Shown here piece after piece: positions 1 to 64,000 of a stretch of DNA of 64,000 bases (position 1 is the stretch's first letter; each line of letters starts with the position of its first letter). The translations under genes and the position numbers were made by a program. The stretch spans positions 1,984,001-2,048,000 of the forward strand of contig NW_027590117.1 in assembly GCF_964213995.1 (NCBI RefSeq). Direction: 5' to 3'. The notes beneath the pieces are model-generated. The model was not told where the DNA came from. It worked only from the letters and a program-made list of their open reading frames with translations, and ran no database searches. Source of the DNA: Mustelus asterias (taxonomy: Eukaryota).

Positions 1-109
1 TACTGCACTCGTGAGGTACCAGAAAGATTCCTATTCAGAATTGTGTTTAAATTCATATACAATAGCACTGACTGATAGTCACACACACAAACACACACAC
101 ACTAACTGA

Positions 110-265
110 AATGGAGTCTTTAAGCCAAAGGTAGATAGATTGTTGATTAGCAAAGAGGTAAAAGGTATTAAGGTTAGACAGGAGTGTGGAGTCGATGTTC
201 AAATCAGATCAGCCATGATGTTATAGAATGGAGGAGCAGACTCGAGTGGTCTATTCCTGCTCAGA
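110..265 (+). mobile_element. Degenerate CR1 LINE 3' tail
   Basis: gtagatagattgttg...gatcagccatgat...gaatggaggagcagactcga...ctattcctgctc resembles the CR1 3' UTRs at 15190-15315 and 26900-27050. Confidence 0.6.
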
Positions 266-489
266 TTTTGAATGTTCACACATGCTATTCTTAAGAGATT
301 CAGAATGAGTCCCAAATTCACTTGCAGTATCAGAAAGTAACTGATAGACAAAATCCCTTGCTCAACTACTGTTCCAAACACAGGTTCAAATAATGACGCA
401 ACATGCATCCTGCAGCAAAAAATGCAAGATACATATGGCATATGGTACAGATATATTGCACCAGAGAATGACAGATACAGAATGAATCC

Positions 490-1420
490 AGCCACAATGA
501 AGGAACAGCGATATATTCCTAAGTGAGAATGGTAAGTGACTTGGAGGGGAAGGTCCATTTAATGGTGTTTCCATGAGTCAACTGTTCTTGTCCTTCTCTC
601 GACGGTAGTGCTCTTTGGTTTGAAAGATGCTACTGAAGGAACATTTGTGAGTTCCAGTAGCTCATCTTGGAGGTAGTAAGTACTGCTGCCACTGTGTGTC
701 AGTGGTCAAGGGCATGTGTGTTTACAGATGGGATGTCAATCATGAGGGATGCTTTGTCCGGGATGGTGTCAAACCTCTTGAGTGTTGCTGGTGCTGCATT
801 AACCCAGGCAAGTGGAGATTAATCCATCATACTCCTGATTTGTGCCTGGTAGATGGTGAACAGTGTTTGGCAGTCAGGATCTTTGTTACTCACCATGGGA
901 TTCTGTGTCTCTGACCTGCCTTGTAGCCCTTGTATTACATCGCTAGTCCAATTGAAGGTCATCACAAAGATATTGATATAATTTCATTTAATGTCAAGGG
1001 ACAATGGTTAGATTCTGTCTTGCTGGAAATGGTCTTTGTCTGGTACATGTGTGGTGTGATTGTTATTTGCCACATCTCAGCCCAAGCTTGGATACTGTCC
1101 AGTTCTTGCTGCATTTGGGAATGGGCTGCTTCGGTAACTGAAGAGTCCTGAATGGTGCTAAACATTGCACAGTCATCAGCGAGCATCTCCAATCTGACCT
1201 TATGGTGGAAGGGTCTGGGACAGTAACTTGACAAACTCGGGAAATGGTCTCCTGAGGATGAAATGACTGACCACCACAACCATCTGGCTTTATGCTGGAT
1301 GAAGTTCTAACCAGTGGAGAGGTTTCCATGATTCCCATCGACTTTGCTTTTGCTGAGGATCCTTGATGCTGAACTCGGTCAAATCCTGTTTTGATGTCAA
1401 GGGCAGTCACTCTCATCTCA
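490..1420 (-). mobile_element. Degenerate L2-clade LINE RT fragment
   Basis: Minus ORFs 1063..1416 (VTALDIKTGFDRVQHQG) and 962..1279 (LADDCAMFSTI...QQELDSIQAWAEMWQIT) carry non-LTR RT motifs and are frameshifted. Confidence 0.7.
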
Positions 1421-1597
1421 TCTCAGAGGATCGTTAGTCAGTGGAATTCCCTTCCCCAGACAACAGTTGAGACTGGATCATTGAATATGTTCTAGGCTGA
1501 ATTAGACAGATTATACAAGGGAGTGAATGATTGCTGCAAAAGTTCGAAAAGTCGAATTGCAGCCACAATTATTTTAGTTATGATCTTTTTCCTTGGT

Positions 1598-1922
1598 CCA
1601 TTCATAGGATGTGCGCATCACTGGCCAGCATTTATTACCCATCCACGTATCGAGTCAACCACATTGCTGTCGCTCTGAAGTCACATGTCGGCCACACAAG
1701 GTAATTTCATTAGATTTCCTGCCCTAAAGCACATTAGTGAACCAGATGGATTTTTCCAACAATGGTTCCATCGCCATCACTAGATTCTTATTTTCAAATT
1801 ACTTTTGATTGAAATCAAATTCTACCATCTGCTGTGGAGGGTTTCGAACCTGGGTGCGCAGAACATTAGCTGAGTTTCCAGATTAATAGTCTAGCGATGA
1901 TACCACGAGACCATCGCCTCCC
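1598..1922 (-). mobile_element. tRNA-headed SINE with L2-type tail (SacSINE1/DeuSINE-like)
   Basis: Minus strand GGAGGCGATGGTCTCGTGGTATC...GGTTCGAAACCC A/B-box head; tail ggatgggtaataaatgctggcc. Related pieces at 7715-8060, 28665-28790, 52480-52790 and 57620-57840. Confidence 0.6.
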
Positions 1923-3111
1923 CTTCTTGAATGATGATGCAGGACTGAGGGGCTGAATGGCCTGACTCCTGTCCGTATTTCTAATATGATAGTAACCGTC
2001 ATAATTGATTCCATTTTATTTTGATTTTTGGTTTTCATCTATATTTTCTCTTGATTTTGCTTTCAGCTGGCAGTTGTTCATCATTCTTCAATTCACACCT
2101 CCTTCAGACACATCTCTGTTTGCTGTTACTTGTTCCTTTCCCACTCCCTTTAGCCTTGCAGCACCAATTCTTTTATTACTTAATCACTCCTGCCCTCCAC
2201 CTTGCTTTGGAAAGCACAAGACAAAAGGTTCCACTAATATTAGTAATGAGGCAGGAGCAGGATTAATTAATAATCTGACAGTAAATAAACATCAAACACT
2301 GAGTGACCACAATATGTTAGAGGCAGACATTCAGTGCGTGGAGAAAGGACACACGCAGGTCACAGTTTTGACCTTAAGTAAGGCCGAGAAGGGTGAAATG
2401 TGTTGTAAACTGAACACGTTAAAATCCGTCCAGCTATGAAGAGGCCAATCAAGGGAACAATCAGAGAGACTGAAAAAAGTATTTCATACAATGTGTATCT
2501 AATGCAAGCCTGAAGAAAGGAAACTTCACTTTCTCAGTTTATGGTAATTTTGGGAACTGAATTTCATGTTTTAAACCAGTAATTAAGAAAAAAATAGTGA
2601 TTTCTGTCCAAATAAGGATTAACTCTGTCTTTAACGTGATGCTGTGTCCACTGTGCTGATATTCTTGTCCTTCTGAATAGTACATGTCACAGGGAGCACG
2701 CTGCTGCCCATATAAGCATGGTGGCTTACTGCAGAGTGCCCCGGAGATCAGAAATAGTGCAGTTAATATGTCTAAACTTCACTAGATTGTTTTCATTTTC
2801 AGAAAATAGCTTTTTTTCTATTCGGACAATCATAGAGTGATGGTGAATAATTCAAGATCATTCGGATCATCACGCCTGTGTCAGCTGTTTGGGAGAAACG
2901 GGCTGAAAGGGAAAAACCTTGGCTTGTGTATCTTTGCAACATTTACAGCTTGTGTCCGTGTGTGAGTAAATGGCATTTTAGCGATCTGTTGTTCATTCAA
3001 ATGTTAACTAGTAGCGAGAAGCGGAAGAAAATTACAGCATCCTGGGCGGAAATGTCAAATCATTTTGAAAGAGCCGCTGAGGAACTATTTTTGCTGTTGC
3101 TCAAAACGTAA

Positions 3112-3183
3112 TAGCAGAGAATGGTTTCGATCCATCGACCTCTGGGTTATGGGCCCAGCACGCTTCCGCTGCGCCACTCTGCT
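3112..3183 (-). tRNA. tRNA-iMet (CAT), initiator
   Basis: AGCAGAGTGGCGCAGCGGAAGCGTGCTGGGCCCATAACCCAGAGGTCGATGGATCGAAACCATTCTCTGCTA, 72 nt, one difference from the canonical vertebrate initiator tRNA. Confidence 0.95.
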
Positions 3184-3479
3184 CCACAATTAAAATTGCC
3201 TGCGAGCTATTGTGAATGTGTCACAGGTATTCACTTCCGTGTTCATCATTGGAGTGCATGCGCTCGGCTGCTCCCCCTGGCGCCACAATTCCACTGTCAC
3301 CAAGAATGGAAAACACAGAAAGACACACAGACGAAGCGACAGATAGTCAGGATACACAAGATCACACACAGGCAAAGGAGAATGGACTGAGTGGTCATTA
3401 ATGTAAATCCCAAGATGTCTCCTGTTTCTAACCACCTTCTTCTTGTTTAATTCTGCTTCCTTGTTTCTAAATAGATCCT

Positions 3480-4215
3480 CTGCTGTGGAACTGCGATCTC
3501 TGCTGTGGAACTGTGATCTCTGCTGCGGAACTGTGATCCCTGCTGCGGAACTGTGATCCCTGCTGTGGAACTGTGATCCCTGCTGTGGAACTGTACTTTC
3601 TGCTGTGGAACTGTGATCTCTGCTGTGGAACTCTTTTCCCTGTTGTGGAAAAGTTCTCAGTGCTGTGGAACTGTGCTCTGCTGTGGAACTGTGAACTCTG
3701 CTGTGGAACTGTGCTCTCTGCTGTGGAACTGTGCTCCCTGCTGTGGAAATGTGCTCTCTGCTGTGGAACTGTGCTCTCCGCTGTGGAACTGTGATCTCTG
3801 CTGTGGATCTGTGATCTCTGCTGTGGATCTGTGATCTCTGCTCTGGATCTGTGATCTCTGCTGTGGAACTGTGATCTCTGCTGTGGAACTGTGCTCTCTG
3901 CTGTGGACCTGTGCTCTCTGCTGTGGAACTGCGTTCTCTGCTGTGGAACTGCGCTCCCTGCTGTGGAACTGCGCTCCCTGCTGTGGAACTGTGCTCTCTG
4001 CTGTGGAACTGTGCTCTCTGCTGTGGAACTGTGATATCTGCTGTGGTACTGTGATCCCTGCTGTGGAACTGTGATCTCCGCTGTGGAACTGTGATCTCCG
4101 CTGTGGAACTCATTTCCCTGTTGTGGAAAAATACTCTCTGCTGTGGAACTGTGCTCTCTGCTGTCAAACTGTGATCTCTGCTGTGGAACTGTGCTCTCTG
4201 CTGTGAAACTGTGCT
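3480..4215. repeat. 20-bp minisatellite (TGCTGTGGAACTGTGATCTC)n
   Basis: Visible tandem array of about 36 units; explains the repetitive ORFs 3190..4167 and 3467..4234. Confidence 0.97.
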
Positions 4216-4229
4216 CAGGGGTTAGATTT

Positions 4230-4980
4230 TCCACTCTCCAAACTGCTTAGACTGTTAAAGAATGTAGAGAATGTTGGATCCATTATTCCCATTGCCACTT
4301 CGTTTAGAACCCTGTGATGTAGATTATTGGGCTTTGGAGATTTTTCAGCCCTCAGTCCCATTAATTTCTCCAGCACTATATATTTTAGTAATATTAAATC
4401 CCCCCAATTTCTAGACCATGGTTCCCGAGCATTGCTGGGAAGTTATTTGTGTGTTTCTCCATGAAGACAGCATGAAAACACTTATTTAATTGCGCTGCCA
4501 TTTCCTTGTTCTCCATTATAAATTTGCCCATATCCGAATGCAAAGCACCTAAATTTATCTTTGTTATATTTTTTCACATACTAACATAAGCTTTAACAAT
4601 CCAATTGTAAGCGACTTGCAAGTTCACTCTCGTACAGCATTTTATCCCTCTAATCAATCTCTTTATCCTCCTTTCCTAAAATAAAAACTGTTCCCAATCC
4701 TTTGGGTTTCAACTTTTTCTTTCAACTTTATAAAAATCATCATCAGATCTAATAATACCTAATTTTATTAGCCATGATTGGGTCATTTTTCCTGTTATGT
4801 TTCTGCGACTGAAGGAAATGTACAACTGTTACAATGCAAGCATTTCTTCCTTAAATATCAGACACTGTCTATCCACCTTCGTGCCCCTTCATCGAGTTCC
4901 CCAATCTATTTTAGCCAACTCACCTGTAATACATTCTGAGTTTCCTTTGTTTAGAGCTGGGACTTCAGTTTAAGCTTGGA
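4230..4980 (-). mobile_element. Old CR1 ORF2 fragment
   Basis: Degenerate similarity to other minus-strand CR1 copies (ctccatgaagacag...tgccatttccttgttctccattat). Confidence 0.5.
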
Positions 4981-5179
4981 TTTGAATCTTTGTTCTGCCT
5001 GAAGACAGGTGTTTCACAAAGCAGACACTCAATCTATCCAACCCAGAGCAAACCACATTGTGAGCATTGAATGTATTCTACAAAATTGAAACATAAAACG
5101 TTCAGATACATCAATATTTCTCCTGGCCGTATAATTAAGGTCTTGAACAATGCGTACTGATAATGGAGCTTTCCATTTG

Positions 5180-6065
5180 AGAAATTCTGATATTTCTTCC
5201 TTTTTCCTCAGCCACTGATCTCCCCACTCTGTGGCTGACAGCATACTCATCTGTGTCTGCTCTTGTCCCACACCTCTGCTCTCACCCCGTCTCTATCTTC
5301 TCTATATTATGATAATGCTTCCTCCTTTAAATTACCAACTTTTTCAATGGATTAGCTCTCAGCATTTTTACCACCTCCAGCTTGTGGGATGCTGTCACCA
5401 AACATTCCTTCCCCTCCGAATACCACAGTCCTTTTCTAACAGCTTCTACTAGTCGTTTTGACTTTCCATGGCACCTGTCAAGGTGCAACAACAGGCCTTT
5501 TACCTCTTTTCTCCTCATCAGAAACCCCCTCAATGAATCCTCCTGGACTAATCATTTAAATGTAGTGTGCTGTATTTGCTGCTCACAATGTACTCTGCTC
5601 TACATTCTGATGACAGATGCACAGATTGTGGAACATTTCCATTCAGTCCACAAGTATCACACTATTTGTGATAATTCCTATCATTTTAATTCTGTGCTTT
5701 GCTCACACTGATCATTCTGTCCTTGGTCTTCTCTAGTGCTCCAATGGAACTCATGCACCCCTCTTGACGACACAGTGCTCACTATCTTTACTTGTACTCT
5801 TACTATTTCCTTTAGACTGTTTGCCATTTTATGCACTTGTGTTGCACACAATCACAAACCTCCCTTTTGGTTTTTTTTTGCCATCTGCCGTTCTCCGTAG
5901 CATTTTCTTAAAATCTTCGCTCACATTTGTAACTTTCACCAGTGCTGATGAAAGGATGTTGATCTGTAAGTTTAAACCTGGTCACTATTTACCCCCGCAG
6001 GTGCATACTTGTTGTGTACATCCAGATTTTCAAAATGAAGTTTGTACTTCCAGCATTCATAGCTT
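5180..6065 (+). mobile_element. Degenerate Penelope-like element 3' part (GIY-YIG remnant plus decayed hammerhead)
   Basis: ORF 5382..5711 NVVCCICCSQCTLLYI...EHFHSV resembles the PLE GIY-YIG motif (VYCIxCxxCxxLYIGET); decayed CTGATGA core at 5946. Confidence 0.55.
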
Positions 6066-6469
6066 TTGATGTCGGCAGGCACGTTAACAGGAGTTTTCAT
6101 GGAGGTGTTCAAAATCATGGACAGCTTTAATAGAGTAAATTGGCATAAATTGTTCCTGTTACATGAGGACACTGATTCATTACGATTTGTTAAAAAAGTA
6201 AAGAGATTGTGAGCAAACACATGTTTACTTACATCGGTAGCTAGTTTCTGTGAATCCTGAATACGCTGTCTAAAAACTGGGGAATCTGATGCAAAATTTT
6301 TTCAAAGAGCAGTTGGAGAAAAACCGTTTTAAAGGGCGAATTTTAGGGCATAAAGAGGAAATGGGACGGATTCGCTACGAAATCTCTGGCAGAGTTCCGA
6401 TGGGTTTAAATATAACCCCATATGCTGTATTATTCCATGAAATGGTGGGCAGCGTAACCCAAGATGCGC

Positions 6470-6752
6470 CGCGAGCGTGAATACGATATATATCATTCAG
6501 AATGATCCGCACTGCGCAGGCGTCGGGATGCTCCGCCCCGGAGGCCGCCTGTCTGCGCGTTGCAGCTCCCGGAAGCTGAGCGGAACTGTGCAGGCGGAAC
6601 TGTGCAGGCGCAACAGCGGAGAGTCTCAGCGGCTCTCAGAGCCCGAATCAGCGCCGCCGGGCTCGGCGGACGTGCGGCGAGGGAGCCGGGGGCGCGGCAC
6701 CATGAAGCGGATGGTGCAGCGAGGCCATCCTCACCGCCCCATATGGAATAGT
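6470..6752 (+). promoter_or_regulatory. CpG island with candidate first exon (ATG 6702, MKRMVQRGHPHRPIWNS)
   Basis: CpG-dense; NRF1-like TGCGCAGGCG, ETS CCGGAAG, GC box, Kozak-like GGCACCATG, possible donor GTGAGT at 6753. Confidence 0.5.
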
Positions 6753-6763
6753 GTGAGTGAGAG

Positions 6764-7349
6764 TGTGGTGAACCATCGTTGGTTCCCACTGGATAGTGCT
6801 GAGCCAGGGGCTGGCCAGTACTACAAGGATGTACATATGTTACTGTTGGGTTGTGCTATTGTTGCTGTTGGGGTTAGGGTGGGGTTGTTACACCTTTGTA
6901 CTGTCGTGTTGTGGCACATCCCAGTCGGGCTCCGCCTCCTGGTAGAGGTATAAGAGTCCCTGCTCTGGCCGGGACCCCTTCAGTCTGGGATAGTGTATAT
7001 AAGTTCTGGCAGCTTCGTTACAGTAAATAAAATTGATGCGCTACTCAAACACGAGGCCTGAAGCTCAGTAAATGAAAGGCTTTTATTTACTGTAACGAAG
7101 CTCCCAGAACTTATATACACTATCCCAGAATGAAGGGGTCCCGGCCAGAGCAGGGACTCTTATACCTCTCCCAGGAGGCGGAGCCCGACTGGGATGTGCC
7201 ACAACACTACAGTACAAAGGTGTAACAACCCCACCCTAACCCCAACAGCAACAATAGCACAACCCAACAGTAACATATGTACATCCTTGTAGTACTGGCC
7301 AGCCCCTGGCTCAGTACTATCCAGTGGGAACCAACGATGGTTCACCACA
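6764..7349. mobile_element. Palindromic LTR-derived insertion (269-bp inverted arms, 5-bp TSD GAGAG)
   Basis: Arms 6764-7032 and 7081-7349; TG...CA ends; TATA-like and AATAAA signals in each arm; GAGAG at 6759-6763 and 7350-7354. Confidence 0.85.
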
Positions 7350-7600
7350 GAGAGGAAACAGAGAGCAGTGGTTAATGGTTGTTTTTCAGACTGGAGGAAG
7401 GTTTCCAGTGGAGTTCCCCAGGGCTCGGTGTTAGGAGCCCTGCTCTTCCTGATATATATTAATGACACACACATTGGTGTACAGGACACAAGCTCAACAT
7501 TTCCACACGCCAGCAAACTTGGAGGCATTGGCAAGTGTGAGGAGGAAAGTGGGAAACTTCAAAAGGACACAGGCAGCTTGGTGGAATGGGAGACAAGTGG
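7350..7600 (+). mobile_element. CR1 RT fragment (target of the palindromic insertion)
   Basis: VNGCFSDWRKVSSGVPQGSVLGALLFLIYIND. Confidence 0.8.
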
Positions 7601-8599
7601 CAGTGGGGAAAGTTCCAGCACCGATTGCCCCGCGGCTGCCCCTGGGGAGCATGCCCACTCTCAGTGCCTGGGCAAGTCAGTGTGTTGGATAGAGCGCTTT
7701 CTGGGGCGCAGAGAATTATTTTTATTCATTCATGTGATGTGTGCGTCACTGGCTTGGCCAGCATTCATTGCACGAATTACCTTTGAACTGAGCGGCTTGT
7801 TAGGCCATTTCAGAGGGCATTTAAGAGTCAAACACATTGCTGTGTGTCTGGAGTCACATGTAGGCCAGAAGAGGTCATGTGGGCAGATTTGCTTGTCGAA
7901 AGGGACATCAGTGAATCAAGTGGGTTTTTACGACATGGCCATCATTAGACCTTTATTTCCAGATGTTTATTGAGCTCAAATGTCACTCTGTTGTGGTGAT
8001 ATTCAGGTCCCATTGCATTACTCCGGATCATGGTCCAGTGACAATACCACTCCACCATTAATTCCTCATGTGGAAATTAATGGCTGCTGCCATTCACAGA
8101 CATCAGTACGTGTTTTAATGCAAGCCAATTGTCAGAGAGCTGAAACATGAACTCTGTTTCTCTCTGACCTGTTGAGTCATTCCAGAATTTTCACTTTGTT
8201 TCAGATGTTCAGTGTCCACATGATTTTACCGGTGAAATATTGCAGCTGTTCAGAAAACTGAGGCCTGAAATAGACAAATGAAGAACCCTTTGGAATGAGG
8301 GTGGATGTTCTGTGAAGGTACGTTCTTGTTGCCTGGCTTTGAACTGGAGTGTTGATGGAGGAAAAGCTGATTGGTTTAACCTTGAGTACATTTGAGACCA
8401 GTCGAGGCCAAACATTTCTCATCAAAGTTTCCTGTACAGGAACAGAGACTGGCAGAGACATTGCACTCTCATATAGAATAAATAATCGACAGCAAATCAG
8501 TTCTGCACTCATAAGCAGTATCAAGCTTGAGTTACTTTCACACTGAAATACTGGAACAGAGCCTAACAGACAGTGAGTTAGTCCCACATTGACATCAAA

Positions 8600-9500
8600 T
8601 CAGAACATAAGAAGCAGGAGCAGCAGAAGGCAGTTTGTTCTTTAGGGTTGCCCCACCATTTGGTAAGATCATGGTTAATGTGATTATGGCCTCAACTCCA
8701 TTTAATTGCCTGCCCCATAACCCTTGTCTCTCCTGTAGATCAAAACGCGTTCTAACTTAGGATGGAATCTATTAAATTCCACAAATTAAGGACATTTTGA
8801 GAAGAGAAATTTCTTCTCATCTCCATCTAAAGTGGGGCATACTTTATTTTTAAACTGTGTCGTCTTGTTTTATTTTTGCCCACAAATGAAAACATTCCTC
8901 TCAATATCTACCCTGTCCAATTCCCTCAGATCCTTCAATGTTTCAATCTGATCATCTCTCATTCTTCTCAACTTTTGAGATCGGCTCAACTTGATTGAAC
9001 TTTCCTCATAAGATAACTCCTTCATCTCAGCAATCAGCCGAGTGAATCTTCACTGCCTCCAATACAAGTATCTCCCTCTTTAAATCGGAGAAAACCTTTA
9101 AATTCAGCAATATCATGTATTTGTAGCAACATTTCCCTACTTTGATACTCCACATATGTACTTATAATTAGAGTTATTTCCTCCTTTTCTGGATCAATCT
9201 GCTGTATCTCCCTCTCTATTTAAATAATGTTCTGCCTTCCCATCCTTCCCACTGAAGTGGAAAGCCTCACATTTTCCTACATTGTATCCTACCTGACAGA
9301 TTTGTGTCCATTCACTTTACCTCACTATATCTCCTTACAGACTCTTTGTGTCCTCCTCACAACCTACTTCCCCACCTATTTATGTATTGTCTGAAAATTT
9401 GGTGATGGTCTGTCCCTTCATCTGGGCCATTAATATAGATTGTAAATAGCTGAGAACCCAGCACTGATCCATGTGGCTCTCTGCAAGCAGCAGTTTGCTA
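8600..9500 (-). mobile_element. Old CR1 3' fragment
   Basis: Minus-strand CR1 tail (agaacataagaagcaggagcag) and PxGSVLG-like remnant near 9460. Confidence 0.55.
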
Positions 9501-10645
9501 AGCTGACAGTGACCCACTTCCATGCAGTAACAGAGACTGACAGACAGTGAGATAATTTCACACATTATTATTGATAGATAGGGAGTGAATTATACATTCA
9601 GATGCAGTAACAGAGATTGACACAACGGTAATTGCAAACATAAATCCAGTGGTGATTAAAGGATAGAGAATCAATTCCACACTAACATACAGTAACACAG
9701 CCAGAGTTAATTACACATTCAATTCTACTGAGCAAGAGTTAATGCTACATTCATACACAATAACCAAGACTGACCGTTAATTCCACTCTCACATGCTATA
9801 ACAGCGATGAACAGAGAGTTAATGGCCCACTCACATTCGGTAATAGTGAATAACAAATACAGATTTAATTCCATCCTCGCATTCACTAATCTAGATGAAC
9901 TGATGTAATTCCATACTGAAACACATGAACAGAGAATGGCTGACAGCGTTAATTCCACACTCTCACACAGTAATAGATTGAGAGAGTTAATTCCACACAC
10001 ACACAGTAATAGATTGAGAAAATGTTAATTCCACACTCATGCACAGTAATAGATTGAGAGAGAGTTAATTCCACATTCAGACACACTAATCGATTGAGAG
10101 AGAGTTAATTCCACACCCACACACAGCATTAGATAGAGAGAGAGTTATTCCATGTTCCCAGACAGTAATAGATTCAGAAAGAGTTAATTCCACACTGACA
10201 CTGAAATAGATTGAGAGAGAGCTAATTCCACACTCTCTCACTGTAATAGATTGAGAGAGAGTCAATTCCACACTCTCACAGGAATAGATTGAGAGTTACT
10301 TCCATGCTCTCACACAGCAACAGATTGAGAGGGAGTTAATTCCGCACTCTCTCACAGTAATAGATTGTGAGAGAGTGAATTCCACACTGACACAGTAATA
10401 GATTGAGAGTGAGTTAATTCAACGCTCACACAGTAATAGGTTGAGAGAGAGTTAATTCCACACTTTCACACAGTAATAAATTGAGAGAGTTAATTCCACA
10501 TGGACACAGTAATAGATAGACAGAGAGAGTTAATTCCATGCTGACACTGTAATAGATTGAGGGAGAGTTAATTCCCCACACACAGTAATAGATTGAGAGT
10601 TAATTTCACATTGGCACACAGTAATAGATTGGAGAGAGAGTTAAT

Positions 10646-12367
10646 ATAGGGCTAAAAGGGGTCACAAAAAATCATTGCCCAGCAGGATTAAGGAAAATAC
10701 CAAGGCTTTTTATACATATATAAAGAGCAAGAGGATAGCCAGGGAGAGGGTTGGCCCACTCAAGGACAAAGGAGGAAATCTATGCGTGGAGCCAGAGGAA
10801 ATGGGTGAGGTATTCAATTAGTTCATTGTGTCAGTATTCACCAAAGAGAAGGACTTGGTGGATAATGAATCTGGGAAAGGATGTGTTGATAGTTTGAGTA
10901 ATGTTGAAATCAAGTGTTGGGGTTCATGAGGAATATTAAGGTAGACAAGTCCCCAGGGCCTGAAGCGATATACCCCAAAATACTGGGAGAGGCAAGGGAG
11001 GAAATTGCTGGGGCCTTGAGAGAAATTTTTGTATCCTCACTGGCTACAGGATTTACTGCCACTTGGAAATTAGTGGATGTATTTGCGAGACGTAATATGG
11101 TTTTGTGAAGGGCTGGTCATGTCTCACTAACTTGATCGAGTTTTTCGAGGAAGTGACGAAGATGGTTGATGAGGGTAGGGCAGTGGATGTTGTCTACATG
11201 GACTTCAGTAAGGCCTTTGACAAGGTCCCTCATGGCAGAATGGTGCAGAAGGTGAAGTCACAAGGGATCAGAGGTGAGCTGGCAAGGTGGATACAGAACT
11301 GGCTTGGTAACAGAAGACAGAGGGTAGCAGTGGAAGGGTGCGATTCTGAATGGAGGACTGTGACATTTGGCGTTCCTCAGGGATCAGTGCTGGGACCTTT
11401 GCTGTTCGTAAAAGATGTGACTGATTTGGAGGAAAATGCAACTGGTTTGATTAGTTAGTTTGCGAACAACACAAAGGTTGGTGGATTTGCAGATAGCGAT
11501 GAGCACCATCAGAGGATACAGCAGGATATAGATAGGTTGGGGGCTTGGACGGAGAGATGGCAGATGGAGTTTAATCCGGACAACTGTGAGGTAATGCATT
11601 TTGGATGGTCTAATACAGATAGGAAATATACAGTCAATGGCAGAACCCTTAGGAGTATTGATAGGCAAAGGGATCTGGGTGTACAGGTACACAGGTCACT
11701 GAAAGTGGCAACGCAGGTGGAGAAAGTAGTCAAGAAGGCATACGGCATGCTTGCCTTCATCGGCCGGGGCATTGAGTTTAAAAATTGGCAAGTCATGTTG
11801 CAGCTTTATAGAATCTTAGTTAGGCTGCATTTGGAATATAGTGTTCAGTTCTGGTTGCCACACTACCAGAAGGATGTGGAGACTTTGGAGAGGGTACAGC
11901 AAAGACTTACCAAGATGTTGGCTGGTATGGAGGATATTAGCTGTGAGGAGAGGTTAGAGAAACTTGGTTTGTTCTCTCTGGAACGACAGAGGTTGAGCGG
12001 CGACCTGATGGAAGGCTACAAGATTATGAGGGGCATGGACAGAGTGGACAGTCGGAAGCTTTTTCCCCAGGGTGGAAGGGTCAATTACTGGGGGGCATCA
12101 GTTTAAGGTGCGAGGGGCAAGGTTTAAAGGAGATGTATGAGGCAAGTTTTTTGCACAGATGGTGGTGGGTGCCTGGAACTCACTGCCGGGGAAGGTGGTT
12201 GAAGCAGATACAATAGTGAGTTTTAAGGGGCGTCTGGACAAATACATGAATAGGATGGGAATAGTGGGATATGGTCCCTGGAAGGGTCGGGGGTTCAGTT
12301 GGGCAGCAAGGTCGGTGCAGGGCCGAAGGGCATGTTCCTGTGCTGTAATTTTCTTTGTTCTTTGTTC
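10646..12367 (+). mobile_element. 5'-truncated CR1 (HER1-like) LINE, frameshifted
   Basis: RT motifs YMDFSKAFDKVPH and GVPQGSVLGP; tail ttctttgttctttgttct; TTAAT on both sides. Confidence 0.92.
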
Positions 12368-13477
12368 TTAATTCCACACTGACACACAGCAATAGATCGA
12401 GGGAGAGTTAATTCCACATTCATGCATAGTAATAGATCAGAGAGAGAGTTATTTCCACACTCTCACACTGTAACAGATTGAGAGTTAATTCCACACACAC
12501 ACACAGATTAATAGGTTGAGAGTGCATTAATTCCATACTCACATACAGTAATAGATTGAGAGAGAGTTAATTCCACACTGGCACACAGCAATAGATTGAG
12601 AGAGAGTTAATTCCACACACACACAGTAATAGATTGAGAGAGAGTTAATTCCACATGGAGACACACACATAGATTGAGAGAGAGATAATTGCACATTCCC
12701 ACACAGTAATAGATTGAGAGAGATAATTCCACACACTCACACTGTAATATATTGCGAGAGAGTCAATTCCACATCCACACACAGGAATAGATTGAGAGTT
12801 AATTCCACGCTCACACACACAGTAATTGATTGAGAGAGTTTTAATTACACACTGACACTCACTAATGGATTGAGAGAGTTAATTCCTCACGAACACACAT
12901 TAATGGATTGAGAGAGAGTTCCTTGCACTGTCACACCATAATAGATTGAGACAGTTAATTGGACACTGACACACAGTAATAGATTGAGAGAGGGTTAATT
13001 CCACACTGATACACAGCAATAGATTGAGAGAGAGATAATTCCACATTCCCACACAGTAATAGATTGAGATGGAGTTAATTCCATTGCACTGTCACACTGT
13101 GATAGATTGAGACAGTTAATTGGACACTGACACACAGCAATAGATTGAGAGAGAGTTAATTCCAGGCTGTCATACAGTAATAGATTGAGAGAGAGTTAAG
13201 TCTACAAAGACACACTGTAATAGATTGAGAGTGTGTTAATTCCACACTCTCGCACAGCAATAGATTGAGAGAGCGTTAATTCCACAGTCTCACACTGTAA
13301 TAGATTGAGAGAGAGTTAATTCCATATTCACACACAGTAATTGAGAGATAGTTAATTGCACACTGACACACAGTAATAGATGGAGAGGGAATTAATTTTG
13401 CACTGACACACTAATAGATTGAGAGAGAGTTAATTCCACACTGGCACACAGTAATAGAGTGAGAGACCGTTAATCCG

Positions 13478-15317
13478 TTATAATATATAAAATGAAAAAG
13501 AGTGGCAAAAGTAAACATTGGTTCTTTAGAGGATGAGAAGGGGGATGTAATAACTGGAAATGAGAAAATGGCTGAGGCATTCAACAGGTATTTTGTGTCA
13601 GTCTTCACAGTGGAAGACACAAATAACATGCCAAAAATTAATGACAGGAAGGCTATGGCAGGTGAGAACCTAGAAACTATCATTATCACGAAAGAGGTAG
13701 TGTTGGGCAAGTTAATGGGGCTAAATGTAGACAAGTCTCCCGGTCCTGATGGAATGCATCCAAGGGTACTAAAAGAGATGGCGGGAGGAATAGCAAATGC
13801 ACTAGTGGTAATTTATCAAAATTCGCTGGACTCTGGGGTGGTTCTTGCGGATTGGAAAACAGCAAATGTGACGCCACTGTTTAAAAAAGGAGGTAGACAA
13901 AAGGCAGGTAACTATAGGCTGGTTAGCTTAACTTCTGTAGTAGGGAAAATGCTTAAATCTATCATCAAGGAAGAAATAGCGAGACATCTGGATATTAATT
14001 GTCCCATTGGTAAGACGCAGCATGGGTTCATAAGGGACAGGTCATGTTTGACTAATTTTTGGAATTCTTTGAGAACATTACATGTGCAGTGGACAATGGG
14101 GAACCTGTAGATGTGGTGTATGTGGATTTCCAGAAGGCATTTGACAAGGAGCCACACCAAAGACTGCTACATCAGATAAAGTTGCACAGTGTTATGGGTA
14201 ATGTATTAGCATGGATAGAGGACTGGTTAACTAACAGAAAGCAAAGAGTGGGGGTAAGTGGGTATTTTTCTGATTGGCGATCATTGACTAGTTGTGTGCC
14301 TCAGGGATCAATGTAGGGACCGCAATTGTTTACGAATTACATAGATGATTTGGAGTTGGGGACCAAGTGTAGTGTGTCAGAATTTGCAGATGACACTCAG
14401 ATGGGTGGAAGAACAAAGTGTGCAGAGGACGCTGAAAGTCTGCAAAGGGATATAGATAATCTAAGTGAGTGGGCGGGGGTCTGGCAGATGGAGTACAATG
14501 TTGGTAAATGTGAGGTCATCCATTTTGGTAGGAATAACAGCAAAATGGACTCTTATTTAAATGATTAAAAATTGCAACATGCTGCTGTGCAGAGGGACCT
14601 GGGTGTCCTTATGCAGGAATCTCAAGGAGTTGGTTTGCAGGTGCAGCAGTTAATTAAGAAGGCAAATGGAATTTTGTCCTTCATTGCGAGAGGGATGGAG
14701 TTCAAAAACAGCGAGGTTATGTTGCAGCTGTATAAGGTGCTGGTGAGGCCACACCTGGAGTACTGTGTACAGTTTTGGTCTCCTTACTTGAGAAAGGATA
14801 TACTGGCACTGGAGGGGGTGCAGAGAAAATTCAATAGGTTGATTCCAGAGTTGAGAGGGTTGGCTTATGAGGAGAGACTGAGTAGACTGGGGCTATACTC
14901 ATTGGAATTCAGAAGAATGAGGGGAGATCTTATAGAAACATATAAGATTATGAAGGGAATAGACAAGATAGAAGCAGGTAAGTTGTTTCCACTGGTGGGT
15001 GAAACTAGAACTAGGGGGCATAGCCTCAAAATAAGGGGGAAGCAGATTTAGGACTGAGGTGAGGAGGAACTTCTTCACACAAAGGGTTGTGAATCTGTGG
15101 AATTCCCTGCCCAGTGAAGCAGTTGAGGCTACCTCATTGAATGTTTTTAAGGCAAGGATAGATAAATTTTTGAACAGTAAAGGAATTAAGGGTTATGGTG
15201 AATGGGCAGGTAAGTGGAGCTGAGTCCACAAAAAGATCAGCCATGATCTTATTGACTGGCGGAGCAGCCTCGAGGGGCCAGATGGCCTATTCCGACTCCT
15301 AGTTCTTATGTTCTTCA
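13478..15317 (+). mobile_element. 5'-truncated CR1 LINE (second subfamily), disrupted
   Basis: KSPGPDGMHPRVLKE, DFQKAFDK, FADD; tail ttcttatgttc. Confidence 0.92.
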
Positions 15318-15686
15318 TCCCACACTCAGACACAATAAATGATTGTGAGAGAGTAAATTTCACACACACACACAGTAATAGATTGAGAGAGAATTAATTC
15401 CATACACACACAGTAATAGTTTGAGAGAGTGTTAATTCCATACACACACACAGTAATAGTTTGAGAGTGTTAATTCCATACACACACACAGTAAAGTTTG
15501 AGAGAGTGTTAATTCCGCACCAACACACAGTAATAGATTGAGAGGGAGTTAATTCCACACTGACGCACAGTAATATGTTGAGACAGAGAGGTAAATTCAT
15601 ACTGACATACAGTATTAGATTGAGAGAGAGATAATGCCACACTCTCACACAGTAATAGATTGCGAGAGAGTTAATTCCACACTCAT

Positions 15687-16690
15687 ACAAAGAAAATTAC
15701 AGCACAGGAACAGGCCCTTCGGCCCTCCAAGCCTGCACCGACCATGCTGTCTGACTCAACTAAAGCCCCCTACGCTTCCGGGGACCATATCCCTCTATTC
15801 CCATCTCATTCATGTACTTGTCAAGACGCACCTTAAAAATCACTACCGTATCCGCTTCCACTACCTCCCCCGGCAACGAGTTCCAGGCACCCACCACTCT
15901 CTGTGTAAAAAATCTGCCTCATACATCTCTTTTAAAACTTGCCCGTCGCACCTTAAACCTATGCCGCCTATTAATTGACTCTTCCACCCTGGGAAAAAGC
16001 TTCTGACTATCCACTCTGTCCATGCCTCTCATAATCTTGTAGACTTCTATCAGGTCTCCCCTCAACCTCCGCCACTCCAGTGAGAACAAACCAAGTTTCT
16101 CCAACCTCTCCTCATAGCTAATGCCCTCCATACCAGGCAACATCCTGGTAAATCTTTTCTGTACCCTCTCCAAAGCCTCCACATCCTTCTGGTAGTGTGG
16201 CGACCAGAATTGAACACTATATTCCAAGTGCAGCCTCAGTAAGGTTCTATAAAGCGCCAACATGACTTGCCAATTTTTAAACTCAATACCCCGGCTGATG
16301 AAGGTAAGCATGTCGTATGCCTTCTTGACTACCTTCTCCACCTGCATTGCCACTTTCAGTGACCCGTGTACCTGTACACCCAGGTCCCTTTGCCTATCAA
16401 TACTCTTAAGGGTTCTGCCATTTACTGTATATTTCCTAGCTGTATTAGACCTTCCAAAATGCACTGCCTCACATTTGTCCGGATTGAACTCCATCTGTCA
16501 TCTCTCTGCCCAAATCTCCAACTGATCAATATTCTGCTGTATGCTCTGATGGTCCTCATCGCTATCCGCAAATCCACCAACTTTTGTGTCGTCCGCAAAC
16601 TTACAAATCAATCCTGTTGCATTTTACTCCAAATCATTTCTATATATTACAAACAGCAAAGGTCCCAGCACTGATCCCTGAGGAACATCA
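15687..16690 (-). mobile_element. 5'-truncated CR1 LINE
   Basis: ORF 15919..16494 MEFNPDKCEAVHFG...LEYSVQFWSPH; same subfamily as 10646-12367. Confidence 0.92.
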
Positions 16691-18139
16691 CCACCCCAAG
16701 CAATAGATTGAGAGACTGTTAATCCCACAGTCACACACAATGAATGATTGAGAGAGAGTGAATTCCACACCGACACACAGTAATAGATTGAGAGGGAATT
16801 AATTCCACACTCTCACAAACTAATAGATTGAGAGAGTTAATTCAACACACACACACTGTAATAGATTGAGACAGGGAGCTAATTCCACACTGACATACAG
16901 TCATAGATTAAGAGGGAGATAATTCCACACACTCTCTGTTTTGGATTGCGAGAGAGATAATTCCACACTGAAACACGGTAATAGATTGAGAGAGTTAATT
17001 CCACATTCACACACACTAATAGATTGACAGTTAATTTCACATTCATACAAGTAATAGATTGAGAGACTTTTAATTCCACACTCGCACACAATAACAGATT
17101 GAGAGAGAGTGAATTCCACAGACACACAGTAATAGATTGAGAGAGTTAATTTCACACTCACACACAGTAATAGATTGAGAGAGAGTTAGTTCCAAACTCT
17201 CTCACAGTAATAGATTGTGAGCAACTTAATTCCACACTCTCACACAGTCATAGATTGAGAGGGAGTTAATTCCACACTGACATACAGTAATAGAGAGAGA
17301 GAGATAAATCGACACTCTCACACAAGAAAAGATTGAGAGAGATTGAATCCACACAGACACACAGTAATAGATTGAGAGAGAGTTAATTCCAAACTGACAC
17401 ATTAATAGATTGAGAGCCGAGTTAATTCCACACTCACATACTGTAATAGATTGAGAGAGATATAATTCCACACTGACACACAGTAATAGATTGGGAGAGA
17501 GATAATTCCACACACACAGTAATAGATTGAGAGTTAATTCCACACTGACATGCAGTAATATGTTGAGACAGAGGTAAATCCACATTGACAGACAGTAATA
17601 GATTGAGAGAGAGATAATTCCGTACTCTCACACAGTAATAGATTGAGAGAGTTCATTCCGAACTGACACAGTAATAGATTGAGAGTGAGTTAATTCCACA
17701 CTCACATACAGTAATAGATTGAGAGAGAGATAATTCCACACTCACATACAGTAATAGATTGAGAGAGAGTTAATTCCACACTCATACAGGTAATAGATTG
17801 AGGGACCGTTAATCCCACAGTCACACACATAAATAATTGAGAGGGAGTGAATTCCACTCCGATACATAGTAATAGATTGAGAGAGAGTTAATTCCACATT
17901 CATACAAGTAATAGATTGAGGGACCGTTAATTCCACACTCTCACACAATAAAAGATTGAGAGTTACTTCCACACTCTCACACAATGATCGATTGAGAATT
18001 AATTCCACACACTCTCACAGTAATAGATTGAGAGAGAGTTCATTCAACACTGACACACACGAATAGATTGAGACAGGGTTAATTCCGCACCCACACACAA
18101 TGATCGATTGAGAGAGAGTTAATTCCACACTCTCACTAT

Positions 18140-19620
18140 GAAGCTCAGTTAATCAACACATACATTTTCAACTGGGCCATTGTCACATTGTCTAATTTGG
18201 TAAAGCCAGAAGTACAGTACTTATTTACTATCTCTGCCATACCCTCTGCTGCAGTGAGCAGTTTACCCTGCTTGGCCCTTATGAACCCCACTCTATCCTT
18301 CACTAATCCTTTACAATTAATATGTTTGAAGAACATGTTATGATTTATATTAGCGCAGCCTGCTAACATTTCCTCATGCTTCCTCTTCATTATTCCAGCC
18401 TTAGCCCCTCTCCTGCATTTTGAGCTGTTTTTCCTGGTTTCTATTGCTATTATTATTCCAGCATGCATCATATGCCTCTTTTTTCTTCCTTATTTTCTCG
18501 TCAATAACCTTAGACATCCAGGATACCCTAGCTTTGGACACTGCATATGTGTGTCTGGTGGCTATGTACCTGGCTGGCATCCCATTCAACTCAACTTTGA
18601 AAGTCTCCCATTTGTCAACCACTGTTTTATCCTCGCAATTTGCCTCATTTGCCACATTTTGCCCTCACTTAATCTATCTGTTTCCTTTTGAAGCCTCCTC
18701 ACGTATACTTCACAATTAATTTCTTATCTATCTTTATGCTGTCAGCAAATTTAGCAACGGTACCTTCAGTCCCTTCATCCAAGCAATTTTTATAAATTGT
18801 AACAATTTGTAGCCCCAGCATGAATACACCACTCATCAGATCCTGCCACCCCGAAAAATAACCATTTGTGCGAACTCTTTTTGACCTGTTAGCGAGCCAA
18901 CCATCAATCCATGCCAAAATGTTACGCCCAAAACCATGAATGTTTATTTTACACAATAACCTTTAATCTGGCACTTTGGCAAATGTCTTCTGGAAATGTA
19001 AGTACAGGACATCCACCGGTTCCCCATTCACAGCACATGGGCCTCTTTCAAAAAACTCCAATAATTTAGTTAAACATGATTTCCTTTTCAGAAAACCATA
19101 TTGACTCTGCCTGATTGCCTTGTATTTTTTCCAAGTTGTAATATCTTTCAGAATGGCTTCTAACATTTTCCCGATGACAGCTGTTAGGCTAACAGCCTGT
19201 AGTTTCCTGCTTTCTGTCTCCATCCCTTTTTGAATCAAGGTATTACATTTGTCATATTTCAACCTGATGGAACATTCTCCAAAGCCAGGGAATTTTGCAA
19301 AATTAAAACAAATGCATCAACTGTCTCATTCGCCACTTCTTTCATGTCCTTCACGAGAAGTCCATCCGGACCCAGGAATTTGTCAGCCTGTCGACCCAAC
19401 AATTTGCTCAATACCACTTTCCCTGTTGATTGGAATTTTCCTGTGCTCCTCCCTTCCATTTGCTGGTTTACAGCTATTTCTGGGATGTTACTTGTATCCT
19501 CTATAGTGAACACCAATGAAAAATACATTTGCCAATACCCTGTTTTCCATTATCAATCCCCCAGTTGCACTTTCTATAGAACCAATGCTCACTCTGCTAA
19601 CTCTTTTCTTGTTCAACTAT
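18140..19620 (-). mobile_element. Old degenerate CR1 ORF2 fragments
   Basis: Fragmented minus ORFs with KSCLTKLLEFFE, AKFADS and FTIEDTSNIP motifs. Confidence 0.8.
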
Positions 19621-19765
19621 CTACAGAATCTCTGACTATCCACCGTAACCCCGTAACTATCCCCGTAACCCCACATAGTTATCCCGCAAATCCATCTAAA
19701 CTATGCATCCCGGGACACTAAGGGGCAATTGAGCACGGCCAATCCACCTAACCCGCACATCTTTT
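19620..19765 (-). mobile_element. HE1-type V-SINE 3' fragment
   Basis: gacactaaggggcaattgagcacggccaatccacctaacccgcacatcttt V-domain. Confidence 0.75.
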
Positions 19766-19767
19766 CA

Positions 19768-20084
19768 ATCGCTTCTCGGCCTTTTGGCTAAGATCAAGTG
19801 CAGTATGGATTGGATGCTGCACTTGGTTGAGGTCATTAGGTTACATTGAAGTTTCATATGAAGCAATTTTTAAAAGCGGCATCTCGGCCTTTTGGCTCAG
19901 ATGCACATGAGCTCAAGCCTTGGAGGAGGAACCTCCCCCTCCTCCATTCAGCTTGGCTCATGTAGATCGGGCCCAGGACAGGGTAATTTGGTCGCTTGCC
20001 CTGTCTTGTCAGCCTGGATCGGAAATGTCTCAACTTGTTGAGACTCTGAATTGAATTTGATTGAATTGGAAAAGTACAAAAAAA
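19768..20084 (+). mobile_element. U2-snRNA-headed, structured, A-tailed element (candidate SINEU-like retroposon)
   Basis: 19768-19806 is U2 nt 1-39 with one mismatch; second U2-like 5' hairpin at 19879-19905; several hairpins; A-tract abuts the H2A ATG. Confidence 0.65.
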
Positions 20085-20453
20085 ATGTCTGGAAGAGGAA
20101 AGAGCGGCGGGAAAGCTCGGGTCAAGGCCAAGCCTCGCTCCTCCCGGGCTGGACTGCAGTTCCCGGTGGGCCGTGTTCACAGGCTCCTGAGAAAGGGCAA
20201 CTATGCTGAGCGTGTGGGTGCCGGAGCCCCGGTCTATCTGGCTGCTGTGCTCGAGTATCTGACCGCTGAAATCCTGGAGCTGGCCGGGAACGCGGCCCGG
20301 GACAACAAGAAGACCCGCATCATCCCCAGACACCTGCAGCTGGCCGTCCGCAACGACGAGGAGCTCAACAAGCTGCTGGGAGGGGTGCTGCCTAATATCC
20401 AGGCCGTGCTGCTGCACAAGAAAAGCAGCGCTGGGGCCGCGAAGAGCAAGTGA
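20085..20453 (+). CDS. H2A: Histone H2A, aberrant (in-frame 7-aa deletion, promoter replaced); variant or pseudogene
   Basis: [35 protein letters not shown]...; [10 protein letters not shown] lacks TIAQGGV; 122 aa. Confidence 0.9.
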
Positions 20454-20483
20454 AGCGCCCATTCTTTAATCTGATAACCCAAA

Positions 20484-20499
20484 GGCTCTTTTCAGAGCC
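20484..20499 (+). terminator. Histone 3' stem-loop (H2A)
   Basis: AAA GGCTCT TTTC AGAGCC AC followed by purine-rich GAAAAAGGG. Confidence 0.95.
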
Positions 20500-21190
20500 A
20501 CTCACTTTATCTGAAAAAGGGCGACCTGGTGTCTATCGGTCAGTTTCTGCACTGCTATTCACAGCACAGCTGTTTCCCGCTTTGTTCTATCAATCCGTAC
20601 TATTGACACATACAGTATTTTAATGCAAGTTGCTGTTGTTTATCGGGGAAACCATCCCAGTGAACTGAATTGATCCTATTTCAAATATAATTGCTTTAAA
20701 ATGTGATAATCTGCGAGGATATTCATCTGCAGCCCATCGGTTTTCAAAGTCAGTCACTGGATCTGGAAAAGTGTTAATTATTGTCTATGCGAATGTGCAA
20801 GCGTTCCTGCAATGGCTATATCTGTGTGAGTGGGTTACTGTTGGAGACATGCTTCATATTCTGAACGTAATTGACACAATTTTCAACACTCTCGCTGCGA
20901 CTCGAAACACGTGCGGAGAAAGTGGATTTGCGGAATTATGGCTCGGAAACTGAAATGATCGCAGGTTTAGTAAAACTACTTTTAAAATTAAATTGTGGTA
21001 GAATTGTTAACGGCATCGTTTTTACTCGAACCATCAAAGGATTGGATATATGAGTGACCCCAATGCAACGGAGGGTTAATTGTAACATTGAGAGGTTTCA
21101 GTACTAGAGTCCTGGGAATATTCTGTCCTGGGAATTCAAACACTAGAATCGTTAACAGGAGATCGCAGCTCTTTCATTTGCCGATTTGGT

Positions 21191-21206
21191 GGCTCTTAAA
21201 AGAGCC
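21191..21206 (-). terminator. Histone 3' stem-loop (H3)
   Basis: GGCTCT TTTA AGAGCC ACC, downstream element AATGAAAGAGCTG. Confidence 0.95.
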
Positions 21207-21235
21207 GTTGTTGTTCTTGGTGCTGAGGTCGGGGT

Positions 21236-21769
<534 letters not shown>

Positions 21770-22948
21770 TCAAACTCTGACCAGCGAATTAATGTCTGTA
21801 CCTCAGGTTCTGATTGGTTCAGTTGTTTTCTTAACCGCCCCTTTCAGAAATTCCGCCGTTTTCTGTGCAGGAAATAACCGTTTGTATAAAATAAGTCTTC
21901 ATTCCGTCCTTAATAAGATAATTCCCAGAAACATTGAAGATTTGAAGTCTATCTCCCCCCACTTAGTGCTTTAGACCCTTTTCCCGCTCTCTGGGCTGTT
22001 CATTCCCAGAATCTCACGCTGTTCCACTCGATCCCTGTCCCTTTCCTTTCCAGCCCATTCAGATTTCCCCTCTCCTGTCGCTTGTAACATTCGCCGCCGT
22101 TTTCGGGGGAAAGGATCAGAAATCAGTCGCTTCTCTGTCTCCCTGAAGCCGGTGTGAAAGGGGTTGAGTCTGTTGTTTGTTACAGAGAGTGACTTCATAT
22201 TTGTCCCGTTTGACATTACTGAATAGAGTCGTTTGCTGCCCGTGGCGGACAAATGTTCACAAATGAAACCTCTTTGTAAAATAATCTTACAGCAGAATAT
22301 TAATTGAGAATCTATTTTTAATAAGTTAAGAATTTGTCTCAATTCCCTTTCCCGCGCTGAAATTGGCGGCATTTCCCCAATTCAAAATTTCTGCTGGTTG
22401 ACAGTTGAAGCCAATGATTGGCTCAATGTTCACATTCGGTGCTCTGCGATTGGTTCAGAGCTGCGAATGCGGAGAGGATGGCCAATCAGAAGCAGGCTGG
22501 GGTTGGAGCGGCTCAAACTGCGGGAATTGCGGGTTTGTGAATGACAGAGCGGAAACTGATCAGTTTCACAAAGCCTGTCAGTTTCAGTGCGGAAACAACC
22601 GTCTGGGGGCAAATAGCATCACAACTGGGACTGGTTCCAGTGAACGATTCACCGGCTGCTGCTACTAAACTCCGCTATTCCAGAGAAAGCTTTGATAAAC
22701 TCTATCCAAACACTGGGTGATTAAACAGGAGTGATGCGGCGTTTCACTGAGGGCACATGTCAACTGGGGGCTGCTCAGACAATCCACTTAAAAATTTCAA
22801 AAACAATCCGCATCGCTGCTCCAAATGAAATGTTAAATTCGGTGATTCCCGCACTGTAACCTAAACAAAACAAACATGCATCTCAAGTACTGAACAGCCT
22901 ATCCCAGCTCCGTCCCCAGGTCAATGCTCTCTCTGTGAAGCGGTTTTT

Positions 22949-22964
22949 GGCTCTGAAAAGAGCC
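22949..22964 (-). terminator. Histone 3' stem-loop (H4)
   Basis: AAA GGCTCT TTTC AGAGCC, then ACAGAGAGAG. Confidence 0.95.
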
Positions 22965-22998
22965 TTTGTTGTGTGTTCGGTAGGAAGGTTCCAGTTGT

Positions 22999-23319
<321 letters not shown>

Positions 23320-23926
23320 TCACTCAGATCTCTGCACAATATGGGAGAGGAACTCTTTCAGGCTCCTTTTATACAGCCCGCCCCGACCTGACTGAGAAAG
23401 GCGGAGTGAGAGCAGAGAGGGGAGGAGACAGAGTGAAGATCAAACACAGAGCGGGAGGGAGGAGAGAGCCGGACTGACACACACACACAGAACGGCCCGT
23501 GATCTTTCAGCTCCACCTCCAGTTTCTGCAACCGCCAATTTCAACCCGTTTATTAACAATGGAAGCGAAACACAGCTCCCCACACAAACCCTTCCAGAGC
23601 CGCCCTTCACACACAAGAGTTTCTACAAACCCGGAGCTTTGAAATATGGAATCAAAACAGAAAATGCTGCAACTAATTAGCAGCTCCGGCAGCTTTTGTG
23701 AAGAGAGAGAGAGACAGAGTTAACGTTTCGGATCGTGACTTTGTTCTTTTGTGTTTTTAAACCTGGTCCCGTAATAATTCCCAGTCAGTAATATTCCGAC
23801 CTAAACACAGTCGATTCTATAGCAAGAATCTTCCTCCGGAACATCCTCACACACATCTGCTTCTCGCTGTTTGCAAACACTTTATTGAAGCTGTTTGGGG
23901 CAATTTCCTGTGTTAGAATTAAGGGA

Positions 23927-24004
23927 GTCAGGATGGCCGAGCGGTTTAAGGCGCTGCGTTCAGGTCGCAGTCTCCTCTGGAGGCGTGGGTTCAAATGATT
24001 GACA
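23927..24004 (+). pseudogene. tRNA-Leu(CAG) pseudogene, damaged 3' end
   Basis: GTCAGGATGGCCGAGCGGTTTAAGGCGCTGCGTTCAGGTCGCAG...GGGTTCAAATGATTGACA; 3' strand of the T-stem is deleted. Confidence 0.85.
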
Positions 24005-24014
24005 TTGATTTTTG

Positions 24015-24290
24015 GCTAAGAATTGCCGTCTCAGAGCGCCAGGCACCTGGGTTCGATTCCCGGCTGAGGTCTCTGTCTGTGTGGAGTTTGCAGATTCTCC
24101 CCGGGCTTCCTCCGGGTGCTCCGGTTTCCTCCCGCACACCAAAGTGCCTGTCAGGTTGATTGGCCATGCTAAATTGCACCGGAGTCTCCGGTCAATAAAT
24201 AGGGTAATGGGGATCCGGACTGGGTGGGATTGAGGTCGGTTCAGACTCGATGGGACGATTGGCCTCCTTCTGCACTGCAGGGATTCGATT
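24015..24290 (+). mobile_element. HE1-type V-SINE
   Basis: B-box GGTTCGATTCC, V-domain, tail ggcctccttctgcactgcaggg. Other copies or fragments at about 31365-31480, 32100-32345(-), 44690-44960(-), 46540-46700, 46800-47100(-), 56490-56710, 59075-59220 and 61645-61835(-). Confidence 0.85.
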
Positions 24291-24327
24291 AAAAATTAGG
24301 CTGCAATGCGGTATTTAGCCACCAGTG

Positions 24328-27054
24328 TTACTGTCTCACACTATTATTAAGAGATAATATCAGGGTAGTACTGAGGGATGACATAGGCTCTGAGGAACAA
24401 AACGTGGAATCATTATGGGTAGAGATGAGGAATAGTAGAGGGAGAAAGACACTAGTAGGTGTGGTATATAGGCCCCCAAATAATAATGTTGAGGTAGGGA
24501 GGGCTATAAACAAGCAGATAAGGGATGCGTGTAAAAACGGAGCGGCAATAATCATGGGGGACTTCAACATGCACATTGACTGGCAGACTCAAGTTGGTAA
24601 GGGTGGAATGGAGGAAGAGTTCTTAGAATGCTGTCGGGATAGTTTCCTTGAACAGCATGTTACGGAACCGACGAGGGAACGAGCTATTTTGGATCTGGTA
24701 TTGTGTAACGAGGTAGGTAGAATTAAGGATGTTATTGTGAAGGACCCTCTTGGGTCTAGTGACCACAATATGGTCGAATTTCTGATTCAGATGGAAGAGG
24801 AGAAAGTTTGGTCCCAAACCAGTGTCCTCTGTTTGAACAGAGGGAGATATGATAGGATGAGGGATGAATTGGCTAAGGTAGACTGGGAGAGCAGGCTGGC
24901 AGGTAGGATAGCTGAGGAACAGTGGAGGATTTTTAAGGAGATCCTTTTCAGTTCTCAGCAAAAATATATTCCAGCAAAAAACAAGGATTGTAAGAAAAGG
25001 GAGAACCAGCCGTGGATAACGAAGGAAATAAAGGAGAGTATTAAAATAAAAACAGCTGCGTACAGAGTGGCCAAAAATAGTGGAGAAACAAGTGATTGGG
25101 AAAAATTTAAGAAACAACAAAGGGAGACTAAGAAAGCGATAAAGAAAGGAAGGATAGACTATGAAGCTAGGCTAGCAATTAATATAAAAAATGATAGTAA
25201 AAGTTTTTATAAATATGTAAAAAGGAATAGAGTGGCTAGAGTGAATGTTGGACCCTTGGAGGACGAGAGGGGGGAGTTAATAGTGGGAAATGAGGATATG
25301 GCTGAGTCTTTAAATACGTTTTTTGTGTCGGTCTTCACGGTGGAGGACACAAATAGTTTGCCAAATATTAACGATAGAGGGTTGGCAGCAGGAGAAATAC
25401 TTAATACAATTAATGTTACCAGAGAGGCAGTGCTGGGTAGACTAATGGGACTGAAGGTGGATAAGTCCCCGGGTCCGGATGGAATGCATCCCAGGGTATT
25501 GAAAGAAATGTCAGAGGTAATAGTGGATGCGTTAGTGATTATTTATCAAAACACGTTGCATTCTGGGGTAGTGCCGGTTGATTGGAAAACGGCTAATGTT
25601 ATGCCGCTGTTTAAAAAAGGAAGGAGACAAAAGGCGGGTAACTATAGGCCGGTCAGCTTAACATCTGTAGTAGGGAAAATGCTGGAATCCATTATTAAAG
25701 AGGAGATAGCAGGGCATCTGGATAGAAATGGCTCGATCAATCAGACGCAGCATGGATTCATGAGGGGAAAGTCGTGCTTGACGAACATGTTGGATTTTTA
25801 TGAAGATGTGACTAGGGCGGTTGATGGAGGAGAACCGGTGGATGCGGTGTTTTTGGATTTCCAAAAGGCGTTTGATAAGGTGCCCCATAAAAGGCTGCTG
25901 AAGAAGATTAGGGCACACGGAGTTGGGGGTAGTGTGTTAAAGTGGATTGGGGACTGGCTATCCGACTGGAAGCAAAGAGTCGGAATAAATGGGTGTTTTT
26001 CCGGTTGGAGGAAGGTAACTAGTGGCGTGCCGCAGGGATCGGTACTCGGGCCGCAACTGTTTACCATTTATATAGATGATCTGGAGGAGGGGACGGAGTG
26101 TAGGGTAACAAAGTTTGCAGACGACACAAAGATAAGTGGAAAAGTGAATCGTGTGGAGGACGGAGAAGATCTGCAGAGAGATTTGGACAGGCTGAGTGAG
26201 TGGGCGAGGATATGGCAAATGGAGTATAACGTTGAGAAATGCGAGGTTATACACTTTGGAGGAAATAATAACAAATGGGTTTATTATCTCAATGGAAACA
26301 AATTAAAACATGCTACCGTGCAAAGGGACCTGGGGGTCCTTGTGCATGAGACGCAAAAGCCCAGTCTGCAGGTACAACAGGTGATCAAGAAGGCAAATGG
26401 GATGTTGGCCTATATTGTGAAGGGGATAGAATATAAAAGCAGGGATGTCTTGATGCACCTGTACAGGGCATTGGTGAGGCCGCAGCTGGAATACTGTGTG
26501 CAGTATTGGTCCCCTTATATGAGGAAGGATATATTGGCATTGGAGGGAGTGCAGAGAAGGTTCACCAGGTTAATACCGGAGATGAGGGGTTTGGATTATG
26601 AGGAGAGGCTGAGGAGATTGGGTTTGTACTCGTTGGAGTTTAGAAGGATGAGGGGGGATCTTATGGAGACTTATAAGATAATGCGGGGGCTGGATAGGGT
26701 GGAGGCGGAGAGATTCTTTCCACTTAGTAAGGAAGATAAAACTAGAGGACACAGCCTCAAAATAAAGGGGGGTCGGTTTAAGACAGAGTTGAGGAGGAAC
26801 TTCTTCTCCCAGAAGGTGGTGAATCTCTGGAATTCTCTGCCCACTGAGGTGGTGGAGGCTACCTCGCTGAATATGTTTAAAGCGCGGATGGATGGATTCC
26901 TGATCGGTAAGGGAATTAAGGGTTATGGGGATCAGGCGGGTAAGTGGTACTGATCCACGTCAGATCAGCCATGATCTTATTGAATGGCGGGGCAGGCTCG
27001 AGGGGCTAGATGGCCTACTCCTGCTCCTATTTCTTATGTTCTTATGTTCTTATG
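24328..27054 (+). mobile_element. Young CR1 LINE, 5'-truncated in the APE domain, with uninterrupted ORF2 24404..26953 (849 aa)
   Basis: GDFN and SDH endonuclease motifs, DFQKAFDKVPH, GVPQGSVLGP, FADD; tail (TTCTTATG)3. Confidence 0.97.
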
Positions 27055-27240
27055 AATCTACCAGACATCTTTATTATGAGAGAAAGTGGCGATTGAACAA
27101 ATATGCAATTCAAATGAAATTCAGCTTCTGCTGTGTTTTGCTTTAGTCTGAATTTGAAATGATCTCTATTGAGAACGAGCCGGGCCGCGGGACAGGAATC
27201 ATTTTCTTGCGGGTTCAGCTCTTTCCTGAGAGATGTGGGT

Positions 27241-27256
27241 GGCTCTGAGAAGAGCC
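27241..27256 (-). terminator. Histone 3' stem-loop (H1)
   Basis: AAA GGCTCT TCTC AGAGCC ACCCA, downstream element GGAAAGAGCTG. Confidence 0.93.
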
Positions 27257-27292
27257 TTTGGGTTCAGAGGTTTACAATTTGCTCGGGTTGTT

Positions 27293-27943
27293 TCACTTCT
27301 TTCCTGACGCTTTCTTCGCTTTTGCTGCTTTCACTTTGGGTTTGGCCTTCGATTTAGTCACTTTTTTGACAGACTTTCCGCCCGTCACCTTCTTCACAGG
27401 AGACTTTTTCTTCAGGGCTGCTTTCTTCACCGCCTTTTTTGGAGTTGCCGCCTTCTTGCTGCTTGTTTTCTTCACTGTTGATTTCTTCACTGGAGTTTTC
27501 TTTGCTGCGGGTTTCTTGGCTGCTGCTTTCTTTGTTGTCACCTTCTTGGCCGCTGTTTTCTTTACTAAAGGTTTCTTGGCTGTTGGTTTCTTCGCCTTCT
27601 TTCCCATTTTCCCCGGGCTTTCCTTCTTAGCGAGTTTGAAGGAGCCGGAGGCGCCCTGTCCCTTTGTCTGCACCAGAGACCCTGTCTCCACCTTCCTCTT
27701 GATCGTTAACCTGATCTGGGAGACGCGCTTCCCCACATCCACTCCGCTGCCAGCCAAAGCTTTCTTTATCGCGGCCAGGGACATCCCCTTGCGATCGCTG
27801 CATTCCGCCACAACATTGAGGATCTGCTCGCCTAACTTGGGACCGGCTGCCGCAGGTCGGGGAGCCGCCTTCTTCTTCCTGGGAGACTTCACTTGAGCGG
27901 GAGCGGCTGGAGGAGCCGTTTCGGCGGCTGCAGTTTCAGTCAT
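27293..27943 (-). CDS. H1: Linker histone H1
   Basis: MTETAAAETAPP...globular domain (SLAAIKKAL...VQTKGQGASGSFKL) and K/A/P-rich tail with S/TPxK motifs, 216 aa; H1 box AAACACA at about 28088-28094. Confidence 0.95.
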   Translation of the reverse strand: MTETAAAETAPPAAPAQVKSPRKKKAAPRPAAAGPKLGEQILNVVAECSDRKGMSLAAIKKALAGSGVDVGKRVSQIRLTIKRKVETGSLVQTKGQGASGSFKLAKKESPGKMGKKAKKPTAKKPLVKKTAAKKVTTKKAAAKKPAAKKTPVKKSTVKKTSSKKAATPKKAVKKAALKKKSPVKKVTGGKSVKKVTKSKAKPKVKAAKAKKASGKK

Positions 27944-29139
27944 ATCCGAGAGTGTGTGGAAAATCTGTGTGAGAGTCAGAACTGGATCCGAAATGAACCC
28001 AGTGGTGGCGGCACAGAGCAACTTAAAGGCAGAGAGCGGACGGAGCAGAGACAAGCTGCTGTCAGCTCCCGGCTCCTCCAGCCTCTCTGTGTTTCTCTCT
28101 CCTCACAAACTCTCCCCTTGCAATGAAATTCCGCCTCTCCAGAGATCCAGCTCACATCCTTCATGTCTCTGACACACGAATGTTTGCTGTTGAAAAGGTT
28201 TCACTCGAACTGAGAACTCCATTTTCCACTGAAACCCGTTTTACTGCTGCACTGATCGCGCTCTCACACGCGATAGCTGACATGTTCTCAACTTTTCCAC
28301 TCAAATCTTCAATTTAGCGAACCATTTGCCTTGAAATCTAACTTTGGGGCTCAGCAGGGAGACTAAGGGAATCTTTGATTGGAAGATTATTTTATTTTAC
28401 ACAAGAGAGACTCGGAGATCTCATGATCAGAACAGACACACAAACACAGTTGGATTCGTCTGAACCGCCCGCTCCTTTCATACACTCTCTCTTACACAAT
28501 ATTCACATCTACACATTCACAGGACAAAACTTTCACCAACTGTAAGGTCCCAGGACGGAATTTCCCCTCCTTCCGGCCTTTGCTCCGGATTCCAGGGGGT
28601 TAGTTAGTTTTTCACCTCAGTAACTGTTAAACACTCTGAAGCCCGCTCCCCACAGATTGTCTTTGAATTCATTCATGGAATGTGGGCGTCGCTGTCTGGG
28701 TCAGCATTTATTGCCCATCCCTAATTGCCCTTGGGAAGGTGGTGATGAGCTGCCTTCTGGAACCGCTGCAGTCCATGTGGTGTAGGACCATATCTGTTCA
28801 CCAGATTCAGCGGCCAGAGCCAATCATATCTGTCCCCCCCCCCCAGTTATTACAGTGATTGCTGACATCACTGTGTTTGTTTACGATGAAATACAAATTA
28901 TCTGCTCTTGGAGTCTCTCGATTTCCTGTTTTATTTGTTTCTCCTGCACTGACAGGTAACAATAAATCACAACCTCAACACCCAGTGACAGCCAGTTAAA
29001 TAATAATCCCCCACTCGCTGATAATGGAGTTTCTAAAAGCGACACACAGTTTCTGACCATCCTCCGATTGGGCCTGGAGGGAACCAGATTCATTGTCAGA
29101 GCTGGACTTTCTTACTGAGGGAGTGGCACAGTCAGGTGA

Positions 29140-29202
29140 ACGATGGTGGTGGAGTGGTGACTGGGCGAGCATTTGACCAAACGTCAGTTCCTGACCATCA
29201 CA
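29140..29202 (+). pseudogene. Degenerate tRNA-Gly remnant (anticodon arm deleted)
   Basis: CGATGGTGGTGGAGTGGTGA...AGCATTTGACC...TTCCTGACCATCACA aligns to the Gly gene at 29527. Confidence 0.55.
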
Positions 29203-29526
29203 GTGGTGATTTATTTAATTAGCTATCGCATGTCACAACAGTAGGTGGGCACTCCTAAAATAAAATTCACTAAAGATTTCTAATGGAAAATCAAGCTTCA
29301 GTTTGCTTTCAGTTGTTTAAATGAAAGGACAGGCCTCAAAATTAAACAATGAGTTCCCAGTCAGAAACAACAGTAAAAAGATAAATTGAACTGTCCAGAA
29401 AAACGAGACAAGCCAAGTTCAGTTTACAAACTGTGCTATGGACACACCTGGTGCGGAATGAAATCAGCAACTCAGGTAGTTCCGTAATTACAACTGATTA
29501 AAATAACGATTCCTTCAGCAGAGTGA

Positions 29527-29598
29527 GCGATGGTGGTATAGTGGTGAGCATAGCTACCTTCCAAGCAGTTGACCCGGGTTCGATTCCCGGCCATCGCA
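29527..29598 (+). tRNA. tRNA-Gly(TCC)
   Basis: GCGATGGTGGTATAGTGGTGAGCATAGCTACCTTCCAAGCAGTTGACCCGGGTTCGATTCCCGGCCATCGCA; one A-C mismatch in the anticodon stem. Confidence 0.88.
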
Positions 29599-29928
29599 TT
29601 CATAATTTGTTTTAGAACCTTCTCCGCGAATATTATTTTAAACCGAGTGGACAAAAACAGGGCGAACGCAACATTTGACAATAGTGAATTAAAATAGACG
29701 TATCAGTTTTTATTTTTTTCTATTCGGACGTAATTCGTTTCTCATGAAAAAATATTGAAATAGGAAAACAAGTCTCTGACATCAAATGAGTTCTCCGTTC
29801 GTGACAAAGATACAAAGTAACAGTAGAGGAACACATTTCAGCTCACACACTGTGCTCTGCACAATCCCGGTACTTGATAGAAGTTAATATAAACATTACT
29901 GAGGTTACATTATTTACAGAAATGCGCA

Positions 29929-30010
29929 GCTGCGATGGCCGAGTGGTTAAGGCGTTGGACTTGAAATCCAATGGGGTTTCCCCGCGCAGGTTCGAGCCCC
30001 GCTCGCAGCG
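29929..30010 (+). tRNA. tRNA-Ser(TGA) with Ser(CGA)-type body
   Basis: 82 nt, GCTGCGA/TCGCAGC acceptor stem, loop CT TGA AA, long variable arm; one T-stem mismatch. Confidence 0.88.
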
Positions 30011-30189
30011 GTTATGATTGTGAAGTGTTTACTTCCGCTATTTCAAAAACACCTGCTGATTTTTTTGGTATGAAGTATTTCGATCGCCATCATGCTTTCA
30101 GCTGCATGGCTCCGGGCCGGGTGCAGGAAGGTGAGCTTGGAAAGGGGGGCCTCGGGCTGGCATGGACAAGATAGGCCGAATGGGTTCCG

Positions 30190-31335
30190 AGTCAGAGAGG
30201 TTTACAGCATACAGGCCCTTCGGCCCAACTTGTCCATGCCGCCCTTTTTTTAAACCACCAAGCAAATCCCATTTGCCTGCATTTGGCCCATATCCCTCTA
30301 TACCCATCTTACCCATGTAACTGTGGAAATGCATTTTGAAAGACAAAATTGTACCCACCTCTACTACTACCTCTGGCAGCTTGTTCCAGACACTCACCAC
30401 CCTCTGTGTAAAACAAATGTCCCTCTGGACACTTTTGTATCTCTCCCCTCTCACCTTAAACCTGTGCACTCGAGCTTTCGACTCCCCAACCTTTGGGAAA
30501 AGATATTAACTATTCTCGCTGATCTGTGTCCCTCATTATTTTATAGATCTCTATAAGATCACCCCTCAGCCTCCTACGTCCAGAGAAAAAAATCCCAGTC
30601 TATCCAGCCTCGCCTTAAAACTCAAACCATCAAGTCCCGGTAGCATCCGAGTAAATCTTTTCTGCATGCTCTCTAGTTTAATGATACCCTTTCTATAATA
30701 GTGACGAGGACTGTACACAGTATTCCAAGTGTGGCCTTACCAATGACTTGTATGACTTCAACAGGACGTCCCAATTCCTGTATTCAATGTTCTGACCGAT
30801 GAAACCAAGCATGCCAAATGCCTTCTTCACCACTCTGTCCACCTGTGACTCCACTTTCAATGAGCTTTGAACATGTACCCCGAGATCTCTTTGTTCTGCA
30901 TCTCTCCCCAATGCTCTGCCATTAACTTGGTAAATCTGCCCTGGTTTAATCTACCAAAATGCATCACCTTGCATTTGTCTGAATTAAACTCCGTCTGTCA
31001 TTCGTCAGCCCACTGGCCCAATTGATCAAGATCCCTTTACAATTGGAGATAACTTTCTTCACTGTCCACGATGCCACCAATCTTGGTGTCATCTGCACAC
31101 TTACTAACCATGCCTCCTATATTCTCATCCAAATCATTAAAATAAATGACAAATAACAGTGGACCCAGCACTGATCCCTGAGGCACACCCCTCGGGACTC
31201 CAGTTTGAAAAACAACCCACTATAACCACCCTCTGGCTTCTGTCAAGAAGCCAATTTTGTATTCATTAAGATACCTCACCCTGGATCCCGTGAGATTTAA
31301 CGTTATGCAACAACCTATCTTGCGGTACCTTGTTA
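30190..31335 (-). mobile_element. CR1 LINE 3' fragment
   Basis: QRDLGVHVQSSLKV...LVRPHLEYCVQ; HRFKVRGERYK. Confidence 0.88.
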
Positions 31336-32419
31336 AGGTACCCTTTGTTTCCCAAATGTATCAGTTAAGGGGATAAATATGTGGGGTGACTGAGACAGGT
31401 TCTGGGTGGGATGGTGTCTCAGAGAGTCGGTGCAGACTCAATGGGCCAAATGGCCTCCATCTGCGCTGGAGGGATTCTATTGCAGTTCAGGCTGAGATAG
31501 ACACATTTTGGTTTCTTTGGGAATCAAGGGAGTGAGGAGTAAACTGGAGTTGAACCCAAGATCTGAAACTCTATAAGAAGCTGGTATGCCCACATCTGGA
31601 GACTGCACCCATACTTTGGAACCCACACTTTCAAAGAGATATTCAGCTGATAGAGAGAGTGCAATGATATGTAACCAGGAAAATGGAAGGCATGAGGGGA
31701 ATACCTGATGAAGGATTAAGGATTCTTGAATTGCAATCTTTAGAGAAGGCTGATTTATGGTTTAGTTCAATATTATAAATTGATACATGGCCTTATTACC
31801 TAAGCTTCAAAAGATCTTTATTCGCATCTACTGTATTTTGGGTGGGCATCAGTATAAAGTGCAGAAATTTGGTTCATGCGACGATATTCACAATTTGTTT
31901 TCCCCACATAGAATTGTTGATATTTCAAATGCTTTACCTGATTTTGATGGTGAATACTGAAAATGTAGTGACTTTTGAAAAACTTGTCAGAAATATGTAT
32001 GATTTCTATCTTTGTATTGTCTGATGCTGTTCTTGTTTTAATGCTGTGCCTCTGTGCTTCGCACTGTATGGCAATAAAGACACATAACTCATCATTGTAT
32101 TGAATCATACAATCCCTACAGTGCAGAATGAGGCCATTCAACCCATCAAGCCCTATTCCCGTAACCGCACATATTTACCCTGCTAATCCCCTGACACTAA
32201 GAGTCAATTTAGCATGGCCAATCAACCTAACCCCCGCAGACAAGGGGAGAATGTGCAAACCCCACACAGTGAACTGGGACTGCAATTGAACCCAGTTCCC
32301 TGATGCTGTGAGGCAGCAGTGCTATCCACTGTGCCATCATGCTGCCCTTGAATGGAGGAACATTATTGATGAGCCATGTGGCCAATGTCTGCTCTTATTT
32401 CCTGTGTTCTTGTGACTGG

Positions 32420-33630
32420 AAGAGACGGATCCATGGATACTGAGGGAAATAAGGGTGGAAATTGTAGAGGCATTGGCCAAAAGTTTCCTATCCTTGCTAG
32501 TTATATGTGTGGTGCCAGAGGACTGGAGAATTGCAAATGGTAAACACACTTTTTCAGAAAAGGCTGTGAGGATAAGCCAACTAAATCCAATCAGTTTCAC
32601 CTCAGCAATGTGGGATATTCTCCAAACAATAACTGCAGATAAAATTAACACTCACTTGTGCTAATGTGCATTAATTAAGGAAAACACATACATAATGATT
32701 AAAGGGGAATCATATTTAACTTGCTCGAGATTTTCATGAGGGTAACAGAAAAGGTTGATGAGGGTAATGTGGTTAATGTGAACATGGACTGGCAAAAAGC
32801 ATTTTATAAATAAAGGGGCACACAGCAAACTTGTGGTAACATTTGGAGCTGATAGAATAAAAGGGACAGCAGCAACATGGATAGGAAACTGACTGAGTGA
32901 CAGGAAACACAGTGGGAAGTATTTTTATTTGGATTGGAGGTCGGTTAAAGTGGGATTCCAGGAGAGTTGGTGTTAGGAATTCTGCTCTTCCTGATACATA
33001 TTAGAGACATCGGCAATGCTGTACAGAGCACACATTCAAACTGTGGTAATTACATAATATGTGACAGCATTGTGAACAGTGAGGAGGTAGTGTTGAAGCT
33101 CACAGTTTCTTAGACAGCTCGTGGATTGGCCAAACAAGACCAATTTAAAGCAGAGAAGTGTGAAATGATTTATTTCAGTGGGAAGAAAAGGGAGAGACAA
33201 GAGAAAAGAAATGATACAATTGTAAAGACATGCAGGAACAAGGGACCTGTGGTCAAATGTGACACTAATAATTGCTGTTTAGGTGGCAGGTTGAGAGTGT
33301 GGTTACTAAGGCATTTGGGATTGTGAGCTTTATACGTCGGGGGCATAGTGAACAAGAGGAAGCAAGTTGTGGGAAACCTGTATCAAACCCTGGTTTGGCC
33401 TCAATTGGAGTATTGCACTCTGATCTGGACAGCAGTGTTTAGAAAGGGTGTGAATGCATTAGCAAGGGTGTAATAAATCTCTGGGCGTGAGTCCAGGGAT
33501 GAGGAAGTTCAGTTACATCGGTAGATTGGAGAATTTGGGTCTGTGGTGAAGAGAAGATTGAGAGGAGATTTGATAGAGGTGTTCAGAATTGTGGAGGGAA
33601 TTGGAAGGAGCTGATAGGGAGAAGCTGTCA
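32420..33630 (+). mobile_element. Old degenerate CR1
   Basis: VVPEDWRIAN and KCEMIYF remnants. Confidence 0.65.
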
Positions 33631-34509
33631 TGTCCCAGTCTTCCTCTGTCAGGAAGTGTTCCCCAAACTGAATTAATAGGGCATTGTTCGCAGTTACACT
33701 TCTCCAGCAATGCTAAATATTCCGAGTATTTGTTTTAATGTGAAACATTTATGATAATTATACAAACACAATAAGTTATTTAGAGTAAAGAAGAAACATT
33801 AAAAGTGAAAATACATGTTGACGTCCTTCTGCTGGGCTTTTAGTCTTTCCGGTATGGGCCAGTGGTCTGATTAATCCGATGGTGCTTTTCCCAGTCACCT
33901 GCATAACGTGGCTCGAATCCCAGATTTCTAGTTTTTGAACTGCACAGGGGAGCATTTAAGAAAGTATTGGGGCTGAATGGCCTCGTCTGTGCTCTCGGTC
34001 TCCTTCCACCTGGTGGGCTGATCTGACATCCACCCCACAGTGGAGTCGCTGCACAGATTGCCTTAAAAATGGTCTCTAAGATAACGGAGTGACTGTGAAT
34101 CTCGTCACCACTTCCATCCTGACTAATTTCCTCCACTTCGAACCATCCAACAATGTCAGAAGGAGTGAGAACTGGAGTAGGAGACTCCATTAATGAATGA
34201 GGTCCCATTTTGACCACTCGAGAATCCGGCCTTGCTCACTCCATCTCTGTTCTCCAGCCAACTCTGAATGGCCTGTTCGAGGATCGCCTTGCTCCAAAGC
34301 AGCTGAATTTGATGTCTGTCAGCAAGTTGTTGAGATTTGGCTATTCTTCACCTCCAACTTCAGACCAATCGGGGCTTCCAGGGCTGGTTGAGCAGAAACA
34401 ACAATAATTGAGGATTTTGCAGTGTTGTTACATTCGAGTAGATTTCCACCTGGGGCTTTTTATTAAACACCGGCTTTTTCACTTCATTAACAACTGTAGG
34501 AATGGCAAT

Positions 34510-35010
34510 GCAATGTATTGGCCCATTTATCTCAAATAGGATTTTGCACGTCATGTTGAAGTTGCACAAGACATTGGGAAGGCCACACTAGGAATACCGT
34601 GTGCAGTTCTGGTCACCCTATTATAGAAAGAATATTATTAAATTTGAAAGAGATCTATAAAATAATGAGGGCTATAGATCAGCTCGATAGTCAATGTCTT
34701 TTCTCAAAGATCGGGGAGTTTAAAAGTGGAGGGCATAGGTTTAAGGTGAGAGGGGAGAAACACAAAAGGGTCCAGAGGGGCAATTTTTGCACAGACGGTG
34801 GTAACTGTCTGGAACGAGCTGCCAGAGGTAGTACTAGAGGTGGTTACAATTTTGCCTTTGAAAAAGCATTTAGATAGTTACATGGGTAAGATTGGTATGG
34901 AGGAATATGGGGCAAACGCAGGCACCTGGACTAGTTTAATGGCAAAATCTGGGCAGCATGGATGAGTTGGGCTGAAGGGCCTGTTTCCAGCTGTAAATCT
35001 CTGTCACTCT
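34510..35010 (+). mobile_element. CR1 3' fragment
   Basis: GHRFKVRGEKHK and CR1 3' UTR. Confidence 0.75.
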
Positions 35011-37377
35011 ATGACTATGACTCTAGTCCCAATAGGAAATGATGCAGGTTGTCACTGTCATTGCTGTAAGTGGGAGATGGACAATGCTCACTCACAGCAT
35101 CTGTATTCCGTATGAACAGCTGGCAGGTCGACCACCAAACCGATGGTAAACATTCTGCCAACATCCAGTGAAACTGGGTAATTATGGTAACGGGTCGGTA
35201 CATTGACAACACAGGACTCTGTGACAATAGCTTCATACCCAACAGGGTGATGTCACCAGGATCCACAATTCCCCCAGTTTGGAGATTCCTGTCAGGAAGC
35301 AAGGAGCAAAGTGTAAGACACCAGAGAAAAGACAAGAGATCTTTATTTCTATCGAACCAATCATTATCTCAGGAGTTCCCAAATGAATGACTTCTTTAAG
35401 AGGTCAGAGAGTCATCGAATTTTACAGCACAGAAAGAGGCCATTCAGCCCCTCGTGTATGTACTGGCCATCAGCATCTATCTATTCTAATCCCATTTTTC
35501 AGTGCGTATTCACGTGTACGACCTGGATGAGGGAACCAAACGTAACATTTCCACGTTTGCTGACAACACAAAACTGGGCAGAATTGTGAGTTGTGAGGAG
35601 GATGCAAGGAGGCTTCAAGGTAATTTGGACAACTTGAGTGAGTGCGCAAACACATGGCAGATGCAGTACAACGTGGCTAAATGTGAAGTTATACACTTTG
35701 GTGTGAAAAACAGAAAGGAAAGGATCACATGAGATCTGATTAAAACATATAAAATTCTAACAGGGCTGGACAGACGACATGCAGGAAGGATGTTTTCCGT
35801 GGTTTTTGAACCAGCAACATTGACCAAGAAGTGGAAAGCGGAAGATCACCTCCAGTGATAAACAGGAGTTAGAACATCCGGTCGAGGCGGCTGAGGGACT
35901 TCACTGGTGCATTCTGGGAGAAGTCGGACCAGCAACATTTACCAAGAAGTGGGAAGTTGAAGATCTGGTGTCAAGGAGCGGTAAACCCGAAACACTACAT
36001 TAGTGTTTCCCTTGCTCCCTCCTCTAATCAAAAAAAAGGCCACCGTGGGAAAGTAAAAGTGAAGGTAAGAGTTTTATAAATTTTCTCAAATAATTTAATT
36101 GGTGCTCGAAATGTCGGTTGGTGGGGTTAAGTGTTGCACTTGTGGGATGTGGGAGATCCGGGGCTTCCAGCATCTCGGACAACTATGTCTGCAGGAAGTG
36201 CACCCAATTGCAGCTCCTTTCAGACCGCATGGATACGTTGGAGCAGCAGTTGGATGCCCTCAGGAGCATGGAGGAGGCGGAAAGCATCATAGATAGGAGC
36301 TTTAGAGATGTGGTCATACCCAAGGTGCAGGCAGATGGATGGGTGGCCGCCAGAAGGGGCAGGCAGTCAGTGCAGGAATCCCCTGTGGTCATCCCCCTCT
36401 CTCGCAAGTATACCATTTTGGATACTGTTGGGGGAGATGGGCTATCAGGGAATAACAGCAGCAGCAGCCAAAGCAGTGGCACCATGGCTGGCTCTGTTGT
36501 TAAGCAGGGAGGGACAAAGAGCACGAGAACAATAGTTATAGGGGATTCTATAGTTAGGGGTGTAGATAGGCGTTCCTGTGGACGTGAAAGAGACTCCAGG
36601 ATGGTATGTTGCCTCCCTGGTGCCAGGGTCCAGGATGTCCCTGAACAGACAGAAAGCATTCTGAAGGGAGAGGGTAAACAGCCAGAGGTCGTGGTACATA
36701 TTGGTACTAACGACATAGGTAAGAGGAGTGATGAGGTCCTGCAGCAGCAGTTTAGGGAGTTAGGCAGAAAGTTAAAAAGCAGGATCTCGAGGGTTGTAAT
36801 CACAGGATTACTCCCTGTGCCACGTGCCAGTGAGGCTAGGGATAGATAGTGCAGCTCAACATGTGGCTAAACAGCTGGTGCAGGAGGGAGGGTTTCAGAT
36901 ATCTGGACGATTGGAGTCTCTTTCGGGGCAGATGGGGCCTGTACAAGAAGGACGGGTTGCATCTAAACTGGGAGAGCACAAATATTCTGGCCGGGAGGTT
37001 TGCCAATGTCACATGGAAGGATTTAAACTAGTTTAGCAGGGGGGTGGGAACCAAAGCAAAGGTGAATTAGCTGAAGGAGAACCAGAGAGTAGGACCAGTA
37101 AGACCCAGAGAAACAGCAGGCAGGGTGGGGTTTATAATCAAAGAGGATCTGGTGGACTGAAGTGCATCTGTTTCAATGCGAGAAGTGTTACAGGTAAGGC
37201 AGATGAACTTAGAGCTTGGATTAGTACTAGGAAATACGATGTTGTTGCCATTACAGAGACTTGGTTAAGGGAAGGACAGGATTGGCAGCTTAACATTCCA
37301 GGATACAGATGTTTCAGGCGGGATAGAGGGGGATGTAAAAGGGGTGGGGGAGTTGCACTACTGGTTAAGGAGAATAT

Positions 37378-39508
37378 GATGTGGAGATGCCGGCGTTGGA
37401 CTGGGATAAACACAGTAAGAAGTCTCACAACACCAGGTTAAAGTCAAACAGGTTTATTTGGTAGCACAAGCCACTAGGTTCGGAGCGCTGCCCCTTCATT
37501 AAGGAGAATCCCAAGGCATTTTATACATATGTTAGGAACAAGAGGGTTGTCAGAGAAAGAGTCGGACCTCTCAAGAACAAAGGAAGGGAATTATGCTTAG
37601 AACCCAAGGAAGTAGGTGAGATCCTAAATGAATACTTTGCATCAGTATTCACAAAGAAGACGGACACGTTGATTGGTAGTGTCTCAGAGGGATCTGTAGA
37701 CCCGTTAGAACAAATCGCAATTACAAGGGAGGAAGTGTGAGGTGTTTTAGGAAGCATAAAGGTAGACAAATCCCCAGGGCCAGATGGCATCTGTCCTAGA
37801 TTAGTGAGAGAGACAAGAGATGAAATTGCTGGGCCTCTAACAGAAATCTTTGTTTCTTCATTGGACACAGGTGAGGTCCCAGAGGATTGGAGGATAGCAA
37901 ATGTGGTCCTGTTATTTAAGAAGGGTAGCAAGGATAACCGGGGTAATTATAGGCCAGTGAGCTTGACGTCCGTGGTAGGGAAATTGTTGGAGAAGATTCT
38001 TAGAGATAGAATCTATACACGTTTAGAACTGAATAGTCTCATTAGCGATAGACAACATGGTTTTGTATGAGGGAGGTCATGCCTCACAAATTTGGTTGAG
38101 TTTTTTGAGGAGGTGACAAAAATGATAGACAAGGAAAGGGCCGTGGATGTCGTCTACATGGATTTTAGTAAAGCATTTGACAAGGTCCCTCATGGCAGAC
38201 TGGTGCAAAAGATTAAATCTCATGGGATCAAAGGTGAACTAGCTAGATGGGTACAGAACTGGCTTGGCCATAGAAGACAGAGGGTAGCAGTGGAGGGGTC
38301 TTTTTCTGATTGGAGGTTTGTGACTAGTGGTGTTGCGCAGGGCTCTGTACTGGGACCTCTGCTGTTTGTGATATATATAAATGATTTGGAAGATGTAGCT
38401 GGTCTGATTAGTAAGTTTGCGGACGACACAAAGACTGCTGGAGTTGCGGATAGTGATGAACATTGTCAGAGAATACAGCAGGATATAGATAGGCTGGAAA
38501 ATTGGACAGAGAAATGGCAGATGGAATTTAATCCAGATAAATGAGAAGTGATGCATTTTGGTAGATCTAATGCAGTGGGGAGCTATACAATAAATGGCAG
38601 ACCCATCAGGAGTATAGACACGCAGAGGGATCTGGGTGTGCAAGTCCACAGATCCTTAAAGGTGGCAGCACAGTTGGAAAAGGTGGTGAAGAAGGCATAT
38701 GGCATGCTTGCCTTTATTGGACGGGGCATAGAGTATAAAAGTTGGCATATGATGTTGCAGTTATATAGAACGTTGGTTAGGCCACATTTGGAATACTGCG
38801 TCCAGTTCTGGTCGCCACACTACCAGAAGGACATGGAGGCTTTGGAGAGAGTGCAGAAAAGGCTTACCAGGACGTTGCCTGGTATGGAGGGTATTAGATA
38901 TGAGGCGAGATTGAGTAAACTAGGGTTGTTCTCCCTGGAAAGACGGAGGTTGAGGGGCGACCTAATAGAGGTTTATAAAATTATGAAGGGCATAGATAGG
39001 GTGAACAGTTGGAAGCTTTTTCCCAGTTTAGAAATGACAAACACAAGGGGTCGCAAGTTTCAAGGGGGGCAAGGTTCAATACAGATATGTGGGGGACGTA
39101 TTTTACACAGAGGGTGGTGGGGGCCTGGAATGCACTGCCAAGCAAGGTGGTTGAGGCAGACACGCTGGGATAATTTAAGACTTATCTAGATAGCCACATG
39201 AACATGGATATTCTCCTCATACTCACCTGATGAACAAAGAACAATACAGCACAGCAACAGACCCTTCGGCCCTCCAAGCCTGCCCCGATCATGTGTTCCG
39301 AACTAGACCATCCGTTTGTATCCCTCTATTCCCAGTCTGTTCATAGAAATATCCCTCTATTCCCAGTCTGTTCATAGAAATATGAACAGACTGGGAATAG
39401 AGGGATACAAACGGATGGTCTAATTAGGAACACATGATCGGGGCAGGCTTGGAGGGCCGAAGGGCCTGTTGCTGTGCTGTATTGTTCTTTGTTCATCAGG
39501 TGAGTATG
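37378..39508 (-). mobile_element. Penelope-like micro-element (TSD AGGAGAATAT) split by a CR1 insertion
   Basis: Parts at 37378-37499 and 39492-39508; TSD at 37368-37377 and 39509-39518. Confidence 0.8.
37500..39491 (+). mobile_element. 5'-truncated CR1 nested in the Penelope-like micro-element
   Basis: RT ORFs 37804..39189; TTCAT duplicated at both junctions. Confidence 0.88.
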
Positions 39509-40717
39509 AGGAGAATATCACAGCTGTACTCCGGGAGGTCACCTCAGAGGGCTCATACAGCGAGGCAATATGGGTAGAGCTCAGGAATAGGAAAGGTGTA
39601 GTCATAATGTTGGGGGTTTACTATTGGCCACCCAACGCCAGCGGGAGATAGAGGAACAGATATGTTGGCAGATTTTGGCAAGGTATAAAAGTAACAGGGT
39701 TGTTGTGGTGGGAGATTTTAACTTCCCCTATATTGATTGGGACTCACTTAATGCTAGGGGCGTGGATGGGGCAGAGTTTGTGAGGAGCATCCAGGAGGGC
39801 TTCTTGAAACAATATGTAGATAGTCCAACTAGGGAAGGGGCCATACTGGACCTGGTATTGAGGAATGAGCCAAGCCAGGTGGTCGATGTTTCAGTCGGGG
39901 AGCAGTTCGGGAACAGTGACCACAATCCAGTAAGCTTTAAGGTACTGGTGGATAAAGATAAGTGTAGTCCTCAAGTTAAGGTGCTAAATTGGGGGAAGAC
40001 TAATTACAACAATATTAGGCAGGAACAGAAGAATGTAGATTGGGGGAAGATGTTTGAGGGCAAATCAACATCTGGCATGTGGGAGGCTTTCAAATGTAAG
40101 TTGATAGGGATTCAGGACCAGCACATTCCTGTAAGGATGAAGGATAAGTATGGCAAGTTTTGGGAACCTTGGATAACGAGAGATATTGTGAGCCGAGTCA
40201 AAGAGAAAAAGGAAGCATTTGTCAAAGCTAGGAGGCCGGGAACACACGAAGCAAGTGTAGAATACAAGGAAAGTAGAAAGAAACTTAAGCAAGGAGTAAG
40301 GAGGGCTAAAAGGGGTCACGAAAAAGCATTGGCCAGCAGGATTAAGGAAAATCCCAAGGCTTTTTATACATATGTCAAGAGCAAGAGGGTAGCCAGGGAG
40401 AGGGTGGGCCCACTCAAGGACAAGGGAGGGAATCTATGCATGGAACCAGAGCAAATGGGTGAGATATTAAATGAGTACTTTGCATCAGTATTCACCAAAG
40501 ATAAGGACTTGGTGGGTGATGAGTCTGGGAAAGGATGTGTAGATAGTTTGAGCCATGTTGATATCAAAAAGGAGGAGGTATTGAGGTTCTTGAGAAACAT
40601 TAAGGTAGACAAGTCCCTAGGGCCTGATGGGGTATACCCCAAAATACAGAGAGAGGCAAGGGAGGAAATTGCTGGGGACTTGAGGGAAACCTTTGTATCC
40701 TCACTGGCAACAGGGGA

Positions 40718-40871
40718 CGTCATGATGTGGAGATGCCGGTGTTGGACTGAGGTAAACACAGTCAGAATTTTAACAACACCAGGTTAAAGTCCAACCGGTT
40801 TATCTGGTAGCAAATGGCATTTGCTACCAAATAAACCTGTTGGACTTTAACCTGGTGTTGTTAAAACTCTT
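40718..40871 (-). mobile_element. Penelope-like fold-back micro-element (TSD ACAGGGGA)
   Basis: TSD at 40710-40717 and 40872-40879; hairpin with ~55-bp arms, axis at about 40816. Confidence 0.85.
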
Positions 40872-42514
40872 ACAGGGGAGGTCCCAGAGGATTGGAGAAT
40901 AGCCAATGTTGTTCCTTTATTTAAGAAGGATGGCAAGCAGGGAGGTTGTGTCTCACGAACTTGATCGAGTTTTTCGAGGAAGTAACAAAGATGATTGATC
41001 AGGGTAGGGCAGTGGATGTTGTATACTTGGACTTCAGTAAGGCCTTTGACAAGGTCCCTCATGGCAGACTCGTGCAGAAGGTGAAGTTGCATGGGATCAG
41101 ATGTGAGCTGGCTACGTGGATACAAAACTGGCTTGGTCACAGAAAACAGAGGGTAGCAGTGGAACGGTGTGTTTCTGAATGGAGGGCTGTGACAAGTGGC
41201 GTTCCTCAGGGATCAGTGCTGGAATCTTTGCTGTTTGTAATATATATAAATGATTTGGAGGAAAATGTAACTGGCTTGATTAGTAAGTTTGCAGACGACA
41301 CAAAGGTTGATGGATTTGCAGATAGCGGTGAGGACCATCAGAGGATACAGCAGGATGTAGATCAGTTGGAGACTTGGGCAGAGAGATGGCACATGGAGTT
41401 TAACCCGGACAAATGTGAGGTAATGCATTTTGGAAGGTCTCATACAGATAGGAAATATACAGTAAATGGCAGAACACTTAAGAGTATTGATAGGCAAAAA
41501 GATCTGGGTGAATAGGTACACAGGTCACTGAAAGTGGCAATGCAGGTGGAGAAGGTAGTCAAGAAGGCATACGGCATGCTTGCCTTCATCGGCCGGGGCA
41601 TTGAGTTTAAAAATTGGCAAGTCATGTTGCAGCTTTATCGAACCTTAGTTAGGACGCACTTGGAACATAGTGTTCAATTCTGGTCGCCACACTACCAGAA
41701 GGATGTAGAGGCTTTGGAGAGGGTACAGAAAAGATTTACCAGGATGTTGCCTGGTATGGAGGGCATTAACTATGAAGAGAGGTTGGAGAAACTTGGTTTG
41801 TTCTCACTGGAACGACGGAGGATGAGGGGCGACCTGATAGACATCTACAAGATTATGAGGGGCATGGACAGAGTGGATAGTCAGAAGCTTTTTCCCAGGG
41901 TGGAAGAGTCAATTACTCAGGGGCACAGGTTGAAGGTGCCAGGGGCAAGGTTTAAAGAAGATGTATGAGGCAGATATTTTACACAGAGAGTGGTGGGTGC
42001 CTGGAACTCGTTGCCAGGAGAGGTAGTGGAAGTGGATACGGCAGTGAGTTTTAAGGGGCGTCTTGACAAATACATGAATAGGATGGGAATAGAGGGATAT
42101 GGTCCCCAGAAGGGTAGAGGGTTTTAGTTCAGTCAGGCAGCATGGTCGGTGCAGGCTTGGAGGGCTGAAGGGCCTGTTCCTGTGCTGTAATGTTCCTTGT
42201 TCTTTGAATGTAAAACAATGGGGCTCAGTCTTAGGATACGGGGTACACCATTTAGGAATGAGATGAGGGAAAATTTCTTCACTCAGAGGAGGTGAACCTA
42301 TGGAATTCTCGACCAAAGAAGCTGTGAAGACAAAGTCACTGCATAGGTTCAAGAAGGAGAGAGAGATTTTTTTTAGATTTTAATGGCATCAAGGGGTATT
42401 GGGAAAAACAGAATATGGAATTGAGATAGAGGATCAGCCATGATCACATTGAATGATGGAACAGACACGAAGGGTTGAATGGCCGACTCCTGTTCCGAGT
42501 TTCTATGTTTTCAA

Positions 42515-42625
42515 GTTCTGATGAAAGGTCACAAACCTGAAAAACTAACACTGTTTCTCTCTCTAAACAGATGCTGCCCAATCTGCTGAGCTTTCTTTTC
42601 TGCTTTTATTGCAGATTTCCAGTGT
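42515..42625 (+). ncRNA. Decayed minimal hammerhead ribozyme in a second PLE-derived repeat family
   Basis: GTT CTGATGA A AGGT cacaa ACCT GAAA aact AAC; stems I and II intact, stem III mutated. Confidence 0.55.
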
Positions 42626-43177
42626 CTGAACAGATCCCAGCCAGAGACAGCACCTTCAGGAGAGAGAGAGAGGAACCAGTGAGTGTCGAACTGAACCCAG
42701 CCAGAGTCACTACTTTCAAGGGATAGAGAGGTAACTAATCTAAACCCTGTATTCAAAAACAGAGGTAGAGAGGAAAGAGGGAACCAATGACCAGTCAGCC
42801 GAACGTCAGTCGTAGGGCAGCTGCTCGAGCCCATTACCAAGCGTTTGGAAGGCAGTGTTATGATCAGATAAAGTCAGCATGGATTTACAAAAGGGAAATC
42901 ATGCTTGATAAAACTACTGAAGTTCTTCGAGGATGTAACTAGTAGAGTTGACCAGGAAGAACCGGTGGATGTTGTTTACTTAGAATTTCAGAATACTTTC
43001 GACAGGGTCGCTCATAATGTTTTTAATTGGTAAAGGTTAAAGTTTGTTTATTAGTGTCACAAGTAGGTTTACATTAACACTGCAATGAAGTTATTGTGAA
43101 AATCCCCTCGTCGCCATACTCCGGCGGCTGTTCAGGTAGACTGAGGGAGAATTTAGCATGACCAATTCACCGAACTA

Positions 43178-43455
43178 GGGGGCACAGGTTGAAGGTGCCA
43201 GGGGCAAGGTTTAAAGAAGATGTATGAGGCAGATTTTTTACACAGAGAGTAGTGGGTGCCTGGAACTCGTTGCCAGGGGAGGTCGTGGAAGTGGATACGG
43301 CAGTGAGTTTTAAGGGGCGTCTTGACAAATACATGAATAGGATGGGAATAGAGGGATATGGTCCCCGGAAGGGTAGAGGGTTTTAGTTCAGTCAGGCAGC
43401 ATGGTCGGTGCAGGCTTGGAGGGCTGAAGGGCCTGTTCCTGTGCTGTAATGTTCC
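43178..43455 (+). mobile_element. CR1 3' end nearly identical to 41920-42195, inserted into a V-SINE
   Basis: Shared variants ttgaaggtgccagggg, gaagatgtatgagg and gtggatacggcag. Confidence 0.8.
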
Positions 43456-43914
43456 TTTCAGCCTTTCAGACTGCGGGAGGAACTGGAGTACCCAGAGGAA
43501 ACACACACAGACACGGAGGGAACGTGCAGACTCCACACAGATAGTGACTCACAACAAAGATATATACCAGTGATGAACAAGGATTCTGAAAGGGAATAAA
43601 TCAACCATGGTTAACCGAGGAAGTTAAGATTGCATTAAACTGAAAGAAGAACATAGGATGTTTCATATATTCGTGATAAGACAGAGCATTGGGAAAGTTT
43701 CTAAAACCAACAAATGATGACCAAAAAAATACTAACGTGAGAGAAGATGAACGACAAACGTAAATGAACAAGTAATATAAAAAGAATCAGAAAGAGTTTC
43801 TTTAAATATATAACAAGAGAGAGGCTAAAGTGAACATAAGCTCCTGAGAGATCGAGACTGGGAATTAAAAGTGGGGAACCATAAAGTGGCAGAGGAGTGA
43901 AATAAATAGTCTGT

Positions 43915-43997
43915 GTCAGGACGGCTGAGTAGTCAAAGCTGCTGCGTTCAGGTCACAGACTCCTCTCGAGGCCTGGTTTCAAATTCCAGTCCTGACA
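43915..43997 (+). pseudogene. tRNA-Leu(CAG) pseudogene
   Basis: GTCAGGACGGCTGAGTAGTCAAAGCTGCTGCGTTCAGGTCACAG...CCTGACA, 83 nt, many substitutions. Confidence 0.8.
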
Positions 43998-44971
43998 TTG
44001 ATTAAGGGTGGCAGTGGCAGGAAATCATTGCAGGTGATATTTTGCATATAGCCAGAAAGAAAAGATCAGAACAGGGTAAATGCAGTCTTACCCAGTTAAA
44101 CTATCCCTCCTTATCCTTCTCAACCTGTCCACACCTTTGACATGGTTGACTGCACTATCCTGCTCCAATACCTTCACACTGTCAGGTCAGTGTGCACAGC
44201 AGATGAAGATGTTAATGTACCTGACATCCTGGGAAAACTAAAGATGGATGAAGGGCTGGGCCTCAGTAAACAAGTGTAGAGAAGGCTGGAGTTCTCAATC
44301 ATCTGCACCTCAAGCGGCAGCTCCTCCATCTCAATGTGTGTGGTGAGATCAGGCCATTCTGCTCAGTCAGGAACACCCAGACTGACGATAAGAGAGAGAG
44401 AGGCTATAATTGGAACCAAACAAGAAGGGAGATTCAGTCAGAGGAACCAAGCCCCACCCCCAAAACAGAGCACAGGATGATTCCAGGATCTAACCGTGGC
44501 CTCTGCAAAGTGAGTTGCTCTAACCGGGAATGGCACTGAGCCCCACACATAGAGCACAGGAAGATCCCAGTCTCTGTGCTGATTGGCCTGACTCCAGGGA
44601 GTTTGCAGTGCCGCCACTGCTGAGACTGGGGAACTGCAGCGTGACATGTTTACACAGGAAGCTGCCATTGAAACCCTGAGCTGCGGATTTATGGAATCCT
44701 ACAGCGTAGAAGGCGGTCATTCGGCCCATCGAGTCCGCACCAACCACAATCCCACCCAGGTCCTATCTCCATAACCCCATGCATTTACCCTAGCTGATCT
44801 CCCGGACACTCAGGGGCAATTTGGCACGGCCAATCCACCGAACCCACACATCTTTGAACTGTGGGAGGAAACCGGAGGAAACCCACGGGGAGAACGTGCA
44901 GACTCCGCATAGTCAGTGACCCAAACCGTAATCGAACTAGGGTCCCTAACCACGGTGCCGCCCTATTCACA

Positions 44972-45097
44972 CAGTAAGAAGTTTAACAAGATTCTGTGGC
45001 TTTTGCTACCAAATAAACCTGTTGGACTTTAACCTGGTGTTGTTAAACTTCTTACTGTGTTTACCCCAGTCCAACGCCGGCATCTCCACATCATGAT
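44972..45097 (+). mobile_element. Penelope-like micro-element with short 5' inversion (TSD CGCCCTATTCACA)
   Basis: TSD at 44959-44971 and 45098-45110. Confidence 0.85.
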
Positions 45098-45109
45098 CGC
45101 CCTATTCAC

Positions 45110-45640
45110 AGCCAGGCAGGATGGGATTCCCGCTGCCGAAACCCTGCTCCCATCCGGAGCTCCGCCGCGGGCTCAGAATCCGGGCCCGGGGACTGAAGCC
45201 ACTGACGGGACATTTGCTGCCGCTCCGCGCGGTGTCTGATGGGCCCGGGGTAAATCCCCGCCAACGGCCTGTGACCGGCAGCTGGGAAAACCAATCGGAA
45301 ATTGCCGCATCGCGGTTATCCAATGGCCGCTCTGCGCCCACTGAGTGACAGCTGCTTTATCCAATCTGTGATCTCCATAGTCAGAAGTTCGAGACCATTG
45401 AAAATGACGCTCTAATTGTACCCAATCGCAGATCGCGTTGCTAACAACGCACGCCCCCAATGAGATGGACATCTTCTCTCGCCAATCGGAACGCACTGTC
45501 CAATCGGAATGTGCCGCTCGTGCGCGACTCGTGCAGCGTCACTCCCAGCCCAGCGTCATTGCGTCATTCAATTCGATCCGGAGCTGAAACCAATGAGAAA
45601 TCAAAGAATTTGTGGCCGAAATAATCCTTAAAGTGGAACC
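45110..45640. promoter_or_regulatory. CpG island with eight co-oriented CCAAT boxes
   Basis: CCAAT at 45291, 45320, 45361, 45422, 45457, 45482, 45500 and 45590; three GCGTCA half-CRE sites. Confidence 0.7.
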
Positions 45641-45886
45641 GCTCACAGAATTATGGTTGTTCAATTATAATTCTTTGATGGCAGTTAAAGCGGCAAAAGG
45701 ACTGCGTAAAGTCAGAGGATGCAAAAGCTGAACCCCGCGGGAAAGGAAGGAGGAAATAAATGAAGGGAACAGGTGACAAAAAAGAACTGGGAGGAAGGCA
45801 AGCAAGAAGCAGCGGCGTTGAGAGAGGGAATTCCAGAGCTGATCCAGAGAGCTGAAAGTGCGACCATCACTGGTGGAGTGAACCAA

Positions 45887-46086
45887 GATGTGGAGATGCC
45901 GGCGTTGGACTGGGGTGAACACAGTAAGCAGTCTTACAACACCAGGTTAAAGTCCAACACGTTTATTTGGTAGCAAATACCATAAGCTTTCGGAGCACTG
46001 CTCCTTCGTCAGATCTGACGAAGCTTATGGTATTTGCTACCAAATAAACCTGTTGGACTTTAACCTGGTGTTGTGAGACTTCTTAC
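45887..46086 (-). mobile_element. Penelope-like fold-back micro-element with hammerhead core (TSD GGAGTGAACCAA)
   Basis: TSD at 45875-45886 and 46087-46098; minus strand AT CTGACGA A GGAGCA G TGCTCC GAAA GCTT AT at about 45982-46014. Confidence 0.85.
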
Positions 46087-47119
46087 GGAGTGAACCAAAT
46101 CAGGGATGCTCACGAGGGCAGAATCAGAGGAGCTCAGATCTCTCAGAGGATTGTTAGGCTGAAGGTGATGAAAGGGAGGAAGAGCTGAGGACATGGAGGG
46201 TTTGGAAACACGGATAAGAATATTAAAATTGAGACATTGTTTAACCGCCGGTCAGTGTTTGTCACTGAGCACTGAGTTGATGCATCAACGGTATTTGGAG
46301 TAAATTCAGATTTAATGATGAGAACTCAATTTGCAGCTTTCTGGACACAGCAGCACAATAAATCGCATCAGAAGTGGACTAAATGGCCCCTCAAGCCTGC
46401 TGCTCCATGCAATAGGATTATGTTTTAGATTCCCAAACCACAGAATCTTAACAAAGCAGTAACAGCCCATTTGGCCTGTCAAGTCTACACTCCCGTATTG
46501 AAAATTGCACGCTGTCCAATCCCACTCTACCATCTCATAGCCCCAGAGACCCGGGTTGAGTCCTGGCCTTTGCTGACTGTGCAGATTTTGCACATTCTCC
46601 CCCATGAGTTTCGTCTGGGTGCTCTGGTTCACTTCCATGGTTCAAAGATGTGCAGGTTAGGTGTATTGGCCATGTTAAATGTTCCTTTAATTTCCAAAGA
46701 TATGTAAATTAGGCTCTGAATCGTTGCAGTTTTTACACTTACTTTGAAATCTTCTCCTCGTTCTTGATGAACTCATGACTGGAACATGAAAATCTCTATC
46801 AATGAATCCCTACATTGCAAAAGATGGCCATTCGGCCCATTGAGTCAGCACTGATTCTCTGACCTGTCCACATAACCTCACATATTTACCCTGTTAACCC
46901 TCCTAATCTAAACATACTGGGAGACATAAGGGTAAATTTAGCATGGTAAATCCACTTACCCTATCAATGGAGTGTGGGAGGAAACCAGAGCACCCGGAGG
47001 AAAGCCACGTGGACACAGAGAAAATTTGGAAAATACGTAAGTCACTCAAGGCCTGAATTGAACCCGACTCCCTGTCATTCTGCAGCAGCAGTGCGAAAGC
47101 CACCCTTCTTTCTCTTCCA

Positions 47120-47985
47120 AAAGACCATATGACATAGGAACAGAATGAGGCCACTCAGCCCATCGAGACTGCTCTGCCATTTTTCTCATTCCCATTCTCT
47201 TGTCTTTTCCCCATAACCCCTAATCCCTTTATTCATCAAGAATCTATCCATCTCTGTCTTAGAAACACTCAATGACCTGGCCTCCACAGCCTTTTGCGAC
47301 AAAGATTTCCACAGATTCGCCACTCTCTGGCTGAAGAAATTCCTCCTCCTCTGTTTTAAAGGATCGTCCCTTTAGTCTGGGGTTGTGCCCTCTGGTTCTA
47401 GTTTTTCCTACAAGTGGAAAAAGCCTCTCTGTGTCCACTCTAACCAGGCCTCGCAATGTCCTCTAAGCTTCAGAAAGATCCCACTCATCCTTGTGAATTC
47501 CAACGAGTACAGACCCAGAGTCCTCAAACATTCTTCATACAACAAGCTCTTAATTCCATGGATCATTCTTGTGAACCTCCTCTGGACCTTTTCCAAGGCC
47601 AACACATCCTTCCTTAGATAAGGGGCCCAAACTGCTCACATTACTCCAAATGGGGTCTGACCAGAGTCTTTGCCAGCCTCAGAAGTACATCTGTGCTCTT
47701 GTATTCTGACCCTCTCGACATTGCATTTCCCTTCCTAACTGCCGACTGAACCTGCACGTTTGCCTTAAGAGAATCTTGAACAAGGACTCCCAAGTCCGTT
47801 TGTGCTTCTGAGTTCCTGAGCATTTCACAATTTAGAAAATAATCTACACCTCCATTCCTCCTTCCAAACTGCATAACCTCACACTTTTCCACATTGTATT
47901 CCATCTGCCACTTCTCTGCCCACTCTCCCAGCCTATACAAATCCTTCTGCAGCACACCTGCTTCCTCAATGCTACCTGTACCTCT
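47120..47985 (-). mobile_element. CR1 3' fragment
   Basis: EWAEKWQMEYNVEKCEV...LVRPHLE; tail gaccatatgacatagg. Confidence 0.88.
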
Positions 47986-50348
47986 ACAGGTCCTCACAGG
48001 CTTCTTCCTGCAAGGAAAAATACCCAACTTCTCAATCGATCATCATTGCTACAAACCTTTATCAATGGAATCATTCATGTGAATATCCTTTGCACTCCCT
48101 CCAAACTTCGACAAGTGTGGTGCCCAGCACTGGACTCAGTGCTCCAGGTGAGGCCTGTCTAGTGTATTTAAAAGCTCAACATGATCTTCTTATTCGTCTA
48201 TTTAATCCTCCAATAAAATGTAGGATGCCATTTGCTTTATTAACTGCTCTCCCAACATGCTCAGCCACCTTTAATGACTTTTGTACTTAGAAACCGAGAT
48301 CCCTTTTTTTCTGCATTTCCTTAAGAGTTTCTCCATTTATTTCTCCACAATCTGAAAATGAATCAACTCACACTTCTCAGCATTGAACTTTATCTAGTTA
48401 GGTGATTGACCCGCACAGGTGCCCGACTGTGGCAAATTGGGGAATTTCACAGTAACTTCATTGCAATGTTAATGTAAGCCTTACTTGTGACTAATAAACT
48501 TTCCTTTAACTTTACTTTTCTGTACTTTTACTTTATCTGCCACTCGTCTGCCAGAGGACAGCAATGGAAGCGTTCACTCAGCATCTACACATTGTTCTGA
48601 GCTCTAGGATCTCTCAGCCTAATTCACTCGGCCTTTCAACATGGAACAACCTCCTCATTCCGGGGGGCAATCCAGTGAACCTTCTCTGTACCGCCTCTAA
48701 TGCAAGCTTATCTTTTCTCAAATGTGGATACCATAGCTGTTCACAGCATTGCAAATGTGGTCTCCATAAACTCCTGTACAATTGTAGCAAGACACTTTTC
48801 TTCATCTACTCCAATTAACTTGCAATAAAAACAAACATGCCATTTGCTTTTGTGATTGCTTTAATGAATAATCCAGATAGTGCTCCGAATTCTCCTCAAC
48901 ATTTTAAATCCGTCACATTTCAACCCCTCCTCAGCTCTGAAGAAGAGTCATAGGCACTGGAAGCATTAACTCTGTTTCTCTCCCGATAGATGCTGCCAGA
49001 CCTGCTGAGGTTTCTAGCATTTTCTGTTTTATTTCAAATTCCGTCTCTCTGCCATCCTCACCTCCTTGTAGAAACATATTTGTAACTTTTTAACTCTCCC
49101 ATTCGACTTAGGCCACCAGCTGTCTTGTCATTTAATCATTGCTGCACTTCTCCTTGTTCAGCAAAGACAAGAGAACAGTTCGCACTCGATTCAGTGATGA
49201 GAGATGAATGAGAAATGATGTGAGGAGTTGTGACAGAAAATCAACATCTCCGACTTCTCCCTGTAATCCTGCACATTCTTCCTTTTCGGACAACAGTCTA
49301 GTTCCCTGAGGACGTTTCAATTGAATCTGTATCCACCACACTCTCCAACAGTGCATTCCACACTTTAAACACTCACTGTGTGAAAAATGTTTTCCTCGTG
49401 TTCCTATTCCTTCCTTTGCTCATGATGTTCATTCAATCTGTTCCCTCTCATTCTTCATCATTCCACGAATGGGAACAGTTTGTCCCTATCCACTCTGTCC
49501 AGACGTCTCATAACTTTTAATACCTGTAAGTGGAACCCCTGATGGGGTGGTAAGATTTTTAAACCAGTCGACATTAAGGCATTGATAAAACTAGCAGCGT
49601 TCAGTTAAATGACTTTTAAATACATTTATGAGCTAACAAGAAGCAATGTGAGATGCAGTAATTGATTCAACCGAGTAATTATGATTGTAAAACACACATG
49701 CTGATATTTTGAATGGATTATTATTGACTTTAAGGAAGTTAACAGTTGGCAGTAAACCAATCTCGAAACATTAGCTCATTTCACTCCTTACAGATGCTGC
49801 CTGACCGGCAGAGATTTTCCAGTATTTTCTCTTTTGGTTTCAGATGACTGCACCCGCAGTAATTTGCTATTATTTTAGAGTTGTACTGTTGCACCTCATT
49901 TAGAGTTGTAGGACTGAGAAACTCACGAATGAAATTGATTCGATACTTTGGAACTGTTTTCCTTTTACTTTTCATTGTCTCTCTATAATTTTCCCACCAG
50001 AATGAATCACTTCACAATTCTCAGCGTTGAATTTCATCTATAAATTGTCCACTCATTCCGTCAACTAGTCCATGTCCTTTTTGAAGTTTCACACTTTCCT
50101 TCTCACAGTTCACAATGCTTCCAAGTTTCACATTATCCAAAAGTTCTGAAATTGTGCCCTGTGCACCATTAGCTCTGTCACTAATAGATCCTGGTGCATG
50201 TTCACAGTGTCTACACCTTGTGTGCATACCAAACTGGTTTGGGGCTTATAACAGAAAAGAGGAGCCAATGCAGATACCTGTCTGCATATTCCACGTAAAT
50301 GTTGCAGAATTGTAGTCAAGTGGTTTTGTTATCATTGTTAATAGGAAG

Positions 50349-50421
50349 TAGCAGAGAATGGTTTTGATCCATCGACCTCTGAGCTATGGGCCCAGCACGC
50401 TTCAACTGCCCCACTTCTGCT
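50349..50421 (-). pseudogene. tRNA-iMet pseudogene
   Basis: Initiator sequence with several substitutions and a 1-nt insertion; A-box damaged. Confidence 0.85.
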
Positions 50422-50439
50422 ACGTCAAGTCCAGCTTCA

Positions 50440-50895
50440 CCTACCCCACCCCACCGCCTCCGCCCCTCCCCCCTGCTCCCCCTCACTCCTCCCCCTCCCT
50501 CCTCCCCTCCCCCCTCCTCCCCCTCCCCGTCCCCCCTCCTCCCCTTCCCCCTCCCCCTCACCCTCCCCTGTCCCCCTCCCCCCGCTCCCCCTCACTTCTC
50601 GCCCTCCCTCCTCCCCCTCCCTCCTCCCCCTCCTCCCCCTCCCTCCCTCCTTCCCTCCCCCTCCCCTCCCCTCCCTGTCCCCCTCCCCTCCCCCTCCCTG
50701 TCCCCCTCCCCCTCCCTGTCCCCCTCCCCCTCCCCCTCCCTCTCCCTCTCCCCCTCCCCCTCCCTCTCCCTCTCCCCCTCCCCCTCCCCCTCCCTCTCCC
50801 CCTTCCTCTTCCCCTTCCCCCCTCCCCGTCCCCTTCCCCCTCCTCCCTCCCCCCTTTCCGCCTCCCCCTCCCTCTCCCCCTCCCTCTCCTCCCCA
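50440..50895. repeat. Polypyrimidine/polypurine tract, (CCCCCT)n-like
   Basis: About 450 nt of almost only C/T on the + strand. Confidence 0.97.
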
Positions 50896-51725
50896 TCTCC
50901 GCTGCCTTTCAATGTAGCCAGTCAGATATTAACTTCCACGTTGTAGTTTAACACCAGCACCAGTGTCAGGAGGCTCAGTCTGGACACAAAAGTCCACTGC
51001 ATAGCACCAAGACTGAAGGGACAGAGAAATACACGCACGAAAACAGCAAAAGAGGTTGTTTGTACACCTGTATGGACGGTCACGGAATTGATCACTGATG
51101 TTTTAAATGCGTTTTCTCGTGTAAATATGTTTGTAAATATAATTCCTGCTGTGTAACTGTGCTCTATGTTGTTCAAAGATTTTCACTGTTGTTGTGCAAA
51201 GTATTTCACTCTTTTTCCTGCTGTGCTCTATGACTTAGAGGTTTACAGCATGGAAACAGCCCCATCGGCCCAACTTGTCCATGCCGTCGAGTTTTTTTAC
51301 CACCGAGCTATTCCCATTGCTCATGTTTGCCCCATATCCCTCCACACCCACCTTACCCATGTAACTGTCTCAATTGTTGTTGAGAGATGATTTCTGCTGT
51401 TGCGCAAAATGCTCCCCTGTTGTTGTAAATGTGTTTCAGGCTGTGTAAATGTTTTTTTTCTGTTCTTTTAATATGTCCCCTGCTCTGCAAACGTGTTCTC
51501 TATTGTGTAAGAAGATTCTCCATGAAGATGTTTCTGTCAGTAAATTTTTGTATGTTGTGTTAAGATTTTCCCTGTTTAGTGTAAAACTCTTGCATATAAA
51601 AGTGATTCACTGCAGATCGAGGTTTTTTGGGGAAAAGAGAAGCCGATGTAAATACCTGTCTGCATCCTGCACCGAAAAGTCACAAACGTTGTTTCAAGTC
51701 GTTTCATTATCAGTGATAATAGGAA

Positions 51726-51797
51726 TAGCAAAGGATGGTTTCGATCCATCGACTTCTGGGTTATGGGCCCAGCACGCTTCCGCTGCGCCACTCTGCT
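51726..51797 (-). tRNA. tRNA-iMet (CAT), near intact
   Basis: AGCAGAGTGGCGCAGCGGAAGCGTGCTGGGCCCATAACCCAGAAGTCGATGGATCGAAACCATCCTTTGCTA; two substitutions. Confidence 0.9.
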
Positions 51798-53327
51798 ACG
51801 CCAAAGGCTATCTGTCTATCAATGTAGTCAGGCAGATTTTCGCCCCTGTATCGTTTAATACTAGTTCCAGTGTCAGGAGGCTCAGCCCCTGCATCACACC
51901 CAGAATACAACAGAGAAAAACACACAATAGCAGTAAGGTAAATTGTCTGGACATATAACGACAGACAAAGGTGATGGGAAACCGCATGACACGGAATCTA
52001 GCACTATATTTCAAGGAATTTTCTGTTGCAAATACATGTTTGCAAATATATTTCCTCCTGTGTAACTGTGCTCTCTGTTGTTGAGAAGTGTTTTCTGCTG
52101 TTGTGCAAAATGCTTCCCTGATGCTGTCAATGTCTTTCTGATTGTTTAAATACGGTCCATCTTGTGTAATTTTAAAAAAATGCTTTGTTAATATATGCCC
52201 TGCTCTGTAAATTATCTGGTCTCATGATGTTCCATATTGGGTTAAAATGTCGCATGTTGTGTGAAGATGTTTTCTGTTCTTGTATAAAACACTGGTTAAA
52301 CTGCAACTGGATAAAGATCGCCCAATTTCGACTACATTTTACCCTCTGTTAGTGAATGTGATTTGCGGATTCATATTGTATCCCACACGGGCACGTGAGT
52401 GAGATTTGTTCTGTATCTGTCTGTCTCCAGTTGTAGTTGCGAGTTTTTTTTTGTTTTATTCATTTCGAGAGGGCATCACTGACGAGGCCAGCATTCATTG
52501 ACAATCTCTAACTGACCTTAAGAAGGTGGTGGTTTGCTGCTTTATTGAACTGCTGCAGTCCCTGAGGTGTCGGTACAGCCACAGTGCTGTTAGCCAAACA
52601 GTCATTGAGGATTTTGCCACTGCGACAGTGAAGGAACCGCAATGTATTTCCAAGTCAGGACGGTGAGTGCCTTGAGGGGGAGTTTGCAGTGCTGGTATTC
52701 CCATGTATTTACTGCTGCTGTCCTTCGAGATGGTAGAGGTGGTGGGTTGGTGGGTGCAGTCTAAGAAGAGGAGATGAAGAAATATTGTTCCCATTGCCAG
52801 AGGAGAGAAGGATGGTTTTTAATGTGCTGAGTGTTTAGAACCTGGAATGCACTGCCTGGGGGGTTGGTCGAGGCAGCATCAAATCCGGGTTGTCAAGGGA
52901 GAATGGGATCAGCACCTGAAGTGAAAGGATTTCCAGGGTTTTGAGGCAAGGACTTGGAAAGGGATGAGCTGAGATGTTCTTGTACAGCCCAGCATGCAGG
53001 CAAAGGGCCGAATGCTCTCCCTCTCTCTGTTGTATCCATTCTAAGATTCTATATGTATGATGTTGGACTCATTCTGTATCGCTCTCTCTCTATCTGAGAA
53101 ACTTAGCAAATCTGTACATTTTCTACCCGGAAGATACCTAATTGAAACTGGGCCTTTTGTTCTAATTAGTATATGATTCCACACGGTCCTCTACTCAAAA
53201 TCTTCAACGGAACATCATCTGCTTATCTCTGAAATTCATTCTCCAACGTCTCATTACCTCGATTGCCCTTTAGTACATCTGTGCTAGTCGATTCAAATGC
53301 TTTAGGTAATACCAAATTCGAAGTTAT

Positions 53328-54345
53328 AGAACAAAGAAAATTACAGCACAGGAAGAGGCCCTTCAGCCCTCCAAGCCTGCACCGACCATGCTGCCCGACT
53401 GAACCAAAATCCCCTACCCTTCCAGGGACCATATCCCTCTATTCCCATCCTATTCATGTATTTGTCAAGACACCCCTTAAAAGTCACTACCATATCCGCT
53501 TCCACTACCTCCCTCGGCAATGAGTTCCAGGCACCCATTACTCTCTGTGTAAAAAAAGCTGCCTCGTGCATCTCCTTTAAACCTTGCCCCTCGCATCTTA
53601 AACCTGTGCCCCATAGTAATTGACTGTCCCACCCTGAGAAAAAGCTTCTGACTATCCACTCTATCCATGCCTCTCATAATCTTGTAGACTTCTATCAGGT
53701 CGCCCCTCAACCTCCGTCGTTCTAGTGAGAACAAACCAAGTTTCTCCAACCTCTCCTCATAGCTAATGCCCTCCATACAAGGCAACATCCTGGTAAATCT
53801 TTTCTGTATCCTCTCCAAAGCCTCCACATCCTTCTGGTAGTATGGTGACCAGAATTGAACAAGTGCGGCCTAACTAAGGTTCCATAAAGCTGCAACATGA
53901 CTTGCCAATTTTTAAACTCAATGCCCCGGCTGATGAAGGTAAGCATGCTGAATGCCTTCTTGACTACCTTCTCCACCTGCATTGCTACTTTCAGTGACCT
54001 GTGTACCCTTTGTCTATCAATACTCATAAGGGTTCTGACATTTACTGTATATTTACTATCTGTATTAGACCTTCCAAAATGCATTACCTCACATTTGTCC
54101 GGATTAAACTCCATCTGCCATCTCTCGGCCCAAGTCTCCAACTGATCTATATCCTGCTGTATCCTCTGATTGTCCTCATCGCTCTCCGCAAATCCACCAA
54201 CCTTTGTGTCGTCCGCAAACTTACTAATCAAACCAGTTACATTTTCCTCCAAATCATTTATATATATTACAAACAGCAAAGGTCACAACACTGATCCCTG
54301 AGGAACGCCACTTTCCACTGCTCCCCTCTGTCTTCTTTGACCAAC
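53328..54345 (-). mobile_element. 5'-truncated CR1
   Basis: YINDLEENVTGLISKFADDTK; same subfamily as 10646 and 15687. Confidence 0.92.
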
Positions 54346-55816
54346 TCCATGTCGGTCAACAGCGACAGTTAATGTGCATTTTTTCCCGCGCTACTACAGT
54401 TCTGTGTTGCGGCCAGTGGATGTCAGCACACTCTGGTAGACTGAAGTTCAGACATCAGAGAGGGACACAACAGACAAGAATTGTTCACATTATATTGAAC
54501 CCGGGACGGAGGAATTTAGAAATACTAAATCTGTTGGCCGTATCTTTTTGAAATCTACCAGTACGCTGCTTTCCTCTGTAATGAAATTAAATCATTTAAA
54601 TTATAAAAATCAGTAAGGCTATGCTTTTTACGGAATGTATTAGTGCCGGTTGGCATTATGTTTTGAACGAAGTGGCATTTTGAATCACTGTTGTTTAGGA
54701 TAGTAAGAATTGAATATCCAGCCTGCAGTCTGCATTGCACCTTTTGCTTGTACAGTGATCATTAAACATTTAGCACTCCCACTTTCCTATGTATCTTCAT
54801 CCGACAACATTTCCCTGCTCCGTCTCACAAGGCAGTCAACGTCGCACCTCCACTTTGTCTTTTGCCCATGGGAGGCTTATCGTGCCCAGTCCCCATTGTG
54901 TTTCACTTTGCTCAGTTATATTGCCCAGATTGCATACAGTTCCAACTTTTCTATTCTCCATAAATAATAAATGAATAAATAGGACCATCCCTTGATTAAA
55001 CGCTGTAAGCTTTTAGCGGATGAGTTTCATGAAGTGCTGTGTGTGATGCCCGCCTTTATGCTTCTGTACAAATTCAGTCAAAGGAAAATTATCCAAATGT
55101 ATCTTCAATTCTCCTTCTCACTCACAAAGAACTGAATGGGTTATAGATACAATTTCAATTGCAGCTTTAAAAGATAGAGAATGGATTTACAAATTTAAAA
55201 TCCAAGGGCGACATCAATGCCTGGAGTGGTTTTCAGGCTGTGGCCACTAGAATAACAATGCGCATTGTCAATTTGGATTATTCAAAATCATAGAATGGCC
55301 CATCCATTGTGGATGAAAGGAAACTTTAAACTGTGCAGCTGTGCTGTGCTTCAGGAATTTGTTTTCCAGAAATCTTCATTAATCAAAATGTTTGCCTCAT
55401 CCGCTGAGCACTTCCAGCATTTTCTGTTTTTGTTTCAGATTTCCAGCTTCCAGCTTTGCGTTGTGTTCTGTGCAGATGTTTTACTGGAACAGGGAACAGG
55501 TTCTGATCAGCCCTGTGGCAGCTAGAGTAGAGTGTGTCTCCCGACTATCAAGCCTGCGAGATTTGACTCCAAGCTGTACAGGAGAATGAGGAAGAGAGAG
55601 AGGGAGGATCATTCTGTGATGGACACATTTCCTGTATAAAGGTGTGTATTTCCACAACTGTCTCAACAGACATAAGATGTTCCAACACGAGTTGCAATCA
55701 ATGAAGTTCCTCTGAACAGTTCTTGACGTTTTAACTCCGAGATTGGTGAAAATACGAATCGTTTCTACGTTGTCAAAAATCCATATATGGACAAGTAAAG
55801 TAAACTTCCGTCACGC

Positions 55817-55907
55817 AGCTCTGTGGCGCAATGGAAAGCGCGTTGGGCTTCCACATGATAGCAAGTTAGCCATTCAAAGGTTGTGGTTTCGAGACCCACC
55901 AGCGTTG
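55817..55907 (+). pseudogene. Intron-containing tRNA-Arg(TCT)-derived gene with anticodon changed to TCC
   Basis: AGCTCTGTGGCGCAATGGAAAGCGCGTTGGGCT TCC A [18-nt intron 55854-55871] ATTCAAAGGTTGTGGTTTCGAGACCCACCAGCGTTG. Confidence 0.8.
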
Positions 55908-56990
55908 GATTTTGGGTCAGATTAGTGGCAAACAGTGAGCTGCTTCAATGATGTGATTCAGCTTCGGCACCGACATTTCCTGCTCTGCCAACTCTCCACG
56001 CTGTTTCTGTTGCCTCGGCTCCCAGGGAAACCACTAACTCGAGAATAAATCACAAACCCCGGGGGCTTTCTTTAAGATTGATACAACGTTCGCTGGTTGG
56101 GTTAGAAATAGTATCATCTTTTTCAATTAGATATTTCACTTCTTTTGAAAGATAAAGAGGATTAAAGAACACACACACACAACAACAACTTACAAATAAC
56201 TACAATCAATAAATGAATATCAGTGCCCTGCAACCTGGTGGTGTTATTCTGGTGTGTCTGCTGCGCTTGTCCTTCCAGGCTGTCGTAGTCATTGGTTTGG
56301 AAGCTGCTGGCAAAGGAGCCTTGCTGAGCTGCTGCAGTGCATCGTGTCGACGGTGCGCACTGCTGTAGTGGAGGGAGTGAATTTTTATGCGTGGGAAGCG
56401 AATGAAGTGGGATGATTTGTCCTGGATGGTGCTCAACTTCTGTAGTGCTGTTCAAGCTGCATTCACCCAGGCAAGATATCTCAGGAAACCAAGTGCTCCT
56501 GTTTACTCCCACAGTCCAAAGATGAGCAAGTTGGGTGGATTGGCCATGCTAGATTGCCCCTTGATCCCGAAGGTGTTTGTATAGGTAGATTAGCGGGGTG
56601 GATGCGTGGCGACACGGGGATAGGTCTGTGTGCAATTCTCTGTTGGAGAGTTGGTACAGACTCGATGGGCAGAATGGTCTCCTTCAGCACTGTTGGGATT
56701 GTATGATTGTAAGGCCATTCAACTGTGTTAGAAATTCCCTGAGAAAAAAAAATGAAAAGTTGTATTTGTAGAATTTACAGCATTGGCTTTATTGAAGATT
56801 ATTTTTTTCTGCAAGATGATGAAAATACCTGATCGAGTAAATAAATATTAGACTATATTTGTGGGCAGTCTCGAAATATGTTTTTGTTTCATCTTTGTAG
56901 ACCATCCACTGTAAAGGTAAAGACAATATCGACGAGCAAGGATGGGACATTGCGACTTGCACAATTGCACTGATCACTTGAAAGGACTCA

Positions 56991-57031
56991 AGGCTCTCGC
57001 TGGGATTTGAAACTGAGATCTCCTATTTACT
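56991..57031 (-). pseudogene. 3' half of tRNA-Thr(AGT)
   Basis: Minus strand AGTAAATAGGAGATCTCAGTTTCAAATCCCAGCGAGAGCCT. Confidence 0.6.
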
Positions 57032-57550
57032 CGGCTTGTGCATTGTTCTATTTGCTCAAGTCAACAAAGACCCAATTCCCGCCCTACGGGTTCCTTGCAA
57101 GAAGGTGCTAAGATTGAGAGGTCTGAGTAACGTGAACTATGCTATTGGAGGCTTTCATCCTGGCAACAGGAATATTTCTCCACAGCTGCTTTCGGAGCTG
57201 CTGAATATTTCCAGCATTTCCTGTTTCAGATTTTGTGCCTTCATTACAGGAGTTAATTTACTGACAACCCAAAAGTTGTCTCTTGGACACAGCACCAGAC
57301 AGAGCTTTTCTGTGATGTTCACACAGACAAGTTCACCCTTCACTTTCCGACACACGTACTTCAAAATCGGCTGTTTTCACACTGAGCACCCTGCAGCATT
57401 GCCTTCAAACCTCAACCAACCCTCCACCTGCACACCAGAGTCTCAGTGGTACAAGTGTATCGGAGGAATTCACAAAGACAAGGGATCACCGTGTTTATGA
57501 GGGAATATAAAGGATTAATCCATACTCACAAACAGGCTGACTATGTGAGA

Positions 57551-57551
57551 A

Positions 57552-57612
<61 letters not shown>
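57551..57612. repeat. (CT)n(CA)n compound microsatellite
   Basis: Directly visible. Confidence 0.95.
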
Positions 57613-57617
<5 letters not shown>

Positions 57618-57845
57618 CGCCATGGCAGTTGGTGAAATTTGACATCAATAAAAAACATCTGGAATTAAAAGTCCAATGACCACGAATCGATTTTCATAAA
57701 ATAACACAGCTGGTTCACTAATGTCCTTTAAGAAATGATTTTTTTTTTACCTGGTCTGGACCGACATGTGGCCCCCGACCAACAGCAATGTGGTTGACTC
57801 TAAGCTGCCCTCTGAGGTCACCTATCAAGCTGCTCAGTTCAAGGA

Positions 57846-57917
57846 AGCAGAGTGGCGCAGCGGAAGCGTGCAGGGCTCATAACCCAGAGGTCGATGGATC
57901 AAAACCATCTTCTGCTA
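57846..57917 (+). tRNA. tRNA-iMet (CAT) variant, possibly a pseudogene
   Basis: 72 nt; T>A mismatch in the anticodon stem, GATCAAAA T-loop, C>T in the acceptor stem. Confidence 0.8.
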
Positions 57918-58019
57918 TCATGTAATCACTCCATCAAAAAGACGTATTCTGCTGCTGCCCAAAAGCAAATCAGGGTTTTCTTTGCAGTTCATTTGCTTCT
58001 TGATTTTCATTAACGAGTA

Positions 58020-58225
58020 GCACAGCGTATTTGTCTCAGTTGGCTAAACAGTTTATTCAGCCAGCAGCGCGGGATCAATTCCAGTATCGGTTGAGATTGT
58101 TCATGAAGGCCCCACCTTCTCAGCCTTGCTCCTCGCCTGAGATGTGACTCCTCTGGTTAAATCACCACCGGTCAGCTCTCCCCATTGATGCCTCCCAGAT
58201 ACAACTGGGACTGTGGACCTTGCTT
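58020..58225 (+). mobile_element. Degenerate tRNA-headed SINE (RTE-type tail)
   Basis: ctcagttggct...gggatcaattcc head; ggttaaatcaccaccggtcagctctcccc...ctgggact tail. Confidence 0.45.
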
Positions 58226-58399
58226 TAATTTTACAAACAATGGACGAATCATATCTCCGACACATTGTTCAAATATGAAAGTGTGCAAAAAAGTAAACTG
58301 AGCATGCGAAACGGAAGCATCCCTAAAATTTCAATTCTATCACAGTTGTATCATTTCAGGAACAATTGGAAACAACCAAAATCCAAAGACCAACGCAGA

Positions 58400-58468
58400 A
58401 AAGCTCCGTGATTCGAACACGCAGCTCTTTACTCTGAAGTTAGACGCTCTCCCGTTGCGCCACGTTTT
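58400..58468 (-). pseudogene. tRNA-Trp-derived pseudogene with TCA at the anticodon position
   Basis: Minus strand CGTGGCGCAACGGGAGAGCGTCTAACT TCA GAGTAAAGAGCTGCGTGTTCGAATCACG; acceptor and anticodon stems broken. Confidence 0.65.
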
Positions 58469-58673
58469 ACATCAGGGTCATGTTCGATGAATTCAAAACC
58501 AAACAGGGACCAGAGAGGTAAACTGCCCCTCTCTTTACTTTCTCTGAATTTACATCAAATGGAAAAGTAACAGCGAATCAAGATTAACGAGAAAGCAGAA
58601 AGGCAACATTTTCCTGCGGGAGAAATATGTTATTTCTTCCGGATGTTAAAACACTAAAAATGGATTGCGGAGT

Positions 58674-58751
58674 GACCATTTCATGGCCGAGTGGTTAACG
58701 CTGCTAATCCATTGTGCTCTGCACGCGTGGGTTCGAATCCCATCCTCGTCG
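58674..58751 (+). pseudogene. tRNA-Ser(GCT) pseudogene
   Basis: TGGCCGAGTGGTTAA..CTGCTAATCCATTGTGCTCTGCACGCGTGGGTTCGAATCCCATCCTCGTCG; 5' strand of the anticodon stem deleted. Confidence 0.85.
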
Positions 58752-59275
58752 GTGGTGCATTTGTTCTGTATCCTTATTGCCGATGAACTAATGATTCGTT
58801 CAGTGTTTTGAGCTTCACAGAACCAAGATGAAGTTTGGATACACGGGCTTGAGGGGTAAAGAGTCCAGAACAATTCCACATTCCCATATTTCTAATCAGA
58901 TGAGAAACTCGATTAAAATCAGGACACCAGTTTTGGAGAGGAGTTTGCCACCAGGGAAACCTGAGGTTTCAGACACTCCAAAGCAGACGCCAGCTTCATT
59001 TGCGGCCCGAATGGGAGATTTTGTCTTTCTGGAATAGGCAGCTCAGCCATGAAAATTAGCACCGTATTAGCAGGATTGGCCATGCTAAATAGTCCCTTAA
59101 TGTCAGAGGGATTAGCACGGTAAATATGTGGGGTTACGAGGATACAGGCTGGGTGGGATTGTTGTCGGTGCAGGCCCGATGGACCGAATGTTCTCCTTCT
59201 GCCCTGCAGGGATTCTCATGAAGTTCGAGGCGGCAGTTTCACTACTCTGAGAGCATTGACACAACCGTTCCTAAT

Positions 59276-61192
59276 TTAGACCATAAGACCATAAGACATA
59301 GGAGCGGAAGAAAGGCCATTCGGCCCATCGAGTCCACTCCACCATTCAATCATGGTTGATTTCAACTCCATTTACCCGCTCTCTCCCCATAGCCCTTAAT
59401 TCCTCGAGAAATCAAGAATTTATCAATTTCTGTCTTGAAGACGCTCAACGTCTCGGCCTCCACAGCCCGCTGTGGCAATGAATTCCACAGACCTACCACT
59501 CTCTGGCTGAAGAAATTTCTCCTCATCTCTGTTCTAAAGTGACTCCCTTTTATTCTAAGGCTGTGCCCCCGCGTCCTAGTCTCCCCTGCTAATGGAAACA
59601 ACTTCCCTACGTCCATCCTATCTAAGCCGTTCATTATCTTGTAAGTTTCTATTAGATCTCCTCTCAATCTCCTAAACTCCAATGAATATAATCCCACGAT
59701 CCTCAGACGTTCATCGTATGTCAGGCCTACCATTCCTGGGATCATCCGTGTGAATCTCCGCTGGACCCGCTCCAGTGCCAGTATGTCCTTCCTGAGGTGT
59801 GGGGCCCAAAAGTGCTCACAGTACTCCAAATGGGGCCTAACCAGTGCTTTATAAAGCCTCAGAAGTACATCCCTGCTTTTGTATTCCAAGCCTTTTGAGA
59901 TAAATGACAATATTACATTTGCTTTCTTAATTACGGACTCAACCTGCAAGTTTACCTCTAGAGAATCCTGGACTAGGACTCCCAAGTCCCTTTGCACTTT
60001 AGCATTATGAATTTTGTCACCGTTTAGAAAATAGTCCATGCCTCTATTCTTTTTTCCAAAGTGCAAGACCTCGCACTTGCCCACGTTGAATTTCATCAGC
60101 CACTTCTTGGACCACTCTCCTAAACTGTCTAAATCTTTCTGCAGCCTCCCCACCTCCTCAATACTACCTGCCCCTCCACCTATCTTTGTATCATCGGCAA
60201 ACTTGGCCAGAATGCCCCCAGTCCCGTCATCTAGGTCGTTAATATATAAAGAGAACAGCTGTGGCCCCAACACTGAACCCTGCGGGACACCACTTGTCAC
60301 CGGTTGCCATTCTGAGAAAAAACCTTTTATCCCAACTCTCTGCCTTCTGTCTGACAGCCAATCGTCAATCCATGTTAGTACCTTGCCTCGAATACCATGG
60401 GCCCTTATTTTACTCAGCAGTCTCCCGTGAGGCACCTTGTCAAAGGCCTTTTAGAAGTCAAGATAGATAACATCCATTGGCACTCCTTGGTCTAACCTAT
60501 TTGTTATCTCTTCAAAGAACTCTAACAGGTTTGTCAGGCACGACCTCCCCTTACTAAATCCATGCTGACTTGTCCTAATCCGACCCTGCACTTCCAAGAA
60601 TTTAGAAATCTCATCCTTAACGATGGATTCTAGAATTTTGCCAACAACTGAGGTTAGGCTAATTGGCCTATAATTTTCCATCTTTTTTCTTGTTCCCTTC
60701 TTGAACAGTGGGGTTATAACAGCGATTTTCCAATCCTCTGGGACTTTCCCTGACTCCAGTGACTTTTGAAAGATCATAACTAACGCCTCCACTATTTCTT
60801 CAGCTATCTCCTTTAGAACTCTAGGATGTAGCCCATCTGGGCCCGGAGATTTATCAATTTTCAGACCTTTAATTTTCCCTAGCACTTTCTCCTTTGTGAT
60901 GGCAACCATATTCAACTCTGCCCCCTGACTTTCCTGAATTGTTGGGATATTACTCATGTCTTCTACTGTGAAGACTGACGCAAAGTACTTATTAAGTTCC
61001 TCAGCTATTTCCTTGTCTCCCATCACTAGATTACCAGCGTCATTTTGGAGCGGCCCAATGTCTACTTTTGCCTCCCGTTTGTTTTTAATGTATTTAAAGA
61101 AACTTTTACTATCATTCCTAATGTTACTGGCTAGCCTACCTTCATATTTGATCCTCTCCTTCCTTATTTCTCTCTTTGTTATCCTCTGTTTC
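59276..61192 (-). mobile_element. Young 5'-truncated CR1; ORF2 broken by a single stop at 60451-60453
   Basis: ORFs 60451..61197 and 59362..60435 are in frame (YLDF*KAFDKVPH); tail (TCTTATGG)n. Confidence 0.95.
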
Positions 61193-61212
61193 TTCAAACT
61201 TTACCTAAAAAG

Positions 61213-61590
61213 CCGACTTCGATGAGATTCTGACCCACAACGTCTGAATATCTCACCAGACAACATTCTCTCTTCCACCTTCTTCCATCGGGAAAAAGAT
61301 ACAACAGTCTGGGGTCACCTACCAACCGACTGAAGAACAGCTTCTGCCCTGCTGCCTCTGAATGGACCTCCCTTGCATTACGTTGATCTTTCTCGACACC
61401 CTAGCTATGATTGTAACACTACATTCTGCATTCTCATCTTTCCTTCTCTATGAACGGTATGCTTTGTCTCTACAGCGCACAAGAAAAATACTTCTTCACT
61501 GTATATTAATACATGTGACAATAATAAATCAAATCAAATTAAATAAAACAATGATGAGAAGTCCTACATGCCACTCTTTGCGCCACATCC
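61213..61590 (-). pseudogene. Degenerate intron-type tRNA-Arg(TCT) split by a LINE fragment
   Basis: 5' half at about 61555-61590 (TGTGGCGCAAAGAGTGGCATGTAGGACTTCT); 3' half at about 61213-61250 (ATTCAGACGTTGTGGGTCAGAATCTCATCGAAGTCG). Confidence 0.55.
61255..61548 (+). mobile_element. Rex1/Babar-type LINE 3' end
   Basis: Translates HSLFHLLPSGKRYNSLGSPTNRLKNSFCPAA, the typical Rex-Babar C-terminus; tail aataataaatcaaatcaaat. Confidence 0.7.
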
Positions 61591-62170
61591 GCAGCTGCAG
61601 CGCTCCTACTGCAACAAAGAGCGCTCAGAGTAGAAAGTGCATCTTCATAGAAATCATAGAAACCCTACAGTGCAGAAGGAGGCCATTCGGCCCATCGAGT
61701 CTGCACCGACCACAATCCCACCCAGGCCCTACCCCCACATATTTACCCGCTAATCCCACTAACCTACGCATCTCAGGACTCTAAGGGGCAATTTTTAACC
61801 TGGCCAATCAACCTAACCCGCACATCTTTGGACTTCTTGCTGAAATAATTGGCCAATTCCAATTGGTTTCAGTTCAACATTTAGGCAAACGAGCAAATAA
61901 ACATGACACGTCGCGAAAGGGAAAGGGTATCGTGGGAAAATAAATACAAGAATCAAAGTGCATCAAACGTGACTGCCGTCAAACTGAACAGAACCAGACA
62001 TCCATTATGCAAATGCTCCCAGTGCCACAAGAGAAGTCCTTTCTTCAACTAAGTGTTTGTATAGTTTTATGTGTTGTTCTTGCACTGACAGGTAACAGTA
62101 AATCACAACCACAACAACCAGTAACAGCCAGTTAAATGATCATCCCGCACTCGCTGATAATGCAGTTTCT

Positions 62171-62249
62171 ATCGTAGTCATGATGTGGAGATGCCGGCGT
62201 TGGACTGGTTAACCTGCCGGCGTTAACCTGGTGTTGTTAAACTTCTCAC
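62171..62249 (-). mobile_element. Penelope-like micro-element, rearranged (TSD AATGCAGTTTCT)
   Basis: TSD at 62159-62170 and 62250-62261; empty site in the paralogous block at about 29024-29035. Confidence 0.85.
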
Positions 62250-62366
62250 AATGCAGTTTCTGACAGTGACAGACAGTTTCTGACCATCCTCCGATTGGAC
62301 CTGGAGGAAACCAGATTCACTGTCAGAGCTGAACTTTCTTACAGAGTGGGTGGCAGAACCAGGTGA

Positions 62367-62429
62367 GCGATGGTGGTGGAGTGGTGACTGTGCGAGCATT
62401 TGATCTAGGGTCAGTTCCTGGCCATCACG
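62367..62429 (+). pseudogene. Degenerate tRNA-Gly remnant (paralog of 29140-29202)
   Basis: GCGATGGTGGTGGAGTGGTGA...TTCCTGGCCATCACG with the same deletion. Confidence 0.55.
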
Positions 62430-62755
62430 GTTCTGATGTCTTTAATTAGTTATCGCAGGTCATAACAGTAGCTGAGCACTCTTAAAATGAAATTCACTAA
62501 AAATCCTCACCATCACGATCTTTCTAATGGAAAATTCAACTTCAATTTACTTTGAGTGGACACTTTGTTCAATGAAAGAACAGGCCTCAAAATTGATCAA
62601 TGAATTCCCAGTATGAAACAATAGTAAAAAGGTGGCGAAAACGAGACAAGCCAATTTCAGTTTCCGACGGGCACACCTGGTGCCTGATGAAATCAGCAAC
62701 GAAGGTAGTTCCGTAATTATAACTAATGCGAATAACGGTCGCTGATGCAGCGCGA

Positions 62756-62827
62756 GCGATGGTGGAATAGTGGTGGGAGTAGCTGCTTTCCACGCAGGTG
62801 ATATGGGTTCGATGCCCGGCTATCGCA
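62756..62827 (+). pseudogene. tRNA-Gly(TCC) pseudogene
   Basis: Paralog of 29527-29598 with many substitutions in the D- and T-arms. Confidence 0.8.
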
Positions 62828-63150
62828 TTGATAATTTATTTAGAACCTTATCGGCGGCCTCTTGTATTTTAAAACGAGTGAACAAAACAGGGCGAACGCA
62901 ACATTCGCCAGTAATAGAGATACTTTTGTTTTCATTTTCTCTTCGGACGTAATTAGTTTTCACTGAAAAATTAGTTAAATAGAAAAAAAAACAAATCACT
63001 GGCCTCATAAATGAATTCAGAGACAAAGATGCAAAGTAAAAGTTCAGGAACAAATTTCAGCTCACACACTGTGCTCTGTCCAATCCTGGTACTGATGAAG
63101 TTAATATATGCACGTTACTGAGGTGGTTACATTAGTGCAGCAAATACGCA

Positions 63151-63232
63151 GCTGCGATGGCCGAGTGGTTAAGGCGTTGGATTCGAAATCCAGTGGGGTT
63201 TCCCCGCGCAGGTTCGAACCCTGCTCGCAGCG
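63151..63232 (+). tRNA. tRNA-Ser(CGA)
   Basis: 82 nt, loop TT CGA AA, intact acceptor and T stems. Confidence 0.88.
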
Positions 63233-63290
63233 ATTATGGTTGGAAATGTTTCATTCAGGCACGTACAAAGTCGCCAATTTTTTCCCCAAT

Positions 63291-63912
63291 TACGTCGGGG
63301 ACCTGAGTGGAGGGTGATGCATGCAGCAGTTCCGCACAACCGTAGGATTCACTGGTTCACGGGCTCCGAAGACTGCCCTTTCTGCGGCCTTGTGGAGTTC
63401 GTGGACCATGTCTATGTTGTTTGTCTTAGGCTGCACTCCCTTTATGTTTTCCTAAAGAACCTTTTATTGATGTTTTGTTTGCACTTCAGTCCCACGCTCC
63501 TGATCTATGGACACCCGGTGCGGAGAGGGGAGGGTCGGGATGGCGACCTCCTCGTGAACCTGCTCCTGGGCCTGGCGAAACGCGCCATTTACCGGTCCAG
63601 GCAGCGGGCGATCGAGGGGGCCGTCCATCCTGACTGTCTGCCCCTCTACCGCGGCTACGTTCGCGGCCAGGTGGCCCTGGAGAGGGAGCATGCGGTGTCC
63701 ACGGGCGGGGTTGACGCCTTCCGCGCCCGCTGGGCACCGCAGGGGTTGGGGTGCATTATCGATCCTAATAATCACATTTTAATTTGATGTTTTTAAGTTT
63801 CCTTTGTACTTTGATTTCTGTTCGGGCTGTTCCCCCTCCTTTTTGGGGAGCTGCCCCTTTTACTTTGTCCTGACTTAATTTGAGTTTGTTTATTTGGTTT
63901 GACCTAAAAAGA
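63291..63912 (+). mobile_element. Tx1/L1-clade LINE 3' end
   Basis: WRVMHAAV...CPFCGLVEFVDHVYVVC zinc-knuckle (zf-RVT) C-terminus ending at 63787; T-rich 3' UTR. Confidence 0.8.
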
Positions 63913-64000
63913 AGGCAACATCACTCAGCCAGAAGAGTAATGGATCAATCTCGTTCTCTGTGATGGTGGTGGAAGCAGATACGATCAATGATTTCACAGA

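Follow-up and report, generated by a model that had tools for sequence, protein, structure and literature searches.

DIRS-type elements carry inverted terminal repeats, leave no target-site duplication (TSD) and use a tyrosine recombinase. Integrase leaves TSDs of 4–6 bp and integrase-free insertions mostly lack them, in the account given in PMC11042837. Among LTR retrotransposons, the CsRn1 clade of Gypsy, marked by a tRNA-Trp PBS and a CHCC Gag, is described in PMC3601003 as having the 5′ motif TGTGGYG and LTRs of about 330 bp and as occurring in metazoans excluding vertebrates, and all the CsRn1-like elements treated in PMC2582038 have 4-bp TSDs. For Ginger1, PMC2836005 gives TIRs of 40–270 bp and 4-bp TSDs of CCGG or CCGT, and proposes that the TIRs arose from two opposite LTRs. 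For Ginger2/Tdd, the same source gives TIRs of 50–180 bp and a 4-bp TSD within RTATAY, with 5 bp only in TDD-4/5.

Three further systems bear comparison. Autointegration links an LTR end, inverted, to the element’s own DNA; for some elements, inversion products of this kind are described as frequent, in the form of dead-end extrachromosomal circles (PMC7197481, in its account of SISYPHUS and of the Ty1 work it cites). The guppy element PrERV-1, a fish LTR element in the form of a full provirus, is described with two LTRs in opposite orientation, the whole 5′ LTR being inverted (PMC5210030). Mu killer of maize (PMC3440606) is described as a duplication, partial and inverted, of a DNA transposon's end beside host sequence, and silencing was shown for that plant system. 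Our literature search, of main texts largely outside the subscription journals, found no description of an inverted solo-LTR pair within one TSD and no natural example of the LTR-to-TIR step.

Within the 64-kb stretch of DNA analysed here (the window), a repeat finder and a script located a 586-bp palindrome at 6764–7349 (Table 1), of which the window holds one copy and no second. Its two 269-nt arms are ungapped and 98% complementary, with exactly five mismatches (6798/7315, 6905/7208, 6943/7170, 6983/7130 and 7010/7103), and they enclose a spacer of 48 nt (7033–7080). In 30 letter shuffles of 6400–7700, the longest inverted alignment was 40 columns; the computed RNA fold of the palindrome, a measure of folding potential, was −562 kcal/mol (z −54). 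No Rfam family overlapped the element. A first-pass annotation of this DNA had read the palindrome as an LTR-like unit of about 316 bp on the minus strand with its first 269 bp repeated inverted at about five mismatches, and both outer ends as U3 ends; the lengths, the motifs and the unit’s 5′ end at both outer ends all agree with that reading. It had missed the single extra base 7033 between the unit’s CA end and the inverted copy, which may be untemplated, the first base past the LTR end or a later change.

Table 1 Coordinates of the palindromic element, its parts and its flanks in the window
Feature	Positions	Strand	Basis
CpG island adjoining the left end; possible read-through promoter	6300..6800	.	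CpG observed/expected 0.9–1.3, against 0.45 for the window
Target-site duplication GAGAG, left copy	6759..6763	+	Script; single copy in empty site
Left arm, inverted copy of unit 1–269, from natural 5′ (U3) end to just past AATAAA	6764..7032	+	Repeat finder, script
Extra base at central junction	7033	.	Script
Complete 316-bp LTR-like unit, TG...CA, many-copy family	7034..7349	-	Motifs; colinear contigs in X1, X4 and X6; 3′ end in X5
Unit 270–316, U5-like, GT-rich after polyA signal; single copy, palindrome loop	7034..7080	-	Script, contig alignment
Small hairpin with AATAAA (7082–7087), truncation point 269/270 at its tip	7066..7092	-	Folding
Right arm, unit 1–269, with TATA-like boxes 7160–7164 and 7111–7117	7081..7349	-	Repeat finder, motif scan
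Target-site duplication GAGAG, right copy	7350..7354	+	Script
Old CR1-type LINE ORF2 fragment, element inserted at its left edge	7350..7589	+	86% to P0001

Read on the minus strand from 7349 to 7034, the complete unit is 316 nt long and runs from TGTGGTG to GCGCATCA. Like an LTR, it has TG...CA ends and, in order, a TATA-like box, AATAAA and a GT-rich stretch, with TATA-like boxes at unit positions 186 and 233–239 (TATAA at 186 and 235) and AATAAA at 263. It is flanked by a 5-bp TSD, within the 4–6 bp of LTR elements, and it is a dispersed many-copy repeat by contig counts and depth in runs X1 and X4. The model of LTR anatomy in PMC3601003 fits the unit, which is most likely the LTR of a retroelement, possibly of Gypsy, BEL or ERV type, an identity that rests on anatomy and flanks. 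The small hairpin around AATAAA folded at −5.7 kcal/mol (z −2.1), and 7 of 200 shuffles folded equally well. Exact-pattern scans of viral, metagenome and genome contigs found no longer locus and no case of the unit as direct LTRs around a PBS, gag-pol and PPT; their sole match, 21–22 bases in a bacterium, was rejected as a chance match. No RNA run was among the listed runs that hold element words. With a frame across the unit’s end and the palindrome centre as bait, two protein searches were empty, and the eight matches of a third were rejected as repeat proteins with 34–47% identity over short stretches.

Words of the element were present in 23 listed runs from 13 studies, with at least half of the words in four runs and a fraction of 0.75 in the best. 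Four of the 23 runs were aligned (X1 and X4 from organism A, X5 from organism B and X6 from organism C), using all contigs and setting small-share rows aside, to a target of 6150–7095, that is, one arm and the spacer. The contigs aligned numbered 1,823 in X1, 2,671 in X4, 39 in X5 and 1 in X6. Summed depth in X4 was 4e5–1.4e6 on the arm and 135–505 on 6150–6629, a roughly thousandfold ratio that is not a copy number; because such arm depth comes only from many copies, the unit belongs to a many-copy family.

At least four contigs in X1 and at least four in X4 leave the arm at 7032 and run into the unit’s own position 270 and onward. Contig 25 of X6 joins 7032 to 7080 on opposite strands, and an X1 joint (7017–7095) does likewise, which is the colinear form of the family; no other strand-changing joint was among those listed. 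Two loose ends in X5 show the unit’s 3′ end abutting unrelated repeats at two other loci, which fixes that end at 7034; we take one of these repeats to be CR1-like and the other SINE-like. Since the contigs are colinear and the 3′ end is fixed, the usual form of the family is the plain TG...CA unit and not a TIR element. These joints concern the 26 pieces listed, with 4,522 further pieces and 132 further loose ends outside the listing; a contig sharing the palindromic centre would align as a plain short match and could sit among those outside.

Over the unit’s 3′ third (6950–7095), summed depth was several-fold under that of the 5′ part, more strongly so in X1 than in X4, and the loose ends there show diverged 3′ versions. 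Subfamilies with a common U3 and different downstream parts are likely.

The chance of a 5-base match between the flanks is about 1 in 1,000. The left flank was translated for a protein search in which one of nine candidates was found to span the site in frame and without the element. This protein, P0001, is a prediction on an ENA contig of 986 bases from an unrelated assembly and matches 6621–6761 and 7347–7589. Identity to 7347–7589 was 86%, compared with at most 49% over the same stretch for the other CR1 copies of the window. The left and right frames join on one glutamate codon, 591 bases (586 + 5) apart. Because P0001 reads across in frame, the empty site holds one GAGAG and no flank has been lost, this evidence being at the level of residues. 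The 5-bp GAGAG duplication proposed earlier is thus borne out. The accompanying proposal, that excision restores a CR1 sequence, holds in so far as the TSD is in register with CR1 ORF2 in the five window CR1 copies shown, but the CR1 likeness extends only about six bases left of the TSD, where the CpG island follows. The in-frame empty site rules out a pair of independent, oppositely oriented insertions between which the DNA was lost.

Set against the described systems, the unit matches CsRn1 in its 5′ motif and LTR length, but its 5-bp TSD, against 4 bp, excludes membership. The palindrome has TGTNR ends and TIR length in common with Ginger1, and fails as a member because GAGAG is 5 bp long against the 4 bp of CCGG/CCGT; Ginger2/Tdd fails on the 269-bp arms and the purine-rich target. 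Unlike Ginger1 and Ginger2, the locus has no transposase and one copy, and its arm usually occurs not as a TIR but as one half of a direct unit. A DIRS-type identity fails because a true TSD is present. The likeness to a solo LTR (Gypsy/Metaviridae-like, in the terms of PMC3601003) extends to the 316-bp TG...CA unit, the TATA-like boxes, AATAAA, the GT-rich 3′ part, an integrase-type TSD and many copies, but here an inverted 269-bp copy is fused to the 3′ end inside the TSD and both outer ends are U3. Where autointegration gives circles, the palindrome is inserted in the chromosome, has a TSD and carries an extra base at its joint; where PrERV-1 is a full provirus, the palindrome lacks an internal region and has one truncated arm. 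The likeness to Mu killer, including a possible read-through hairpin RNA, here concerns a vertebrate LTR with a 269-bp stem.

The palindrome has four breakpoints: the unit start on the left, unit position 269, the unit end plus one base, and the unit start on the right. Three of the four lie on natural unit ends, and the fourth lies at the tip of the AATAAA hairpin. The full unit is joined at its exact 3′ end (plus one base) to its inverted first 269 bases, all inside one 5-bp TSD. Because integrase defines these ends and holds them together, we infer a cDNA or integration intermediate with two U3 ends. On balance we favour a one-time accident in the insertion of an ordinary LTR retrotransposon, by way of a cDNA that had gained two U3 ends at or about the time of integration, and consider this the probable origin, if with clear reservations. 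The aberrant integrase product suggested in the first-pass annotation is likewise the best reading here.

In such an insertion, the element DNA would acquire two U3 ends at or just before integration. The U5 end could have met an LTR that had broken or stalled at the polyA hairpin, and either been joined to it or copied it after folding back; two cDNA ends could have been used and their far ends fused; or, with integrase keeping the two LTR ends together, a repair polymerase could have switched from one to the other, routes that the data do not separate. Both TG ends would then have served integrase, with the TSD as the result. If the element body was at first attached to the full arm, recombination between LTRs would later have reduced it to a solo LTR. 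The extra base 7033 makes a clean strand-transfer joint at the centre less favoured, and a fold-back would find no microhomology in the final bases of the unit. The palindrome encodes nothing and is probably inert; only read-through would make a 269-bp dsRNA of it. Taken as a single event, the palindrome would be a clean fossil of a rare error, in which both integrated ends are U3 and the TSD and empty site are proven, and the proposed bridge from LTR retrotransposon to TIR transposon could then form and fix in one step and not through two chance neighbouring insertions.

Differences between the arms bear on when the inverted copy arose. The left arm alone departs from the family at 6905 and 6943, where the other letter makes up more than 99% of depth in X1 and X4, and the right arm alone departs at 7130 and 7103, the matching left positions not being listed as variable at the 5% level. 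Position 6798 is variable in the family (the right arm’s letter accounts for 75–82%), and both arms carry a minority letter at 6810 (20–30% of depth). The arms are 1.9% apart and agree at every family-variable site except 6798; no site is listed at which both carry a letter absent from the family. These family letters come from other organisms, and X4 differs from the window flank in all depth at 13 of the 17 listed sites; X1 and X4 cannot confirm the locus, because organism A is not the window’s individual. That none of four to five private changes is shared dates the duplication to more than about one-third of the insertion’s age (95%). This timing, read from the letters of the two arms, is compatible with formation at insertion, as a weak argument and not as proof.

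Alternatively, a solo LTR was inserted first, and a later template switch during replication or repair copied 269 bases, reversed, into its left junction. This would account for the TSD and the full unit without odd integrase chemistry, a 2-base TG match is present at the switch, and the window has another fold-back, a templated inverted duplication whose arms measure 139 nt and in which a 27-nt piece was copied again. Both switch points, however, would have to fall on LTR termini with single-base precision, where microhomology amounts to 2 bases on the way out and none on the way back, and no listed private change is common to both arms; we regard such a later duplication as unlikely, though it deserves to be kept in view.

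That other fold-back lies at 39207–39519; its arms differ by three mismatches and it has no TSD. Its right arm continues into host DNA, through the 3′ tail of a CR1 and older CR1 sequence, and its 35-nt spacer contains, between two GAAA, an exact re-copy of the left arm’s last 27 bases; the structure looks like a templated inverted duplication. Fold-back events are not rare in this genome, since a second and plainly template-switched one occurs in the same window.

The palindrome could also belong to a recurrent, LTR-derived fold-back (MITE-like) family that is copied as a unit by the parent’s integrase or by a Ginger-like transposase, a reading we consider improbable. TGTNR ends are common to Gypsy and Ginger, 269 nt falls within the Ginger1 TIR range of 40–270 bp, and Bao et al. 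proposed in PMC2836005 that TIRs were built from two opposite LTRs. The fall in depth toward the unit’s 3′ part in X1 and X4 fits extra 5′ parts, and diverged subfamilies explain it equally well. On the other side, the window holds a single copy, every listed contig that departs from the arm at 7032 proceeds in plain form, and none of the 26 listed pieces (with 4,522 more outside the listing) bridges the centre in palindromic order; the TSDs of Ginger1 are the 4-bp CCGG/CCGT and those of animal Ginger2 are 4 bp and AT-rich. The MITE-like family proposed in the first-pass annotation found no support, with no second palindromic copy in the window or in the listed contigs, the latter being no reliable test. 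It is similarly doubtful that the palindrome founds or belongs to a TIR-bounded fold-back family which the parent integrase can re-insert, with read-through from the CpG island giving a Mu-killer-like hairpin against a very abundant LTR family in a vertebrate. If it did, it would be a natural example of the LTR-to-TIR step from which Ginger1 is proposed to have arisen. One copy makes no family, and the element would matter far more if it were recurrent or transcribed.

Nesting of LTR elements is common according to PMC6911290, and if another LTR had entered the first in reverse at position 269 and the remaining 3′ piece of the first had then been deleted, the full unit’s exact 3′ end would come to lie at the centre. 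Such a nested origin is very improbable: there is no inner TSD and no remnant of 270–316 on the right, the deletion would have to stop exactly at the outer TSD, and the arms are too close, at only 1.9% apart and in agreement at all family-variable sites but 6798. Least credible of all is an assembly or library fold-back artefact, for although the independent contigs listed span neither the left junction (6763/6764) nor the centre (7032/7033), and the best run contains 0.75 of the words, uncovered junctions in a contig alignment are no evidence of absence, whereas the flanks show no inversion and together restore a true empty site, a read fold-back would make no TSD, and the two arms depart from the family at different positions, as had been argued before, which disfavours a read fold-back because both arms changed independently.

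Left of the element, X4 summed depth at 6630–6757 is about ten times that of the rest of the flank, X1 depth rises there too, and a joint skips 6594–6708 in both X1 and X4. This stretch may represent a repeated piece, or else an exon whose end is the donor-like GTGAGT at 6753–6758, 11 bases left of the element; as a guess, a first coding exon would run from the ATG at 6702 to that donor-like site. The ATG is not kept in P0001. The Pfam scan covered 224 of 340 frames (116 repeat-block frames were left out, and one repeat frame was swapped for CR1 ORF2), and no downstream exons were found among the 224.

Farther to the right lies a histone cluster at 20061–28102, with H2A at 20061–20450 (+), H3 at 21239–21769 (-), an H4-like gene at 23002–23319 (-) and H1 at 27296–28102 (-); three of the four genes have 3′ stem-loops, and no H2B was found among the scanned frames of the window. 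Inside the cluster is a CR1-type ORF2 frame (24293–26953) that stays open over 886 residues and includes endonuclease and reverse transcriptase domains. Seven tRNA genes (three Met, two Gly-TCC and two Ser) lie within 3112–63232, and a Gly–Ser pair that occurs twice (29527/29929 and 62756/63151) with a spacing of about 400 bases hints at a repeated unit. A 20-bp minisatellite lies at 3480–4210, many blocks of a 40-bp repeat are interspersed with CR1 pieces at 9900–18200, and a C-rich repeat of 13 bp lies at 50400–50950. The repeats of the region resemble what we take to be those of a shark or ray.
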